This document shows, one piece after another, positions 1-64,000 of a stretch of 64,000 nt of DNA. A model generated the notes under the pieces. It was given only the letters and a program-made list of their open reading frames with translations. It was not told the DNA's origin and made no database searches. The DNA comes from Clostridiaceae bacterium (GTDB lineage Bacteria > Bacillota > Clostridia > DUPQ01), in contig DUPQ01000074.1 of the NCBI GenBank assembly GCA_012838235.1, positions 26,709-90,708 on the forward strand, written 5' to 3'. The translations under genes and the position numbers were made by a program. Positions within the stretch are counted from its first letter, which is position 1; the number at the start of each line of letters is the position of its first letter.

Positions 1-678
1 TCCTATTGCAACACAGACCGGAATACTGTTTTTGTATTTACCCAAAATTATCGGTGAATTTACAACATCGGGAAGAATGTTTTGATTAATACCGGCTGCT
101 TTCAGAGCTTCTCTGTCGAAAGCATTGTCTTTCAGACTGTAAAGGCCCAAAGACTGAGCGTCGGTTGAATGAATAACGGGTTTTTTACAGCCTGCAAGAT
201 TGCATGCAATATAACCGTGGATTGTGGATATATAGCGTGCTTTGCAGTACACTATTTTGTGCATATGATAAAACAAGGTGGTAAGTCCGAATCCCGTGGC
301 CATTTTATAGCCTGTCAGTTCGGAAAGATAGTCCGCATAGGATAAACCGCTGTCCCGGTATTGCAGATCACCCGACTCATACTGCCATGTGAAAAGAGGA
401 CCGGCTAAGGAAAAATCTTCATTTATATAGACTATTCCGTGCATCTGTCCGGTTACACCTATGCATTGTATATCGGGATATTTTGAAAGTACCGTTTCAA
501 TAAGTGTATATGCTTTGGTTAATATAGCTTTTGCATCCTGCATTTTGGTTTGTTTTTTATCAACCGTTATGAAAGTATCGTTAACGGTATCAAAGGTTTC
601 CGGACAGCTACCTGTTTTACCGTCAATGACGGATACGCAGATTTTACTTGTTCCTATATCCAAACCTAATGCCAGCAT
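1..678 (-). CDS. FGGY-family carbohydrate kinase, N-terminal ~226 aa (gene runs off the window start)
   Basis: Reverse translation from the ATG at 676-678 gives MLALGLDIGTSKICVSVIDGKTG... and later ...CIGVTGQMHGIVYIN, both FGGY N-domain motifs. A GGAGAG SD sits 9 nt after the GRE stop. It is absent from the ORF track because it is truncated by the window edge. Confidence 0.75.
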   Translation of the reverse strand, partial: MLALGLDIGTSKICVSVIDGKTGSCPETFDTVNDTFITVDKKQTKMQDAKAILTKAYTLIETVLSKYPDIQCIGVTGQMHGIVYINEDFSLAGPLFTWQYESGDLQYRDSGLSYADYLSELTGYKMATGFGLTTLFYHMHKIVYCKARYISTIHGYIACNLAGCKKPVIHSTDAQSLGLYSLKDNAFDREALKAAGINQNILPDVVNSPIILGKYKNSIPVCVAIG

Positions 679-687
679 AACTCTCTC

Positions 688-3051
688 CTATAACGATGTG
701 GACTTAGGATCCAGTCGGGTAATAATGTCTTTCTGAATAGCGGGGGAAAGGTCCAGAAAGTTAACGAATGTGCCGTGAATCCTCATAATGTAAACTCCGC
801 TCGGAGCGTATTTTTCCGGTTCCGCCAGTACCTTTCTTAATGTTTCCGCCGTTGTGACATTCACATAGAGATAGTAGGGGCATACCGTATTGATGTCTTT
901 ATTGAAAAACAGAGGTTCAATGACTCTCTCTTTAAATTGTATGCCTTTTTCTTCGTATGTCGGGGCGGTGAAGTATTTGGGATCAATACCGAAATGCGAT
1001 GCATAACCGCCGTTCATCTCGGCAAACGGAAGATTCATACAGGACAGTATCCTGAAACCCAGACCTAATGTCGCATCACCGTGTAAGGGATCTATTCCGA
1101 AATTCAACATCTGTCTGGCCTCTCTTCCGTCCGGTGTTGCACCTACCCAGTATCCGTACAGCAGGTGAGTGGAGGGTGTGGACCAGTCGGCGCGGAAGCC
1201 GTTACCTAAGTAGTTCTTTGTTGATTTCACGTAATCTGAAATCTTTTCCGATATCTCTTTGGCAAGCGCATCGGGAGCGGGAATATTATTTCCGTACTTG
1301 GGAGCATTTTTAAGAAAAGCCTTTATATCGGAATCGCCTTCAAAATTATTCCTGAGAGCGTTTATAAGGCGGTCGGGATTGGAAGAATATACCTTTAAGT
1401 ATTCTTCTATCGCTATTATGGAATCGGCGACAACCGATAAACCGTGGATAAGGCATCCGCTTGCATTGTACCTGGTTCCCTGATTTTTAACATCCCTCAT
1501 GTCATAGCCGGTTTCCAAGCCGCCCATAAAGCTTGATAAGAAAGGTACCGGCAGTTCCGATAAAGCAACCGAAGCGCCGTTTGCCGCATCCGCCATATGT
1601 TTTATATAATACTTAGCATCATCGTAAAAGTACTCTTTTATATTCCCCAGTATATTCAGATTATCAACATTTCTCTTTCTTCCCAGCTGCTCGCCAGATA
1701 TAAGGGAGCGTCCGTTGTTTATTGTCATTTCCAGTATCTTACCGAGGTTCAGCCAGCTGTTGGTGGTATTGCCGTTATCTTTACCCATAATCAACGGTTC
1801 CTGACAGCCTGCTACCGAGTAATCTTCCAGGTCGGTTTCTTCAATACCCGCTTTTTTTAGCACTTGGAAAACCGAGTCGTCATTGAAAAAAGAAGGAGTA
1901 AGACACCCGGGCGTAAAGAAAAACCTTCCCATCTCTTCATACAGTTTTTGAGGGGTGTTCTTATGCAGTTTGACCGATAATATGGGTTGCGGGAAGTTCA
2001 TGGCATAGTATGCGTCCAGGAACGCATATGTGCAGACATTGGTAAGGTCGACACCGGAATTGGATTTGCCTCCTAAGAGTACATTCTGCGATATGGCCCA
2101 GGATCGGTCTCCCACGTTATAGAATACGAGGAAATGCCTGAATAAACTTGCCGCCTGCTCTCTGGTAAGATTTTTCCTGTAAGGCTCGAATATCCTGTCC
2201 GCATTTCCTACGGAAAAGGCAAACGGATTGGGAGCCTGTTCAAGGCACATTACCTGCCATAATAACAGGTATGCCTGTATTGCCTCATATAGATTTTCCG
2301 ACGGCAGGGCAGGAACTTTTCTCAGTGTGGATTCCAAAAGCGCAAGCTGCTTTTTTCTTTCGGCACAAGCTTCTTTGTATTGCGATGCCGCAATATCGGC
2401 ATATCTGTTAGCCAACAGAATTACGCATTCAAGAGCAATCTTCATTGCCGCAAGGTTATTTCGTTTCTGCTCGTTTTCTTCGTTTTTTATACGCTCTTCC
2501 GTATTTTCTATTATGGCTTTTACACCGTATTTTAAAGCCGGACGGAAATCCGGTATCACATGTCCCGTAACCTGTTCCACAAAGAATATTACTTCCTTTG
2601 TGTATTGTTCGTAGTCATCATAGACTTTTGTAAGTTTCTTTACAAATTCCGTATTCTTGGTAAATTCCTTAACTTTGGCAATGCGTTCTTTTGTAAATTC
2701 TTCGTTAGGTTCAATATCATCATATATCGCTGTGGGGTCGCAGTAACCGGAGAATGTTTCCACCCGGAATGAGGGATTTATGAGGGCATAGGACCTGGCA
2801 AATGCATCTCTTTGCGTTCCTGCAAAGATATTGTTTTCGCTTATGCCCAGCGGTATGTTTGTGATAATGTTTTTAATTTCATAAGCTGCTCGAAGTTCCT
2901 TGGGTAAATCTTTCAATTCTTCATGTGTATCGCAAACAATCTCACGAGCAAGAAACCAACCGTCCAGTCTTTTTAAACTGCGCTCTTCTTTGAAAAGCAG
3001 GGAGGCCTTGTCATCTATTACTTTTTGTGTGTAAACTTCATATACATTCAT
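688..3051 (-). CDS. Glycyl radical enzyme (PFL2/glycerol-dehydratase-like clade), 787 aa
   Basis: Size and overall PFL-like sequence. The Cys loop is SVAGCQEP (GCxE type, as in dehydratase/lyase GREs). The C-terminal Gly loop is YIMRIHGTFVNF, about 30 aa from the end. GGAGGT SD lies 4 nt upstream of the ATG, and an activase gene is immediately upstream. Confidence 0.9.
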   Translation of the reverse strand: MNVYEVYTQKVIDDKASLLFKEERSLKRLDGWFLAREIVCDTHEELKDLPKELRAAYEIKNIITNIPLGISENNIFAGTQRDAFARSYALINPSFRVETFSGYCDPTAIYDDIEPNEEFTKERIAKVKEFTKNTEFVKKLTKVYDDYEQYTKEVIFFVEQVTGHVIPDFRPALKYGVKAIIENTEERIKNEENEQKRNNLAAMKIALECVILLANRYADIAASQYKEACAERKKQLALLESTLRKVPALPSENLYEAIQAYLLLWQVMCLEQAPNPFAFSVGNADRIFEPYRKNLTREQAASLFRHFLVFYNVGDRSWAISQNVLLGGKSNSGVDLTNVCTYAFLDAYYAMNFPQPILSVKLHKNTPQKLYEEMGRFFFTPGCLTPSFFNDDSVFQVLKKAGIEETDLEDYSVAGCQEPLIMGKDNGNTTNSWLNLGKILEMTINNGRSLISGEQLGRKRNVDNLNILGNIKEYFYDDAKYYIKHMADAANGASVALSELPVPFLSSFMGGLETGYDMRDVKNQGTRYNASGCLIHGLSVVADSIIAIEEYLKVYSSNPDRLINALRNNFEGDSDIKAFLKNAPKYGNNIPAPDALAKEISEKISDYVKSTKNYLGNGFRADWSTPSTHLLYGYWVGATPDGREARQMLNFGIDPLHGDATLGLGFRILSCMNLPFAEMNGGYASHFGIDPKYFTAPTYEEKGIQFKERVIEPLFFNKDINTVCPYYLYVNVTTAETLRKVLAEPEKYAPSGVYIMRIHGTFVNFLDLSPAIQKDIITRLDPKSTSL

Positions 3052-3066
3052 GTCTACCTCCGAAAG

Positions 3067-3927
3067 CTATGTCCTTATTATATCAAATCCGTTATCTTTA
3101 AATATACGGGTAAACATTTCCGAAGTGTCATCGGAAATATATTCATAGCCTTTCATTTTATACTCCATACCGCATTGTTGCCATTTGGATTTGCCGAATT
3201 CATGAAATGACAAAAATTCAACGGTTATGTTCTGCTTGTTACATTCCGATAAGGTATTTACAAACCCCACGGCATTTTCCTCTTCCGCATTAAAACCCTT
3301 TATGAGCGGTATTCGTATGTTGATTTTTCTTATAAGCGATAATCTTTTCAGGTTTTTCTTAATTATTGCATTGGAGATACCCACGGTTTTTCTGTGTCTG
3401 TCATCATCATAGTGTTTAAAGTCGATAATGAGATGGTCGATATATTCCGTTGCCGATGCAAGATCGGGATGGGAACCGTTGGTCTCTATAGCGGTATTAA
3501 TATCTTCCTGTTTCAACTTTTTTAGCATGTCAATCAAAGCAGGCAGATTTAATGTCGGTTCTCCTCCGGTAAAGGTAACGCCGCCTCCGGAAAAGAACAT
3601 GGATTTACTTCTTGCGGCTTCTGAAACTATTTCATCGGTGTGGTATGTGTCGCAGGATAATTTAATGCCCATGTGGAGTGTCTGAAGACACATTTTAGGA
3701 CAGCCCCTGCAAAGTTTGCTGTCCAGCATACCGGAAGATATGGCACCGTTAGGACATACTGCATCGTCAACACCTTCGGTTACCATTATACTGCCGTCTT
3801 TTTCTATACCTTCGGGATTGGAACACCACGGGCAATTCATGTTGCAGCCCTGCAGATGATAAACAAGTCTGTTACCCGGGCCGTCCTGCGAGAAATTAAA
3901 GCCTTTCTGAAATACTTTAATAAGCAT
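3067..3927 (-). CDS. Glycyl-radical enzyme activating enzyme (radical SAM)
   Basis: CNMNCPWC (CxxxCxxC) near the N-terminus, an extra Cys-rich ferredoxin-like insert (CPNGAIS...CRGCPKMC), GGGVTFTGGEP SAM motif, and adjacency to the GRE. Confidence 0.9.
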   Translation of the reverse strand: MLIKVFQKGFNFSQDGPGNRLVYHLQGCNMNCPWCSNPEGIEKDGSIMVTEGVDDAVCPNGAISSGMLDSKLCRGCPKMCLQTLHMGIKLSCDTYHTDEIVSEAARSKSMFFSGGGVTFTGGEPTLNLPALIDMLKKLKQEDINTAIETNGSHPDLASATEYIDHLIIDFKHYDDDRHRKTVGISNAIIKKNLKRLSLIRKINIRIPLIKGFNAEEENAVGFVNTLSECNKQNITVEFLSFHEFGKSKWQQCGMEYKMKGYEYISDDTSEMFTRIFKDNGFDIIRT

Positions 3928-3928
3928 T

Positions 3929-5311
3929 TTATCCCTTCTTTATAACCTGACCTGCCGGTGTATCGTTTATGGAATAACCCAACTGCCTTATCCGGTCACG
4001 CAATTGGTCGGATTTCTTCCAGTCTTTGTTTTTTCTGGCTTCCAGACGCTGCTCGGCAAGTAGTGTTACCTCTTCCGGTATATCATCCGCCGCTTCGGTT
4101 CTTTTTTTGTCAAGATCCAGAGCAAGCACCTTATCGAAATCCATCAGCAGATTATATATACTTTTGGATTTGACATTGTTTCTGGCTGCATTCCATACGG
4201 TACTCATGGCAAGAGGCAGATTGAGGTCATCTTGCAATGCTTCACGGAATTGCTGTTTGTATTCTTCTATCACGTTTGAGTCAATGTGCGTATCCGATTC
4301 TTTGTGTTCTAAAACGAGATTGGATAAACGGTTAAGACTTTTCTGAGCCGCCTCTATTCCGTCCCATGTGAAGTTCAGTTTTTTCCCGTAATGAGCATTT
4401 AAGCACATATATCGGAAGGCAAGAGGTTCGTACCCTTTTTCTTCCAAGTCGGACAGAAGATAGGCTGTTCCCATGGATTTGGACATTTTGCCTCCGTCAA
4501 CCTGTAAAAACTCGCAGTGCATCCAGTACTTAACCGCCTGCTTTTTCAAGAAAGCGTCCGACTGCGCTATTTCATTTTCATGGTGAATGGGTATATGATC
4601 CACTCCTCCGGTATGTATATCAAACTGATCACCTAAGTACTTTCTGCTCATTGCGGAACATTCTATATGCCATCCGGGATAACCCATACCCCATCTGCTG
4701 TCCCATTGCATAATGTGTTCTTTGGGAGCTTTTTTCCACAAAGCGAAATCCGCAGGATGTCTCTTTTCTTCATTGACGGCAACTCTTGCTCCCGCAAGCT
4801 GTCCTTCCAGATCCAGATTGGACAATCTGCCGTATTGCGGAAATTTTGCTATGTCGAAATATATTCCGTCGCTTGTTTCATATGCATAGCCCTCATCATA
4901 GAGCTTGTATACCATTTCCAGCATTTCTTCTATGTGCTCCGAAGCTTTACACAGTACATTGGGTCTTTGTATGTTCAGTTTTTTAATATCCGCAAGAAAA
5001 GCATCGGTATACATCGCTGCTATTTCCCATGGCGTCTTATTGGTACTTTTTGCCGTTTTAATCATCTTGTCTTCACCTTCGTCGGCATCGGAAACAAGAT
5101 GTCCCACATCGGTTATATTCATAACATTCTTAACTTTATATCCTAAATAATTCAGCGACCTTTTTAAGAAATCCATGAATAAAAAGGCTTTCATGTTTCC
5201 TATATGAGCATAACTGTATACGGTAGGTCCGCAGGAATACATGCGTACCGTTTTATCGTCAATCGGTACCAGTTGCTCTTTCTTCTTTGTAAGTGTATTG
5301 TATACCTTCAT
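3929..5311 (-). CDS. cysS: Cysteine--tRNA ligase
   Basis: HIGN (HIGNMKAF) and KMSKS (GKMSKSMG) class I signatures, 460 aa, and the typical WGMGYPGWHIECS Zn/Cys-binding segment. Confidence 0.95.
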   Translation of the reverse strand: MKVYNTLTKKKEQLVPIDDKTVRMYSCGPTVYSYAHIGNMKAFLFMDFLKRSLNYLGYKVKNVMNITDVGHLVSDADEGEDKMIKTAKSTNKTPWEIAAMYTDAFLADIKKLNIQRPNVLCKASEHIEEMLEMVYKLYDEGYAYETSDGIYFDIAKFPQYGRLSNLDLEGQLAGARVAVNEEKRHPADFALWKKAPKEHIMQWDSRWGMGYPGWHIECSAMSRKYLGDQFDIHTGGVDHIPIHHENEIAQSDAFLKKQAVKYWMHCEFLQVDGGKMSKSMGTAYLLSDLEEKGYEPLAFRYMCLNAHYGKKLNFTWDGIEAAQKSLNRLSNLVLEHKESDTHIDSNVIEEYKQQFREALQDDLNLPLAMSTVWNAARNNVKSKSIYNLLMDFDKVLALDLDKKRTEAADDIPEEVTLLAEQRLEARKNKDWKKSDQLRDRIRQLGYSINDTPAGQVIKKG

Positions 5312-5508
5312 AATCTGTCCTTTCCTAATGCAGGATTGTTAAAAATCATTAAACAGTTCACTGCTAATTATATATTAGTATGGAGGAATAATCCATCGGA
5401 TAAAGAAAAATATGGAATAGCACATATCAAACAGCCGGAAAGTCCAAAGATAATGGATTTTTTATTACAAGTATGCTCTAATAATAGGTAGAGATGTGGA
5501 GGTGCAAA

Positions 5509-6309
5509 ATGCAAATTGAACTATATAAAAAACTGTATGGCAGTTTAGTCAACTATGCTGCAGCAATGGGAATAGATGAAGTTTCTCTTCAGAGGTACTT
5601 TTACCCTAAAAGAGATATCACTTCAAAGGGTATTCTGATTCGACTTTGTTCATCCTTACAGAATAGCGGCAGGATGCGCAACTCCATAAAGTTTAACGAT
5701 AAAGATACCACCAACAGAATGATTATAAAAAAGGTACTGTTCGATTTTAACACGAAGAAATCCGCTTCTATATATCATGAATGGACAAGCATTTATGATG
5801 CGATGCTTGATATGGGTATCATTGATAAGGGTATGAAAAAGCATACAGCAACCAATTGGGAAAAATACTGTCGAGGACTCTATGACGGGTTGCAGTTTTT
5901 AACAGTTGATAATGGTGAAAAGATAATAGCAGATCTTGTGGCAACATCAAATATGACAGACAAGGAACTAAAGGAATTACATGCAATTTCAAAGAAAATA
6001 CATGGTCTCGGTTTATCATTAACCTGTGATTGGTTGAAGGATTGTGGCTGCACATGGCTGGCTAAACCGGATGTACATATTATAAAGGTAGTCAGATACA
6101 TGCAATCTGATGATAAGCTCAATGAAGAGGATGTTATTAAAGAGATGTTTTCTTGGGCTCAAGCCGTAAAGAAAAGCGGCACTGATAAGAATGCTACGGC
6201 ATACAAGATTGATAAAATAATATGGTTATTGTGTACAGGTACTTTCTATCTTGATGATAACAGAATAGGCAGAGAAGCCATATACAGAACAATTGATTCT
6301 CTAAGGTAG
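5509..6309 (+). CDS. Hypothetical protein, possibly with a helix-hairpin-helix-like C-terminal region
   Basis: Long ORF. GGAGGTG SD lies 4 nt before the ATG at 5509; the track start at 5494 has no SD. The segment HGLGLSLTCDWLKDCGCTWLAKPDVHIIKV looks like an HhH motif. I did not recognise any family. Confidence 0.5.
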   Translation: MQIELYKKLYGSLVNYAAAMGIDEVSLQRYFYPKRDITSKGILIRLCSSLQNSGRMRNSIKFNDKDTTNRMIIKKVLFDFNTKKSASIYHEWTSIYDAMLDMGIIDKGMKKHTATNWEKYCRGLYDGLQFLTVDNGEKIIADLVATSNMTDKELKELHAISKKIHGLGLSLTCDWLKDCGCTWLAKPDVHIIKVVRYMQSDDKLNEEDVIKEMFSWAQAVKKSGTDKNATAYKIDKIIWLLCTGTFYLDDNRIGREAIYRTIDSLR

Positions 6310-6334
6310 TATTAAGCAGTTTATGATTAAGTAA

Positions 6335-7480
6335 TTAAGTACCTTTACGCAAGATATTCAAATAGTCCGTGTAAGAATATATTTTTGTCTTACCTGCTTT
6401 TCTGGAATGTTCCAAAATGCCTTTTTTACATAGTATATCTACATATTTAGCTGTGGAGTTATAGGAAAAGCCTAATGCCTCAGCTGTTTTTTTGGTATCT
6501 ATTATAGGATTTTTCTCAAGATAAGTAAGTAATGTCTCCAGTCTTGCTTTGATGCTCGGGGTTATGTCGTCAAGCTTCTGAATGCTTATATTTTTCACCT
6601 CGGTTAACTTGTCAATTGTTTCTATAGCGTCGGTTGCCGTTTCAACTATAGCACGAAGAAAGAAAGTAACCCATTGTTCGTAATTTCCGCTTTTTCGGAC
6701 TTCGCTTAAACGGTCGTAATACTCGATACGGTTGGCTTTAAGGTAACAGGACATATACAGTACGGGGGAACGCAGTGTTTGTGTCTGCATTAAAAACAGA
6801 GCGATCAGCAATCTTCCTATTCTGCCGTTACCGTCTAAAAACGGGTGAATGGTTTCGAACTGATAATGAATCAGTGCTGCTCTGATTAGTGTATCAAGTG
6901 AGTCTTCACTATTTATGTACTTCTCAAGGTCGGACATTGCAATATTCATATCTTGCACATTGGGAGGTATGTAGCGGGCATTTTTTAGTGTACTTCCCGG
7001 GCTGCCAAGCCAATTTTGCGATGTACGGAATTCACCGGGTGTTTTTTCCGCTCCGCGTACTCCCTGAAGCAAAACAGCATGTGTTTCTTTGATAAGTCTG
7101 TTACAGAGCGGAAGCGTATTAAGCTGCTCCACGGCAAATTCCATCGCTTTGATGTAGTTTACAACTTCCGAAACATCAGCATTGGTATTTGTATCAAGGT
7201 TAGGGTCAAGTATATCTTCCAAAGTACATTGCGTACCTTCTATCTGTGATGAGACAAGTGCTTCTTTACGTACATACATGGCAACAAAAAGATCCATATC
7301 GGGGATTCTTGCAGCAAGGCCGTCTAAGAGCGAAACCTTCTTATTTGCCTCCAGCAGAAGAGCCAACATTTCCTCATCGGGTTGTATGGGCGGTATCGGG
7401 GGAAGCTTAGCGGGTCTGAAGGACTTATACTCAAGCTTTCCTGAAAGATTGGAAACATATTCACCGGAACGATTAATCAT
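6335..7480 (-). CDS. Fic family protein (AMPylase-type) with N-terminal inhibitory motif and C-terminal wHTH
   Basis: Fic core HPFLDGNGRIGR. An upstream SSQIEG motif matches (S/T)xxxE(G/N). GAGGTG SD. Confidence 0.9.
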   Translation of the reverse strand: MINRSGEYVSNLSGKLEYKSFRPAKLPPIPPIQPDEEMLALLLEANKKVSLLDGLAARIPDMDLFVAMYVRKEALVSSQIEGTQCTLEDILDPNLDTNTNADVSEVVNYIKAMEFAVEQLNTLPLCNRLIKETHAVLLQGVRGAEKTPGEFRTSQNWLGSPGSTLKNARYIPPNVQDMNIAMSDLEKYINSEDSLDTLIRAALIHYQFETIHPFLDGNGRIGRLLIALFLMQTQTLRSPVLYMSCYLKANRIEYYDRLSEVRKSGNYEQWVTFFLRAIVETATDAIETIDKLTEVKNISIQKLDDITPSIKARLETLLTYLEKNPIIDTKKTAEALGFSYNSTAKYVDILCKKGILEHSRKAGKTKIYSYTDYLNILRKGT

Positions 7481-7494
7481 AATATCACCTCAAA

Positions 7495-7534
7495 TTTGAG
7501 TTTTCTAAGGGTATTACAGCATAGAAAACTCAAA
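7495..7534. promoter_or_regulatory. 11-bp inverted repeat (TTTGAGTTTTC / GAAAACTCAAA) next to the fic SD, with a third direct copy at 7543-7557
   Basis: Read directly from the sequence. The palindromic CTCAAATTTGAG core directly abuts the GAGGTG SD of fic. Confidence 0.3.
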
Positions 7535-7575
7535 AAGTCAATAAAATTTGAGTTTGCTATGGAAAATATGGAAAG

Positions 7576-7609
7576 AAAACGCAAATTTTTAAGGTAATTT
7601 GCGTTTTCA
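7576..7609 (-). terminator. Intrinsic terminator after the M20 peptidase gene
   Basis: Perfect 13-bp inverted repeat GAAAACGCAAATT...AATTTGCGTTTTC, 34 nt past the stop, with a T-rich tract on the minus strand. Confidence 0.6.
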
Positions 7610-7642
7610 TAGACAAATATTCTTTTATGTTAATCGGTGCAC

Positions 7643-9076
7643 TCAGCTCTGTTTAATAACCCTCACATAGAACTTAACCATATCGTATACGGTATCACAG
7701 GGTATTCTTTCGTTGTTTCCGTGAATTAAAGCTCTTTGTTCTTTTGTTAAGTACATTGCGGAGAATCTGTATACCTTATCGGATATCTTGCTGAAGTGTC
7801 TGGAATCGGAAGCCGCAAACATAAGGTAAGGGGAGACTATTGCATCGGACCATGTCTGTTTTATTGCATCGGTCAGTATATCCCAGCCTTTACAGTCGGT
7901 AGAGGAATATATCGAAGGGTCGGAACCGTGAATCATTTCAAATTCAATATTGTCATTTTTTACGGTCTTCTTAAGATATTCTATAGCCGATTGACATGTA
8001 TCTGTCCCTATAAGTCTCAGATTTGCGGTAAAGGATGCTTTGGGAGGAAGTACATTGGCCGCACTGCTGCCGCTTGCCATTGTGAATGCAACGGTGGTTC
8101 TCATAAGAGCATTAAGCTCGCCTCCGCTTTTTTTGCACATAAGATCCAATACCGGACTGAAACACCACAGGTTTGCAAAGATTACTTTGAAAACAAAAGA
8201 GGAATGCCTGCCTAAGTTATCAAACATTTTTTTAACAGGGGGAGTCAGTTGGAACTTGAACGGGTTATTTTCAATATTGACAACGGCTTGTGAAAGCTGA
8301 CCGATAATTGTGTGAGGTTTAGGAGAGGATGCGTGACCGCCCTGACTTTTCATGGTCATACGTACATCCATAGCTCCTTTTTCCGCCGTACCCACAAGAG
8401 CACATCTGGCTTTTACACCGGGGAAAACATCTTCCACTACCGCTCCGCCTTCATCTATTACCAATGCGGGTACTATGTTCCTTTTTTTAAACAATTCCAC
8501 AATAGCGGGGCAGGAGGGACCGGACACTTCCTCATCGCCTGAGAAAGAAAGATAGATGTCGTTTTGGGGTACAAAGCCTTGTTTAATAAGGAGATTGGTT
8601 GCTTCCAGAATTGAGGTGAAAGTACCTTTGGTATCCAATGTACCGCGACCCCACACTTCATTGTTTTCCACAATACCTTCAAAAGCGGGCTTATCCCATT
8701 GGTCCTCATTTGCCGGAACGACGTCATAATGTGCCATTAGCACTGTGGGTGCATCGCTTTCTTTACCCGGCCAGCGGAAGAGAAGACCTGTGTTTGATAC
8801 TTTTTCAAATTCACATTTCCTGAAAACATCGGGATAGAACTTTTCTATGAGTTTGTGCAGTTTTTCAAATTCCGCAAAATCCACCTTTTCGAAATCCATG
8901 TTGGATACGGTTTTGCATTTTATAAGTTCCGACAATCTGTTTATTATCCCCTCATTATCTAATTCAATATCAGTTATTTCGGGTTTCGTTATCGGATAAG
9001 GCTTAAACAATAACGCCCGAATGATAAGAATGAGAAGGAAAATGATAAACAGAGCGGGAAAAATTAACCACCACAT
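7643..9076 (-). CDS. M20/M25/M40 family metallopeptidase with N-terminal membrane anchor
   Basis: N-terminal TM helix MWWLIFPALFIIFLLILII. Motifs LMAHYDVVPA, GRGTLDTKG and SGDEEVSG are typical of M20 dipeptidases/carboxypeptidases. Confidence 0.85.
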   Translation of the reverse strand: MWWLIFPALFIIFLLILIIRALLFKPYPITKPEITDIELDNEGIINRLSELIKCKTVSNMDFEKVDFAEFEKLHKLIEKFYPDVFRKCEFEKVSNTGLLFRWPGKESDAPTVLMAHYDVVPANEDQWDKPAFEGIVENNEVWGRGTLDTKGTFTSILEATNLLIKQGFVPQNDIYLSFSGDEEVSGPSCPAIVELFKKRNIVPALVIDEGGAVVEDVFPGVKARCALVGTAEKGAMDVRMTMKSQGGHASSPKPHTIIGQLSQAVVNIENNPFKFQLTPPVKKMFDNLGRHSSFVFKVIFANLWCFSPVLDLMCKKSGGELNALMRTTVAFTMASGSSAANVLPPKASFTANLRLIGTDTCQSAIEYLKKTVKNDNIEFEMIHGSDPSIYSSTDCKGWDILTDAIKQTWSDAIVSPYLMFAASDSRHFSKISDKVYRFSAMYLTKEQRALIHGNNERIPCDTVYDMVKFYVRVIKQS

Positions 9077-9086
9077 AACATACCTC

Positions 9087-9761
9087 CTAAAGTTTGTCTT
9101 TCTTATACAATATCCTTGCGGCTATTATCGCAATAATTGCTCCTACAGGTACCAGTACACCTACATAACCGGATAAATCGATAGGCGAGATAATGAACAG
9201 AGCCAGCATGAATAACAGAGGTGCTAGGCCTATTTTCCAGTTTTTAGATATATATACTACTCCTAATCCTCCGAATAAAGCGGGAAGTATATTGGCAAAT
9301 GCCGGTTTTAATGCTTCCGATTCCAATAGCGGTCTTATTGCGGTAAGTCCCAATACCCCGATAGCAATAATGACTATGGTTACTATGCTGGATACGGCTA
9401 TGGCAATAGTGGAGATAACTTCTCCTTCGTCTGTTCCCGGTTTTACTTTGGATGCATTCATGGCATTCAAAGCGCACGGTGCCTTAAGATTGGAGATGTT
9501 TCCCGTTACAAAGGAAAGATAAGAGCCTCCCGAGCCCAGCATGGGGGTATATGTCAGAATTTCAATAACGCCCACTGTCCAGAAAATAGGGGCAACTCCG
9601 GCAAGAGCTTTGAAGAGAGGACCGGCAGACGGCCATGCGTTGTATATAACACATATAGCTGTCGGGAACAGTGTGAAAAGAGCTAAAGCTCCCAACATCC
9701 AGATTCTTCCGTGGAAATGTATTTGATCATCATAAGATTTTGTTGTTTTATTCTTTTTCAT
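9087..9761 (-). CDS. Polytopic membrane protein, unknown function
   Basis: 224 aa and strongly hydrophobic throughout. A 10-nt gap to the downstream M20 gene suggests an operon. Confidence 0.6.
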   Translation of the reverse strand: MKKNKTTKSYDDQIHFHGRIWMLGALALFTLFPTAICVIYNAWPSAGPLFKALAGVAPIFWTVGVIEILTYTPMLGSGGSYLSFVTGNISNLKAPCALNAMNASKVKPGTDEGEVISTIAIAVSSIVTIVIIAIGVLGLTAIRPLLESEALKPAFANILPALFGGLGVVYISKNWKIGLAPLLFMLALFIISPIDLSGYVGVLVPVGAIIAIIAARILYKKDKL

Positions 9762-9770
9762 GTCCGCCTC

Positions 9771-10505
9771 CTAAATTAAACTTTCTATCAGATTGGTAAT
9801 GGGAATGGAAAGAGCCATTGCGACAAGCATGGTTATCGGAAGAGCGAAATCTTCCAGCCACTTTATCTTGAATTTCTTAACCAGTATACCCAGAACCGAC
9901 ATAATCAATGCCGAAACAATCATTACGAATACCGGTATCCATCCAATAAGTCCGGATTTTATGTCGGCAAAGATAAGTCCTAAAAACGCCGATATCATAC
10001 CTAAAAACAGTGCAGTAAGAAAAGCATCACTCCATTTTTCATCCCGTTCTTTTATCTTTATAAGGCCTCTTTGAATTTTCTTAAGGAACAAGGGGACAAG
10101 AATAAGTCCGGTGAATATTCCCAAGTGCATTACCCATGCCATTGTGGCAAAAACTTTAGGATCGGTAACCAAAGTGGACAGGTCGGTGATGCCCAACGAT
10201 TTGGCTGCGGAAGTTGCCGCGGTAACTTCGTATGTAAGTGCTCCCAGAATGGATAAACGCAACCATGGAAAGGGCAGTCCTAAAAAGCCCGCCATAGTCA
10301 GCACACCCATAAGTATGGATATCGCCGGTGCAATAGTGAAGATTGCACTGGATAGAATGGTCTTTTTTACCGTTGATGAGCTTATATTCAACTCTTTAGC
10401 CCTTTTAATAGCTTTTACAAGGAAAAAGACCGCCTGAGCGGTAACATAAAGTAAGACTATTGCTACCATTATGTACATTAATTTGGAATTAGGGTCAAAT
10501 GTCAT
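9771..10505 (-). CDS. Polytopic membrane protein, unknown function
   Basis: 244 aa with multiple hydrophobic helices. A 9-nt gap to the next gene. GGAGG SD upstream. Confidence 0.6.
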   Translation of the reverse strand: MTFDPNSKLMYIMVAIVLLYVTAQAVFFLVKAIKRAKELNISSSTVKKTILSSAIFTIAPAISILMGVLTMAGFLGLPFPWLRLSILGALTYEVTAATSAAKSLGITDLSTLVTDPKVFATMAWVMHLGIFTGLILVPLFLKKIQRGLIKIKERDEKWSDAFLTALFLGMISAFLGLIFADIKSGLIGWIPVFVMIVSALIMSVLGILVKKFKIKWLEDFALPITMLVAMALSIPITNLIESLI

Positions 10506-10683
10506 ATTTACCTCCCGTTATTAATATTTACTACAGATTTATGTCAATTATACACTTATTAATGTTTCTTGAGTAGGTAAAATATATATTTTTATCCGAA
10601 TTTTACTTTTTTTCCGATTTTCTCTTATTTTTATTACATTTCAAAGCATTACACATTTTATAGGGGTAATTCATATAGAAATA

Positions 10684-10706
10684 ATATTTACAGTTTCTGT
10701 AAATAT
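10684..10706. promoter_or_regulatory. Perfect 10-3-10 palindrome ATATTTACAG-TTT-CTGTAAATAT upstream of the Tad-like operon
   Basis: Read directly. TACAGTTT recurs at 10706. The palindrome lies about 30-50 bp upstream of the first Tad-like ORF. Confidence 0.3.
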
Positions 10707-10733
10707 ACAGTTTTGTCTGTGTAATAATACCGG

Positions 10734-10979
10734 ATGAAATATTATCATCGTACCATGGGATATTTATACGGTAAAAAAGAAAGAAAAGGCAGTGCGGCGG
10801 CGGAAGCGGCAATAGTTCTTCCTCTCATTCTTATGCTGGTTATTTCCGTAATGATGATGATTGTGAAGATAAGTTGCGAGGAGATTGAGTATACGGAATA
10901 TGACCTGACTTCCGAGATAAGAACATATGACGGTATAAAGCGTAAGGGGGATATTATATTTGAAACCTTCTTCAAATAG
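10734..10979 (+). CDS. TadE-like pseudopilin-type protein (small)
   Basis: N-terminus ERKGSAAAEAAIVLPLILMLVISV matches the TadE/TadG signature (G-x4-E followed by a hydrophobic helix). The start is uncertain (10734 or 10755) and there is no clear SD. Confidence 0.55.
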   Translation: MKYYHRTMGYLYGKKERKGSAAAEAAIVLPLILMLVISVMMMIVKISCEEIEYTEYDLTSEIRTYDGIKRKGDIIFETFFK

Positions 10980-12942
10980 AAAAAAAGGAGTGATAACGGC
11001 ATTTGTGGCGGTTATAACGCCGGTGCTGATACTGTTGGTATTGGTGCTATCCGATATATATCTTGCCAAAAATGCACTGAATGCGGCGAAAAATGCCGCT
11101 AAAGCATCCTTAGGATGTGTATTGAGTCAATACAGCACATACATGAAGGAGCGGTATTCACTATACGGCTATGAGATGAGCGACCGGGAGGCTGCTTTAC
11201 GTATAACCGAGGCACTGAATAACTCTTCGATAAGCAGAGGGCTTTTTGAAATGGAAATAGTGAATGTGGAAGTAGAGAGAAACAAACCTCTGACAAGTTA
11301 TCCGGTCATATCCGCTCAGATAAACCGCCTTATGAGCGATGAAATATTCAGAACCGTTTTAGCCGAGACAAACGAAAGAATTGAAATGTTTTCCAAGATT
11401 AAGGATGTTATCAGGACTCTTAATGTGAAGATGCAGATAGACGAATTGATAGGCGGATTGAAAAACGCTCATACTTTGTTGAAAGAAACGGTTGAAGAGA
11501 TAAATTCCAGTCAATATTATCATGACCTGATGGAGATTATACGTTACGCGGATTCGTTGTACGGCGAGATGCTTTCCTATATGAAAAGCGGAGATAAGGA
11601 GCAGACGGATACGGCTCAGGTGCTGAAAAAACAGGTAACGGATATTTTGAAAACCAATGTGGATAATATTATATATGTTCTGAAAGAGTACAATAAAAAA
11701 GCCGTTAACCTGTTGAATGAAATGATTAACACCTATGCGGATATACACATACTGTCGGAAAATCTGAAAGGTATAGTGGACGGTATTGAAGATTGTCCCG
11801 AACAGTTAAAGGCCGTATTGAAGATATGTGCAGATACCGTTTATAAAATGGAAACTTCCTTATCGGTGTCGGTTTTGCAAAACATCAAAGCGGTATTGGA
11901 CAGAAATGTTGACTGTCTGGAACAGACCATGAAGCATATGCTGGATACTGTAAGTGAAGAAAAGGATGTTTCTCTATATGATGTTTTTTGTGACGGTTTT
12001 GAAATGTACTATGATGCTGTATATAACGGGGATGTTCTGGACGGGTTTTTTGCATCGGTCATTGATGATATAGTTAAAGATCAGCGGTCCCTGTTAAAAA
12101 AAATGGCGGATGAAGTACTGGAATCAATCATAATAGAAGACATAAGGATAGATGATTTTATCAATCTGGTATCGGAAGGTTATGAGGATACATATATTTT
12201 CCAAGCCGATGCCACCGGCAACACCTCAAAAAGCATATCCGAATCTTTCACGGATTTATCCGAGATGCTGTCTCAAATTAAAGAAGATATCATGATTAAC
12301 GAATACATAATGCTGTATATGAACGGTTTTACGGATTCGGATACCGATCAAGGTGAGAACAGATATTTAGATGGCGAAATTGAGTATATCATTTTCGGAA
12401 ACAGAGACAACAGAAAGAATGTTCAATCGTGCAAAGCGTCTCTTATGGCATTGAGATTTGCTTGTAACGCCATTCATGTCTATACCGATTTGCCTAAGAC
12501 TACCAAAGCCGATGCATTGGCGGCATGTCTTGCTGGCAGCTGGACTTTCGGTGCGGCAGCACCCATAGCCAAGAATCTTATCTTATGTTCCTGGGCTATA
12601 GCGGAATCGGCATACGATACCGAGGCTCTTTGCAGAGGAGCGAAGTGTCCGGTAATCAAGATGGACGGTGACTGGAATCTGGATATAGGTCTGGAAAAGG
12701 GTTTAAGTAAAACACCCGACTGGCTGAAAACTGATTATGATGACTATTTACGGCTTCTTTTATGCACAAAAAGCAATAATGTCAAGGTCTTAAGGCTGCT
12801 GGATCTGATTGCTCTCAATTCACCGGACAATATGGACATGTCTTCGGTGTGCTGCGGCATCAAGGTGGGAGTAACTTTAAAGTTCAAAGGTCTTTTGGGT
12901 ACCGAAAGGAGTTTTTATGTTGAAGCGGAAGACTCATACTGA
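10960..12942 (+). CDS. Large TadG-like N-terminal-anchor protein, 660 aa
   Basis: KKGVITAFVAVITPVLILLVLVLSDIYLAKNALNAAKNAAKA resembles the Tad (TadE/G-like) N-terminal domain. TTG start is preceded by AAGGGGGA. It overlaps the upstream ORF by 20 nt. Confidence 0.6.
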   Translation: MKPSSNRKKGVITAFVAVITPVLILLVLVLSDIYLAKNALNAAKNAAKASLGCVLSQYSTYMKERYSLYGYEMSDREAALRITEALNNSSISRGLFEMEIVNVEVERNKPLTSYPVISAQINRLMSDEIFRTVLAETNERIEMFSKIKDVIRTLNVKMQIDELIGGLKNAHTLLKETVEEINSSQYYHDLMEIIRYADSLYGEMLSYMKSGDKEQTDTAQVLKKQVTDILKTNVDNIIYVLKEYNKKAVNLLNEMINTYADIHILSENLKGIVDGIEDCPEQLKAVLKICADTVYKMETSLSVSVLQNIKAVLDRNVDCLEQTMKHMLDTVSEEKDVSLYDVFCDGFEMYYDAVYNGDVLDGFFASVIDDIVKDQRSLLKKMADEVLESIIIEDIRIDDFINLVSEGYEDTYIFQADATGNTSKSISESFTDLSEMLSQIKEDIMINEYIMLYMNGFTDSDTDQGENRYLDGEIEYIIFGNRDNRKNVQSCKASLMALRFACNAIHVYTDLPKTTKADALAACLAGSWTFGAAAPIAKNLILCSWAIAESAYDTEALCRGAKCPVIKMDGDWNLDIGLEKGLSKTPDWLKTDYDDYLRLLLCTKSNNVKVLRLLDLIALNSPDNMDMSSVCCGIKVGVTLKFKGLLGTERSFYVEAEDSY

Positions 12943-13687
12943 GGGCAGAATAACGGCGGAAAGCTGTATATGTTGCTTTGTGCTCATATTTGTACTGTTG
13001 TTGAGCATACAACTGAACGGATATATAAAGGCACATTCCGATTTACTGTCCGAACTGGACAGGCGACTTGTCAATGGAGCCGTCGCATACCATGCATCGG
13101 GAATATATCTTGTGGATGTTATTACGCAACCGGAGGAGACGGATATAAACAATGCAATATTCTTTGCGGTTCCGTATGATGACTTCTTTACTCTCTCGGT
13201 CTTTGCCGATTACAGCGGGATATTGAAGAAAAACAGAGTTTATGTTCGTTCGGTATCATCTAAATGGGCGGGAGACGGTAAAGGGGTTGTTAAAGAAAAT
13301 ATCTGGGAATTGGACCCTTTGGAACGAGGTCAGGTAATACATAAAATGATGGGAGCCAATCTGGATCATAATTTTCCGACTCTGGATATATATGACGGTT
13401 ATACAAAAGAGGCGGTATCTATCGTAAGTATAAATACGCAGGAAGACAGCTATAAGTCCGGTACCGAACTGAAGAGAAAAATAAAAAAGCATATCGATTC
13501 CATGGATAAGTTTACCTACGGAGAATACAAAGGTTATTCGGTCAGCGGAGAGGATATAAGGGAGAAAACCGTGTTGGTGGTCATTCCCAATGCCAAACTC
13601 ACCGGCCATCAGACCAAGCAGATAAACGATATGTTTAAATATGCAAAAAAAGCGGGTATAAATCTCGAAATCAAGAAATTTCAGTAG
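12917..13687 (+). CDS. TadE-like N-terminal anchor protein with a C-terminal globular domain of unknown function
   Basis: EGRITAESCICCFVLIFVLLLS N-terminus. AAAGGAG SD. It overlaps the upstream ORF by 26 nt. Confidence 0.5.
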   Translation: MLKRKTHTEGRITAESCICCFVLIFVLLLSIQLNGYIKAHSDLLSELDRRLVNGAVAYHASGIYLVDVITQPEETDINNAIFFAVPYDDFFTLSVFADYSGILKKNRVYVRSVSSKWAGDGKGVVKENIWELDPLERGQVIHKMMGANLDHNFPTLDIYDGYTKEAVSIVSINTQEDSYKSGTELKRKIKKHIDSMDKFTYGEYKGYSVSGEDIREKTVLVVIPNAKLTGHQTKQINDMFKYAKKAGINLEIKKFQ

Positions 13688-13737
13688 TTACAATTGTAAA
13701 ATAGTTTCAGGTTATATATAATCAATCCGGGTAGGTA

Positions 13738-15036
13738 ATGGACTTGAAATATCAGCTTGTGCTTGCCGGAGGCGGAGCCAGAGGTTCCTACCAGATAGGT
13801 GTATGGAAAGCTCTGAGAGAACTGAATATAGAGGTTGACATGGTCATAGGTACTTCCGTGGGCTCTATAAACGGGGCGGCTTTTGTCTGCGGTGCATTTG
13901 AGCAGGCGGAATACCTATGGAAGACATTGGATATGCCCACTCTCTTTGATATTACCTATGACAAAGAAGACGGAGAGCCGGGTTCTGTCGAGTATATCGA
14001 ATCCATACTTAAGAATAAAGGGCTGGATACATCCACATTGAAAGGCTATCTGGAGCAGGTAATAGATGAAGAGGTCTTACGTAATTCACCTGTTGATTAT
14101 GCATTGGTAACAGTTTCCTTAACAAAGATGAAACCCGTCATACTGTTTAAAAAAGATATTCCTGAGGGTAAAGTAGTGGATTTCATACTTGCAAGTTCCG
14201 CCGTTCCCGGATTTAAAAAGCAGGAAATAGACGGGGAACTTTATCTGGACGGAGGTTTCTACGATAATCTTCCTATAAATGTACTGATTGAGCACGGTTA
14301 TAAAAATATAATAGCGGTAAGCAATGCCGCCATAGGCGTATACAGGCGTGTTCAGCAATCGGATGCTAAGATATTGTATATAGAGAATCAGCAGATTGAG
14401 GGAGGTATATTGGAATTCGACCCCGAATTGGCAGCCCGAAATATGTTGCTGGGATATCTTGACGGCATGAAAGCATTCGGTAAGTTTATCGGAAAGAATT
14501 ACTATATTTCCGACAATGCAACTCATGACTATGCAAAACCTTTGACCGACAGAGAAATTGAAATGCTTTGTCTGAATGTTAAGAAAAGCAAAAGATTTGT
14601 AACGGAATCGGTGCTGCAGTTTTCTCTTTTAAGAACTTTAAGAAACAATACCGACGGTGTGCTTACCGCAAAAAGAGTGTTTTTCGCGGGAATGGAGATT
14701 ACCGCCAACATGTTCGGTATAGAGAAAATAAGGGCCTATACACCTGAACAGCTCATTACAAAGATAATGGCTGCATACCGTTCCGCTAAATCGGCTCACA
14801 GACAGATTATGAAAGAAAAGAATAACTTTTTTAAGAATCTGATAGATAAAATATGGGATAAAAACAGAATAAGGTTTAACGGAAAGGCTGCTAAAAAGCT
14901 TTATTTGGGACAGGTTCTGATTGATAAGGATAATCCTTCCATCAACCTGATTACAACCACAGAGCACCTTATAGCCAACCTTTTCATATACCTGATACTG
15001 TGGAGACGTAAGAAAATCAAGAAAGACAGGAGATAA
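13738..15036 (+). CDS. Patatin-like phospholipase with C-terminal extension and terminal TM helix
   Basis: GGGARG oxyanion motif, GTSVG (GxSxG) nucleophile, DGGFYDN catalytic Asp, and a C-terminal LIANLFIYLILW helix. Confidence 0.85.
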   Translation: MDLKYQLVLAGGGARGSYQIGVWKALRELNIEVDMVIGTSVGSINGAAFVCGAFEQAEYLWKTLDMPTLFDITYDKEDGEPGSVEYIESILKNKGLDTSTLKGYLEQVIDEEVLRNSPVDYALVTVSLTKMKPVILFKKDIPEGKVVDFILASSAVPGFKKQEIDGELYLDGGFYDNLPINVLIEHGYKNIIAVSNAAIGVYRRVQQSDAKILYIENQQIEGGILEFDPELAARNMLLGYLDGMKAFGKFIGKNYYISDNATHDYAKPLTDREIEMLCLNVKKSKRFVTESVLQFSLLRTLRNNTDGVLTAKRVFFAGMEITANMFGIEKIRAYTPEQLITKIMAAYRSAKSAHRQIMKEKNNFFKNLIDKIWDKNRIRFNGKAAKKLYLGQVLIDKDNPSINLITTTEHLIANLFIYLILWRRKKIKKDRR

Positions 15037-15038
15037 AA

Positions 15039-15827
15039 ATGGACGATACAATTAAGAATAAAGACGGTTTCATAATTGACATGGACGGTGTCTTATATCA
15101 CGGTAATAATTTATTGGACGGAGCGCTGGAATTCATTGATTGGTTGCAAAACAATAACAAAAAGTATTTATTTCTGACCAACAGTTCCGAACGTTCGCCG
15201 CGTGAACTTTCACAGAAACTTGCAAGAATGGGTATTGTTGTAGGTGACGAGCATTTTTACACTTCGGCAATCGCAACGGCACTTTTCCTTGCCTCACAGT
15301 CACCCAGATGTACGGCATATGTGATAGGAGAACCCGGGCTGATAAACGCTTTATACGAAGTGGGAATTACAATGAATGATGTAAGTCCTAAATATGTAAT
15401 AATAGGTGAGACCAGGTCTTATTCTTTTGAGAAAATAGAAAAAGCGGTGCAGTTGGTGCAAAGGGGAGCAAAACTTATAGGTACCAATCCCGACAGAACC
15501 GGTCCTACCGAAAAAGGAATAATGCCCGCAACCGGAGCGTTAGCGGTACCGATTGAGATAGCTACCGGGAAAAAAGCTTACTATATCGGAAAACCCAATC
15601 CGCTCATGATGAGGCATGCATTGAAGAAGCTGGGGACCGATGTAAAGAATACCATAATAATAGGTGATCGTATGGATACCGATATAGTTGCGGGTATAGA
15701 AAGTGAAATAGATACCATTCTGGTTTTAAGCGGAGTGACCAACCATCAGAATATTCAGAACTTTTCTTACAGACCGAAATATATCTATGACAACATAGGA
15801 GAAGTAATAAAAAAGAGTAAAATATAG
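15039..15827 (+). CDS. HAD-IIA family phosphatase (NagD/YutF-like)
   Basis: FIIDMDGVLYHG motif I, LTNSS motif II and IGDRMDTDI motif IV. Confidence 0.85.
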   Translation: MDDTIKNKDGFIIDMDGVLYHGNNLLDGALEFIDWLQNNNKKYLFLTNSSERSPRELSQKLARMGIVVGDEHFYTSAIATALFLASQSPRCTAYVIGEPGLINALYEVGITMNDVSPKYVIIGETRSYSFEKIEKAVQLVQRGAKLIGTNPDRTGPTEKGIMPATGALAVPIEIATGKKAYYIGKPNPLMMRHALKKLGTDVKNTIIIGDRMDTDIVAGIESEIDTILVLSGVTNHQNIQNFSYRPKYIYDNIGEVIKKSKI

Positions 15828-15916
15828 ACAAGTTTGCACATATTTCCGTATAACTGAAATACTTGTGACCGATATACCTTGCTGACAGAAATATAGTCAA
15901 AATATACAAGAAATGT

Positions 15917-15945
15917 TTGACAAAGTACTTGCTGTATGATATTGT
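15917..15945 (+). promoter_or_regulatory. Putative sigmaA promoter of rho
   Basis: TTGACA, 17-nt spacer, TGa-TATTGT. Confidence 0.45.
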
Positions 15946-16007
15946 TTGAATTCGGAAAGAACAAATCTATACTCTAAATATAAAAAAATACTTTAGTGAG
16001 GATATTA

Positions 16008-17567
16008 ATGAACGAGGTTGAGATTTTAAAGTCTAAATCCATTGCGGATTTGCGGGTTATTGCCAAGACGTTAGGCGTCAAGAGCGTCACGGTTATGAAA
16101 AAGGCGGAATTGATTGAAAGGATTTTGGAGATAACCAAACAGGAGCAACCGGATATTGAGAAGGAGCAACCGAAAGAAGAAGTTGCTGTCTCCGAGGCGG
16201 CAAAAATACTTGAAGCCGTAACACAGGAAACTCCCAAGAAGCCCAGATATCTTTTGTCCAAGATGGCAAAAGAATCGGAAGTTGCAAAACCTGTGAAAGA
16301 GGAGAGAAAAACGAGGCATGTAATAAAGTCACATGACTCGGCTACTATTGTCCCTCCCGGACAGGCGCAGAGTACAAGTGTTCAGGAAACAGCCGATTCG
16401 CAGACAGACAGCGATTTATCTGAAGAATGCGAAGACGGTCAGTATGATCAGGTTTGCGGGGTGCTGGAAGTGCTGCCGGACGGATACGGCTTCTTACGTA
16501 CCGATAATTACTCATACGGTCCTAAAGATATATATGTAGCTCCCAATCAGATTCGCAAATACGGAGTTAAAACCGGCGATATGATTTTCGGTACCGGAAA
16601 ACCTAAAAAAGATAATGAGAAATTCCAGGCTCTTCAGAATGTAATAACCATTAATGACGAAGATCCGTCAAAAGTATTTACCAGAAAGTCTTTTGATACA
16701 CTCACCCCTATATTCCCGGAGGAGCGGCTTACTCTGGAGAATAATCCGAAAGACTATTCCACAAGAATAATCGACCTTATAGCTCCGATAGGAAAAGGAC
16801 AAAGAGGAATGATAGTATCTCCTCCCAAAGCCGGTAAAACCGTATTGTTGAAAAAGATAGCAAACAGCATTACTCTTAATCATCCCAACGTGGAACTTAT
16901 TGTTCTGCTGATAGATGAAAGACCTGAGGAAGTTACCGATATGCAGCGGTCGGTAAAAGGAGAGATTGTTTATTCCACATTTGATAAAGTTCCCGAAAAC
17001 CATGTCAAGGTATCGGAAATGGTTTTAGAAAGAGCTCAGAGGATGGTGGAACACGGAAAAGACGTGGTCATTCTTCTTGACAGTATAACAAGGCTTGCCA
17101 GAGCGCATAACCTTACAATGACACCTACGGGAAGAACTCTTTCCGGAGGACTGGATCCCGGAGCGCTTCATGCTCCTAAGAAATTCTTCGGTTCCGCAAG
17201 AAACATTGAATTCGGAGGAAGCCTTACTGTTATTGCAACCGCTCTTGTGGAAACGGGAAGCAGAATGGATGACGTTATTTATGAGGAGTTCAAGGGTACC
17301 GGTAATATGGAGTTACATCTGGACAGAAAGCTTGCCGAAAGAAGGATATTTCCCGCAATAGACATTAACAAGTCGGGAACCAGGAGAGAGGAACTGCTGC
17401 TGGGCAAGAAAGAACTGGAAAGTATTTGGACCATAAGGCGCGCCATGAGTAATATGGGTACTGCCGAAGTAACCGAATGGATGATAGATAAACTGATGAA
17501 GACCAGGAATAACGCGGAATTCGTCAGCAGCATTAATATAAAACAGACGGCTGTCATGGATTATTGA
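16008..17567 (+). CDS. rho: Transcription termination factor Rho with an N-terminal insertion domain
   Basis: Rho_N ([18 protein letters not shown]), a CSD-like RNA-binding domain ([14 protein letters not shown]), Walker A PPKAGKT and the C-terminal ATPase. GAGGA SD lies 5 nt before the ATG at 16008; the track's GTG at 15996 falls inside the SD. Confidence 0.95.
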
Positions 17568-17579
17568 TTGAAATCAGGT
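17566..17579. repeat. Left copy of the 14-bp direct repeat GATTGAAATCAGGT flanking the IS
   Basis: Exact match to 19284-19297. It overlaps the rho stop codon (17565-17567). Confidence 0.85.
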
Positions 17580-17580
17580 G

Positions 17581-17610
17581 GTAAATTGAAAAAGTAAATT
17601 CCAGTACTAA
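17581..17610. repeat. IS terminal inverted repeat (left)
   Basis: GTAAATTGAAAAAGTAAATTCCAGTACTAA is the exact reverse complement of 19254-19283. Confidence 0.9.
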
Positions 17611-17874
17611 AGAGAAAAAATTTTTTGCACAAGAAAATTCCATAAATATGGACAGAATTTCTTCTTTGGAGTAAAAAAGGTATTGTTTTTTTAGTGAAAA
17701 GAGAATATATTATCTTTGCCTGAACAAAAGAAAGGCATGATGAAATTGAGGCCGGTTTAATCATTTGCAAAAAATTGCACAATTAAAGTCCGGTCTGTAA
17801 AATGCTAATTTTTATGTTTGAAGGTAGCTCGTTTTATCCCGTTTTACGGGAAGGTTAAATGTCCAAGAGGCTCC

Positions 17875-19143
17875 TTACCTCTTATAGACATGGTTTAGAA
17901 GGGTGGGTTTTAGTGTGACTTCATCCCTCTCTATACAACTCATATTGAGTAGGTCGGCAGTTTCTTTACCATAAAGAAATACGAACATTTCATATGGTGT
18001 TTTATCAGCCAAAGACTTTCTCGGAGTTGAGTTAATGTGAGAGAACATAATATCAAGGTCTTCTTGTACGATTTTATCCAGAGGATATCCGTTGGGTATT
18101 ATGTCTCTCACATAATTATGATTATTTTCCACATGAGGCTTTTGGCTTGACTGCATCGGATCGCAATAGAACATTCTGCATCTGGTTAAACCGTCAGAAT
18201 CCGATTCAAACATCTCATACTTCTCAAATTCCGCACCGCGGTCAGCGAGTACCACCGGAAAGAGTGCAGTAAAAAGGTTTCTTCCAAGCTTTTGCTGAAG
18301 CATATCAAATGTATCTGACATTGATTTAGAGGTCTTTTCACGATGTATGAATCCTATCATTAGTTTAGTTCGTTTGTGCATAATTGTCTGTATATACGGA
18401 CCACTCAAAGAATTCATAACAGTATCCATCTCCACATATGAGATTTCAGCATCTTCCGATAACAGGTTTAAGAAATCATTGTATGTTCTTCCGGTATAGT
18501 CAGCTTTTTCTTTTCTTGGCTTGTATTTTCCCTTAAAGCGCTTTCTATTTACCTGTTCTTTGAGAGAGAAGCAGTCAATGCCGAATGTTTCAAACACACC
18601 TGTTTCAATGTAGTGATACAAAGTCCTCTCACTTAAACGTATCTCATTTCTATGAGCTGCAAGTATCTGGTGCACTGATTGTCCCTTCTTTAGAAGCGGA
18701 GCTATTATATTACCTATTCTAAGCATTTCCTTTGAGGATATTCCAATTCCTTCTCTTGATTCTATGAGTGTTTGTCTGTATGCCTCATCAGCACGCTGTG
18801 CATTGTATATATATCTGTCTAAATGACATTTACTATATTTATCACATTTATTGCATGCACCGGGAGATACATCTCTTCTTCTGCATTTAGGCTCTTCATA
18901 TCTTTCGCAGTTTCCTATACATCTCTTACCACATTCTCTAATATGTATACATATCGTTGGTCTGTTGTATGTGTTACGAGGTTTCTTTATTCTATGTTTT
19001 CTGATTTCTTTTGCCACCGTGGAAGAATCTTTATTTATCACTCTTGCTATATCGGCTTTCGTGGATCCGTTTTCAATACCTGTTTGAATAATTTTTCGTT
19101 CATCAAGTGTCAAATGTTTGTTGCTACATTTTATTTTTCTCAT
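17875..19143 (-). CDS. IS30 family transposase
   Basis: N-terminal HTH (LTLDERKIIQTGIENGSTKADIARVINKDSSTVAKEIRKHR), a Cys-rich insert, and a DDE core (VEMDTV, LADRGAEF, HVENNHNYVRDIIPNG). AAAGGAG SD precedes the ATG at 19143. Confidence 0.9.
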   Translation of the reverse strand: MRKIKCSNKHLTLDERKIIQTGIENGSTKADIARVINKDSSTVAKEIRKHRIKKPRNTYNRPTICIHIRECGKRCIGNCERYEEPKCRRRDVSPGACNKCDKYSKCHLDRYIYNAQRADEAYRQTLIESREGIGISSKEMLRIGNIIAPLLKKGQSVHQILAAHRNEIRLSERTLYHYIETGVFETFGIDCFSLKEQVNRKRFKGKYKPRKEKADYTGRTYNDFLNLLSEDAEISYVEMDTVMNSLSGPYIQTIMHKRTKLMIGFIHREKTSKSMSDTFDMLQQKLGRNLFTALFPVVLADRGAEFEKYEMFESDSDGLTRCRMFYCDPMQSSQKPHVENNHNYVRDIIPNGYPLDKIVQEDLDIMFSHINSTPRKSLADKTPYEMFVFLYGKETADLLNMSCIERDEVTLKPTLLNHVYKR

Positions 19144-19253
19144 CCTATATGCTCCTTTCCAAACGAGCAACCTTCAGAAAGACACTATATGGCTTTTTGT
19201 TATGCAAATCAACAACTGGAACTTAGTGCAAGAGTAAAATCCGCTTGAGCCTA

Positions 19254-19283
19254 TTAGTACTGGAATTTACTTTTTCAATTTAC
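19254..19283. repeat. IS terminal inverted repeat (right)
   Basis: Exact reverse complement of 17581-17610. Confidence 0.9.
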
Positions 19284-19297
19284 GATTGAAATCAGGT
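19284..19297. repeat. Right copy of the 14-bp direct repeat GATTGAAATCAGGT
   Basis: Exact match to 17566-17579. Confidence 0.85.
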
Positions 19298-19319
19298 ATA
19301 GGTACATTAAAAATTACTG

Positions 19320-19348
19320 TTGAAATGGTTTATACAGTGTGGTATAAT
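19320..19348 (+). promoter_or_regulatory. sigmaA promoter of rpmE
   Basis: TTGAAA, 17-nt spacer, TGg-TATAAT (extended -10). Confidence 0.6.
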
Positions 19349-19379
19349 CACGCTTGCGGCAATTTAGGAGGTGATAAGG

Positions 19380-19580
19380 ATGAAAAAAGATATACATCCG
19401 AAATACTATAAAACTACAGCGACCTGCGCATGCGGGAACGAATTCGAAATAGGTTCAACAAGGAAGGATATCAAAGTGGAAATTTGTTCAAATTGTCATC
19501 CGTATTTCACGGGCAAACAGAAATTTGTGGATACCGGCGGAAGAGTGGACAAATTCAAAAAGAAATACGGTATTTCGTAA
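19380..19580 (+). CDS. rpmE: 50S ribosomal protein L31 (Zn-ribbon, type A)
   Basis: MKKDIHPKY start, CxC...CxxC cysteines (CACG...[10 protein letters not shown]) and AGGAGGTG SD. The track start at 19371 lies inside the SD. Confidence 0.95.
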
Positions 19581-19593
19581 TTTAAAGGAAAGG

Positions 19594-19624
19594 CGGGTTG
19601 TCTGATAAACAACCCGATTTTTTT
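19594..19624 (+). terminator. Intrinsic terminator after rpmE
   Basis: CGGGTTGT-loop-ACAACCCG followed by ATTTTTTTT. Confidence 0.7.
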
Positions 19625-19629
19625 ATGAT

Positions 19630-20574
19630 ATGAGAAAAACATCAATCGGCGGTTCGGCATTGTTAGAAGGCATAATGATGATAGGACCGCATAAAAAAGC
19701 AATCGCGGTAAGAAAACCCGACGGTGATATAGTACTGGATGTGGAGAATCTCCCTAAAAAGTGGAAGATAGCAAAAATACCCGTATTAAGAGGGGCTTAT
19801 TCACTGATATATCAGATGGTCTTAAGCATAAAGGCATTGTCTTATGCGGCATCTTTTTATGATATTGAAGAAGAGGATATTGATAAGACCGATGAACAGA
19901 ATGAGAAAGATAAAGAGCAACCGGATGAGAAGAAAGCGGAAACAAAATCATCGGACGGTGAGTTGAGTAAGACAGCCATCTTCTTTGCTGTTCTCTTATC
20001 GGTGGCAATAACTGTAGGTTTGTTTATACTTCTGCCCAATTTCGTGATAGGTCTTCTTAAGATAGAGAGTGCCGTTGTAAATAATTTACTGGAAGGCGTA
20101 TTGAGAATTGCCATTTTTATCGGCTACCTTGCTGCCGTCACTTTAATGAAGGATATAAAAAGGGTCTGGATGTATCACGGTGCGGAACATAAGACCATAA
20201 ACTGCTATGAAGCTGATGAGGAACTTACCGTGGAAAATGTTATGAAGTATCCTACAAGCAACCGCAGATGCGGGACAAGTTTCATGTTTCTGGTCATGGC
20301 GGTGTCCATAATCGTTTTTTCTCTTGTGGGATGGCATTCGGCTATTCTCAACATGGTTTTCAGGATACTGTTGCTTCCGCTGGTGGCGGGATTGGCATAT
20401 GAGCTTGTTAAAGTAGCAGGCAGATATGATAATGTGCTTTCCAAAATTGTATCCGCTCCCGGCATGCTGTTTCAGAAGCTTACGGCAAAGGAACCGGATG
20501 AAAGCATGGTGGAATGCGCCATAATGGCATTCAATGCGGTAGTACCGGAAGATCCGGAAGAAGCGAAATGGTAA
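19630..20574 (+). CDS. DUF1385-type membrane protein (conserved partner upstream of prmC)
   Basis: IGGSALLEGIMM and WMYHGAEHKTINCYE motifs, plus a conserved position between rpmE and prmC. Confidence 0.8.
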   Translation: MRKTSIGGSALLEGIMMIGPHKKAIAVRKPDGDIVLDVENLPKKWKIAKIPVLRGAYSLIYQMVLSIKALSYAASFYDIEEEDIDKTDEQNEKDKEQPDEKKAETKSSDGELSKTAIFFAVLLSVAITVGLFILLPNFVIGLLKIESAVVNNLLEGVLRIAIFIGYLAAVTLMKDIKRVWMYHGAEHKTINCYEADEELTVENVMKYPTSNRRCGTSFMFLVMAVSIIVFSLVGWHSAILNMVFRILLLPLVAGLAYELVKVAGRYDNVLSKIVSAPGMLFQKLTAKEPDESMVECAIMAFNAVVPEDPEEAKW

Positions 20575-21389
20575 TTTCACAATTGATTGGTTATTGTTCG
20601 GAAATATTTAAGGATAAAAAGGAAATGTATTTTTTTCTTGAAGAAGTGTTCCAAAAGGATATTTCATATTTCTATGCACACCCGGATGAGATTGTGGATA
20701 CTGAAAAGTACCGACTGCTGCTTGAATATGCGGAAAGAAGGCGCAAAAACCAACCTTTCGAATATATACTGAATAAGGCCTGCTTTTACGGCAATAATTT
20801 TTATGTGGATTCGCATGTCCTTATACCCAGAAACGACACGGAAATATTGGTGGAGAAAGCCATAGCCATAGGTAAAACTATGGAATCACCCCGGATTCTG
20901 GATCTGGCATGCGGAAGCGGCTGTGCGGGTATATCCGTAGCAAAGGAACTTGCACAATCAAAAGTTATCATGAGCGATATATCGGAAAAGTGTGTTGAGA
21001 TTGCGAATAAGAATATATTGATTAATAAAATAAGTAACTGTTCGGCGGTACAAAGCGACCTTTTTAATAAAATTGAAGGGCAGTTCGATATAATAGTATC
21101 CAATCCTCCGTATATTCCGTTACATGAATATGTCGCATTGGACAAACAGGTGCTGGAGTATGAGCCCAAGCTTGCACTGCTGGCAGGTGAGGAGGGAACC
21201 GAGTACTATGAATTGATATCCGCCGATGCGATGAAGTATCTGAAAAAAGGCGGATATATCCTATACGAAGTAGGATATAATCAGGCATCACGGGTATGCG
21301 ATATACTGAAAAAGTACGGATATACCGATATTAAGGTACACAAAGATTTACATAATACTGATAGAATAGTAATAGCAAGAAGCGAATGA
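20568..21389 (+). CDS. prmC: Release factor glutamine N5-methyltransferase
   Basis: SNPPYIP (NPPY) and DLACGSGC SAM motifs. The ATG at 20568 overlaps the upstream stop; the track start at 20514 lies inside the previous gene. Confidence 0.9.
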   Translation: MVISQLIGYCSEIFKDKKEMYFFLEEVFQKDISYFYAHPDEIVDTEKYRLLLEYAERRRKNQPFEYILNKACFYGNNFYVDSHVLIPRNDTEILVEKAIAIGKTMESPRILDLACGSGCAGISVAKELAQSKVIMSDISEKCVEIANKNILINKISNCSAVQSDLFNKIEGQFDIIVSNPPYIPLHEYVALDKQVLEYEPKLALLAGEEGTEYYELISADAMKYLKKGGYILYEVGYNQASRVCDILKKYGYTDIKVHKDLHNTDRIVIARSE

Positions 21390-21410
21390 CTATTCGGAAG
21401 GGTGTAGAAG

Positions 21411-22205
21411 ATGGATAAACACGATAAAAAATACGATTTTAACGACCTTGTGGAAATAATGGCAAAACTGAGAAGCGATAGCGGATGTCCCTGGGATAAA
21501 GAACAGACACATGAGTCCATTACAACATGCCTGATTGAAGAAGCTTATGAGACATGCGATGCAATCATTGATAATGACATAGAAAAGATGACTGAGGAAC
21601 TGGGAGATGTACTTCTTCAGGTGGTATTTCATGCTCAAATAGGTAAAGAAAACGGAACATTTGATTTATCGGACATTACCGACGGTATTTGCAGAAAACT
21701 CATTTTCCGCCATCCGCATATATTCGGTGACAAAAAGATGGATACAGCGGAGCAGGTACTGGAAAGTTGGGAAAAGCTGAAGATAAAGGAAAAAGGCTAT
21801 AAGAGCGAAGCGGACAGTATGAAAAACATACCCAAGACCTTTCCCGCACTTATGAGAGCCAATAAGATACAGAGTAAAGCCGAGAGAGTGGGATTTGACT
21901 GGCCGGATGTTTGGGGAGCTTTCGATAAGGTATATGAGGAAGCCCATGAGTTAAAACGGGCGATTGAAACGGAAGATACCGAAAAGCAGAAGGAAGAAGC
22001 CGGAGATTTGCTTTTTGCCGTTGTCAATGTCTGCAGATTTTTGGATATAGATCCCGAACAAAGTCTGGATGCCGCATCGGATAAGTTTATAAAGCGTTTT
22101 TCGCATGTGGAAAACAGTTGTAACGATAAAGGTCAGTATATGAGAGAGATGAATTTGGAGCAGCTGGACAAGTACTGGAACGAGGCTAAAAATGAGAATA
22201 GATAA
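21411..22205 (+). CDS. mazG: MazG nucleoside triphosphate pyrophosphohydrolase (tandem MazG domains)
   Basis: CPWDKEQTHESI, EEAYE, ELGDVLLQVVFHAQ and RHPHIFG. Confidence 0.9.
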   Translation: MDKHDKKYDFNDLVEIMAKLRSDSGCPWDKEQTHESITTCLIEEAYETCDAIIDNDIEKMTEELGDVLLQVVFHAQIGKENGTFDLSDITDGICRKLIFRHPHIFGDKKMDTAEQVLESWEKLKIKEKGYKSEADSMKNIPKTFPALMRANKIQSKAERVGFDWPDVWGAFDKVYEEAHELKRAIETEDTEKQKEEAGDLLFAVVNVCRFLDIDPEQSLDAASDKFIKRFSHVENSCNDKGQYMREMNLEQLDKYWNEAKNENR

Positions 22206-22434
22206 GTTTCTAAAAGTAAGCCGCCTCATAAAAAGAAGAACCGTAGCTAATGATGCATGTGAAGCACAGAAGATATTCGCAAACGGTAAAGCGGTCAAAC
22301 CTTCTTATCAGGTTAAAAAAGGTGATATTTTAGAGATAAAATTTGTGAACAGTTCGGTAAAGGTCAGAGTGACCGATATATCGGATAATGTTAAAAAAGG
22401 TGATGCATCGTCACTATACGAAATAGTAGAGTAA
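22192..22434 (+). CDS. S4-domain RNA-binding protein (YabO/Hsp15-like)
   Basis: MRIDKFLKVSRLIKRRTVANDACEAQKIFANGKAVKPS is an S4 fold signature. 80 aa. Confidence 0.8.
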   Translation: MRIDKFLKVSRLIKRRTVANDACEAQKIFANGKAVKPSYQVKKGDILEIKFVNSSVKVRVTDISDNVKKGDASSLYEIVE

Positions 22435-22582
22435 AATATTTGTAAATATATATTAGGCGATTACCGGTTCTTTACAACTCTCCGTGAAGATGAAATAATA
22501 AAACGGTGTTAAACAAATAAAATCGGTCGGATGCATGTAGCGTATAATGAAAAACCGTATTATGATATTGTCGGAGGATAAA

Positions 22583-23386
22583 ATGAGAGATAAACACACG
22601 CACAGAAAATTCTTAATCCCGGGACGACCGACGCTCTGCGTAATGATTAAATCCCGGGTGACATCGGAAATAATACGTGATATAAGGCTCGCACTGGAAG
22701 AAGGATGCGATGCTTTCGGTCTTCAGATGGAATCAATGTTGCCGGAATGCAGAACCGAAACGGATTTTTGCGATATTTTCAACGCAATGGAAGACAAACC
22801 GGCTTATGTCACCAATTACAGACGGGGCAATACCAAAAGTGCAGCTGATGACGAGTATCTTGCTAAAGAGCTGATTACGGCTCTTGAATGCGGCGGCGAT
22901 CTTATAGACATCAGAGCAGATATGTTCTATCCGACTTCAAGTGAGATAACATACAACCGGGCAGCGGTGGAAAAACAGATCAGATTCATAGAAGAAGTAC
23001 ATAAGCTCGGCGGACAGGTGATTATGTCAAGCCATGTACTGAAATTCATCAAAACCGATGAAGTTCTGGAAATTGCAAGAGAACAGCGAAGACGCGGCGC
23101 GGACATTGCCAAAATAGTAACCGCAGCCGATACCGAAAGCGAATTGCTGGAAAATTTAAGAATTTCCACCTGTCTGAAAGATAAACTGGGAATTCCTTCA
23201 CTTTTCCTGTGCGGCGGCAGCGCAAGCAGGAAGCATCGTCTGCTCGGACCGCTTTTAGGCTCGGATATTTATCTGGTCGTTCAGGAAAGCGCCGACAGTC
23301 CTGAAGGTCAGCCCAAACTCAAGGATGCCAAGCGTCTGCTTCTGATGATGAATTACGAAAATATTCCCGGAGAAAAAAACATATGA
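22583..23386 (+). CDS. Type I 3-dehydroquinate dehydratase family protein
   Basis: By-eye alignment to AroD: the catalytic His (IMSSHVL) and the Schiff-base Lys (ADIAKIV) are present, along with DLIDI and SRKHRLLG segments. GGAGGA SD precedes the ATG at 22583. Confidence 0.65.
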   Translation: MRDKHTHRKFLIPGRPTLCVMIKSRVTSEIIRDIRLALEEGCDAFGLQMESMLPECRTETDFCDIFNAMEDKPAYVTNYRRGNTKSAADDEYLAKELITALECGGDLIDIRADMFYPTSSEITYNRAAVEKQIRFIEEVHKLGGQVIMSSHVLKFIKTDEVLEIAREQRRRGADIAKIVTAADTESELLENLRISTCLKDKLGIPSLFLCGGSASRKHRLLGPLLGSDIYLVVQESADSPEGQPKLKDAKRLLLMMNYENIPGEKNI

Positions 23387-23585
23387 AAGCGATAACAGTA
23401 AATCCCTTTCATGGAAAGATGTCCGGCCGCTGCCGGAAAGCAAGAAAATTACAACTTTAATTTATAAAATACTGCCGATTGAAGAAGCCGACGCTGCTCA
23501 TAAAATATTAAAAGAAGGCGGACATGTCGGCAAAGTGGTACTGTCGGTAAGCGGGGAGGAATGGAAATGTCAAAAAAGGTATTAG
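23383..23585 (+). pseudogene. Remnant of an MDR-family (quinone oxidoreductase/alcohol dehydrogenase-like) gene
   Basis: One frame gives MKAITV... and stops after 25 codons. A second frame reads ...KITTLIYKILPIEEADAAHKILKEGGHVGKVVLSV, a typical MDR C-terminus. The roughly 300 aa expected in between are missing. Confidence 0.4.
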
Positions 23586-24571
23586 TTTTGGGCGGAACGG
23601 GTGCAATGGGCGTATATCTCGTACCGTTACTTGCAAAAATGGGTTATAAGGTGGATGTGGTGGCACTTGACGGAGGACAATCCGAAAACCCTAACATTAA
23701 GTTTATGAAGGCCAAGAACGCAAAAGAACCGGCATATATCGGTGAGCTGCTTAAAAACGATTACGACGGCATAGTAGACTTTTTGATATACGGGACAAAG
23801 GAGTTCAAAGAAAAATACCGTCCGCTGCTGGAAAATACCGGTCATTACATCTATCTTTCCACATATAGAGTATATGCAAACGAGGAGCATCCGATAAAAG
23901 AAACATCCCCCCGGCTGCTGGATGTTATAAAAGAAGAACCTTTCATCAGTTCGGAGGATTATTCGCTGTATAAAGCGCGCGGCGAGGATGTATTGAAAGC
24001 GTCAGGCCTTGACAACTGGACAACAATCCGCCCGGCGATAACCTACTCCAAGCGTCGTTTCCAGCTTGTAACGCTTGAAGCGGATGTGGTGATTGAACGT
24101 GCAAGACACGGTAAAACGGTGCTGCTTCCGCGTCAGGCGATGGATGTTCAGGCAACCATGAGTTGGGCGGGAGATGTCGCTAAAATGATTTCAAGACTGC
24201 TTTTCAATAACGCTGCAAAAAGAGAGACATATACAGTTGCAACGGCTGAGCATAATCCGTGGAGAGTTGTCGCGGATTATTACAAAGAGCTTATAGGGCT
24301 TAAATATGAGGAGGTTGACAAAGAAGACTATATTTCCTTTATATCACCCGATAAAAACAGTCCTTATGCACGCTGGCAGCTTGAATATGACCGTATGTTC
24401 GACCGTATCATAGACAATTCCAAGATACTCAATATAGCCGGGATGAAGCAGTCGGAGCTTATGCCGTTGCGTGAAGGCTTGAAAAGGGAACTTGCCGTTC
24501 TTCCTGCCGATACCTTTACCGTGCAGAGCAATACAAGCCGGAACATGGATATATTCCTGGAGAAACGATAG
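23567..24571 (+). CDS. NAD-dependent epimerase/dehydratase family (extended SDR) protein
   Basis: VLVLGGTGAMG Rossmann motif and a YxxxK-like YSLYKARGE. GGGGAGGA SD favours the ATG at 23567. Confidence 0.8.
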   Translation: MSKKVLVLGGTGAMGVYLVPLLAKMGYKVDVVALDGGQSENPNIKFMKAKNAKEPAYIGELLKNDYDGIVDFLIYGTKEFKEKYRPLLENTGHYIYLSTYRVYANEEHPIKETSPRLLDVIKEEPFISSEDYSLYKARGEDVLKASGLDNWTTIRPAITYSKRRFQLVTLEADVVIERARHGKTVLLPRQAMDVQATMSWAGDVAKMISRLLFNNAAKRETYTVATAEHNPWRVVADYYKELIGLKYEEVDKEDYISFISPDKNSPYARWQLEYDRMFDRIIDNSKILNIAGMKQSELMPLREGLKRELAVLPADTFTVQSNTSRNMDIFLEKR

Positions 24572-24612
24572 ATACGGAATATAATGTGTACGGTTAATAT
24601 GAAAAATTCTAT

Positions 24613-24641
24613 TTGACAACTTATATTCCATATGATAGTAT
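24613..24641 (+). promoter_or_regulatory. Promoter of the infC-rpmI-rplT operon
   Basis: TTGACA, 17-nt spacer, TGa-TAGTAT. Confidence 0.5.
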
Positions 24642-24644
24642 AAC

Positions 24645-24765
24645 GCACGGAAAGCAGAAGTAATCCCTTCTCACCCCTAAGTAACGACTGAACGGGTAAA
24701 CATATCGCATTAACTTGTTGTGTGGTCTTGCGGATTATTGTCTGCAAGACCATTATAATTTTTAC
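24645..24765 (+). promoter_or_regulatory. L20-leader-like attenuator (5' leader of infC-rpmI-rplT)
   Basis: About 125-nt leader ending in the hairpin GGTCTTGC-12 nt-GCAAGACC (24724-24751), followed by ATTATAATTTTT just upstream of the infC SD. Position and layout match the Firmicute L20 leader. I did not verify the covariation model. Confidence 0.5.
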
Positions 24766-24778
24766 GGAGGTAATTACA

Positions 24779-25309
24779 ATAGCAGCTCAAAAAGGTACCA
24801 GAAGCCAGTACAGAACTAACAGGAATATTACAGCGGAAGAAGTCAGATTAATAGGAACGGACGGAACGGCGATAGGAATAATGTCGGTTAATGAAGCGCT
24901 CAAGCACAGTGAAGCGGCAGGACTGGACTTGGTCGAGATTTCCCCCAATGCCAGACCGCCCGTATGCAGAATCATGGACTATGGCAAATTTATGTTTGAG
25001 ATCTCCAAAAGGGAAAAGGAAGCAAAAAAGAAACAGAAAACCATGGAACTGAAAGAAATCTGGCTTAAGTTGGGTATAGACGAGCATGATATTAATTTTA
25101 AGATAAAGAATGCCTGCAAGTTCCTTGCGGACGGCAACAAAGTAAAGGTAAGCCTGTCATTTCGGGGACGTGAAATGACAAGAACGCAGATGGGAGCGGA
25201 AGTATTGGAGAGGTTTACGGAAGCCTGTTCGGAATACGGCACACCGGAAAAAGATCCGAAACTGGAAGGCAGACATATGATAGTTATAATTGCACCCAAG
25301 AAACAATAG
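24779..25309 (+). CDS. infC: Translation initiation factor IF-3 (non-AUG start)
   Basis: NITAEEVRLIGTDGTAIGI... and the C-domain are conserved. GGAGG lies at 24766-24770. The in-frame codons after it are ATT (24773, 2-nt spacing) and ATA (24779, 8-nt spacing), with no in-frame AUG in this region. The track's GTG at 24722 lies in the leader hairpin. Confidence 0.85.
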   Translation: MAAQKGTRSQYRTNRNITAEEVRLIGTDGTAIGIMSVNEALKHSEAAGLDLVEISPNARPPVCRIMDYGKFMFEISKREKEAKKKQKTMELKEIWLKLGIDEHDINFKIKNACKFLADGNKVKVSLSFRGREMTRTQMGAEVLERFTEACSEYGTPEKDPKLEGRHMIVIIAPKKQ

Positions 25310-25321
25310 GAGGATTAGAAT

Positions 25322-25519
25322 ATGGCAAAATTAAAAACACACAGCGCTTCGAAAAAAAGGTTCAGAGTAACCGCAAGCGGCAAGATAAAAATGGGACATG
25401 CTTTCAGAAGGCACAGACTGATATCTAAGACCAAGAGAGCAAAAACTGATAACAGAGCAACGGCTTTCGCATCGGATGCGGATGCACCGACAATTAAGAA
25501 GCTTATCCCGTACAAGTAA
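25322..25519 (+). CDS. rpmI: 50S ribosomal protein L35
   Basis: [21 protein letters not shown]..., 65 aa, AGGAGG SD. Confidence 0.95.
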
Positions 25520-25533
25520 GGAGGAACAGACAA

Positions 25534-25878
25534 ATGGCAAGAGTAAAAAGCGGCGTAACAAAACGCAGAAGACATAAAAGAGTATTAAAGCTCGCAAAGG
25601 GATATTTCGGACATAAGAGTAAGAATTTCAGAGTTGCCAAACAACAGGTAATGAAATCGCTCAATTACGCATACATTGCAAGAAGAGCAAGAAAGCGTGA
25701 TTTCAGAAAACTCTGGATTGCAAGAATAAATGCTGCTGCAAGAACAAACGGAATGACTTATTCCAGATTCATATCGGCTCTCAAGAAGAACGGTATTGAA
25801 CTTAACAGGAAAGTGCTTGCCGACATGGCCGTAAACGATCCGAAAGCCTTTGCTTCGCTTGTCAGTTCGGTTAAGTAA
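25534..25878 (+). CDS. rplT: 50S ribosomal protein L20
   Basis: [26 protein letters not shown]..., 114 aa. Confidence 0.95.
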
Positions 25879-25881
25879 ACC

Positions 25882-26649
25882 ATGAACCGCATAGAATCCG
25901 GGGACAATAAGAAAATCAAAAGGCTGAAAAGCTTGGATAGAAAAAAGGTCCGCAATCGTGAGGACCTTTTTTTCATCGAAGGCAGAAAACTGCTGGATGA
26001 AGCGTTAAGCAGCCGTATAAGAATAACGGAAGTGTATGTAAGCGACACATATTATCAGAACAATATGTCTTATGTGGACAAGCTTACCGTTAAGAATCTC
26101 TATCTTGTGAGAGACGGCATATTGGAGTCGTTGTCCTACATGAAAAGTCCCGAAGGAATTCTGGCACTGGGAATACCTCCTAAATTCGATGTTCCGGATG
26201 TGCTTAAAAAAGGTAATCCGGTGCTTGTAATGGACAGGATAAACGATCCGAAAAACGCCGGAACAATGGTAAGGAGTGCCGAAGCTTTCGGAATGGGTTG
26301 CGTGTTTGCACTGGAAGGATGTGCCGATTTATATAACGAAAAATCCTTGAGGGCAAGCATGGGTTCGCTGTTTAGAGTTCCGTATATAAAGGTAAGCAAA
26401 GAGATTTTTACCGTACTTAAAAATGCCGGCTATGCCATATACGGACTGGATGCAAGCGGTCATAATATTGAGACGGTCAGCCTGGATAAACGTTGTGCAT
26501 TGGTCATAGGCAATGAATCCGACGGGTTGGATAAAAAGATAAGAAAGTACCTTACCGAAACATTGTCCATTCCTATGCAAGGTAAGACGGAATCGTTAAA
26601 TGCGGCATGTGCGGCAGGCATAGTAATGTACAAGATATCGTTACTGTAA
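25882..26649 (+). CDS. TrmH/SpoU family RNA 2'-O-methyltransferase
   Basis: LVIGNESDGL and IPMQGKTESLNAACAAGIVMY (SpoU motifs 2 and 3). Confidence 0.85.
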   Translation: MNRIESGDNKKIKRLKSLDRKKVRNREDLFFIEGRKLLDEALSSRIRITEVYVSDTYYQNNMSYVDKLTVKNLYLVRDGILESLSYMKSPEGILALGIPPKFDVPDVLKKGNPVLVMDRINDPKNAGTMVRSAEAFGMGCVFALEGCADLYNEKSLRASMGSLFRVPYIKVSKEIFTVLKNAGYAIYGLDASGHNIETVSLDKRCALVIGNESDGLDKKIRKYLTETLSIPMQGKTESLNAACAAGIVMYKISLL

Positions 26650-26697
26650 TTTGAAATGGTATCGGTTAATGTGTATAATTGCTGATAGGAGGAAATA

Positions 26698-27447
26698 ATG
26701 CCGAAAGCAGCTCTACAACTATATTCCATAAAAGATATCGCAGAACAGGATTTTTATCATGCCATGCACATTGCAAAGCAGGTAGGCTTTGACGGAGTGG
26801 AATTTGCCGGTTTTTACGGCAAGGAAGCTATTGAAACTAAGAAATACCTGGATGATCTGGGATTACTGCCGGCAGGAAGCCATTCCGGCTTGAATGCCGT
26901 TGTGGATAAATTCCACGAAACAATGGAGTACAACTCCGTTATAGGCAACAAGTATGTGGCGGTTCCGTATTTGTCGGAACAATTCCATTCCGCGGACGGA
27001 ATGAAAACCGTTGCGGAATATCTGAACATAGCCAGCGAGAATGCAAAGAAATACGGTATAAAAATAGGTTATCACAATCATGCCTTTGAATTTACCGTTA
27101 TTGATGAAGGAAAAAGGCTGTTTGACATACTTGCGGAAAATACCGTAAAGGATATTTTTCTTCAGATAGATACACTCTGGGCGGTTAAAGGCGGGGTGGA
27201 TGTGCTGGAATATTGTAAAAAGTATAAAGACAGATTGGATACACTGCATTTTAAGGATATATCCGAAGAAGGTAAAGACACCGAACTGGGAAGAGGATTG
27301 ATAGACTTTGTATCTATTTTGAATGTTTCCGATGTTATCGACTGGTGTATTCTGGAGCAGGAACAGTTTGATATGCCTAAGGAAAAGAGCATAGCAATAA
27401 GTTGTGCATACTTAAAGGGAATTCTGGATGCTAAAATTGCAGTTTGA
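26698..27447 (+). CDS. Sugar phosphate isomerase/epimerase (xylose-isomerase-like TIM barrel)
   Basis: [19 protein letters not shown] and LHFKD motifs. Confidence 0.75.
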
Positions 27448-27766
27448 CCAAAACGGGTTAATTCCGGTTATATGTCAGGATATTGATACCAAACAGGTGC
27501 TTATGCTGGCATATGCAAAGAAAGAGCAGATTGACAAAACGCTTAAAACCGGAAAAGCGACATATTTTTCCCGTTCGAGAAACAGCGAATGGGTAAAAGG
27601 TGAGACCAGCGGCAACACTCAACAGGTACTTAAAGTGCTGGTGGACTGCGACGGTGATGCATTGATTTATCTTGTTAAACAGAAAGGGCATGCATGCCAT
27701 ACCGGCGAGCAGTCCTGTTTCTACAGGCAGATAGAGCAAAACGGAGAGATAAAGAAAAATGAATGA
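27428..27766 (+). CDS. hisI: Phosphoribosyl-AMP cyclohydrolase
   Basis: [27 protein letters not shown] and [11 protein letters not shown]...[11 protein letters not shown]. Confidence 0.9.
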
Positions 27767-28037
27767 GATATTGAATGAGTTATATCAGGTAATAACCGAC
27801 AGATTGAGCAATCCTAAAGAAGGATCGTATACCTGTTATCTTTTTGATAAAGGTCTGGATAAGATTTTAAAGAAGATAGGTGAAGAAGCTTCGGAAACCA
27901 TTATAGCTGCGAAAAACGGCTCTGAGCAGGAAATTGTATATGAAGTATCCGACCTTGTATACCACCTTATGGTATTGCTTGTGGAAAGAGGTATAACTCT
28001 TGATAAGATAGAAGAAGAATTGAGAAACAGAAGGTAA
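27759..28037 (+). CDS. hisE: Phosphoribosyl-ATP pyrophosphatase
   Basis: [31 protein letters not shown] and [13 protein letters not shown]. It overlaps hisI by 8 nt. Confidence 0.9.
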
Positions 28038-28038
28038 T

Positions 28039-29355
28039 ATGTATAAAACCGATAATAATAGAAACAAAAGAAAAAATACTTTTAAGAAAAAAGGGCAATA
28101 CAAAAAAAAGAGAAAATACGATAAGCAGACCGGACAACCGACTAAATTCAGAAAACGACCTGCAGAGCATGAGAAGGACAATCAGGTACTGAATTATTCC
28201 GGAACCAAGTTTGCCGATTTGCACTTGTCCGAAGGAATAATGAAGGCGTTGAATAAAAAGGGATATGTTTATTCATCAACCGTTCAATCGGGTGTTATTC
28301 CTCCTCTTATGCAGTACAGGGATGTTATTGCAAAAGCACCCACCGGAACGGGAAAGACTTTTGCATTCGGTATACCGCTTCTGGAACAGCTGGATAATGA
28401 AAACAAAGACATACAGGCTCTTATACTGGCACCTACAAGAGAGTTGGTTTTGCAGATATGCAATGAATTAAAGGAATTGTCGGAGTTTATGCCCAAAGTG
28501 CGGGTAGAGGCTATATACGGCGGAAAAGCCATAGAAGGACAGATAAAGGCATTGAAAAGGCATCCGCAGATTATTGTTGCCACTCCGGGAAGGTTAAGAG
28601 ACCATATCGAACGCAAAACTGTGGATATATCTAAAGTCAGAACTGCAGTACTGGATGAAGCCGACCGTATGCTGGATATGGGATTTATTGAAGAAGTGAC
28701 CGATATTCTTAACATGATGCCCGACAGAAAAAATCTTGCACTGCTGTCTGCCACCATGTCGATAGGGGTTATGGATATATCCTGGCTTTATCAGAGAAAT
28801 CCGGTGGAGATTACCGTAGAAGAACATAACCTGGACAAGCCGGATATTGACCAGATGTATGTAACCGTTCAAAATATGCGTTACAAGATTAAAGCTGTGG
28901 AAACAATAATGGACAATAATGAGTTATATAAAGTGCTCATATTCTGCAACACCATAAGAATGGTCAGGATGTTGACCGATGATTTGCGTGAAAAAGGATA
29001 CTCTGCAAACTGTATATACGGAGGCAAGTCGCAAGCCGGAAGAGAAAAAACGATAAGAGCATTCAAAGAGGAGCGACTCAACATTTTAGTAGCTACGGAT
29101 GTTGCCGCAAGAGGACTGGACATTACCGATGTGGATGCCGTGATAAACTTTGATTTACCCGATGATAAGGAGCAGTATATACACCGTATAGGCAGAACAG
29201 GCAGAGCCATGAAAAACGGCATAGCGGTTTCGCTTATAACGCCGTTTGATAACTACGAGTTGGAAGAAATCAAGAAATATTGCAAATCGGACATAAAAGA
29301 GATTAAGAATGATGGTATACTGAATCTATCGAAAGAAGGAGATGCGGAAAAATGA
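28039..29355 (+). CDS. DEAD-box ATP-dependent RNA helicase with a Lys/Arg-rich N-terminal extension
   Basis: Q-motif region, AKAPTGTGKT, DEAD (LDEADRML), SAT and HRIGRTGR. Confidence 0.9.
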   Translation: MYKTDNNRNKRKNTFKKKGQYKKKRKYDKQTGQPTKFRKRPAEHEKDNQVLNYSGTKFADLHLSEGIMKALNKKGYVYSSTVQSGVIPPLMQYRDVIAKAPTGTGKTFAFGIPLLEQLDNENKDIQALILAPTRELVLQICNELKELSEFMPKVRVEAIYGGKAIEGQIKALKRHPQIIVATPGRLRDHIERKTVDISKVRTAVLDEADRMLDMGFIEEVTDILNMMPDRKNLALLSATMSIGVMDISWLYQRNPVEITVEEHNLDKPDIDQMYVTVQNMRYKIKAVETIMDNNELYKVLIFCNTIRMVRMLTDDLREKGYSANCIYGGKSQAGREKTIRAFKEERLNILVATDVAARGLDITDVDAVINFDLPDDKEQYIHRIGRTGRAMKNGIAVSLITPFDNYELEEIKKYCKSDIKEIKNDGILNLSKEGDAEK

Positions 29356-30212
29356 TAATTGATGCTCATAACCATGCCGACTGGCACAAGACCGATTTGG
29401 ACGGGTTTATGAAGAACATGGATGACAATGATATTGATGTCACATGGATTCTTTCATGGGAGTGTCCGAGACACGAATATGAAAACTATAACGGAGCATT
29501 GGCTTCATATAATAAAAAGGGACCGGTACCTTTTGAAGCGGTATTGGCATATAAGAGGGCTTATCCCCACAGATTTGTGTTAGGATATTGTCCCGATCCG
29601 AGAGATCCCGATGCAATACAGAATCTGAAAGCGGCGACATATATACACAAAGTACAGGTCTGCGGAGAACTGAAAGTCAGAATGATGTATGACGATTTTG
29701 ATGCTATAAGATTATTCAGGGCAGCAGGGGAGCTGGGGCTACCGGTTATAATGCACTTTGATTATGAGTTTCCCAGATCCAATATAAGCGGCTGGCCCAA
29801 TTTCTGGTACGGAGGCGGCATAGATACTTTGGAAAGAGTGCTTAAAAAATGTCCTGAGACTATATTTTTAGGACACGCTCCCGGTTTCTGGGCACATATA
29901 TCCAACGATGACCTATATGACAAAGTAGCTTATCCGAAAGGACCGGTCATAGAAGGAGGCATGATTCAGAAGCTACTGGACAAGTATGATAATCTTTACT
30001 GCGATATGTCGGCGGGAAGCGGTTTGAATGCTTTAACAAGAGATCCCGAGCATGCTTTACGGTTTTTGAATCAATATCAGGACAGAATATTGTATGCAAG
30101 AGACTATTTTGATTCCAAGCACAGAGAGTTTTTAGAATCACTGGATTTAAGTCAGCAGGTGAAGAATAAGCTGTACTTTGAAAATGCTTTAAAACTTGTT
30201 CCGTTAAAATGA
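29352..30212 (+). CDS. Amidohydrolase-superfamily metal-dependent hydrolase
   Basis: MIIDAHNH start, an HFD motif (IMHFDY) and GHAPGFW. The specific family is uncertain. Confidence 0.65.
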   Translation: MIIDAHNHADWHKTDLDGFMKNMDDNDIDVTWILSWECPRHEYENYNGALASYNKKGPVPFEAVLAYKRAYPHRFVLGYCPDPRDPDAIQNLKAATYIHKVQVCGELKVRMMYDDFDAIRLFRAAGELGLPVIMHFDYEFPRSNISGWPNFWYGGGIDTLERVLKKCPETIFLGHAPGFWAHISNDDLYDKVAYPKGPVIEGGMIQKLLDKYDNLYCDMSAGSGLNALTRDPEHALRFLNQYQDRILYARDYFDSKHREFLESLDLSQQVKNKLYFENALKLVPLK

Positions 30213-30760
30213 AGATACTTATCTCTGGGTTTAAGCCTTTTGCAAACTTTCAAGACAATATTACAAGGAAACTGGTAGAAGGGCTTCCAGATGTTATCAA
30301 TGGAAATAAGATATATAAAATCATACTGGATGTAACATATAAGACGGCGTTTGATGTACTCGACAAAGAGATAAATAAAGTGCGTCCCGATATTGTCATT
30401 GCTACCGGATTAGCCGCAGCAAGGAAAGTTATAACCACGGAAAGAATCGCGTTGAATATAAATCATGCAAATGCAGCTGACAATGCCGGAGTAACAAAAA
30501 CCGACAGTGTAATAATTCCCGGGGCGGAAACGGCATTAACCGCAACACTGGAATATCCGGAATGTGTATATAAAACGGATATTGTAGTGAAATCCTATTC
30601 GGCGGGTACATATGTATGCAATGATGTATTTTACAGGTTATTGCATAAAGGTACCGTACAGGCATACCCATATATCTCTTTTATTCATTTTCCCTCGGAA
30701 GAAAACATACCCTATGAAAAACAGCTCAATACATTTGTTGATATACTGAGCTGTCTGTAA
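30209..30760 (+). CDS. pcp: Pyroglutamyl-peptidase I (peptidase C15)
   Basis: MKILISGFKPF start. The Glu (TTERIALN), Cys (SAGTYVCNDVFY) and His (SFIHFP) catalytic triad positions are present. Confidence 0.8.
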   Translation: MKILISGFKPFANFQDNITRKLVEGLPDVINGNKIYKIILDVTYKTAFDVLDKEINKVRPDIVIATGLAAARKVITTERIALNINHANAADNAGVTKTDSVIIPGAETALTATLEYPECVYKTDIVVKSYSAGTYVCNDVFYRLLHKGTVQAYPYISFIHFPSEENIPYEKQLNTFVDILSCL

Positions 30761-30816
30761 TATTATTCATCGCTTAATAAGTTTTTAGCGGTAAGCTATA
30801 AAGTTTAATAAAACAA

Positions 30817-31719
30817 TCATATACCGAAAAGGTCCAATGCCTTGGTCTCGTTGGTTACGTTATAGATATTCAGATTGTTTTTTGCATACCGAAAAACCTG
30901 CCCGATAACGGGATCCATCCAACCTTTTGCAAAAAGACGTTTTGCGAAGTTGACCGATAAATCGTCAATATCGTTGTTTTCCACGCTGGAATTGATGTAA
31001 TTCCACATTACGTCATCGGAAAGTTCCACTCCGTTCATCCTCTGAACTTCAATCTTCTCCCTTGCCGAAGCAAAGTCATCACCGCAGAGGTGGGAGAATA
31101 GAAGCAGGTTTATGTAGGAGTGATCCAGATATCTCGGTATTCTCCTGAACATACCCGCAATAGTTATATCATCCATAAGTTCCTTGTCGGTAATGGCCAG
31201 TTTCTCCAAAAGTTTCCAACGGAATTCGTCATCGACATATTCATTGTGCAGAAAATCCTTCATCATCTGTTCCGTTTCATACGGTCTTGCCCCCAAAACA
31301 GCATACCAGTAACATATGAGAATGATAGCCAAAAGATTATCTTTATCCGCAAGGTATGCTTCATGAACGGCTTTCATGCGTTTAGCCATGAATACGGCGG
31401 AAAGCGATCCTCGTGCATTTTTCTTCAACAAACTTGTTTCCTTCATGAGAAGGGTTGTCATGGTTTCCACAAGCATATTTCTGTTTGGCTTATTATCTAT
31501 AAAAATATCCTTATTCTTTTCATAAAGTTTTAATGCCGCCGGATATCTGGTAAGACAGGAATAGGCGGTAATCAACCCTATAACGGATTTCTGAGGCTCG
31601 ATACCGTGGTCTATGAGATTGGAGAAACCTTTTATGGCATGCTCATAGTCTCCTTCTTTGAGGCTTATCATGGAATTGGAAAAATACAGCTTTAAATCTT
31701 TAAAATCTTTTCTTGCCAT
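30817..31719 (-). CDS. Uncharacterised soluble all-helical (TPR-like) protein, third gene of the stator-like operon
   Basis: 300 aa with no TM segment. The N-terminus (LKEGDYEHAIKGFSNLI...) is TPR-like. Its GGAGA SD overlaps the stop of the upstream MotB-like gene (8-nt gap). Confidence 0.5.
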   Translation of the reverse strand: MARKDFKDLKLYFSNSMISLKEGDYEHAIKGFSNLIDHGIEPQKSVIGLITAYSCLTRYPAALKLYEKNKDIFIDNKPNRNMLVETMTTLLMKETSLLKKNARGSLSAVFMAKRMKAVHEAYLADKDNLLAIILICYWYAVLGARPYETEQMMKDFLHNEYVDDEFRWKLLEKLAITDKELMDDITIAGMFRRIPRYLDHSYINLLLFSHLCGDDFASAREKIEVQRMNGVELSDDVMWNYINSSVENNDIDDLSVNFAKRLFAKGWMDPVIGQVFRYAKNNLNIYNVTNETKALDLFGI

Positions 31720-31727
31720 TGTATCTC

Positions 31728-32765
31728 CTACTTTTTCTTGTCAATCGAGTCCAGGTACTCCTGAATTATCTGCCCTATATTTTCTTCCCGTACTACTATG
31801 GAAAATTCTATTCTTCTGTTTTTGGCTTTCTGTGATTCCAAATAGTCATTTTTAATCAACAGTCTGGAGTTTGAATAACCGACTGCTCCGAAGTAACGTG
31901 CATATTGTGTCTGAAGTTTACCATTCTTTTTAAATAATTCCAGTAACACTGCATTGGCTCTGTCTGTGGATAATTTTTGGTTCAGATCAAAATCTCCTTC
32001 ACTGCTGGCATGTCCTTCTATCATGATGGCTTCAATATTTTCACCCGAATCTTTTAATACCTCCTCAAATGCGTCAGCCAATTTTTTTATAAGATTTAAC
32101 GAAGAAGGCTTGAGGTCCGACTTTCCTTGATCAAACAGTATACTCTCCGTAATCATCAGATTCCCGTTATCTCCGATGGTAACTTGTCCCGGACCTAATG
32201 CATCATCTATGGATTTCTTAACTTTTTCAAATATATCCACCTGCAAAACGGCCACTTTCTGAAGTTGTTCTCTCATGGAATCCAGCTCTATTGTATTTAA
32301 AGCTATCAGTTCCAGAAGCTCCTTCTTCTGAGCTTCCAGCGCAGCCTGTTGTTCTGCCAGAATCAGTATGAGGTTTTGAAGGTTGGTTGCTTCTTCCTCC
32401 GACAGTTCCAATGCGGCCTGTTTTGCCGCTAACTCGTTTTCCAACAGACTCAAGGATATTTCTTTTGCTGCAAGTTCTTCTTCCAGCATGATAAGAATGG
32501 TCTGTTTTGTTTCCAGATCCAGCTGTGTTTCCTGAAGAGCAAGTTCCTTGGCTGCAAGATCGTTTCTTGTTGCTTCCAACTGAGCTCCGGTGGCAATATT
32601 AGTGGCTTCCTGTTCATCTAAGTTTATGGATATTATTATGTTTTTAATGAACACTATGAGAACTAAGAAGAGCATTATCAGCACCATTGTGGACATAACG
32701 TCCGCAAATGACGGCCAATAGTTCTCCGGTTCGACTTTTTTCAAATAGCTCACTCTTTGTTTCAA
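31728..32765 (-). CDS. MotB/OmpA-family protein with a long coiled-coil stalk (ZorB-like)
   Basis: N-terminal TM helix with the conserved Asp (WPSFADVMSTMVLIMLFLV). About 130 aa of heptad-like repeats (LAAKELALQETQLDLE...LAAKQAALELSEEE). A C-terminal OmpA-like domain (IEGHASSEGDFDLNQKLSTDRANAV...NRRIEF). TTG start with AGAGGTG SD. Confidence 0.8.
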   Translation of the reverse strand: MKQRVSYLKKVEPENYWPSFADVMSTMVLIMLFLVLIVFIKNIIISINLDEQEATNIATGAQLEATRNDLAAKELALQETQLDLETKQTILIMLEEELAAKEISLSLLENELAAKQAALELSEEEATNLQNLILILAEQQAALEAQKKELLELIALNTIELDSMREQLQKVAVLQVDIFEKVKKSIDDALGPGQVTIGDNGNLMITESILFDQGKSDLKPSSLNLIKKLADAFEEVLKDSGENIEAIMIEGHASSEGDFDLNQKLSTDRANAVLLELFKKNGKLQTQYARYFGAVGYSNSRLLIKNDYLESQKAKNRRIEFSIVVREENIGQIIQEYLDSIDKKK

Positions 32766-32794
32766 TTAGATCACCTCTTATTTCTTATCTTATG

Positions 32795-34255
32795 TTAATC
32801 ATTCTTTATGGCTTTTTCTATTTCATCCAGTTTCTTCTGTATCTTTCCCGAAACCGATTTGTTGTATACCATGGTCTGTTCCGGTAAAGATGCTATGGTC
32901 TGTGCCAGAATCTTCTGATTGTTTTCAAAGGATTCGGACATCTGATAAATATTAGCCATGGATTTTTCCATTGTATCGGCTGTCTTTTCCGCTATAATAT
33001 CGCTGCTTTCTTTAAGAGCTTGCTGGAAGGATTGCTTAATCTTATCGGTCAGTGAAGATATTTCCATGGATGTAGCGATTATGGCTTTTTCAAATGCATC
33101 TTTCATATTGTTGAATGATGCGGCATTTTCCTCACTGGATTGCTTCATTGTATATGTCAGCTGTTGCAAAGCGGAAACGGTCTGATCTACCTGATTTGCC
33201 AGGAAGCCGAGTTGTTCAAGGGTTTCCTGATTGGAAACTGCCATCTGCCCTGCAGCATTCTTAACATCTTCGGCAAACATCCTTATAGCATCGTAGTTCT
33301 TGATTATGAGGTTGGTGGAATCGGATAACGATTCGCTCATCTTAATGAAAGATACATCCATCTTTTCTACGTTTTCTTTAAGGTTAAGGTTGAAGTCCGA
33401 CATGTCTCTCATGGCAACGGCCAATGTGGATATTGCGCTGTCGAATCTTTCCACAGTAGTGTCAAGTGCCTGTGACGAAACCGAAACATCCATGACCACA
33501 TTGGTCAGTTTGTCACCGAAGGATTCCACTGTTGCTCTGAGAGTGTCTTCTATCTTTGTACCGAATTCCACGAAGGTATCCTTGAGTATTCTGTTCATCA
33601 TGGTATACTCGGTTTCCTTGTCTTTGGCTATCAGTACTGCGATATTATTGTCAAGATACTCTTCTATATCAATCATCAGTGACCTTTTCTGGTCTTCGCA
33701 GTCAATGCCGATTAAGGTTAAGTTGAGAACAACCGAACCGAAAAGTCCTACAAGGCTGGTGGAGAAAGCGGCTCCCATTCCTTTTGCGGCACCGGCAAGT
33801 CTTACAAGTATCTCGTTCCAGTCCAATGATGCCGACCCTATATCCTGAAGCAGAACCTTAACCAGTTCGCTTACCGAAATTGTCAGTCCTATGAATGTTC
33901 CCAACAGTCCCAATGTAACCATCATGGCCTGGCTCTTTCTTACGAATGTTTCGCCCATTGTAGGAATTTTCAGATTCTCCTCGAAATTCTTTTCAATAAT
34001 GGCTTGAGTGTTGACATTGTTGCTGTTTATCTCACCTGCAACTTTGTAGTCCTGAACAATTTTGTTGAGCATCTCATCGTTAAATGTACCTGCCCGTCTG
34101 TTCTGCCTGTTATTAATCTGCTTACTGAGTTTCTGATACTTTAACTTAATAAGGATGTTGATAACAAATGCGGCCAGGAAAATAAGTATGATAAGTACTA
34201 TTACGGTTTTTCCTGATATGTCTATCGATTTAAATAATGATATTAGGTTATTCAT
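32795..34255 (-). CDS. MotA/TolQ/ExbB-family proton-channel protein with a ~300-aa C-terminal helical tail (ZorA-like)
   Basis: TM1 (TVIVLIILIFLAAFVINILI), then the channel helices MVTLGLLGTFIGLTISV and GMGAAFSTSLVGLFGSVVLNLTLIGI. Residues ~185-486 are hydrophilic and helix-prone with no TM segment. AAGGAG SD. Confidence 0.75.
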   Translation of the reverse strand: MNNLISLFKSIDISGKTVIVLIILIFLAAFVINILIKLKYQKLSKQINNRQNRRAGTFNDEMLNKIVQDYKVAGEINSNNVNTQAIIEKNFEENLKIPTMGETFVRKSQAMMVTLGLLGTFIGLTISVSELVKVLLQDIGSASLDWNEILVRLAGAAKGMGAAFSTSLVGLFGSVVLNLTLIGIDCEDQKRSLMIDIEEYLDNNIAVLIAKDKETEYTMMNRILKDTFVEFGTKIEDTLRATVESFGDKLTNVVMDVSVSSQALDTTVERFDSAISTLAVAMRDMSDFNLNLKENVEKMDVSFIKMSESLSDSTNLIIKNYDAIRMFAEDVKNAAGQMAVSNQETLEQLGFLANQVDQTVSALQQLTYTMKQSSEENAASFNNMKDAFEKAIIATSMEISSLTDKIKQSFQQALKESSDIIAEKTADTMEKSMANIYQMSESFENNQKILAQTIASLPEQTMVYNKSVSGKIQKKLDEIEKAIKND

Positions 34256-34365
34256 ATGATCTCCTTAGAATTTGGTTTTATTACAGTAATTCTACCATAA
34301 AAAAACGCGTTTTTTTCATTATTCACAGAATGTTTACATTATTCCCGTCCTGATAACATAAAACA

Positions 34366-34395
34366 CCTGTTTTTGTCACAATTAACAGGTTTTTT
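34366..34395 (+). terminator. Terminator-like hairpin in the divergent intergenic region
   Basis: CCTGTT-12 nt-AACAGG followed by TTTTTT. There is no plus-strand gene upstream for it to terminate, so its function is unclear. Confidence 0.3.
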
Positions 34396-34448
34396 AACTT
34401 AAAACACTGTTATTGTTCTTCAATTAGATGTTTTGATGTAACAAAAAG

Positions 34449-34477
34449 TTCACAATTATATAGCGCTGTGGTATACT
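34449..34477 (+). promoter_or_regulatory. Promoter of queT
   Basis: TTCACA, 17-nt spacer, TGg-TATACT. It leaves only about 24 nt of leader before the ATG. Confidence 0.55.
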
Positions 34478-34501
34478 TTTCCAAGAAAAGAGGGAGGCTG
34501 C

Positions 34502-34963
34502 ATGCTGAAAAAGTATGTTGTTATACCGGCATTAATAGCTGCTCTGTACTGCGCGCTTGTATTCATATTTATGCCTGTGAGTTTCGGAACTGTGCAGATA
34601 AGAGTGGCGGAAGCGCTGACCGTTCTGCCGTATTTTACACCGTCTGCAATATACGGTCTTTTTATCGGCTGTTTACTTGCAAACATAATCGGAGGGGCCG
34701 GAATACTGGATATTATACTGGGTTCGCTGTCTACACTTGTGGCGGCATTTTTAACATACAAAGTAAAGAACAAATGGCTGGCACCGGTGCCCCCGATAGT
34801 AATAAATATGTTTGTGATAGGATATGTCCTCAATGTATATTACGGAATGAATTACTGGCTTGCGGTTGTGTCGGTCGGAGCGGGGCAGCTGGTATCCTGT
34901 ATGGGATTGGGTATGTTGCTTCTGTTACAGCTGGAGAAATACAAAGAGAGGTTATTTGAATGA
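34502..34963 (+). CDS. queT: QueT-family queuosine-precursor transporter (ECF S-component-like)
   Basis: 153-aa polytopic protein. The N-terminus ...PVSFGTVQIRVAEALTVLPYF is typical of QueT. GGGAGG SD. Confidence 0.75.
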   Translation: MLKKYVVIPALIAALYCALVFIFMPVSFGTVQIRVAEALTVLPYFTPSAIYGLFIGCLLANIIGGAGILDIILGSLSTLVAAFLTYKVKNKWLAPVPPIVINMFVIGYVLNVYYGMNYWLAVVSVGAGQLVSCMGLGMLLLLQLEKYKERLFE

Positions 34964-35226
34964 ATAAAAATCCCGTTAATAAAAGAAATGTGATAGATTA
35001 TCTCCTCATATTCGTCTATGTTATCATGATGCTGATTTCCAACAATCAGCTCTTTCGCAGTTATTCGCTTTTAGGCGTGGCACTTCTCGGTATATGTATT
35101 TCCATCTGTATAATTATATTTAAAAAAGACATTACCAAGCAGGAAAAGACAAGGGAATGGATAGCCGTAAGCCTGCTTGTGTTGGCTGCGGGTTATTCGA
35201 TATACAGGATTATTACGCTTAAGTAA
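34960..35226 (+). CDS. Small membrane protein
   Basis: 88 aa with about three hydrophobic helices. The ATGA start/stop overlap with queT suggests translational coupling. Confidence 0.5.
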   Translation: MNKNPVNKRNVIDYLLIFVYVIMMLISNNQLFRSYSLLGVALLGICISICIIIFKKDITKQEKTREWIAVSLLVLAAGYSIYRIITLK

Positions 35227-35238
35227 AGTCTTTAGCTT

Positions 35239-35829
35239 ATGGCTGAAAAAAGCAGTAATTCAAGTACTGCTTGGGAGGGATATATGGAACATGAGAGCAA
35301 AGCGGCAGATAAGGTGCTTACACTTTTTCATAAAATGAAAATTCGTTCCGAGAAAAAACGGTCACTTGAAGATGCCGAAACCGATCCTGAGAAGATTAAG
35401 AGAATAAAGGCTAAAAGAGAAACTCTGCAGGCAATAAAATATTTCATTGTGGCAGGTTCCGCCGGAGCCATACAGGTCGGGACATATGCACTGTTTCACG
35501 ATGCAATGAAGTGGGTACCGTGGCTTGCTCACCTTGTATCTTTGATTTTATCGGTACTGTGGAACTTTACACTCAACAGGAAATACACCTTTAAATCGGC
35601 AGTCAATGTACCTAAAGCCATGCTTAAAGTGGCACTGTATTATGTTGTGTTTACGCCGCTGTCCATGTTCTGGACAGGAGCCTTAACGACAGGAATCTGG
35701 GGAGTTGAAGGAATGGGCATTCATGCATGGGCTGTTGAAGTTCCGACATTGCTTATAAACGGTATAACGGAATACCTGTATCAGAAGTTCTTTGTTTTCA
35801 ATGATGCAAAAGAGAAGAAAAACCGATAA
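35239..35829 (+). CDS. GtrA family membrane protein
   Basis: KYFIVAGSAGAIQVGTYALF...WNFTLNRKYTFKS GtrA signature. An alternative start at 35284 has a better SD (GGGAGGG). Confidence 0.75.
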   Translation: MAEKSSNSSTAWEGYMEHESKAADKVLTLFHKMKIRSEKKRSLEDAETDPEKIKRIKAKRETLQAIKYFIVAGSAGAIQVGTYALFHDAMKWVPWLAHLVSLILSVLWNFTLNRKYTFKSAVNVPKAMLKVALYYVVFTPLSMFWTGALTTGIWGVEGMGIHAWAVEVPTLLINGITEYLYQKFFVFNDAKEKKNR

Positions 35830-35907
35830 ACGGCAAAAGCTCATTATTGTATTATGATGCCTGTTATGATATTATTATATGGATATTTAAGTCATGGAGG
35901 TATATGA

Positions 35908-37158
35908 ATGACAATGTTAAAAGGAGCTGCGATTTTCGGACAATCGGGCGGACCGACAGCGGTTATAAATTCCAGTGCATCGGGAGTTTTTCAGCAGGCA
36001 CTTAAAGAGCAATGTATCACTGCAGTTTACGGAGCCGCACACGGAATCAAAGGAATTCTGAACGAAGAATTTTATGACATATCAAAAGAATCAAAAGAAC
36101 AGTTGGAACTATTGAAGACTACACCTTCATCCGCTTTGGGTTCGGTAAGGTATAAGCTGAAGAATGCGGATGTTGATGATACCGACTATAAAAGACTTTT
36201 AGAGGTTTTCAGGAAGTATAACATAAGGTATTTCTTCTATAACGGCGGAAACGACTCTATGGATACTTGCAATAAAGTAAGTAAATACTTAGCCGATGCA
36301 GGGTATGAATGCAGAGTTATAGGTGTTCCCAAGACCATAGACAATGACCTTGCAATAACCGACCATTGCCCCGGATACGGTTCGGCAGCCAAATATGTGG
36401 CAACAACCATCATGGAGGTTTATCATGATGCCTCTGTGTATGATACCCCTATGATTACGGTAATAGAGATAATGGGAAGAAATGCGGGATGGCTTACGGC
36501 GGCAAGTTTGTTGGCTGTATACAAAGGAGCCGGTCCCGACCTTATATACCTTCCCGAAGTGCCTTTCACCATTGAGAAATTCCTTTCCGATGTAAAGAAA
36601 GTATATGACAGTAAACCCGACCATAAAGTTATTGTTGCGGTTTCCGAAGGATGCAAGGACAAAGAGGGCAGATATATTGCGGAAATGGGTCAATCGCTTA
36701 AAAAAGATGCTTTCGGTCATTCTCAGTTGGGCGGAGCGGCAGCAATCTTAGGTGAAATAGTTGAGGAACAATTCAAATGTAAAGTTCGTTCCATAGAGTT
36801 CAGCCTTATGCAGCGTTGTGCGGCACATATAGGCTCAAGAACCGATATTGAAGAGGCGTTTCTTGCAGGGCAGCAGGCGGTAAAAGCTGCGGTAGAGGGA
36901 CATACCGATTACATGATAGGTTTTGAAAGAACAAACGAAAAAGGTAAATACGGTATCAAAACAGTTCTTATACCTCTTGCTAAAGTAGCCAATGCCGAGA
37001 AAACCGTTCCTTTGGAGTGGTTTAACCAAGAGAAGAATTTCTTAAAGAAAGATTTCATCGATTATGCACTTCCTTTGATACAGGGAGATTCCGGTCTTCC
37101 TTTTGAAGAAGGACTGCCTAAATTTGCAAAACTGAAAAAAGTATCAGCAAGAAAGTAG
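35908..37158 (+). CDS. pfp: Phosphofructokinase, probably pyrophosphate-dependent
   Basis: GGPTAVINSS, GGNDSMDT and VPKTIDNDL, with Asp and Lys at the two positions that are Gly in ATP-dependent PFKs. Confidence 0.8.
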   Translation: MTMLKGAAIFGQSGGPTAVINSSASGVFQQALKEQCITAVYGAAHGIKGILNEEFYDISKESKEQLELLKTTPSSALGSVRYKLKNADVDDTDYKRLLEVFRKYNIRYFFYNGGNDSMDTCNKVSKYLADAGYECRVIGVPKTIDNDLAITDHCPGYGSAAKYVATTIMEVYHDASVYDTPMITVIEIMGRNAGWLTAASLLAVYKGAGPDLIYLPEVPFTIEKFLSDVKKVYDSKPDHKVIVAVSEGCKDKEGRYIAEMGQSLKKDAFGHSQLGGAAAILGEIVEEQFKCKVRSIEFSLMQRCAAHIGSRTDIEEAFLAGQQAVKAAVEGHTDYMIGFERTNEKGKYGIKTVLIPLAKVANAEKTVPLEWFNQEKNFLKKDFIDYALPLIQGDSGLPFEEGLPKFAKLKKVSARK

Positions 37159-37171
37159 AGAGGATATAGAT

Positions 37172-38110
37172 ATGGCACTTATAACATCAAAGAAAATGTT
37201 CGAAAAAGCCTATAAAGGCGGATATGCGATAGGCGCATTCAATGTAAACAATATGGAGATTATCCAAGGTATAACGGAAGCCGCAATGGAAGTACAGGCA
37301 CCCCTGATTCTTCAGGTTTCTGCCGGAGCCAGAAGATATGCAAAGCATGTTTATCTTATGAAATTAATTGAAGCGGCTCTTGAAGATACCGGGCTTCCCA
37401 TATGTGTTCACCTGGACCACGGCGACAGTTTTGAAACATGTAAATCCTGTATAGACGGCGGTTTTACTTCGGTAATGATAGACGGTTCTCATCTTCCACT
37501 TGAAGAGAATATTAAAGTAACCAGGCAGGTTGTGGAATATGCACATGCAAAAGGTGTAGTGGTCGAAGGAGAATTGGGCAGACTGGCGGGGGTGGAGGAT
37601 GAAATTAAAGTCAAAAAAGAAGATTCCTCGTATACCGATCCCGATGAAGTGGAAGAGTTTGTATCAAAGACGGGAGTGGACTCACTGGCAATAGCGATAG
37701 GTACAAGCCACGGAGCATATAAGTTCCAGGGTGAAGCCAAACTGAGATTTGACATACTGGAAGAAGTGCAGAGAAGATTGCCCGGTTTCCCGATAGTTCT
37801 TCACGGTGCATCATCGGTTATTCCGGAGTTTGTGGAAAAGATAAACAAATACGGCGGAAAAATGCCCGGTGCCCAGGGAGTTCCCGAAGAAATGCTGAGA
37901 AAGGCTGCAGGTATGGCGGTATGTAAGATAAATATAGACTCCGATCTGAGGCTCGCAATGACTTCATCCATAAGAGAGTATTTTGCATTGCATCCCGATC
38001 ATTTCGATCCGAGACAGTATCTGAAACCTGCAAGAGAAAATATCAAGCAGTTGGTTAAGCATAAGCTTGTTCATGTATTGGGATGTGACAATACGGCGGG
38101 AGAGTATTAA
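37172..38110 (+). CDS. fba: Class II fructose-1,6-bisphosphate aldolase
   Basis: GAFNVNNME, HLDHGDS, GELG, IGTSHGAYKF and LHGASS. Confidence 0.9.
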   Translation: MALITSKKMFEKAYKGGYAIGAFNVNNMEIIQGITEAAMEVQAPLILQVSAGARRYAKHVYLMKLIEAALEDTGLPICVHLDHGDSFETCKSCIDGGFTSVMIDGSHLPLEENIKVTRQVVEYAHAKGVVVEGELGRLAGVEDEIKVKKEDSSYTDPDEVEEFVSKTGVDSLAIAIGTSHGAYKFQGEAKLRFDILEEVQRRLPGFPIVLHGASSVIPEFVEKINKYGGKMPGAQGVPEEMLRKAAGMAVCKINIDSDLRLAMTSSIREYFALHPDHFDPRQYLKPARENIKQLVKHKLVHVLGCDNTAGEY

Positions 38111-38130
38111 GATAAGTCGGAAATTAAACA

Positions 38131-38156
38131 TAAAAAAGCGGGAAACCGCTTTTTTT
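38131..38156 (+). terminator. Intrinsic terminator after pfp-fba
   Basis: AAAAAAGCGG-GAAA-CCGCTTTTTTT. Confidence 0.75.
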
Positions 38157-38222
38157 ATGGAAATAATACAAAGTTCGCAATATTGGGAATGTAATGTATA
38201 ATATTGGCAAAGGAGAACCGGT

Positions 38223-38837
38223 TTGTTAGTAAAAGATTCCAAGTTTATAATAAGTGCGGCAAAAGCGGAGCAATGGCCTGATGATGAGTTGCCGGAAGTT
38301 GTGTTTTCCGGAAAATCCAATGTGGGTAAATCCGGCCTTATAAACGCTCTTTGCAACAGAAAGAATCTTGCCTACTCGGCATCGGCTCCCGGTAAAACCC
38401 GTCTTGTTAACTTCTATGAAATAAACGGTGTCATGAGAATGGTGGACCTTCCCGGTTACGGATACTCCAAAGCTTCAAAGCAGGAAACAAAGTTGTACGG
38501 CAAACTTGCCGAACGGTATTTAACTCAAAGAAAGAATATACGGCTCATAATTCAGATATTGGACATTCGCCATGACCCCACGGAAGATGATTTGCATATG
38601 ATAGAGTTTTTGAATACTATAGGTTTGCCGTTTGTTATAGCTGTAAATAAGTGCGATAAACTCTCCAAATCTCAAGCAATCAATAGAGCAAGAAGCATAG
38701 CGGGAATGCTGGATATTGACCCCGATACGCCGTTCATACTGACTTCCGTTACGGCAAAAAGAGGTATGGAAGAGATATGGGATGCCATAGATTTTTACTG
38801 CTTTGATCAAGAGGATGATAATAACGAGACAGAGTAA
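38223..38837 (+). CDS. engB: Ribosome biogenesis GTPase EngB/YsxC
   Basis: GKSNVGKSGLINAL (G1), DLPGYG (G3) and NKCD (G4). TTG start with AAGGAG SD. Confidence 0.9.
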   Translation: MLVKDSKFIISAAKAEQWPDDELPEVVFSGKSNVGKSGLINALCNRKNLAYSASAPGKTRLVNFYEINGVMRMVDLPGYGYSKASKQETKLYGKLAERYLTQRKNIRLIIQILDIRHDPTEDDLHMIEFLNTIGLPFVIAVNKCDKLSKSQAINRARSIAGMLDIDPDTPFILTSVTAKRGMEEIWDAIDFYCFDQEDDNNETE

Positions 38838-38856
38838 ATTAAGGGACATAACAGAT

Positions 38857-39921
38857 ATGAAGAAAAGTAAGATTAATTACACTAAAGAAATAAGGATATT
38901 TTCAGTTATCACGGTAACGATGCTGTTACTTACAATACTGCTTACCGGATGCGCTCCTTATAAGTACAGCAGGTATATAGAGCTTGCCGAATATATGAAT
39001 CTTCAGTTGGACTATAACGTGATTGCCGTAACCGAAGAAGATTTGCAAAAAGAGACAGATATTCTTTTGGACAAGTATGCAAAAACCGTTGTTCTGGATA
39101 GAGGAGAGGTTAAATCAGGCGATATTGCTAACATTGATTATTCCGGTCTGGTAGACGGAAGACCTTTTGCGGGCGGTGCCGAAACAGGTTATGATTTGGC
39201 CATAGGAACACACACTTTTATAGAGGGATTTGAAGAAGGACTGATAGGGGCAGTTATCGGACAGACGGTTGTGTTGAATCTTACATTTCCCGTAAATTAC
39301 AAAGATAAAGACAATAGTGTGTCCGCACTTGCAGGCAAAGAGGTAGTTTTCAATGTTGTAGTGAATAAAGTTACAAGGCGAGTACCGCCTCAGTATACCG
39401 ATGAGTTTATAAAAAGCCTGGATAGTGAGTATAAGACGGTGGAAGAATACAACGAATATCTGAAAAAAGAGATATTCAAGTATAAAAAAACTCAAGAAGC
39501 ATGGAAAACCGTGGTGAATAATACAGTAGTAATAAAATATCCCGATACCGTTCAAAAGAGAGTGGATGAGATAAGAGAATATTATGAATACTACACGATA
39601 TATTACGGGTACAGCTCCTTCAACGATTTCTGTATTGACGCATTGGGGCAGACCGAAGAAGAGTTTAACCGGATTAATCTGGAAAGCGCCCGTGACGGAG
39701 TGAAGCAGGAAATGATATCGCAAGCCATTGCGGGGTTGGAGAAAATAAAGTTAACCAAAAGCGATTTGGATAAAGGCTATGCCAATTACGCCGAGTATTA
39801 CGGATATGACAACACTCAGGATTTGTTTAAAGATTACGATAAAAATTCCATTACCTCCAGCATACTGCTGAATAAGGTAATGGAATATGTTGCAAAGCAT
39901 GCGGTTGTGGTAAATAATTAG
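38857..39921 (+). CDS. Lipoprotein with trigger-factor-like FKBP PPIase and C-terminal chaperone domains
   Basis: Signal peptide with lipobox LLTGC. GDIANIDYSGLVDGRPFAGG...FIEGFEEGLIG...LTFPVNY parallels the trigger factor PPIase domain. The ribosome-binding N-domain (GFRxGxxP) is absent. Confidence 0.7.
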   Translation: MKKSKINYTKEIRIFSVITVTMLLLTILLTGCAPYKYSRYIELAEYMNLQLDYNVIAVTEEDLQKETDILLDKYAKTVVLDRGEVKSGDIANIDYSGLVDGRPFAGGAETGYDLAIGTHTFIEGFEEGLIGAVIGQTVVLNLTFPVNYKDKDNSVSALAGKEVVFNVVVNKVTRRVPPQYTDEFIKSLDSEYKTVEEYNEYLKKEIFKYKKTQEAWKTVVNNTVVIKYPDTVQKRVDEIREYYEYYTIYYGYSSFNDFCIDALGQTEEEFNRINLESARDGVKQEMISQAIAGLEKIKLTKSDLDKGYANYAEYYGYDNTQDLFKDYDKNSITSSILLNKVMEYVAKHAVVVNN

Positions 39922-39947
39922 AAGCCTTAAAAGGTTTGTTTAGTTTA

Positions 39948-41012
39948 TTACTTAACTTCTAAAGTCCAACCCCTTGTATCCTTAATGATACCGTACTGTA
40001 TGCCCGTAAGCGTATCATAGAGCTTTTGGGATATCTTACCTATCTTATTGTCATTAATAACGTAACGCACATCCTTGTATACAAGTTCTCCTACGGGGGA
40101 TATTACCGCTGCCGTTCCCGTTCCGAAACATTCTTTCATGTCACCGTTTTTCAGCGCTTTTATAACCTCATCAACGGATATTTTTCTTTCCTCCGTCCTG
40201 TAGCCCAATGCTTCTGCAATCTCCAATGTGCTTTTTCTGGTTATTCCGGGTAATATGCTTCCCGAAAGTTCCGGTGTAACAATCTTATCACGTATAACAA
40301 AGAATACGTTCATTGCGCCTACTTCTTCAATATACTTACCTTCATGCGCATCCAGCCACAAAGTCTGAATACAATTGAGTTTTATGGCCTTTTCCTGTGC
40401 GATAAGGCTTGCCGCGTAATTACCCATGGTTTTGGCATGTCCCATTCCGCCTTTGGAGGCACGTTTATAGAAGTCTTCCACATAAATACTGGTGGGATTG
40501 AGTCCTCCGGGATAATACGGACCTACCGGACCGATTATTATCATAAAAAGATATGTATAGGAAGGATGCACTCCTAAGAAAGGATCTACCGAGATTATAA
40601 ACGGACGGATGTACAAAGAAGTTCCCGGTGCGGAAGGTACCCAGTCGATATCGGTTTTTACAAGCGTTACTATCGCCTGTACCACATCCGCTTCATCAAT
40701 AGGCGGTATACACAGTCGCTCGCAGGATGCTCTCAGTCTCTTGGCATTCTCGTCGGGACGGAATAACAACACCTTGTTATCTTTTGTCCTGTAAGCTTTC
40801 AGTCCTTCAAAAACGCCCTGACCGTAATGTAACACATTGGTGGACGGATCTAAGGACAGAGGTCCGTACGGCTCTATTCTTGCATTGTGCCAGCCTTTTT
40901 CCGGAGTATAGTTCATCAGAAACATATGATCGGTGAACTGTTTACCGAAAGACAGTTTGCTTTCGTCGGGTTTTGTTTTGGGTTTCTTGGTTAAGTTAAT
41001 GGAAATATTCAT
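39948..41012 (-). CDS. ilvE: Branched-chain amino acid aminotransferase
   Basis: FGKQFTDHMF, YGQGVFEGLKAY and the class IV aminotransferase core. The second Met (41012) has an AAGGA SD. Confidence 0.9.
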   Translation of the reverse strand: MNISINLTKKPKTKPDESKLSFGKQFTDHMFLMNYTPEKGWHNARIEPYGPLSLDPSTNVLHYGQGVFEGLKAYRTKDNKVLLFRPDENAKRLRASCERLCIPPIDEADVVQAIVTLVKTDIDWVPSAPGTSLYIRPFIISVDPFLGVHPSYTYLFMIIIGPVGPYYPGGLNPTSIYVEDFYKRASKGGMGHAKTMGNYAASLIAQEKAIKLNCIQTLWLDAHEGKYIEEVGAMNVFFVIRDKIVTPELSGSILPGITRKSTLEIAEALGYRTEERKISVDEVIKALKNGDMKECFGTGTAAVISPVGELVYKDVRYVINDNKIGKISQKLYDTLTGIQYGIIKDTRGWTLEVK

Positions 41013-41106
41013 GTTCTTTGGTCCTTGCCTTAATTTCATTTTCAGTATATTATACTAAAATATCGGAGTAATTACAAATGATTACAGGTTTTTTTGAGGA
41101 AATTTA

Positions 41107-41610
41107 ATGTATAAATATTTACCGGATTACATAGCACAAGGAATATCGGATATAGATTATAAAAGACTGTATGATATGGGAATAAGAGGCTTATGTTTTG
41201 ATATAGATAACACATTGGTAGGGATGTATGACGAGGAAATTCACAAAAAAGCACTTACTTTAATAAACAATTTGAAAAATATGGGCTTTTCCATATGTAT
41301 TTTATCCAATGCTTCAAAAAAAAGAACCGCTTTGATTGCCACCGGTTTCGGGTTAGAATATGTGTACAGGGCATTTAAGCCGCTTAAGCAGGGTTTTCTT
41401 ATTGTGTTACGCATATTAGACCTTGAGCCGCATAAATGCGCAATGATAGGAGATCAGCTTTTTACCGACATAAGAGGAGGCAAAAAAGCGGGATTTCTGA
41501 CCGTTATGACTAAGAGAATGAACAATCATGAATCGCTGTATGTCCGGTTCAAGAGGATTTTTGAGGACAGGATAATGAGAAAATATATTAAAGGGATAGA
41601 AAAGATATGA
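41107..41610 (+). CDS. yqeG: YqeG-family HAD-IIIA phosphatase
   Basis: GLCFDIDNTLV, LSNAS and IGDQLFTDIRGG. Confidence 0.8.
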   Translation: MYKYLPDYIAQGISDIDYKRLYDMGIRGLCFDIDNTLVGMYDEEIHKKALTLINNLKNMGFSICILSNASKKRTALIATGFGLEYVYRAFKPLKQGFLIVLRILDLEPHKCAMIGDQLFTDIRGGKKAGFLTVMTKRMNNHESLYVRFKRIFEDRIMRKYIKGIEKI

Positions 41611-42458
41611 TAAGATTCGGACCGGCAGGCAATGAGCCTTCTTTTTACGAACAGGGATATAAGAATACCTTTGAAGCCATGAAGTGGTTGCAGGATATGG
41701 GTTTGAATGCGTATGAGTATCAAAGCGGCAGGGGAGTAAATATAGGGGAGCAAGCCGCATTAAAGATAGGTGAGCATGCAAAAAAACACGATATAGCTTT
41801 ATCTCTTCACGCCCCTTACTTTATAAACATGGCGACAAAGGAGCCGGATAAAGTGCAAAGTTCCCTTATGCATATGCACAAATCATATATCGCTGCAAAA
41901 CAGATGGGTGCTACAAGAGTATGCGTTCATACCGGCTCTCCCATGGGAGATACCAGGGAGAATGCCATAAAGAGGGCACATATATTTCTTAAAAACTTTT
42001 TGGATGATATTGATGACCAATCGGTAATATTCTGTCCGGAGTTGATGGGTAAAGTAAATCAGCTGGGCAATTTGGAAGAGGTTATTTACCTTTGCGCCAA
42101 TGACGAAAGGATACTGCCTACCATAGATTTCGGTCATTTAAATGCAAGAACTCACGGTACTCTGAAAACACCGGAAGATTTTGAAAGAGTGGTGTTGAAA
42201 CTTATAAACGGAATAGGATTGGAGCGGACAAGAATAATGCATGTGCATTTTTCCCAGATTGAATATACGCAAGGCGGCGAAAAAAAGCACCTTACATTTG
42301 AAGATGACAAGTACGGTCCCTATTTCCAGGACCTTATACCGGTACTGTATAAGTATGATATGAAACCTGTTATAATATGCGAATCGGATAATACCATGGC
42401 AACCGATGCGTTGAAGAGTAAAATTATGTATGAGCAATATATGAAGAAGGATTTATGA
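41607..42458 (+). CDS. AP-endonuclease-2/xylose-isomerase-like TIM barrel protein (endonuclease IV-like)
   Basis: MIRFGPAGN..., LSLHAPYFINMA, VCVHTG and IDFGHLNA metal-ligand-like motifs. Confidence 0.6.
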   Translation: MIRFGPAGNEPSFYEQGYKNTFEAMKWLQDMGLNAYEYQSGRGVNIGEQAALKIGEHAKKHDIALSLHAPYFINMATKEPDKVQSSLMHMHKSYIAAKQMGATRVCVHTGSPMGDTRENAIKRAHIFLKNFLDDIDDQSVIFCPELMGKVNQLGNLEEVIYLCANDERILPTIDFGHLNARTHGTLKTPEDFERVVLKLINGIGLERTRIMHVHFSQIEYTQGGEKKHLTFEDDKYGPYFQDLIPVLYKYDMKPVIICESDNTMATDALKSKIMYEQYMKKDL

Positions 42459-42466
42459 GGTGCCGT

Positions 42467-43543
42467 ATGTTCAGTAAAAGAGTTGATTGTATGAGAAAAA
42501 TAATGGAGGAAGAAAACTTGGACGGAGCTGTCATAACGTCCAGAGATAATACGCTTTATCTTTCTTCTTTTTCCGGATCCAGCAGTATATTGATATTTAC
42601 ACGTGATAAAGCATACTTTGCAACGGATTTTCGTTACATTGAAGCGGCCGAACTGATATCCGCTTACGGTTACGAAGTGGTGTTGATTCAGGAAGGCATG
42701 AAAAGCGTACTCTCCTTATTATCCAAACTTTTCACTAAAAGTGAATTGCGCATAGGATTTGAAAAAACCGTTTCATACGGCTACTTTGAGGCTTTGAAAA
42801 AAGGTCTGAAGGATTGTGAATATATTGATGTTTCCGACCGGTTACTCGCCGTCCGCTCGGTTAAAGACCAAAAGGAATTGTCTCTGATGGCAAAAGCCGC
42901 TTCCATAGCGGACATCGCTTTTACACATATACTGAATACTGTAAAAGCGGGAATGACAGAAATAGAGGTAGCTGCCGAACTGGAGTATGTGATGAAGAAA
43001 AACGGAGCATCCTTTCCGGCTTTTGAAACCATAGCGATATCGGGTAAAAAGACCAGTATGCCTCACGGTGTTCCCGACCATAAGAAACTTATGAATCATG
43101 ATCCGGTTACTTTGGATTTCGGAGCAAACTACAAAGGGTATTGTTCCGATATGACCAGGACTTTTTTCCTGGGTTCTCCGTCACCTAAAATGAAGAAGAT
43201 ATATAACATAGTGTATGACGCACAAAAGAGTGCTCAGGATTATGTCAGAGAAGGTGTAACGGGAGCGGATGTTGATAAGATTGCAAGAGATATAATAGGT
43301 AATGAAGGGTACGGAAAGTATTTCGGGCACAGTACGGGACACGGAGTGGGTTTGCTGGTACATGAAGAACCCAGGCTTTCCACCCAAAGCACAACCGTTC
43401 TGAAAAGTAATATGACCGTTACCGTAGAGCCGGGAATATATATTCCCGATGCGGGCGGAGTCCGGATAGAAAATACCGTTGTCGTGCAAGAAGACGGCTG
43501 CTATACTCTTAATCACTCGAATAAAGAGTTGATTATTATTTAA
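42467..43543 (+). CDS. M24 family Xaa-Pro aminopeptidase/dipeptidase
   Basis: DFGANYKGYCSDMTRT, HSTGHGVGLLVHEEP and VEPGIY...GVRIEN. GAGGTG SD precedes the ATG at 42467. Confidence 0.85.
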   Translation: MFSKRVDCMRKIMEEENLDGAVITSRDNTLYLSSFSGSSSILIFTRDKAYFATDFRYIEAAELISAYGYEVVLIQEGMKSVLSLLSKLFTKSELRIGFEKTVSYGYFEALKKGLKDCEYIDVSDRLLAVRSVKDQKELSLMAKAASIADIAFTHILNTVKAGMTEIEVAAELEYVMKKNGASFPAFETIAISGKKTSMPHGVPDHKKLMNHDPVTLDFGANYKGYCSDMTRTFFLGSPSPKMKKIYNIVYDAQKSAQDYVREGVTGADVDKIARDIIGNEGYGKYFGHSTGHGVGLLVHEEPRLSTQSTTVLKSNMTVTVEPGIYIPDAGGVRIENTVVVQEDGCYTLNHSNKELIII

Positions 43544-43544
43544 A

Positions 43545-44009
43545 ATGGATTATACGATAAGAAAACTTGATGCCGAATCATTTATGTGCATTGCCGAACT
43601 TCGAGGATATGCAAAAGATGATGAGGATTTTATTGAGCGCTATAATCGGGTTGTTGATAAAAAAGACGATTGCTATGCGGTTTTTGTAAATGATGAATGT
43701 ATTGCCGATGTCACATTGACATATGTTTCAAGTGACAAGGCTGCGGCTGAAGAAAATATAAGGGCATATATGTCGGGATTATTGGTCAAAGAAGACTATC
43801 GAAACAAAAAGATTGCAACCGCTTTGATAATGCATCTAATTGAGGAGTTGAAAGAAAAAGGGTATAAGGAGTTGTCGGTTTTATCGGATACCGATAATGT
43901 TGTTGCCTCTAAACTATATGCAAAACTGGGCTTTCAAAGAGAAAACACCTACGATGTAGAGGATATGTCCTTTGATTTACTGGTGTACAGAATAAATCGG
44001 GCACTTTAA
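43545..44009 (+). CDS. GNAT family N-acetyltransferase
   Basis: LLVKEDYRNKKIATALIMHLIEELKEKGY (motif A) and LYAKLGF. Confidence 0.8.
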   Translation: MDYTIRKLDAESFMCIAELRGYAKDDEDFIERYNRVVDKKDDCYAVFVNDECIADVTLTYVSSDKAAAEENIRAYMSGLLVKEDYRNKKIATALIMHLIEELKEKGYKELSVLSDTDNVVASKLYAKLGFQRENTYDVEDMSFDLLVYRINRAL

Positions 44010-44151
44010 CGGATGTTCTATGTTTTTTAACTTTTAAATTAATTTTTGGTTCACTCTAAAATTTTGCGGGATTTAGGATTCTTGACGTAAGTCTCTTTCG
44101 GTTATGTTGTAAATATATCGTGCAAAATGTATAATTATTATGAGGTATGTT

Positions 44152-44541
44152 ATGGCTGATGATGTTCTGAAAATCAACGGACTGGAAACATCCTTAGGGC
44201 AACTTAAGGTGACTAACGAGGTAATAGCGATATTGGCCGGAATTGCCGCAATGGAAGAAGACGGCGTGTATGCAATGAGCGGAGGGATTACCGGCGAACT
44301 TGCACAGGCATTGGGGATTAAGAATCTTTCCAAAGGCGTCAAGATTGAGACCGATGAGGAAGGCATTCATGTCAATATATATATTATTGTGGAATTGGGA
44401 GTAAGAATACCCGAAGTGGCATGGAGTATACAGGAAAAGGTAAAAAAACTGGTGGAAAAAATGACCGGTAGTAAAGTTACGGAAGTTAATATCCATGTTC
44501 AGGGTGTAAATATACATAAACCCGGGGAGGAGCAGAAATGA
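44152..44541 (+). CDS. Asp23/Gls24 family envelope stress protein
   Basis: VTNEVIAILAGIAAMEEDGV..., IYIIVELGVRIPEVAWSIQEKVKKLVEKMTG. Confidence 0.85.
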   Translation: MADDVLKINGLETSLGQLKVTNEVIAILAGIAAMEEDGVYAMSGGITGELAQALGIKNLSKGVKIETDEEGIHVNIYIIVELGVRIPEVAWSIQEKVKKLVEKMTGSKVTEVNIHVQGVNIHKPGEEQK

Positions 44542-45071
44542 AATTTTTTAAAAAGGGCAGGAAGTTTTTTTATACTGTAAATATAATATTGATTGTTGTC
44601 TTATGTGCCGTTACGATACATGCATGTCTCGATCCGATGGATTACGAGAGAGCTTTCGAGGATTTTGTCGATGCAAGGTTTTTCTCGGTACAAAGAGGGG
44701 TTATATTCCTGGTTGCGTTGCTGATTCTGGTATTTGAAGCTTTCTTTATAGTGTCTCTTTTACGCAAAGAAGAAAAACCCGTAGAAACGGTCAATCTGAC
44801 CACCCCGACAGGACAGATCAGTATTACGGCCTATTCGCTGGAAACTATGGTCAAGAGTATAGTAAGTCGGTTTGATTCGGTGACCGATGTGAGAACCAAG
44901 GTGGATTTCAGCAATTCGCAGGTAGGTATGGATATATCGGTGAAAGTCAAGTCATCGGTTCTCATACCGGAGATATCTTCCAAGATTCAGAGCATTGTTA
45001 AAGAGGAAGTGTTAAAAAGTACCGGCATAGAATTGCATAGCATAAGAGTTTTTGTGGACGGAATAAATTAA
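44538..45071 (+). CDS. Asp23-associated membrane anchor protein (AmaP-like)
   Basis: Two N-terminal TM helices followed by an Asp23-like C-terminal fold. It is coupled to asp23 by an ATGA overlap. Confidence 0.55.
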   Translation: MKFFKKGRKFFYTVNIILIVVLCAVTIHACLDPMDYERAFEDFVDARFFSVQRGVIFLVALLILVFEAFFIVSLLRKEEKPVETVNLTTPTGQISITAYSLETMVKSIVSRFDSVTDVRTKVDFSNSQVGMDISVKVKSSVLIPEISSKIQSIVKEEVLKSTGIELHSIRVFVDGIN

Positions 45072-45088
45072 TTATTAAAGGAACCGTT

Positions 45089-45493
45089 ATGGGAAGAAGA
45101 AAAACAAGGGAACATGCTCTTCGGCTTGTATACCAGATACAGATAAATGACGATGATATAAATGAGCAGATGGAACAGTATTTCCTTGATAATGATGTAA
45201 AGAATACCGCAAAGGAATATATAAAAAAGGCGGTAACATATATCAATGAGAACTGCAAAGACATCGACTCGGTGCTATCCATGTATCTTGCCAAGAACTG
45301 GCGTATTGAAAGAATTCCCAAGATAGAACTGGCAATCATGAGACTTGCATATTATGAGATATTGAATCTTGAGGATGTACCCAAATCCGTGGCAATAAAT
45401 GAAGCCGTAGAACTTGCCAAAACCTACGGCAGTGATGATGCCGGAAAATATATCAATGCGGTGCTGGCAAATATTCAAAACGGAGAGCAGTGA
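45089..45493 (+). CDS. nusB: Transcription antitermination factor NusB
   Basis: RRKTREHALRLVYQ..., IERIPKIELAIMRLAYYEI and INEAVELAKTYG. Confidence 0.9.
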   Translation: MGRRKTREHALRLVYQIQINDDDINEQMEQYFLDNDVKNTAKEYIKKAVTYINENCKDIDSVLSMYLAKNWRIERIPKIELAIMRLAYYEILNLEDVPKSVAINEAVELAKTYGSDDAGKYINAVLANIQNGEQ

Positions 45494-46698
45494 TGGAAAA
45501 AGCCCTGACCGTATCTCAGCTCAATGAGTATATCAAACAACTTGTTTCTTCCGATGAAGTATTGGAAAGTCTGCATGTGGAAGGTGAAATATCCAACTGC
45601 ACCATTCACTATTCCGGTCATATATACTTTTCCATAAAGGATGATAAATGTGCTATACGATGTGTAATGTTTTCCGGATATACCAAAAGCCTCAAGTTTG
45701 AACCGGCGGACGGTGTGAAGGTTACGGTTTACGGATACCTTTCTTTTTATGAAAAAACCGGGCAGTGTCAGATTGTTGTTACCAATATGTTAGAAAGCGG
45801 GACAGGTGATTTATTCATCAAATTCGAGAATCTCAAGAAGAAACTGGAGAAAGAAGGTCTTTTTGATACAGGGAAAAAGAAACCGTTGCCGTTTTTGCCG
45901 GAAACCATAGGTGTAATTACCTCAAGTACCGGAGCGGTTTTGCAGGATATAAGGAACATACTGAACGGAAGGTTTCCTAATTACGGATTCATTTTGTATC
46001 CCGCGACCGTTCAGGGAGTTGATGCACATAAAACCGTAATTAAAGGACTGGAATATTTTAATAAGAATAAAAATGCCGATGTCATAATAATAGCAAGAGG
46101 CGGCGGTTCGGTTGAAGACCTTTGGCCGTTCAATGAGGAAGAGTTGGCATATGCAATACATAACAGCAACATTCCCGTCATATCCGCAATAGGTCATGAA
46201 ACGGATTTCACTATTGCGGACTTTGTGGCGGATGCCAGAGCCGCAACACCTACGGCAGCCGCTCAGATGGTTATCCCGGAGAAAAAACGTCTGGAAAGAG
46301 ATGTTCTTTCGCAAAATGAAAGTCTGGAATTTTCCTATGCGAAACTCATAAATAATCTTACTGAAAGAGTTTCCGATTTGGCAAAAAGACCGGTTATGAA
46401 GCGACCGGAGGAATATACCAATATATTGGCTATGAATCTGGATAACCTTACAGGCAGGTTTTTCACCTTCTCAAAGCAATATCTGGACAATGTTGCATAT
46501 AAATTAAGTACATTAATACATAAAGCGGATGCCATGAATCCTTTAGCGGTGTTATCGAGGGGATACAGTATAACGACCGATAAAAAAGGACATGTTATAA
46601 AAAGTGCGGACAATCTGAATAAAAATGATGTTATATTAACCACTCTTCATGCGGGAAAGATAAGGAGTGTGGTGGAAAAGGCGGTAAAAGATGAGTAA
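45493..46698 (+). CDS. xseA: Exodeoxyribonuclease VII large subunit
   Basis: LTVSQLNEYIK, GEISNC...HIYFSIKD, IGVITSSTGA, IIIARGGGS.EDLW.FN and ISAIGHETD. Confidence 0.9.
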   Translation: MEKALTVSQLNEYIKQLVSSDEVLESLHVEGEISNCTIHYSGHIYFSIKDDKCAIRCVMFSGYTKSLKFEPADGVKVTVYGYLSFYEKTGQCQIVVTNMLESGTGDLFIKFENLKKKLEKEGLFDTGKKKPLPFLPETIGVITSSTGAVLQDIRNILNGRFPNYGFILYPATVQGVDAHKTVIKGLEYFNKNKNADVIIIARGGGSVEDLWPFNEEELAYAIHNSNIPVISAIGHETDFTIADFVADARAATPTAAAQMVIPEKKRLERDVLSQNESLEFSYAKLINNLTERVSDLAKRPVMKRPEEYTNILAMNLDNLTGRFFTFSKQYLDNVAYKLSTLIHKADAMNPLAVLSRGYSITTDKKGHVIKSADNLNKNDVILTTLHAGKIRSVVEKAVKDE

Positions 46699-46897
46699 TA
46701 AGGATTTCAATACGCTCTACAGGGAACTGGAAAAGAAGGTGGAGTTACTGGAAAAAGGGGAACTGCCGTTGGAAGAGGCGGTAAAGACCTATACCGAAGG
46801 GCAGGAGTTGATAAAACTGCTCAACGAAAAACTTAACAAAGCCCGTGAACAAATGGTAGTGACCGATAAATCCGAACAAAAGGAGCCGGAAAAATGA
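46691..46897 (+). CDS. xseB: Exodeoxyribonuclease VII small subunit
   Basis: 68 aa. LEKKVELLEKGELPLEEAVKTYTEGQELIKLLNEKL. Confidence 0.85.
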   Translation: MSNKDFNTLYRELEKKVELLEKGELPLEEAVKTYTEGQELIKLLNEKLNKAREQMVVTDKSEQKEPEK

Positions 46898-47763
46898 CAA
46901 ACTTGAATACCGTAATGAAAAAATACGGGGAACAGGTTACTCTGTTTATCAATCAGAGGATAAACAAAAGCAATGCGCCCGACATAATAAAGGAAGCCTG
47001 CCTGTACAGTGTAAATGCCGGCGGTAAAAGAATCCGACCGGTTCTGTTTCTTATGACCTTGGATGCTCTCAATGCGGAAATTACCGAAAAGCATATAGCA
47101 TATGCATCGGCTATTGAGATGATACACACATATTCGTTGATACACGACGATTTGCCGGCAATGGATAATGATGAGTACAGAAGAGGGCAGTTGACCAGTC
47201 ATATCAAATTCGGTGAGGCATACGCTATTTTAGCCGGAGACGCTTTATTGAACCTGGCATATGAAACGATGCTGGATTATGCAGTCAATGCAAAGGATAT
47301 TGCAGCCGCAAGAAACATAGCCGAAGCGGCCGGATATCAGGGAATGGTAGGCGGGCAGGTTCTGGATATGAAAAAGCCCGATACCGTCAATGACATTCTT
47401 GCTATGTATTCGTTGAAAACGGGTGCCCTTATAAAAACATCGGTGGTATCAGCCGGAATAATAGCCGGATGCAACAAAAGAACATTGAAAAGACTGGCTG
47501 ATTATGCCGAAGGTATCGGTGTAGCCTTCCAGTTAAGAGATGATTATCTGGATAAAACCGATATTAACGAAAAAACCGGAAAACCCAAAGACAGTGACAG
47601 AAAAAATGAAAAAGCCACATACATCTCCAAAAGAGGGATTGCGGCAAACCAAAATAAACTGCAAAAGTATACGAAAAAAGCATTAACGGCTTTACAGCCT
47701 TACGGAGACAGCTATAATAACTTACGCTCATTAGCGGAGTTTTTAGGTGACAGGATGAAATAG
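46894..47763 (+). CDS. ispA: Polyprenyl (farnesyl/geranylgeranyl) diphosphate synthase
   Basis: First DDxxD (HDDLPAMDNDEYRRG) and second DDxxD (QLRDDYLD), plus GGKRIRP. Confidence 0.85.
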   Translation: MTNLNTVMKKYGEQVTLFINQRINKSNAPDIIKEACLYSVNAGGKRIRPVLFLMTLDALNAEITEKHIAYASAIEMIHTYSLIHDDLPAMDNDEYRRGQLTSHIKFGEAYAILAGDALLNLAYETMLDYAVNAKDIAAARNIAEAAGYQGMVGGQVLDMKKPDTVNDILAMYSLKTGALIKTSVVSAGIIAGCNKRTLKRLADYAEGIGVAFQLRDDYLDKTDINEKTGKPKDSDRKNEKATYISKRGIAANQNKLQKYTKKALTALQPYGDSYNNLRSLAEFLGDRMK

Positions 47764-47766
47764 TGT

Positions 47767-49599
47767 ATGGAACTTCTGGACAGAATAAAGGTATCTTCCG
47801 ATGTGAAGGATATCAAAAAAGAGGATATAGATGAGTTATGCAGACAGATAAGGACTTTTCTTGTGGAGGTTGTGACCGGTAACGGAGGACACCTTGCAAG
47901 TAATCTGGGAGTGGTGGAACTGACGGTGGCGCTGCACAGATGTCTGGATATGGAAAAAGACCACATAATTTTCGATGTGGGGCATCAAAGTTATGTTCAT
48001 AAAATTCTGACCGGAAGAAAAGATAGTCTGGCAACAATGGGAAGCATCGACGGATTGGGTTGCTTTCCCGATGAGGAGGAAAGCAGGTACGATTCTTTCA
48101 ATACCGGACATGCAAGCACATCGGTCTCCGCCGCTTTAGGTATGGAAAAAGCCTTAAGAATGAGCGGTTCGGACGGCAAAGTAGTGGCGGTTTTAGGTGA
48201 CGGAGCTTTGGGCGGCGGAATGGTATACGAGGCCTTGAACAACGCTAAAGATTTGGATTCCGATATTCTCATAATTCTTAACGACAATGAAATGTCCATA
48301 AGCAGGAATGTGGGGGCAATGTCGAGACATCTTTCAAAACTCAAGTTACGTCCTTCACATATTGACACTAACCTTAGAATCAAGCATATTGTGGAAAAAA
48401 CACCGGGCGGCAAGGGATTTATACGGTTGATACAAAAAACAAAAAGAGCATTAAAGTCTTTTGTAGGGCAGAAGATGTTCTTCGAGGATTTGGACATCCG
48501 ATATCTGGGTCCCGTTGACGGACATGACGAGCATCAGCTGGAGTCTATAATAAAGGAGGCATTGAATGTAAAGGGGCCTAAACTGCTGCATGTGGTAACA
48601 ACCAAAGGTAAGGGGTATGAAAAGGCGGAAAGAGATCCCGTTAAGTTTCACGGTCTTAAAAACAGTTATTCAAAAAGCAGAAGACTGCCTGAAAATATTA
48701 TGTATAATCAACTTTTCGGAAAGCTTCTGACCGAAATGGCCGAAAAAGATAAGAATATAGTTTGTGTATGTCCCGCAATGACCGAAGGATCGGGTTTAAG
48801 CGAGTTTTGTAAAGTACATAAGGACAGATATTTTGATGTAGGTATTTGCGAACAGCATGCGGTTACTTTCAGTGCCGGTCTCGCCAGAGACAAAATAAAG
48901 CCGGTATGTGTTGTATACTCATCTTTTTTACAAAGGGCATACGATCAGATACTTCATGATATAGGGCTGACAAACAAAAATGTGGTGTTGTGTGTGGACA
49001 GGGCGGGGGTTGTGGATGCATACGGTAAGACCCATCAGGGGATTTATGATATTGCATATCTGTCCACAATTCCCAATATGAGAATATTTGCACCGGAATC
49101 GGAAGAGGATATGGAAAAACTGTTATATAAAGCCATATATGACATTGAAGGATGTGTTGCCGTAAGATATCCGTATGATCAGATTCATAATGATATTAAG
49201 AATCTCTTTGTTGATGTGTCCGAAAAAAGAGAGATTTCTTTATATAGTAAAAACGGTGACAAAGCAATACTGTGTTACGGCAGGATGGTTGCTGTTGCCG
49301 TGGAAGCGGCGGACATTGCAGGTGCAGATGTGGTTAAACTAACCGATATATATCCTTTGGATTATGAAAGTCTGTATGAGGTTTTGGGGAAATATAAGTA
49401 TGTTGTATCTGCCGAAGATGTGATATACAACGGGTCTGTAGGTCAAAGGCTGCAATCATGGCTATATGAGAACAACAAGAATGACTTTAAACTGATATGC
49501 TTAAATATCGATGAGGATTGTGAGATGAAAGGGTGTGTTGAAGATATACTGGAAGAAAACGGGATGTCTAAAGATGCAATTGCAAGGATTATCAGTTAG
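47767..49599 (+). CDS. dxs: 1-deoxy-D-xylulose-5-phosphate synthase
   Basis: GGHLASNLGVVELTVALH, DVGHQSY.HKILTGR, GDGALGGGM and ICEQHAVTFSAGLA. Confidence 0.95.
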   Translation: MELLDRIKVSSDVKDIKKEDIDELCRQIRTFLVEVVTGNGGHLASNLGVVELTVALHRCLDMEKDHIIFDVGHQSYVHKILTGRKDSLATMGSIDGLGCFPDEEESRYDSFNTGHASTSVSAALGMEKALRMSGSDGKVVAVLGDGALGGGMVYEALNNAKDLDSDILIILNDNEMSISRNVGAMSRHLSKLKLRPSHIDTNLRIKHIVEKTPGGKGFIRLIQKTKRALKSFVGQKMFFEDLDIRYLGPVDGHDEHQLESIIKEALNVKGPKLLHVVTTKGKGYEKAERDPVKFHGLKNSYSKSRRLPENIMYNQLFGKLLTEMAEKDKNIVCVCPAMTEGSGLSEFCKVHKDRYFDVGICEQHAVTFSAGLARDKIKPVCVVYSSFLQRAYDQILHDIGLTNKNVVLCVDRAGVVDAYGKTHQGIYDIAYLSTIPNMRIFAPESEEDMEKLLYKAIYDIEGCVAVRYPYDQIHNDIKNLFVDVSEKREISLYSKNGDKAILCYGRMVAVAVEAADIAGADVVKLTDIYPLDYESLYEVLGKYKYVVSAEDVIYNGSVGQRLQSWLYENNKNDFKLICLNIDEDCEMKGCVEDILEENGMSKDAIARIIS

Positions 49600-49709
49600 C
49601 AAAAATAATGGATGTACAGATTGTCATGCAGGCAAAAGGCATTGCAATCAGTATATATTTGAATGTATAATAGGAAAGAAATTGATGTATGTAAGAGGAT
49701 AATCTTTAT

Positions 49710-50060
49710 ATGCTGTTTAGAAAGCAAGATCAAAAAGTGTCATACAGGGAGAACATGAGAGACGGACAGGGTACTATCATGTTTAATGAATTACTGCCTA
49801 AACAGTTCTTAAACGGAAAAGGCCGTCTTTTTTCTTTGATTACCGTTGAACCCGGTTGTTCGATAGGCTTTCATGTTCATGAAAACGAATCGGAAACATA
49901 TTATGTAATTGAAGGTTCTTTAGTATACAACGACAATAATGAGAAGGAATATGTAATACAGGAAGGCGATTGCGTGTATAACGGGAATATGCGCGGTCAC
50001 AGTGTGAGAAACGAGGGTAAGAGCAAAGCCGTGGTGCTGGCTCTTATTCTTTTTATGTAG
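49710..50060 (+). CDS. Cupin domain protein
   Basis: GCSIGFHVHENESETYYVIEG...GH cupin motifs. Confidence 0.7.
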   Translation: MLFRKQDQKVSYRENMRDGQGTIMFNELLPKQFLNGKGRLFSLITVEPGCSIGFHVHENESETYYVIEGSLVYNDNNEKEYVIQEGDCVYNGNMRGHSVRNEGKSKAVVLALILFM

Positions 50061-50072
50061 TAAAGGGGTAGT

Positions 50073-50747
50073 ATGGGTTTAAACGAAAAAATTATTAAAG
50101 CGATAGTATTTGATATGGACGGAGTGTTGATAGATTCCGAGCAGGTAATGAGCAAGGCGGCAATTCTGGCTCTCAAGGAATTCGGTGTGAATGCGCAACC
50201 TTATGATTTTATACCGTTTATGGGGCAGGGGGAGAACAGTTTTATAGGAAATGTTGCAAGAAAGTACAATGTGGAATATCAGTATGCAATGAAATACAGA
50301 GCATATGAGATATATGATGAACTTGTCAGCGATGAAGCAAAGCTGTTTCCGAATATCAAGGAAACAATTACAACACTTAAGAAAAGAGGATACAGAATAT
50401 CATTGGCATCGGGTGCCGATATGATGAAGGTCAGTTCAAACATTAAGGCTATCGGGATGGAAGAGTCGGATTTTGAAGCATTTGTTACCGGTAATGATGT
50501 GACAAGAAATAAGCCTGAACCGGATATTTTCCTGTTGGCCGCTGAAAAAATGAAGATTAATCCCGCATACTGTCTGGTTTGTGAAGATACCATAAGCGGA
50601 ATTAAAGCGGCAAAAGCAGCAGGCATGCAATGTCTGGGTATTACAAGTTCGTTACAGAGCGAAGTGCTTAAAAACAGCGGTGCGGACGAAACATCGGACA
50701 GTATTCACATACTTTTGGATATATTGATGCCGTTAAGCAAGCGGTAG
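50073..50747 (+). CDS. HAD-IA hydrolase (beta-phosphoglucomutase-like)
   Basis: IVFDMDGVLIDSE, SGADM, NKPEPDIF and CEDTISGIKAAKAAGM. Confidence 0.8.
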   Translation: MGLNEKIIKAIVFDMDGVLIDSEQVMSKAAILALKEFGVNAQPYDFIPFMGQGENSFIGNVARKYNVEYQYAMKYRAYEIYDELVSDEAKLFPNIKETITTLKKRGYRISLASGADMMKVSSNIKAIGMEESDFEAFVTGNDVTRNKPEPDIFLLAAEKMKINPAYCLVCEDTISGIKAAKAAGMQCLGITSSLQSEVLKNSGADETSDSIHILLDILMPLSKR

Positions 50748-50776
50748 GAGTAAACAGCCCTCAAGCAATCTTGCTC

Positions 50777-50805
50777 TTGACATAACTATATTAAATTTAT
50801 ATAAT
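50777..50805 (+). promoter_or_regulatory. Consensus sigmaA promoter of tRNA-Trp
   Basis: TTGACA, 17-nt spacer, TATAAT, ending 14 nt before the mature tRNA 5' end. Confidence 0.7.
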
Positions 50806-50819
50806 CACTTCTGCTGCGT

Positions 50820-50895
50820 AGGGAAGTAGTTCAATCGGTAGAGCGGCGGTCTCCAAAACCGTAAGTTGCGGGTTCAAATCCTGTCTTCCCTGCCA
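50820..50895 (+). tRNA. tRNA-Trp: tRNA-Trp (anticodon CCA), CCA end encoded
   Basis: 7-bp acceptor stem AGGGAAG/CTTCCCT, D-loop AGTTCAATCGGTAGAG, anticodon loop CT-CCA-AA, T-arm GGGTTCAAATCC, discriminator G plus CCA. Confidence 0.9.
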
Positions 50896-50903
50896 GAACA
50901 GTG

Positions 50904-50946
50904 AATACGACATATTTCGTTATGAGATGTGTCGTATTTTATTATT
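50904..50946 (+). terminator. Intrinsic terminator after tRNA-Trp
   Basis: 12-bp stem (AATACGACATAT/ATGTGTCGTATT, with one G-U pair) followed by TTATTATT. Confidence 0.6.
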
Positions 50947-50994
50947 ACAAGTTATACTTGACAAGCACACTTTGCATGAGTTGCTCGAAATACC

Positions 50995-51052
50995 GGTCAG
51001 TTTTAGTTGGAAATGTTGGTCAGTTTTAGCCGGAAATGTTGGTCAGTTCTTA
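50995..51052 (+). repeat. 23-bp tandem direct repeat, 2.5 copies (GGTCAGTTTTAGYYGGAAATGTT)
   Basis: Copies at 50995-51017, 51018-51040 and a partial copy at 51041-51052. The array abuts the promoter TTGATT-17-TGa-TAGACT (51053-51081) of the first ATPase gene. Confidence 0.85.
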
Positions 51053-51111
51053 TTGATTAGTGCTTATCTTTGTGATAGACTGTTGTCAGAAACTGCGAGG
51101 TGTGACAATTA

Positions 51112-52401
51112 ATGAGTAAAGTATTTGACAAAACAAAATACAAATCCAGGATAATTGATTCATTGGTCGAGAAAAATTTAAGAATATTCAGTGCAGTGTG
51201 TATTGAGGGTCCTAAATGGTGCGGAAAAACATGGACATCCTCATATCATGCTAACAGTGATTTTTTTGTTGGCGATCCGTCAGGTAATTTCTCTAATAGA
51301 ATGTTAGCGGAAACAGAACCTTATACAGTACTGCAAGGCGATAAGCCGCGATTGATTGATGAATGGCAGGAAGTACCGACACTATGGGATGCGGTAAGAT
51401 CTTTTGTAGATGAAAGCGGTGAAAAAGGACAGATTATTCTGACCGGGTCATCAACTCCCGTAAGCAAAGGTATTCTACATAGCGGTACGGGTAGGATTAG
51501 AAACATCAGGATGAATACAATGTCTCTGTATGAGTCAGGTGATTCCGACGGTTTAATATCATTAAAAGATTTATGCGAAAACAAATTTGAGCCGAAGCTA
51601 TTAGAAGAAGCAAAGCTTGAAAGGCTGGCATACTTAATAGTTCGGGGCGGTTGGCCGGGAAATATCGATGCTTCTTTTGATGACTGTGCTGAACTTGCTA
51701 TAGGTTATATGGAAAATATAGCGAAAACAGACCTGAAAAAGTTGGACCGGGATATTGATTATAATGAACATAAAGCAAAATTAATTCTTAAATCGTTAGC
51801 GAGAAATGAATCAACAACAGTATCCAATCAAAGCATTTTGAGAGATATTGTTGATAATGACGCCGATTCTATCAGTAAAAATACATTGGCTAAGTATTTG
51901 AATGCGTTTGACAGAATGTTTCTGTTTAACAATCAAGAGCCGTTTTCACCTAATATAAGGTCATCATTAAGAGTCAAACAAATGGAAAAAAGACATTTTT
52001 CCGATCCTGCAATGGCATGTGCAATGCTGAAGTTGACACCTAAGAAAATGATGAATGATTTAAACACTTTCGGTTTTATGTTTGAAGCTTTGGTAGAAAG
52101 AGATTTATCAATATATGCACAAGCTATGAATGCAAAGTTGTTTCATTATCAAGACTATAAAGGAAATGAAATTGATGCCGTTATGGAATTGGATGACGGC
52201 AATTGGTGTGCTTTTGAAATTAAATTAGGTCTTAATAAGGCGGAAGAAGGCGCTGAAAATCTGATTAAAGTATGTAATGCAATAGTTGATAACGGCGGAA
52301 AAGAACCGTTATTAAAATGCGTAATATACGGAGCCGGTAATATGGCATATAGAAATGCTAACGGAGTTTACATACTTCCTCTAACTTCTTTGAAGCAATA
52401 A
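51112..52401 (+). CDS. AAA+ ATPase of the AAA_14/DUF4143 type (COG1373-like), paralog A
   Basis: Walker A IEGPKWCGKTWT, Walker B-like LIDEWQEVP and GS arm ILTGSS. C-terminal GNEIDAVMELDDGNWCAFEIKLG is a D...ExK-like motif. Confidence 0.8.
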   Translation: MSKVFDKTKYKSRIIDSLVEKNLRIFSAVCIEGPKWCGKTWTSSYHANSDFFVGDPSGNFSNRMLAETEPYTVLQGDKPRLIDEWQEVPTLWDAVRSFVDESGEKGQIILTGSSTPVSKGILHSGTGRIRNIRMNTMSLYESGDSDGLISLKDLCENKFEPKLLEEAKLERLAYLIVRGGWPGNIDASFDDCAELAIGYMENIAKTDLKKLDRDIDYNEHKAKLILKSLARNESTTVSNQSILRDIVDNDADSISKNTLAKYLNAFDRMFLFNNQEPFSPNIRSSLRVKQMEKRHFSDPAMACAMLKLTPKKMMNDLNTFGFMFEALVERDLSIYAQAMNAKLFHYQDYKGNEIDAVMELDDGNWCAFEIKLGLNKAEEGAENLIKVCNAIVDNGGKEPLLKCVIYGAGNMAYRNANGVYILPLTSLKQ

Positions 52402-52577
52402 TCCCGAGTTGTAAAACCGGGTATTGAAAATACCGTTTTCTTTTAGCAATACATGAAGATTATTGTTCTTAAAGGTGAAGTTTAATGGAGTCAGCAAAGT
52501 TTTTTATAATTATTGGTGTTTGTCTATTGAAAATATAACATTAGTTAAGTATATAATGGTAGACAGGAGAGATTGTT

Positions 52578-52934
52578 ATGGAAAACGCAATGTTGATTAT
52601 CGGTAAGAACATAAGGAAATTAAGAAAACAAAGCGGTTTTAAGCAAAGCAGTATTGCGAAGTATTTGAATGTTGATTAAAGTTTAATGTCAAAGATTGAG
52701 AAAGGGGAGCAGTCTATAACATCTGATATGCTGGACAGGTTGGCTGTATTATTCGGAATACCGACAGAAAATCTCTTGCATGAAATAATTTCAACAAAGC
52801 ATATTTCATTTCCTTTCAGAGCAAGCAAGATGAACGAGAAAAATTTAGAAGCAATCAGCGCCATAAATCGGATTGTTTTTAATTTAAGATTTATGAGAAA
52901 ATGTCAGGAGTTTGGAAAAAAAGCTGCTGAATGA
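52578..52934 (+). pseudogene. XRE-family HTH regulator interrupted by an in-frame TAA
   Basis: ATG at 52578 with AGGAGAG SD gives MENAMLIIGKNIRKLRKQSGFKQSSIAKYLNVD-stop(52677-52679)-SLMSKIEKGEQSITSDMLDRLAVLFGIP... The stop falls between helix 2 and helix 3 of the HTH. The downstream ORF 52686-52934 is in the same frame. Confidence 0.6.
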
Positions 52935-53342
52935 TTGTTTTTTTTGAATATTTTCAGTAGGTGTAAGATTCAACTCTATCCTCTAAACCGGTAAAACAGT
53001 AAAGATTATGACTTTATAATTTTAAGTATATAGAAATGAATAGATAATATAGTACCCATAACATATATTCCGATGTCTATGTGTAAAATACGTATATTCA
53101 TTTGCAAAATAGAGCAAAAAAAAACAATTTGCATTTTTAAGACAGAAAATCCGGCATAATAATACTAACGCAGTATATCACTTACGCTGATGAAGGGTGA
53201 TAAGGTTAGCAAATTGTGAGGGTATTTACCCGAAGATTATATTGCATCCAAAACAAAATAGAATAATTTTGGAGGTATTTAACATTCTGTTTTGTATTGC
53301 ATGTAAACGCTCCTATACCCGGTTTGTGCGTTTTCCAATGCT

Positions 53343-53371
53343 ATTATACCTCCAAATTGACACTTTTCCAA
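53343..53371 (-). promoter_or_regulatory. Orphan near-consensus sigmaA promoter on the minus strand
   Basis: Minus strand reads TTGGAA, 17-nt spacer, TATAAT. About 25 nt downstream lies AGGAG, then 7 nt, then a 7-codon mini-ORF (MQYKTEC, 53279-53302). There is no long ORF downstream. Confidence 0.4.
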
Positions 53372-53538
53372 GATTCGCATGTATTTATCTTTTAAAAAAG
53401 ACTATATATGTCAATTTGAACTTTTAGCCTATTTATTGTTAAAGTTGAAAAAGTTCACGAAAAAGACACATAACAGCCCTTTGTATGACATAGAAGGGAA
53501 ATATAATGAGGGCACAGTTAAGAAAGGAGAAACTGAAA

Positions 53539-54195
53539 ATGAAAAAAATAACTAAAATATTTATAACAGGATTACTGACCTTGATAATGATAGCAGGTAT
53601 GAGTATACCGGCAATGGCTGCCACCGAGACCGAATTGACGGATATGGTCAGTGAAGAAATGACGGCAAATTATCTTTATACGGAACTGGCTGCAAAATTC
53701 CCGGAGGTCAAGGTGTTTGCCAACTTAGCCAAGTCCGAGATGCGTCATATAGCGGCTCTCAAGAAAGCTGCTGCAAGACTGGGACTGTCGGTAGAGGCTG
53801 CCAAGCCTGCGGACATTTTAATTCCCGAAACCGTGGAAGATGCTTTGGCTTTTGCGATGGCTTATGAATTGGAAGACATCGAGATGCTTAAAGTACTGAT
53901 CGAAAAGGAAGAAGATGCGATGTTGAAGAGAGTTCTAAATAATCTTCTTAAAGGATCGGAAAGGCACTATAACGCTTTGAAGAGAGTAGCTGATAACGGT
54001 GTTGAGAACTGTGTCTGCAACGAAGATGGATGCACTTATCAGAACAAAGTCAATAACCGGAGCAAAAACGGCGGTCAGGGCAATGGTCAGAAAGCTAATG
54101 CTAATGCACAAAAGGGTATGGGCAACGGTCAGAAGGGGCAGGGTAACCGCAACAACTCCGGCTGCACATCGGATCAGTGCAAGAGAGCACAGTAG
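53539..54195 (+). CDS. Secreted ferritin-like (DUF2202-type) protein with a Gly/Asn/Gln-rich tail
   Basis: Signal peptide MKKITKIFITGLLTLIMIAGMSIPAMA. EEMTANYLYTELAAKF and KSEMRHIAAL resemble the DUF2202 di-iron-like motifs. The tail reads NGGQGNGQKANANAQKGMGNGQKGQGNRNN. AAGGAG SD. Confidence 0.65.
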   Translation: MKKITKIFITGLLTLIMIAGMSIPAMAATETELTDMVSEEMTANYLYTELAAKFPEVKVFANLAKSEMRHIAALKKAAARLGLSVEAAKPADILIPETVEDALAFAMAYELEDIEMLKVLIEKEEDAMLKRVLNNLLKGSERHYNALKRVADNGVENCVCNEDGCTYQNKVNNRSKNGGQGNGQKANANAQKGMGNGQKGQGNRNNSGCTSDQCKRAQ

Positions 54196-54238
54196 GCGGT
54201 AATGCAACTGACATTTAATTCAATTGCCGATAAAAATC

Positions 54239-54267
54239 AAGGGCAGGGTTTAAAAACCCTGTCCTTT
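54239..54267 (+). terminator. Hairpin terminator after the ferritin-like gene
   Basis: AAGGGCAGGG-loop-CCCTGTCCTT (10 bp with one G-U pair) followed by TT. Confidence 0.5.
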
Positions 54268-54295
54268 GGTGTATAAATATGGTGTGGAGGTTGCC

Positions 54296-54985
54296 ATGAA
54301 TCGGATATTAATCGCAGATGACAATGAAGATATTGTCAATATTCTTAAAAAGTTTGCCGAAAAAGAGAATTTGGATGCGGATGTGGCCTTTGACGGACAA
54401 CAGGCATTGGATATGTTTGATAAGAATAATTACGATTTGATTCTGTTGGATATAATGATGCCTAAAAAGGACGGCTATGAGGTTTGCAAGACCATCCGCA
54501 AGACTTCCATGGTCCCCATTATAATGATAACGGCCAAAGGGGAGGATTATGAAAAGATTATGGGTCTGGATCTGGGTGCCGACGACTATATTGTCAAACC
54601 GTTTTCCGTTGCCGAGGTAATGGCAAGGGTCAGGGCTATCTTAAGAAGAATTGAAAAGAAATCCGGTCAGAATCCCGCATTGGTTATAGATTCCATGAAA
54701 CTGGACCTGGATTCCTATACTTTTGAAGTGGACGGGCAAAATGTCGATCTGACTAAAAAAGAATTCGAGTTGCTGTGGACATTGGCTTCCAATACCGGAA
54801 AAGTCTATACCAGAGAAAACCTTCTGGATTCTTTGTGGGGTTATGACTACTACGGAGATTCCAGGACGGTAGACACTCATGTTAAACGTCTGAGAGCTAA
54901 ACTGGCAGCTTTCCCCGGATTGGATGATGTGATAAAAACCATTCGCGGAGTGGGATATAAATTTAAGGAGCCGGATAACAAATGA
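54296..54985 (+). CDS. OmpR-family response regulator
   Basis: MNRILIADDNEDI, the phospho-acceptor in LILLDIMMP, the conserved Lys in DYIVKPF, and a winged helix (LTKKEFELLW...RTVDTHVKRLRAKL). GGAGG SD. Confidence 0.9.
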   Translation: MNRILIADDNEDIVNILKKFAEKENLDADVAFDGQQALDMFDKNNYDLILLDIMMPKKDGYEVCKTIRKTSMVPIIMITAKGEDYEKIMGLDLGADDYIVKPFSVAEVMARVRAILRRIEKKSGQNPALVIDSMKLDLDSYTFEVDGQNVDLTKKEFELLWTLASNTGKVYTRENLLDSLWGYDYYGDSRTVDTHVKRLRAKLAAFPGLDDVIKTIRGVGYKFKEPDNK

Positions 54986-56469
54986 GGAATAAAATCACAA
55001 AGAAGCTTCTTTTATATTTCCTTATAATCGTACTCGCCAACTCATTGATTTCAAGCGGGATTTTTGTTGTTCTGGGGCAGAAAGTATATATGGATGCCTA
55101 CAAGGAATACCTGGCGAGAAGAGCTGAGGATATTGCTCAGGCGATATCCGACAATATGGATATCTTTGCCTATGCGGCGGAAGAGGAAACGACAACCCCG
55201 GGACGCGGCAAGAAGCAAGGCGGAAAAAACAATCCCAATACGCGTGTTCAACCGAAATATATCGATTGGATGGATCAGGTGCTGGAAGGCAAAGTCTGGT
55301 TAATCTATAAAGAGGATAAGATTTTTCAAAGAGGTAATTCCGATATCGCACTCTCGTATGACGATTTAACCGACTATGAAAAAGCGGCCATAGATAAGGC
55401 ATTTGAAGGTAATACCGTTACATCGGAATCTTTTGACAATATCTTTGATAAAGGGACATTGTCCGCGGTTGCTCCCCTGAAAGATTCCGACGGGTCGATT
55501 TACGGAGCCATATTGATTCATGAAGATATTGCTATTGCAAGAAGATTTATCGATTCGGCTTTCTATGTTCTTATGGTTTCCGGTCTTGTCGGTATCTTTA
55601 TCGTACTTATCATGATTATCATTTTTGTATGTAAGTTTATCCGCCCCATCAATCGTATTGACAGTGCGGCTAAAGTAATGATTGACGGCGATTATCAGGT
55701 CAGAACCGGCGTAAATCAGGATGATGAAATAGGTGACTTGGCAAAAAATATGGATGAATTGGCTGTAAGACTGGAAAGGGGCCGCAAGGAGAGCGAGAAC
55801 ATAGATCGCATGAGAAATGATTTTATCTCCAGTATGTCCCATGAACTTAAGACGCCTGTCACCGTCATGAAAGCTTCACTGGAAGGTTTGGTTTCCGGTA
55901 TTATCCCCGAATCGGAGATAGAGAATTACCATAAAATACTTTATGAGGAAATCGGGGTATTGGACAAGTTGGTAATGGATTTGATGGAACTCAATGCAGT
56001 ACGAAACAAGAGTTTCCCCATGAATTTTAAAGAGGAAGATCTTATTTCCGTTCTGAAAGATGCTGCCAGAAGTCAGAGGGTTTTAGCGGATAAAAAAGGT
56101 GTTGAGATAATATTGAACATTGAAGACTCCTACTATATGTTCAGCTGTGATTACACAAGATTGAGACAGATGTTTATAACGGTTATTAATAACGGAATAA
56201 AGTATTCCGATGCCGATGAGCAGGTGATTATCCGACAGTTTCGTGACCGCAACTTTATTAAAATACAGGTTATCAACAAAGGCAATGCTATAGATTCCAA
56301 GGATAAGGAGCATATATTTGAAGCATTTTACCGGGGTAAGAACACCTCGGAAAAAGGATTCGGTCTGGGATTGGCCATAGCCAAGGAAATTGCCAATCGT
56401 CATGCCATTCATCTCCACGTGTTCAGCGAATCGGAGAGAGAGACTGTTTTTGAATTTGTGCTTCAATAG
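54982..56469 (+). CDS. Sensor histidine kinase (two TM helices, extracellular domain, HAMP, HisKA, HATPase_c)
   Basis: H-box SSMSHELKTPVT, N-box INNGIKYS and G-boxes in ...EKGFGLGLAIAKEI. Confidence 0.9.
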   Translation: MRNKITKKLLLYFLIIVLANSLISSGIFVVLGQKVYMDAYKEYLARRAEDIAQAISDNMDIFAYAAEEETTTPGRGKKQGGKNNPNTRVQPKYIDWMDQVLEGKVWLIYKEDKIFQRGNSDIALSYDDLTDYEKAAIDKAFEGNTVTSESFDNIFDKGTLSAVAPLKDSDGSIYGAILIHEDIAIARRFIDSAFYVLMVSGLVGIFIVLIMIIIFVCKFIRPINRIDSAAKVMIDGDYQVRTGVNQDDEIGDLAKNMDELAVRLERGRKESENIDRMRNDFISSMSHELKTPVTVMKASLEGLVSGIIPESEIENYHKILYEEIGVLDKLVMDLMELNAVRNKSFPMNFKEEDLISVLKDAARSQRVLADKKGVEIILNIEDSYYMFSCDYTRLRQMFITVINNGIKYSDADEQVIIRQFRDRNFIKIQVINKGNAIDSKDKEHIFEAFYRGKNTSEKGFGLGLAIAKEIANRHAIHLHVFSESERETVFEFVLQ

Positions 56470-56496
56470 CAAAGAATAGCAATCATAAAATATTAT

Positions 56497-56524
56497 GTCC
56501 CGAAAACAGCATCGTATTCGGGAC
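56497..56524 (+). terminator. Hairpin after the histidine kinase gene
   Basis: GTCCCGAA-12 nt-TTCGGGAC. The trailing T-tract is weak. Confidence 0.4.
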
Positions 56525-56578
56525 AATTGTAATGTATATGATTATTTTTGCTTTGTAATAATACTTAAAATCGGTGCA

Positions 56579-56666
56579 GGTGCAAATAATTAAGCCGTAA
56601 ACCCTGCAAAAGGTGCAAATAAGTCGTAAAACAACATGTAAATTGGTGCAAGTTATGCTATAATGG
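56579..56666 (+). repeat. 33-bp periodic degenerate tandem repeat (GGTGCAARTWA... three times), plus an extra GGTGCA at 56573
   Basis: GGTGCAA starts at 56579, 56612 and 56645, an exact 33-bp phasing. Units 1 and 2 share GGTGCAAATAA...CGTAAA. Unit 3 overlaps TGc-TATAAT (56656-56664). Confidence 0.75.
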
Positions 56667-56692
56667 CATTATTAAAAGCAAGGAGATTCAAT

Positions 56693-58063
56693 ATGGAACG
56701 CAGCGCTTTACAAGAACTGATCCAGTGGAATGATAACAAGCGAAGAAAGCCCCTTATTCTTTGGGGAGCAAGACAGGTCGGTAAAACCTATCTTATCAGA
56801 GATATGTTTGCAAATACTTATTATAAGGAAAACAATATTTATGTTGACTTTAAAAAAGATGACGAAATTCGGGAATTCTGCTCGCAGACGGCAAATGCGA
56901 AGAAAATAGCGGAATATTTATCTTTGTTGAGAGGAAAGCAAATAGATGAAAATACACTGCTGGTTTTTGACGAGATACAGGAGTGTCCCAATATCATATC
57001 TTCACTTAAATATTTCTGCCAAGACTTAAGTGAAATTCCTGTTATCGCGACAGGTTCTATGGTACGAATAAAAATACAAAGAGAAACAAATAAACGAGGT
57101 TCCGTTAATAACGGAAAGTTTCTTTTTCCTGTCGGAAAGATAAATCAAATGACACTTTATCCTTTGACCTTTGATGAATTTCTCATGAACAGCAATAAAA
57201 TGCTTTACGATGTGGTTTTGAAAGCATATGAAAGTAAGACTCCTCTGGATTCTAACATTCATGAATTAGCTATGGAGCAGGTATATAAATATCTTCTTGT
57301 GGGAGGTATGCCGGAAGCTGTGGCTGCCTATATAGAAACGGACAATTTCCTGACATCAAGAGAAATATTAATGGAATTGTATGACAATTATCTTGCGGAT
57401 ATGCAACTTTATCAAGCCAGTTCGGAAGCTATTTTACGTTCACATGCGTTATTTCAAAACATCTACAAGGAACTGAACAAGGAATCAAAGAATTTTTCTC
57501 CCGGACTTATTGAAAGGAATAGCAAAACAAGGGATTTTGCTACTTCCATTCAGTGGCTCACATTGGCTCATATTGTAAACCAATCATTCCAACTGAAGGA
57601 ACATGTGACTATGCCGCTGATTCCGGATGATTTAAACAGCTTTCGTCTTTATCTTGCCGACATAGGCATGTTTTCATACCAGAGCGGTATTAATGCAGCT
57701 TCATTCATATCAAGCGAAAGAGAAAATACATTATCAGGTATCTTCTTTGAAAACTTTGTGGCAAATGAATTGGTAGCAAAAGGGCATAAACTTTTCTATT
57801 GGCGGGGGAAGGCATCTGCTGAAATAGAATTTATTATTGAGTCAAATAACAGAATATATCCGATTGATGTTAAAAAAGGTAGAGGAGTACTTAATTCTTT
57901 AGAAAAGTTTTCCAATCATAATAAGTTTGAGTGTGCCATAAAGGTTTCCGGGAATAACTATGGTTATAATGCGGAAAAAAAGCTGCTCACAATACCTTTT
58001 TACTTTATCTCATTTTTAGCAAAGGATCTTGCAAAAGGCATATTTAATGCTAACAAATACTGA
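56693..58063 (+). CDS. AAA+ ATPase of the AAA_14/DUF4143 type, divergent paralog B
   Basis: Walker A GARQVGKTYL, Walker B LVFDEIQECP and ATGS. The C-terminal SAEIEFIIESNNRIYPIDVKKG is an E...DxK-like motif. AAGGAG SD precedes the ATG at 56693. Confidence 0.8.
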   Translation: MERSALQELIQWNDNKRRKPLILWGARQVGKTYLIRDMFANTYYKENNIYVDFKKDDEIREFCSQTANAKKIAEYLSLLRGKQIDENTLLVFDEIQECPNIISSLKYFCQDLSEIPVIATGSMVRIKIQRETNKRGSVNNGKFLFPVGKINQMTLYPLTFDEFLMNSNKMLYDVVLKAYESKTPLDSNIHELAMEQVYKYLLVGGMPEAVAAYIETDNFLTSREILMELYDNYLADMQLYQASSEAILRSHALFQNIYKELNKESKNFSPGLIERNSKTRDFATSIQWLTLAHIVNQSFQLKEHVTMPLIPDDLNSFRLYLADIGMFSYQSGINAASFISSERENTLSGIFFENFVANELVAKGHKLFYWRGKASAEIEFIIESNNRIYPIDVKKGRGVLNSLEKFSNHNKFECAIKVSGNNYGYNAEKKLLTIPFYFISFLAKDLAKGIFNANKY

Positions 58064-58127
58064 AAAGTGCACAATGAAAATGCTGAAAAGTGTACAATGA
58101 AACACTTGAAAAGTGCACAATGAAGTG
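58060..58127 (+). repeat. 23-bp tandem direct repeat, 3 copies (core TGAAAAGTGYACAATGAA)
   Basis: Cores at 58061-58078, 58084-58101 and 58107-58124. The first overlaps the stop codon of the upstream ATPase gene. The array abuts TGt-TATTAT (58126-58134). Confidence 0.85.
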
Positions 58128-58151
58128 TTATTATGTTCTCGGAGGGTTGTC

Positions 58152-59432
58152 ATGACTTTAAAAAGAGACGGATATATGCCGAGACTGGTTGATAGTAAAA
58201 TTGAGAAATATTTGAAAATCTTCGGAGCGGTTTCCATAGAAGGTCCCAAATGGTGCGGAAAGACCTGGTCGGGGTTGAATCATGCAAACAGTGTAACTTA
58301 CATGACTGAAAAAAGTCAGAGAGATATGGCAAATATAGATCCGAAATATATTTTCCTTGCTGACAGACCGCAATTAATTGATGAGTGGCAAATTGTTCCC
58401 GGTATATGGGATGCGGTTCGCCATGAATGCGACAGTAGCCGGGATAAAGGAAAATTTATACTCACAGGTTCAACTTCTCTTGATTCAACAACAAGTGATG
58501 AAATATACCATTCCGGAACAGGAAGGATAGCTACGATTCGTATGCATACTATGAGTTTGTACGAATCAAAGGATTCCACCGGCGAAGCCTCTATTAAAGA
58601 TATGTTGCAAGGTCAATTGAACGAGGGTCACACAGGTAAAGTTGAATTGGAAAAACTGGCACATTTGATTATCAGGGGAGGTTGGCCGGAAAATATCGAT
58701 ATGGTAGAAGATGACATAGGTATTATTCCTAAAAGCTACATTGATACCATTGTTACAAAGGATATGCATGAAAGTGATAAAAGAAGAAGAGACTCAAACA
58801 AGATGCGTATGCTTATTCGTTCTTTGTCGAGAAATGAAGCAACACTTGCAAGTAATGCTACATTGGTCAGAGATATTGAGGATTATGAAAATAAAGAGCA
58901 ACTAATTGAGAGTCGGACAACTTTAACAGACTATCTCGGAGTTTTAGACAGGTTATTTCTCACTGCAAACCAGGAGGCCTACAGTCTGAATTATCGTTCT
59001 TCCGCACGGGTCGGAAAAACCGCTAAGAGACATTTAGTTGACCCGTCACTTTGCTGTGCAAGCCTGCAACTTACGAAAGATAAATTGCTTAATGACCACG
59101 AAACATTCGGTCTGATGTTTGAAGCACTTGTAAAGCGGGACTTGAGAATATATGCAGATTATCTTGACGGTTATCTCTATCATTTTCGTGACAACTCGTC
59201 GGGAGATGAGGTGGATGCAATTATAGAGTTCAGTGAAGGTAATTATGCAGCTTTTGAGATAAAATTGAGCGACAGAGGTATTAAGGATGCTATAGAAAGC
59301 CTTTCAAAATTTTATACCAATGTAAAAAGGAAACCCGCATTCATGTGTGTCATTGTCGGACACTGTGAAGCTATAATGAAAGATCGGAAAACGGGCATAT
59401 ATATTGTTCCCATAACTTCACTAAAGCCGTAA
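58152..59432 (+). CDS. AAA+ ATPase of the AAA_14/DUF4143 type, paralog C (close to paralog A)
   Basis: IEGPKWCGKTWS, LIDEWQIVP and ILTGST. C-terminal GDEVDAIIEFSEGNYAAFEIKLS. GGAGGG SD precedes the ATG at 58152. Confidence 0.8.
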   Translation: MTLKRDGYMPRLVDSKIEKYLKIFGAVSIEGPKWCGKTWSGLNHANSVTYMTEKSQRDMANIDPKYIFLADRPQLIDEWQIVPGIWDAVRHECDSSRDKGKFILTGSTSLDSTTSDEIYHSGTGRIATIRMHTMSLYESKDSTGEASIKDMLQGQLNEGHTGKVELEKLAHLIIRGGWPENIDMVEDDIGIIPKSYIDTIVTKDMHESDKRRRDSNKMRMLIRSLSRNEATLASNATLVRDIEDYENKEQLIESRTTLTDYLGVLDRLFLTANQEAYSLNYRSSARVGKTAKRHLVDPSLCCASLQLTKDKLLNDHETFGLMFEALVKRDLRIYADYLDGYLYHFRDNSSGDEVDAIIEFSEGNYAAFEIKLSDRGIKDAIESLSKFYTNVKRKPAFMCVIVGHCEAIMKDRKTGIYIVPITSLKP

Positions 59433-59531
59433 GACTTAAATATGATTTATTTATATTCTCCCTGCAATTCAATATATTAATATGATATAATATCTTTTGT
59501 TGAATAAAAAATATGTTGATGTGATTAACAG

Positions 59532-59864
59532 ATGGGAAAGATGATGGAAAAAACATATTTAGATAAAATCAAAGAAGCGGAAGAGAAGGCGGCGGGTATT
59601 TTCAGAGATGCCGTCAATAAGTCGGAATTGATGCTTGGTGATGCGGAGAAAGAGCACTCGGAGTATGAGAGAAAAAGCATTGAAAAGATTGATGAACAGT
59701 GCAGAAACATGCTCTTGAAGGCCGAGAAGGAAGCAACGGACCTTGTGCAAAAAGCGGACAGGGAATATGCAAAAATGAGTGAAGACTTGAAAACCGAAGC
59801 TCTTTCCAATGTTAAAGAAGCGGTGGATTTTGTTTTGGAAAAGGTGACAAATGGCAGTCGTTAG
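59532..59864 (+). CDS. V/A-type ATPase small peripheral-stalk subunit (G/H-like)
   Basis: 110 aa and highly charged helical (LDKIKEAEEKAAGIFRDA...). It is the first gene of the V-ATPase operon. The exact start is uncertain. Confidence 0.6.
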   Translation: MGKMMEKTYLDKIKEAEEKAAGIFRDAVNKSELMLGDAEKEHSEYERKSIEKIDEQCRNMLLKAEKEATDLVQKADREYAKMSEDLKTEALSNVKEAVDFVLEKVTNGSR

Positions 59865-61821
59865 CATGAAGAAGATTTGCATAACCGGCCTTTTAAAGGA
59901 GAAAAAGCCCATGCTTTCTTTCCTTCAGAAGCGCGGCGTTGTGGACATTCAGGATATGCCGATTGATTCGGAGTATGAGAATGTCTTTACCAAAGGTTAT
60001 GACAAAAATTCCGAAGCCGAAATAGACAGCAAAATGGCTTTGCTGTCAAAAGCCATATCCGTTCTGGAAGAATATGATGAATCCAAAAAACCTTTATTCA
60101 AAGTCAGAAAAGATATAGACAGACAATATTATGAAAGTATAACGCAATACAACGATGAGTTTATCGGACTTGCCGAGAAGGTTATAGAGACTTACAACTC
60201 TATCGGGGATTTCAGAGATGAAATAAACCGGCTGGAAAATGATATACTGACTCTTACGCCGTGGACTGATCTTGATATACCCATCAACATGTCTAAAACC
60301 GATAAAGTCAATATTGTTCTGGGTACAATACCGGAGTTTGTAAAACCCGAGACATATACTCAGGCAATTGATGAAAAGGGATTATTATGTCAGGTTCAGG
60401 AGATAAGCAGGGACAAGAATAATGCTTATGTGGCAACATATATTCATGAATCGGACATGCAACAGCCCATGCATTATCTTAAAAGTATAGACTTTAATAT
60501 ATTGGAATATGATTTTTCCGGTATTCCCGGTCGGTTAATTGAAGAGAATAAACAAACTATATCCCGACTTAAAGTAAACATAGAGAATGCAAAGAGCAGT
60601 TTGAAAGAATATGCTTTGAAGACAGGAGAAGTACAGGCTGTCTATGACCATTTTGCAATAAGCAAAGGATTGTTGACAGTGGACGATTTAATACTTTCCG
60701 GCAAATACAGCTTTATTATCGACGGCTGGATACCGGAGGAGAAAGTCGAAAAGACTGTCGGTGCTCTGGAAAAAGACTTTGTTTGTCATGTATTTGTAAG
60801 AGATCCTCATGATGATGAGGAGTTTCCGGTACTTCTTAAGAACGGATTCTTAGGAGACTCGGTAACGGGAGTTACGGAAATGTTCAGTCTGCCCAATTGC
60901 AGGGAAGCCGATCCTAATACGGTCACGGCAATATTCTTTGCACTGTTCTTCGGGATGATGCTTTCTGATGCCGGTTACGGGCTGGTTATGTCGGTAGTCT
61001 GTGCGGTTATACTGCTCAAATTCAAGCTGGAATACGCCACGGCAAGGTTTATAAAGTTGATGCTTATATCGGGCATAGCAACGATTATTGTGGGAGCCTT
61101 ATACGGTTCCTGGTTCGGTGACCTTATACCCACTATATTATCCGATAAATCCATAAATGTAGCTTTATGGTTTGACCCTATAGCGGACCCCAACAGGCTT
61201 CTTATGTGGTCGCTGATACTGGGAGTTATACATATATACGTGGGTTACGGAATGAAAGGATACAATAACATAAAGAAGAAGAAATATTTAGATGCCGTGC
61301 TGGATGTGTTGCCGTGGTACTTTTTCTTCACAATGGCATGTTTTCTGGTTTCTTCGTACATACCCAGTGTTCCCGAGAATGTATATATGACATTGACACC
61401 TATCGGAAAGAAGCTTTTCCCGTATTCGGCAGCCGTAATATTGCTTACACAGGGACGACATAAAAAGGGTATATTCGGAAAGCTTTTCGGAGGAATTGCG
61501 GCCTTTTACGATTTAATCAACTTCATGGGAGATGTGCTGTCTTATTCCAGACTTTTAGCAATGGGACTGGCAACGGGAGTCATAGGGTCAATCATTAACC
61601 AGTTAGGATCGGCCGGAGGCTTCACAATACCGGGTATTATTACATTCACGCTTGTGTTTGTGGTGGGACACGGGTTCAATTTCGCCATTAACGCTTTGGG
61701 TGCATATGTGCATTCCAGCAGGTTGCAGTATATAGAATTTTTCAACAAGTTCTTTGAAGGCGGCGGAGTAGCTTATTCTCCTCTTTTTGAGGATACAAAA
61801 TATATAAGGATCAGAGAATAA
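59851..61821 (+). CDS. ntpI: V-type ATP synthase subunit I (a-subunit)
   Basis: 656 aa. Soluble N-terminal half (MAVVSMKKICITGL...) and polytopic C-terminal half with the conserved Arg region (YSRLLAMGLATG). Confidence 0.9.
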   Translation: MAVVSMKKICITGLLKEKKPMLSFLQKRGVVDIQDMPIDSEYENVFTKGYDKNSEAEIDSKMALLSKAISVLEEYDESKKPLFKVRKDIDRQYYESITQYNDEFIGLAEKVIETYNSIGDFRDEINRLENDILTLTPWTDLDIPINMSKTDKVNIVLGTIPEFVKPETYTQAIDEKGLLCQVQEISRDKNNAYVATYIHESDMQQPMHYLKSIDFNILEYDFSGIPGRLIEENKQTISRLKVNIENAKSSLKEYALKTGEVQAVYDHFAISKGLLTVDDLILSGKYSFIIDGWIPEEKVEKTVGALEKDFVCHVFVRDPHDDEEFPVLLKNGFLGDSVTGVTEMFSLPNCREADPNTVTAIFFALFFGMMLSDAGYGLVMSVVCAVILLKFKLEYATARFIKLMLISGIATIIVGALYGSWFGDLIPTILSDKSINVALWFDPIADPNRLLMWSLILGVIHIYVGYGMKGYNNIKKKKYLDAVLDVLPWYFFFTMACFLVSSYIPSVPENVYMTLTPIGKKLFPYSAAVILLTQGRHKKGIFGKLFGGIAAFYDLINFMGDVLSYSRLLAMGLATGVIGSIINQLGSAGGFTIPGIITFTLVFVVGHGFNFAINALGAYVHSSRLQYIEFFNKFFEGGGVAYSPLFEDTKYIRIRE

Positions 61822-61839
61822 AAATCGGAGGATTATTTT

Positions 61840-62307
61840 ATGTTTAAGTATGTATTGGAAAACAATTTGGGTGATGTGCTGGCAATTATAGGAGCGGCAT
61901 TATGCTTTTTACTTGCCGGATCGGGTGCCGCCAAAGGAGTCTCCATGGCCGGTAAAGTGGGAAGCGGTGTTATTGCGGAAGATTCCAGCAAATTCGTGCC
62001 GGTAATGATTTTAGAGGCGCTGCCCAGCACGCAGGGAATTTACGGTTTCGTTGTTGCCTTCCTCATAATCGGTAAAGTCGGGGGCTTAAGTCTTGAACAG
62101 GGCTTCAGCTTAATAATTGCCGGTCTGCCTGCAGGCGTTGTCGGCCTTATTTCCGCAATATTCCAGGGACAGGTAGCCGTAGCGAGTATAGGCATCGTTG
62201 CAAAAAGAAGCGCTGATATGGTTAAGGGCGTAGTTCTTACACTTATGGTAGAGCTTTTTGCCATATTCGCACTGCTCATATCCATACTGATGGTAGGTAA
62301 AGTATAA
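61840..62307 (+). CDS. ntpK: V-type ATP synthase subunit K (16-kDa, 4-TM proteolipid)
   Basis: 155 aa. GSGAAKGVSMAG, LPSTQGIYGFVVAFLI, FQGQVAVASIG and LMVELFAIFALLIS. Confidence 0.9.
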   Translation: MFKYVLENNLGDVLAIIGAALCFLLAGSGAAKGVSMAGKVGSGVIAEDSSKFVPVMILEALPSTQGIYGFVVAFLIIGKVGGLSLEQGFSLIIAGLPAGVVGLISAIFQGQVAVASIGIVAKRSADMVKGVVLTLMVELFAIFALLISILMVGKV

Positions 62308-62913
62308 ATGCCGGGAATAGACAGGATATATGACAAGATAATAGCTGACGCCGAAGAACGTGCGGGTTTACGGTTATCCGAAACCTCATCCAAAATACAA
62401 TCAATGAAATCGGTTGTGGATGAGAGAATTGAGGAATATCGGAAGGTTAAAATATCCGAGGCGGAAAAAGAAGCAAAAGGCATTGTATCCCGGGCACAGG
62501 CCAACAGGCGCCTTGAGGGTAAAAAACAGTTGCTTGCGGTTAAGCAGGAAATGGTAACCGAAGTGTTTGAAAAAACACAACAGGCACTGATAAACCTTAG
62601 TAATGCCGAGAAACTGACTTTGTATACAAAGCTTATCAGAAACTGTCTTAAAGAGGGACACAATGAGGTAAGTTTGAACGGTAAAGACAAAAAGGCTTTC
62701 GGTGACAAGCTTATACAGAATACAGGGAGTGCTCTCGGTCATGACATTTCGGTTGCTCTTTCCGGGCAGGATATACCGGATGATTTCGGAGTAATAGTAA
62801 AAAACGGAAAAATATACTCCAACTCCACATTCTCATCAATGCTCAAGTATATGAAGCAGAATATAGAGGCGGATGTTATGAAGATACTTTTTAAAAGAGG
62901 TGTTGAGGTTTGA
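62308..62913 (+). CDS. ntpE: V-type ATP synthase subunit E
   Basis: 201 aa. The charged helical N-terminus (IDRIYDKIIADAEERA...) plus a globular C-terminus fits, as does the operon position. Confidence 0.8.
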   Translation: MPGIDRIYDKIIADAEERAGLRLSETSSKIQSMKSVVDERIEEYRKVKISEAEKEAKGIVSRAQANRRLEGKKQLLAVKQEMVTEVFEKTQQALINLSNAEKLTLYTKLIRNCLKEGHNEVSLNGKDKKAFGDKLIQNTGSALGHDISVALSGQDIPDDFGVIVKNGKIYSNSTFSSMLKYMKQNIEADVMKILFKRGVEV

Positions 62914-63860
62914 GAAATTCCGACAAATATGCACACTCCATAGGAAGAGTGCGCGTAAGAGAAAACTTCATGATGGATGAACAAAAGCTTGCAAGGCTTG
63001 TGGATGCTCCCGACATGAAAGAAGCGGTCAGGATTCTTGCCGAGTGCAGATATGTTGAAGATGAGGATTATATGACTATGTTGTATAACGAACAGAAATC
63101 ACTTTATGCATATATGAGAGAGATTTTGCCCGACACAAAAATATTCGATGCCTTTTTCCTTAAGTTCGACATACATAATTTAAAGGTCTTGCTTAAAGCG
63201 GAATTCTTAAAAAAGCCTTATGACGAGATAGCGCTGGATACCGGTGTGTATAAATATGAGGAACTTAAAGAATGGCTTCATAACAGAGATTTCTCACACC
63301 TTCCGGAAGATATTGCACAAGCGGTACAGCTCAGTATGGAAGAGTTTTTGAAAACCAACGATCCTCAGCTGATTGATCTCATAATGGACAAAGCATACTA
63401 TACATACTTCAACAGAATAATGGAGAAAACATACGACAGGTTTTTGAAGGACTTTACGATAATACAGACCGATCTTATGAACTTAAAGGCGTTTATGAGG
63501 ATTAAAAAAGTATTCCGCAAAGAACAATTCTTAAACTATGCCATCATACCCGGAGGATCGGTAAAGCCGGAAGATTATATGATGCTTTTTGAAGCTGATG
63601 AGGAAAATTTCCGCAAATTTTTAAAGCAAACCCCATATGCTTCGGTGTTTGAAAAAGGTGATATAGAAAAGAACTCCGATGACTATATAATGACATTTCT
63701 GAGAAAGCACAGATATGAGCCGTTGGGAATATCTCCCGTAATAGGATATATGCTGGGCAAGGAAACGGAAATAAAGAATGCAAGAATTACCATGATAGGA
63801 AAAGCAAACAGGATAAGCAGAGAGCGAACCAAAGAAAGGCTGAGGATGTGTTATGTATAA
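62910..63860 (+). CDS. ntpC: V-type ATP synthase subunit C (d-like)
   Basis: 316 aa. YAHSIGRVRVRENFMM N-terminus. TTG start overlaps the ntpE stop. Operon position fits. Confidence 0.75.
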   Translation: MRNSDKYAHSIGRVRVRENFMMDEQKLARLVDAPDMKEAVRILAECRYVEDEDYMTMLYNEQKSLYAYMREILPDTKIFDAFFLKFDIHNLKVLLKAEFLKKPYDEIALDTGVYKYEELKEWLHNRDFSHLPEDIAQAVQLSMEEFLKTNDPQLIDLIMDKAYYTYFNRIMEKTYDRFLKDFTIIQTDLMNLKAFMRIKKVFRKEQFLNYAIIPGGSVKPEDYMMLFEADEENFRKFLKQTPYASVFEKGDIEKNSDDYIMTFLRKHRYEPLGISPVIGYMLGKETEIKNARITMIGKANRISRERTKERLRMCYV

Positions 63861-64000
63861 AGCTGCCGTTATAGGTCGTCATGACGACATACTGGCTTTT
63901 AAAGCCGTGGGATTGACGGTATATGATGTAGAAGAATCCGCCTTCAGTGAAATAGTAAAGACACTGGAGAGGCAGCAATACGCGGTTATATTCGTAACCG
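63853..64000 (+). CDS. V-type ATP synthase subunit F, N-terminal part (runs off the window end)
   Basis: The ATG at 63853 overlaps the end of ntpC. MYKAAVIGRHDDILAFKAVGLTVYDV... is typical of subunit F. Confidence 0.75.
   Translation, partial: MYKAAVIGRHDDILAFKAVGLTVYDVEESAFSEIVKTLERQQYAVIFVT

Follow-up and report, generated by a model that had tools for sequence, protein, structure and literature searches.

The locus described here raises the question of whether a ZorAB-like membrane motor in a Gram-positive bacterium is part of an anti-phage system or of a resident machine of the cell envelope. A preliminary description, made from the sequence alone, proposed that the genes provide Zorya-like defence through a new effector and named a distinct, proton-motive-force-driven envelope machine as the alternative. 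To our knowledge, every known ZorAB-based system is anti-phage, so that kinship alone favours defence.

A three-gene locus between pcp and queT

Within the window, i.e., the entire 64,000-nucleotide stretch of Clostridiaceae DNA that was analysed, the locus consists of three genes on the minus strand, which also carries all features described below: gene A (32795-34255; 486 aa, ATG start), encoding a ZorA-like protein of the MotA/ExbB/TolQ superfamily; gene B (31728-32765; 345 aa, TTG start), encoding a ZorB/MotB-like protein; and gene C (30817-31719; 300 aa, ATG start), encoding a soluble TPR-like alpha-solenoid. The genes are separated by 29 nt (A-B) and 8 nt (B-C), a Shine-Dalgarno sequence is found at all three starts (AAGGAG, GAGGTG and AGGAG, respectively), that of C overlapping the stop codon of B, and in several relatives the frames of B and C directly adjoin or share a few nucleotides. 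Judging from these gaps, signals and frames, A-B-C is a predicted operon. Upstream of A, a block kept in six relatives (34289-34342) contains the box ATAATGTAAACATTCTGTGAA followed by the extended -10-like element TGGTAGAAT, approximately 35 nt before the ATG of A; together, they probably constitute the operon promoter. A consensus promoter scan chose another candidate, TTGGAA-18-TATAAT at 34484-34455. The flanking genes, pcp (Peptidase_C15) and queT, are both located on the strand opposite to the trio, and no flagellar, chemotaxis, Ton or Tol genes were called in the ~3.7-62 kb portion of the window. The preliminary description had given the same reading frames, spacing, ribosome-binding sites, flanks and lack of flagellar, chemotaxis, TonB and Tol genes, all of which hold.

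Architecture of the A and B proteins

Protein A contains three hydrophobic segments (residues 7-41, 110-136 and 163-186). The first membrane helix (approximately residues 17-37; 34145-34207; residues 13-48 in the structural model) is followed by a Lys/Arg-rich stretch so that, by the positive-inside rule, the N-terminus is probably outside and the following loop inside. The membrane-proximal cytoplasmic domain (residues 38-108; 33932-34144) carries a VNTQA..E motif of which V81, N82, T83, Q84, A85 and E88 are invariant in a 20-sequence alignment; we conjecture that this region might be equivalent to the cytoplasmic domain of ZorA that bears the Ca2+ site. Also invariant in this alignment are G116, L117, G119, T120 and F121 of the LGLLGTF motif (LGLLGTFxGL) in the second membrane helix (residues 109-136; 33848-33931) and A163, F164, T166 and S167 of the AFSTS motif (GMGxAFxTSLxG) in the third (residues 159-186; 33698-33781). 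A channel-lining role of the Thr of the second helix (Thr120) follows from what is established for ExbB, TolQ and MotA. In a profile search seeded with the A family, query positions 96-182 align with residues 134-212 of ZorA (8vvn_C), which places this second helix on its ZorA counterpart. These features directly support a three-helix ExbB/TolQ/ZorA architecture with conserved channel Thr and Ser residues.

The last 301 residues of A lack hydrophobic segments, contain 1 Pro and 5 Gly, and are modelled with low confidence in the monomer (pLDDT 35-55). According to the alignment, the proximal tail (residues 187-335; 33251-33697) is common to A and its relatives from a short-tailed two-gene form of the locus, and it is very highly conserved (IEEYLDN, KDKETEYTMMNRIL, VVMDVSVSS, FNxNLxNNIExMDVSF). 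The distal tail (residues 336-486; 32798-33250), a candidate C-docking module, includes the tip motif F..N...LA.TIA.LPEQ...YN (residues 443-465; 32861-32929), which holds the sole proline of the tail and in which F443, N446, A451, I454, L457, P458, Q460 and Y464 are invariant among the 20 aligned sequences. The tip motif is present in all long-tailed A proteins inspected and missing from the short-tailed form.

Protein B has one hydrophobic segment (residues 17-51), which starts with the motif WPSFADVMST (residues 17-26; 32688-32717) containing the presumed ion-binding residue, Asp22. This motif aligns with YWMSFSDLMS of ZorB (8vvn_B). As WPSF.DVMST, with the Asp, it is conserved in no less than 90 % of the 82 B sequences compared, which represent both the three-gene and the two-gene form. 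The same level of conservation across the 82 sequences is seen for the motifs GH, N..LS..R and NRRI of the OmpA-like peptidoglycan-binding domain (residues 210-310; 31836-32138; PF00691, E=4.9e-10). The 134-residue extracytoplasmic stalk (residues 45-178; 32232-32633) is enriched in L, E, A and Q with 0 Pro and 1 Gly, contains repeated ELAAK-type segments, yields weak matches to coiled-coil Pfam families and thus appears coiled-coil-like; relative to the 232-position PADLOC ZorB1 model, it represents an insertion of ~70-90 residues. Hydrophobicity, alignment and domain searches accordingly bear out what had first been read from the two proteins, namely one N-terminal and two channel helices followed by a membrane-free, helix-prone tail of ~300 residues in A, and an Asp-bearing membrane helix, a stalk of ~130 residues and an OmpA domain in B.

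ZorA and ZorB as the nearest relatives

Because protein A from the window scores below the Pfam MotA_ExbB cut-off (12.3 vs 22.9 bits), its assignment to the superfamily relies on relatives scoring above this threshold (30 bits), on matches to ZorA profiles and on the fold. Of all PADLOC families, the trio matches ZorA and ZorB alone, with E-values of 8e-9 to 1e-7 for A (50 bits to ZorA1 for the Acetivibrio orthologue) and 6.5e-30 for B (ZorB1, 102-123 bits over the full model length). In the PDB, the A-family profile matched 8vvn_C (E=6e-6) and 8qyk_A (E=4e-3), both identified as ZorA chains (PMC11890865) and the only membrane proteins of solved structure that it matched, with no hits to MotA, ExbB or TolQ chains; the best PDB match of B is ZorB 8vvn_B (E=2e-8), with the Asp helix aligned. 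The cut-offs of the Zor NCBIfam equivalogs are far above the scores of A and B. At the level of sequence, the nearest relatives of A and B are ZorA and ZorB, so that the assignment initially made to ZorAB, as opposed to MotAB or TolQR/ExbBD, stands. Classification of B as a flagellar MotB was rejected (43 bits vs the 301-bit NCBIfam cut-off).

The trio shares with Zorya (especially type I; 8QYD, 8QYK, 8VVN) the three membrane helices and long all-helical cytoplasmic tail of A, the Asp-bearing helix and C-terminal OmpA-like peptidoglycan-binding domain of B, and a soluble partner encoded downstream. However, the tail of A comprises ~300 residues compared to ~500 in E. coli ZorA (residues 223-729; PMC11946911), a stalk insertion of ~70-110 residues in B is missing from ZorB models, the partner is a TPR-like solenoid rather than ZorC/D, ZorE or ZorF/G, and the hosts are single-membrane Clostridia in which the trio occupies a fixed housekeeping locus and is inherited vertically. 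Other members of the 5:2 superfamily are more distant in sequence. Over the ~230 N-terminal residues of A, Foldseek matches ExbB, TolQ and ZorA, with PomA ranking 50th; ExbB-ExbD and TolQ-TolR provide the closest structural counterparts of the membrane part (E=6e-5, target-normalised TM-score <=0.58). ExbB and TolQ share with A the three-helix topology and the Thr motifs of the channel but have no long tail and no PDB match to the A family at the sequence level; ExbD and TolR, unlike B, lack an OmpA domain, and these systems partner with TonB or TolA and the outer membrane, which the trio hosts do not have. The flagellar-type stators (MotAB, MotPS, PomAB) belong to the same superfamily, and the OmpA domains of MotB and MotS match B weakly, but MotA has four membrane helices and a FliG-contacting cytoplasmic domain instead of three helices and a C-terminal tail, and there are no flagellar neighbours at the trio. 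Finally, B residues 15-324 align with positions 14-341 of 343 in the NCBIfam models PRK09039.1-5 ('peptidoglycan-binding protein', ~340 aa), a presumably alphaproteobacterial family; this end-to-end alignment implies a shared N-terminal membrane helix, long helical middle part and OmpA domain, but with 37-60 bits it falls far short of the cut-offs of 305-615 bits.

Protein C and the distal tail of A

Protein C has no hydrophobic segments, and its AlphaFold model is all-helical, with 19 helices and a mean pLDDT of 90.2. Foldseek retrieved only generic TPR, PPR, LapB and MamA matches (TM-score <=0.34), of which TPR and PPR repeat proteins are the best in the PDB. No Pfam, PADLOC or NCBIfam family, and hence no defence model, matched C, and searches of these three collections and with Foldseek detected no nuclease, helicase or other enzyme domain. 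Relatives of C give weak TPR_1 and TPR_2 Pfam matches, and generic multi-repeat TPR proteins align only to approximately positions 5-75 of the C profile, which delineate an N-terminal TPR-like repeat pair (residues 5-75; 31495-31707). We are confident, on the strength of the model, that C is a TPR-like solenoid without a catalytic domain, as the earlier reading of C as soluble, TPR-like, devoid of assignable motifs and lacking ZorC/D/E-like nuclease or helicase features had anticipated. Among 1.84 billion representative proteins, the C family has 35 matches at E<=1e-30, nearly all of them full-length stand-alone proteins of 295-340 aa. C is a previously undescribed, trio-specific helical-repeat partner of a ZorAB-like pair.

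The A-B-C order is kept wherever the sequence extends far enough, the exception being two Acetivibrio genomes in which A and C are intact and B is missing. Unless B resides at another site in these two genomes, they are hard to square with an obligatory A5B2 motor.

Complete long-tail loci, which represent no fewer than four genomic contexts, all have C directly 3' of B, and C is co-conserved with A and B. A sister form of the locus lacks C: in Thermohalobacter, Marinisporobacter, Sporosalibacterium, Wukongibacter, Natronincola and Lutisporaceae, we identified uncharacterised two-gene A'B' pairs in which A' is 35-39 % identical to A over residues 17-335 and B' is 32-38 % identical to B. Channel motifs, motifs of the proximal tail and a B protein of the OmpA type with a stalk are common to these pairs and the trio, but the tail of A' stops ~40 residues past FSEFN...MDVSF, without the LPEQ tip, and there is no conserved third gene of any kind. 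C is present in every long-tailed locus with enough sequence and missing in 19 of the 19 short-tailed loci that reach past B, so that co-occurrence with the distal tail is complete (loci L001-L069 vs L070-L089). Because the two-gene form is both short-tailed and devoid of C, C tracks the distal tail; these observations directly support the conclusion that C is confined to loci whose A protein includes the distal 150 tail residues.

Distribution and inheritance of the trio

Homologues of A form ~200 clusters, in which nearly all full-length proteins are 473-518 aa long; the exact A protein is found in 114 blocks of the assembly index, and the trio hosts include Acetivibrio, Herbivorax and Thermoclostridium. 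Relatives with pcp identities as low as 36-44 % still have the trio at the pcp/queT site, and the identities of A, B and C drop in parallel with those of pfk, fba, a DEAD-box helicase, an amidohydrolase, pcp and queT. Conservation of A is comparable to that of the neighbouring housekeeping enzymes, and C diverges faster (36-46 % identity where A shows 51-72 %). The trio is present on each of the 11 informative metagenomic contigs that have the same neighbours, with no empty site; because the survey returns only gene-bearing genomes, constant presence refers to these 11 contigs, which come from two sub-clades. No relatives of the trio were found on plasmids, phages or IMG/VR viral contigs.

The neighbours of the trio are metabolic, translation-related or wall-related, and the flanks vary between clades. 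The 139 flanking proteins examined, which come from 19 loci, include no recurrent defence family (no PADLOC family has more than one match) and no conserved neighbour that indicates a client process; wall-related domains recur weakly (PG_binding_1, four occurrences; LysM and GH3, three each), with YkuD with PG_binding_1, LysM and GH3 adjoining some loci. Pilus, secretion, division, sporulation or cellulosome genes are not consistently linked to the trio.

Thus, the trio has the appearance of an operon fixed in the chromosome and vertically inherited in a large group of Clostridia. The preliminary description had asked whether the trio is patchy or close to known defence genes, and had named core-genome status with synteny as the pattern that would speak against defence. 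Our observations resemble this latter pattern, which makes a defence role less likely; the proposal of Zorya-like defence through a new effector does not fit the synteny, parallel divergence, 11 of 11 occupied sites and lack of mobile copies, and the envelope machine fits the evidence better.

A resident motor or a defence system?

We consider it unlikely, although worth weighing, that the trio is a new Zorya subtype of Gram-positive bacteria that became fixed in the chromosome of the lineage, with A and B sensing phage-caused damage of the wall or membrane, the tail activating or recruiting C, and C acting by a non-nuclease mechanism or as a bridge to a nuclease encoded elsewhere. Apart from the kinship of A and B, this scenario draws on the Zorya layout of a long tail with a downstream soluble partner, given that the Zorya tail is needed for effector recruitment (PMC11946911, PMC11890865), and on the fast evolution of C. 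It has to contend with the lack of ZorC, D, E, F and G and of any enzymatic signature in C, as well as with the housekeeping-like conservation of A and the vertical, syntenic inheritance without empty sites, mobile copies or nearby defence enrichment. By comparison, the known Zorya types are unevenly distributed between strains, which is 'typical of anti-phage systems' (PMC11890865), and are under-represented in single-membrane bacteria (PMC11946911).

Rather unlikely, too, is a force-generating motor for a specific, non-sensing envelope process, such as surface motility, secretion or assembly of surface structures, wall remodelling at division, or sporulation, in which C would link the motor to its machinery as TolQR, GldLM and AglRQS serve theirs. 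Other non-flagellar 5:2 motors drive such processes (PMC9389320, PMC12204202). The wall-related genes near some loci are compatible with this possibility but no client genes are consistently linked and the flanks differ between clades. The trio hosts named above belong to spore-forming, often cellulolytic groups, which would suit such a motor; however, the element upstream of A resembles a housekeeping extended -10 rather than a sporulation-type promoter, a weak counterargument, and the elaborated output end of the trio (the tail and the TPR protein) is cytoplasmic, in contrast to the extracytoplasmic one of TonB, TolA and GldM. That C is merely a conserved neighbour of unrelated function, with the A-B pair alone as the functional unit, is highly improbable: although a two-gene form without C exists, C directly follows B in all complete long-tail loci, often in an overlapping or abutting frame, matches the distal tail exactly, stays with A even where B is lost, and belongs to a family that hardly extends beyond the proteins expected from trios.

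We therefore favour, with a probability of about 0.5, the interpretation of the trio as an ion-driven 5:2 motor of the ZorAB type that is passed on vertically and has C as its dedicated partner in the cytoplasm, and not as a mobile anti-phage island. By analogy with ZorAB, MotAB and ExbBD, five copies of A would encircle the paired membrane helices of a B dimer, and the proline-free stalk of B would bridge the membrane to the thick Gram-positive wall, placing the OmpA domains in the peptidoglycan. Once B is anchored, ion flow via the Asp would turn A, along with its bundled cytoplasmic tail, around B; the LPEQ-containing tail tip would dock C, which would act as an adaptor to clients. The trio would then belong to the resident equipment of the cell and would link wall or envelope state, together with membrane potential, to some process in the cytoplasm. 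Its housekeeping-like inheritance suggests that motors of this type also have an everyday role in the Gram-positive cell envelope.

Organization of the operon and its motor-like subunits

ORF calling placed the three genes of the trio where the preliminary description had them, all on the minus strand: gene A at 32795-34255 (486 aa), gene B at 31728-32765 (345 aa, TTG start) and gene C at 30817-31719 (300 aa). The short gaps between A and B (29 nt) and between B and C (8 nt), together with a Shine-Dalgarno sequence upstream of every start, agree with the proposed single operon, and the location between pcp and queT, both on the opposite strand, was likewise confirmed. No intrinsic terminator was found downstream of C. 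In the precomputed Pfam annotation of the same genome, no flagellar, chemotaxis, Ton or Tol genes are called between about 3.7 and 62 kb of the window, in agreement with the claim, and the window annotation shows no TonB, TolA or Pal gene near the trio; the surroundings consist only of housekeeping genes, such as infC-rpmI-rplT, hisIE, pfk, fba, engB, tig, nusB, xseAB, dxs, rho and a DEAD-box helicase gene. The divergent A-queT intergenic region (34256-34501) contains two conserved boxes that have TGTGAA in common, AATTGTGAACTTTTTGTTAC on the queT side and ATAATGTAAACATTCTGTGAA on the A side, and an inverted repeat, ACCTGTT-N12-AACAGGT; Rfam detected no preQ1 riboswitch, other riboswitch or other RNA in this region.

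The A protein was originally read as three membrane helices followed by a tail of about 300 aa. Hydrophobic segments are indeed located at residues 7-41, 110-136 and 163-186, with only 70 aa between the first two helices, and none occurs in the remaining 301 residues, which form a helical tail. The motifs quoted earlier for A and B are present in the sequences and conserved in the family alignments, in which Thr120, Thr166 and Ser167 of A are invariant. Thr and Ser residues at these positions line the ion path in the superfamily, as established for ExbB, TolQ and MotA. Although A itself scores below the cut-off of the Pfam MotA_ExbB model (12.3 against 22.9 bits), relatives with 35-39% identity exceed it (30.0 and 23.8 bits). 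The first 230 residues of modelled A, where pLDDT is 70-86, adopt a fold like that of ExbB, TolQ and ZorA, the three-helix class, with PomA ranking just 50th in the Foldseek search; identity in the structural alignments is 12-19%, that is, the similarity is remote. The conserved Thr/Ser residues, the relatives passing the Pfam threshold and the fold identify A as a channel subunit of the MotA/ExbB/TolQ superfamily. The tail of the monomer model is unreliable and carries no weight for tail length or bundling.

Within this superfamily, A is closest to ZorA. In PADLOC, ZorA was the sole family matched (E=8e-9), and the Acetivibrio orthologue of A produced a stronger match (E=3.5e-14; 50 bits on ZorA1). 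A profile built from 20 A-family sequences and run against all PDB sequences retrieved, among membrane proteins, only ZorA chains, 8vvn_C (E=6e-6) and 8qyk_A (E=4e-3), from a Shewanella type I Zorya and from E. coli, respectively (PMC11890865). No chain of MotA, PomA, ExbB, TolQ or GldL was matched among the PDB sequences, so that the profile search keeps A outside flagellar MotA and TolQ. The lone A sequence yielded only noise against the PDB (designed helical repeats, tropomyosin); hence the family profile is required to detect ZorA. All NCBIfam matches of A fall far under their cut-offs, as with ZorA2 (16.7 bits, cut-off 700). The A motifs VNTQAIIEK and IEEYLDN are possibly equivalent to the Ca2+ site of ZorA.

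The claims made for B also hold: there is one hydrophobic segment (17-51), the stalk (residues 45-178) contains no proline and a single glycine, and the OmpA-like domain is significant in Pfam (E=4.9e-10). The membrane-helix Asp is retained in at least 90% of 82 B sequences. B matches PADLOC ZorB1 with 102 bits (E=6.5e-30), and its orthologues cover the entire 232-position ZorB1 model except for an internal insertion. The closest solved structure is ZorB 8vvn_B, with YWPSFADVMS of B aligned against YWMSFSDLMS. The NCBIfam scores are 39.5 bits for ZorB2 and 26.3 bits for ZorB1 (cut-off 400 for both). The stalk, encoded at 32232-32633 on the minus strand, contains the internal repeats DLAAKELALQE, EELAAKEISLS and NELAAKQAALE. 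Total B length differs among clades (298-346 aa), which suggests that the stalk varies in length as well.

Collectively, three independent lines (PADLOC, PDB sequence search and fold) agree on the ZorA/ZorB-like nature of the pair and, along with the relatives that pass the superfamily threshold and the conserved Thr/Ser and Asp residues, show that A and B are a remote but genuine sister of ZorAB.

A TPR-like third component

C lacks hydrophobic segments, in accord with its description as soluble, and its AlphaFold model (pLDDT 90.2) is a solenoid of 19 helices. The best PDB fold matches in Foldseek are consensus TPR and designed PPR proteins, LapB and MamA, all with TM-scores of at most 0.34; since C passes no Pfam TPR model, the TPR-like assignment is valid at the fold level only. 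Searches of Pfam, NCBIfam and PADLOC assigned C to no family, the Acetivibrio orthologue also has no PADLOC match, and Foldseek against viral models returned generic solenoids, again with TM-scores of at most 0.34, and nothing specific; the fold comparison gave no lead to function. A Rep_fac_C match (21.5 bits) was dismissed as a chance similarity in which no stretch passes by itself. The statement that C has none of the nuclease or helicase features of ZorC, ZorD or ZorE is borne out by the lack of such domains in Pfam and NCBIfam, the lack of a PADLOC model and the plain solenoid fold. C is thus predicted, from its model, to act in scaffolding or as an adaptor rather than as an enzyme.

The C family is small. 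A word-indexed search retrieved 20-26 clusters, and an exhaustive profile search covering 1.84 billion representatives gave 35 matches at E<=1e-30, which are almost without exception stand-alone, full-length proteins of 295-340 aa. The latter search extends the family to about 35-40 clusters, beyond which only generic TPR proteins are matched, at positions 5-75.

Long-tail, short-tail and B-less loci

A survey with one genome per species detected relatives of A in 158 genomes. ORFs called in the 80 retrieved loci were searched with the A, B and C profiles, and two forms were distinguished. The long-tail form (L001-L069) is found in uncultured Clostridia, Acetivibrio, Herbivorax, Thermoclostridium and Ruminiclostridium. 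It encodes an A of about 480-530 aa when each ORF is taken from its first start (486-492 aa in most called proteins), a B of 303-346 aa and a C of 300-338 aa, with reading frames that often abut or overlap. C is homologous throughout these loci (20-27% identity over the full length), and the A-B-C order is maintained except where contig ends cut the locus and in two Acetivibrio genomes, so that C is co-conserved with the stator pair.

The short-tail form (L070-L089), whose hosts include Thermohalobacter, Marinisporobacter, Sporosalibacterium, Wukongibacter, Natronincola and Lutisporaceae, encodes an A of 330-377 aa that aligns only to residues 17-335 of the long-tail protein, and a similar stalked OmpA-type B of about 300-328 aa. 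Short-tail A stops about 40 residues past FSEFN...MDVSF and lacks the distal tail (residues 336-486) with its invariant tip, LA.TIA.LPEQ...YN. Neither C nor any other conserved third gene was found in the short-tail loci, which appear to represent an uncharacterised two-gene sister system; examples in varied housekeeping contexts are L079 (locus positions 5959-7965) and L084 (6001-8072). C therefore occurs exactly where the distal 150 residues of the A tail occur, and this match is the main basis for the docking of C on the tail tip that we propose below. Short-tail pairs with Clostridia-type neighbours were also seen in two contigs, L071 and L072, labelled as Caulobacteraceae (MAG) and Calditrichales; L071 has the same neighbour set as the Lutisporaceae locus L078. 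Both contigs are probably mis-binned or contaminant.

In the two exceptional genomes, Acetivibrio sp. (L063, locus positions 5974-8539) and A. straminisolvens (L067, 5968-8297), C directly follows A after a gap of 50-110 nt, and no B is encoded within 6 kb of these genes. A of both loci retains LGLLGTF, IEEYLDN and LPEQ. B may lie elsewhere in these genomes; if not, A and C keep a B-independent function, which would weaken the model of an obligatory motor.

Genomic context

In loci that share the pcp/queT site, the identity of the trio drops together with that of its housekeeping neighbours: A, pfk and fba are 96, 100 and 96% identical in L010, 88, 86 and 90% in L011, 75, 80 and 85% in L014, and 72, 83 and 84% in L015. 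In L016-L027, where pfk and fba lie outside the retrieved flanks, the values are 51-53% for A, 63-65% for the amidohydrolase, 53-57% for queT and 36-42% for pcp. Empty sites were sought in metagenome contigs by an independent scan that took the neighbouring amidohydrolase as its seed. The amidohydrolase-pcp arrangement was recovered in 13 contigs, and the trio is present in all 11 that are long enough, the other two being too short. In distant clades the contexts differ yet are ordinary: in Acetivibrio the trio is flanked by an aldolase gene and a GH3 gene, and in another Acetivibrionales genome by a Na/Pi transporter gene and trkH.

Searches of 72,556 plasmids, 50,697 phage records and the IMG/VR contigs returned no relatives of A. 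The flanks of 19 diverse loci, 139 proteins in all, match no PADLOC family more than once and contain no flagellar or chemotaxis genes. Pfam families that recur there are metabolic, with a faint trace of wall-related functions (PG_binding_1 four times, LysM and GH3 three times each). On this evidence the trio is not a defence island; it behaves as a conserved, apparently non-mobile chromosomal operon of Clostridia. Being core and syntenic was an outcome that the preliminary description had set against its Zorya-like reading, and this is largely what was found, but the synteny is with housekeeping genes rather than with flagellar, pilus or cell-division genes.

Several other features of the window deserve mention. 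A possible toxin or defence module lies at 10960-15036, some 17 kb away from the trio, and consists of three consecutive plus-strand genes whose products are a DUF5702 protein of 660 aa, a CDI_toxin_EC869_like protein of 256 aa and a patatin-like phospholipase of 432 aa. At 6335-7480 (minus strand), amid housekeeping genes, lies the gene of a 381-aa protein with a Fic/Fic_N domain. The region 50820-59432, which may be an integrated element, begins with a tRNA-Trp gene (50820-50895), after which the GC content is low (0.35 at 51-54 kb), and contains three AAA_14/DUF4143 ATPase paralogues (at 51112, 56663 and 58113) interspersed with a two-component system. At the right end of the window begins an operon for a V-type ATPase, with genes for subunits I, c and E at 59851-63860 (plus strand).

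Comparison with known motors

Two classes of known motors could be rejected. Flagellar MotA has four membrane helices and, between helices 2 and 3, a cytoplasmic domain that contacts FliG, in contrast to the three helices of A; B scores below the NCBIfam thresholds for MotB (43 bits, cut-off 301) and MotS (33.5 bits, cut-off 264), and no flagellar genes are nearby, so a stator of the MotAB or MotPS kind does not fit. The ExbBD-TonB and TolQR-TolA systems combine an ExbD/TolR-type B subunit with TonB or TolA acting on the outer membrane, whereas B of the trio is OmpA-type and has no TonB, TolA or Pal gene nearby.

Zorya is the closest comparison, and one alternative is that the trio is a Gram-positive Zorya variant that became fixed. 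The ZorA and ZorB features speak for it, and to this extent the Zorya-like system of the preliminary description stands. The remainder finds no support: the type-defining effectors, the curated scores and the accessory-genome behaviour all fail. ZorC and ZorD (type I), ZorE (type II) and ZorF and ZorG (type III) are absent beside the trio, and A and B fall far under the NCBIfam equivalog scores. The tail of A, at about 300 aa, is shorter than that of ZorA, and B has a long stalk inserted between the membrane helix and the OmpA domain that the ZorB models lack. Furthermore, Zorya is patchy and occurs in defence islands or mobile contexts, whereas the trio is syntenic and tracks housekeeping divergence; published Zorya types differ between strains, "typical of anti-phage systems" (PMC11890865), and Zorya has been reported to be under-represented in single-membrane bacteria (PMC11946911). 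We consider a fixed Zorya variant unlikely, albeit the best placed of the alternatives.

Literature on ZorAB-like systems, non-flagellar stators of Clostridia and the C. thermocellum orthologue contained no description of the trio, and recent surveys of MotAB relatives left out ZorAB-like proteins as too remote (PMC12505986). As far as the searchable literature goes, the trio has not been described before; by analogy, it would work like ZorAB.

Possible mechanism and implications

By homology with the solved ZorAB, MotAB and ExbBD complexes, the trio would form an A5B2 complex. By analogy, ions passing Asp22 of B inside the A pentamer would drive A around B, the OmpA domains would anchor B on peptidoglycan, and the five A tails would bundle into a cytoplasmic shaft, with C putatively docking on the conserved LPEQ tip. 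The hosts are labelled Clostridia or Bacillota and, judging from taxonomy, presumably have a single membrane. The 134-residue, proline-free stalk would span about 20 nm if it forms one continuous helix and, being in principle long enough, may give the OmpA domains access to a thick wall in a cell with only one membrane. The inner wall zone of Gram-positive bacteria has about the same width (~20 nm).

The elaborated end of the trio is cytoplasmic and non-enzymatic, which makes a transducer the most economical reading; we see an even chance that the trio couples attachment to the wall, together with the membrane potential, to a client in the cytoplasm that C recruits. In its fuller form, to which we assign a probability of roughly 0.4, the trio would be a non-immune ZorAB-type motor, fixed as a housekeeping system since before the families of single-membrane Clostridia diverged, that senses or makes use of the mechanics of the thick wall through the stalked anchor and relays them to the cytoplasm by way of the rotating tail and the dedicated TPR adaptor. 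A motor for another envelope process appears improbable to us. That C is an unrelated neighbour, adjacent by chance, is very improbable and was rejected, given that C is co-conserved with A and B and tracks the distal A tail.

To our knowledge, all ZorAB-type motors studied so far are part of mobile anti-phage systems of Gram-negative bacteria. The trio has the same motor design with a long B stalk, a shorter tail and a new non-enzymatic partner, and its hosts include cellulose-degrading Clostridia of biotechnological relevance. Should it prove defensive, it would represent a separate Zorya type of Gram-positive bacteria whose effector is of a novel kind. If the housekeeping reading is true, the Zorya motor lineage would gain its first member outside defence, and Gram-positive bacteria their first non-flagellar 5:2 motor with a physiological role; the trio could then also resemble the ancestor that was recruited for Zorya immunity. 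The coexistence of a long tail with C, a short tail without C, and A and C without B constitutes a natural experiment on the role of the tail, and the trio, which brings tailed 5:2 motors into Gram-positive bacteria in a conserved and apparently non-mobile role, offers a test of such motors as general envelope-to-cytoplasm transducers.
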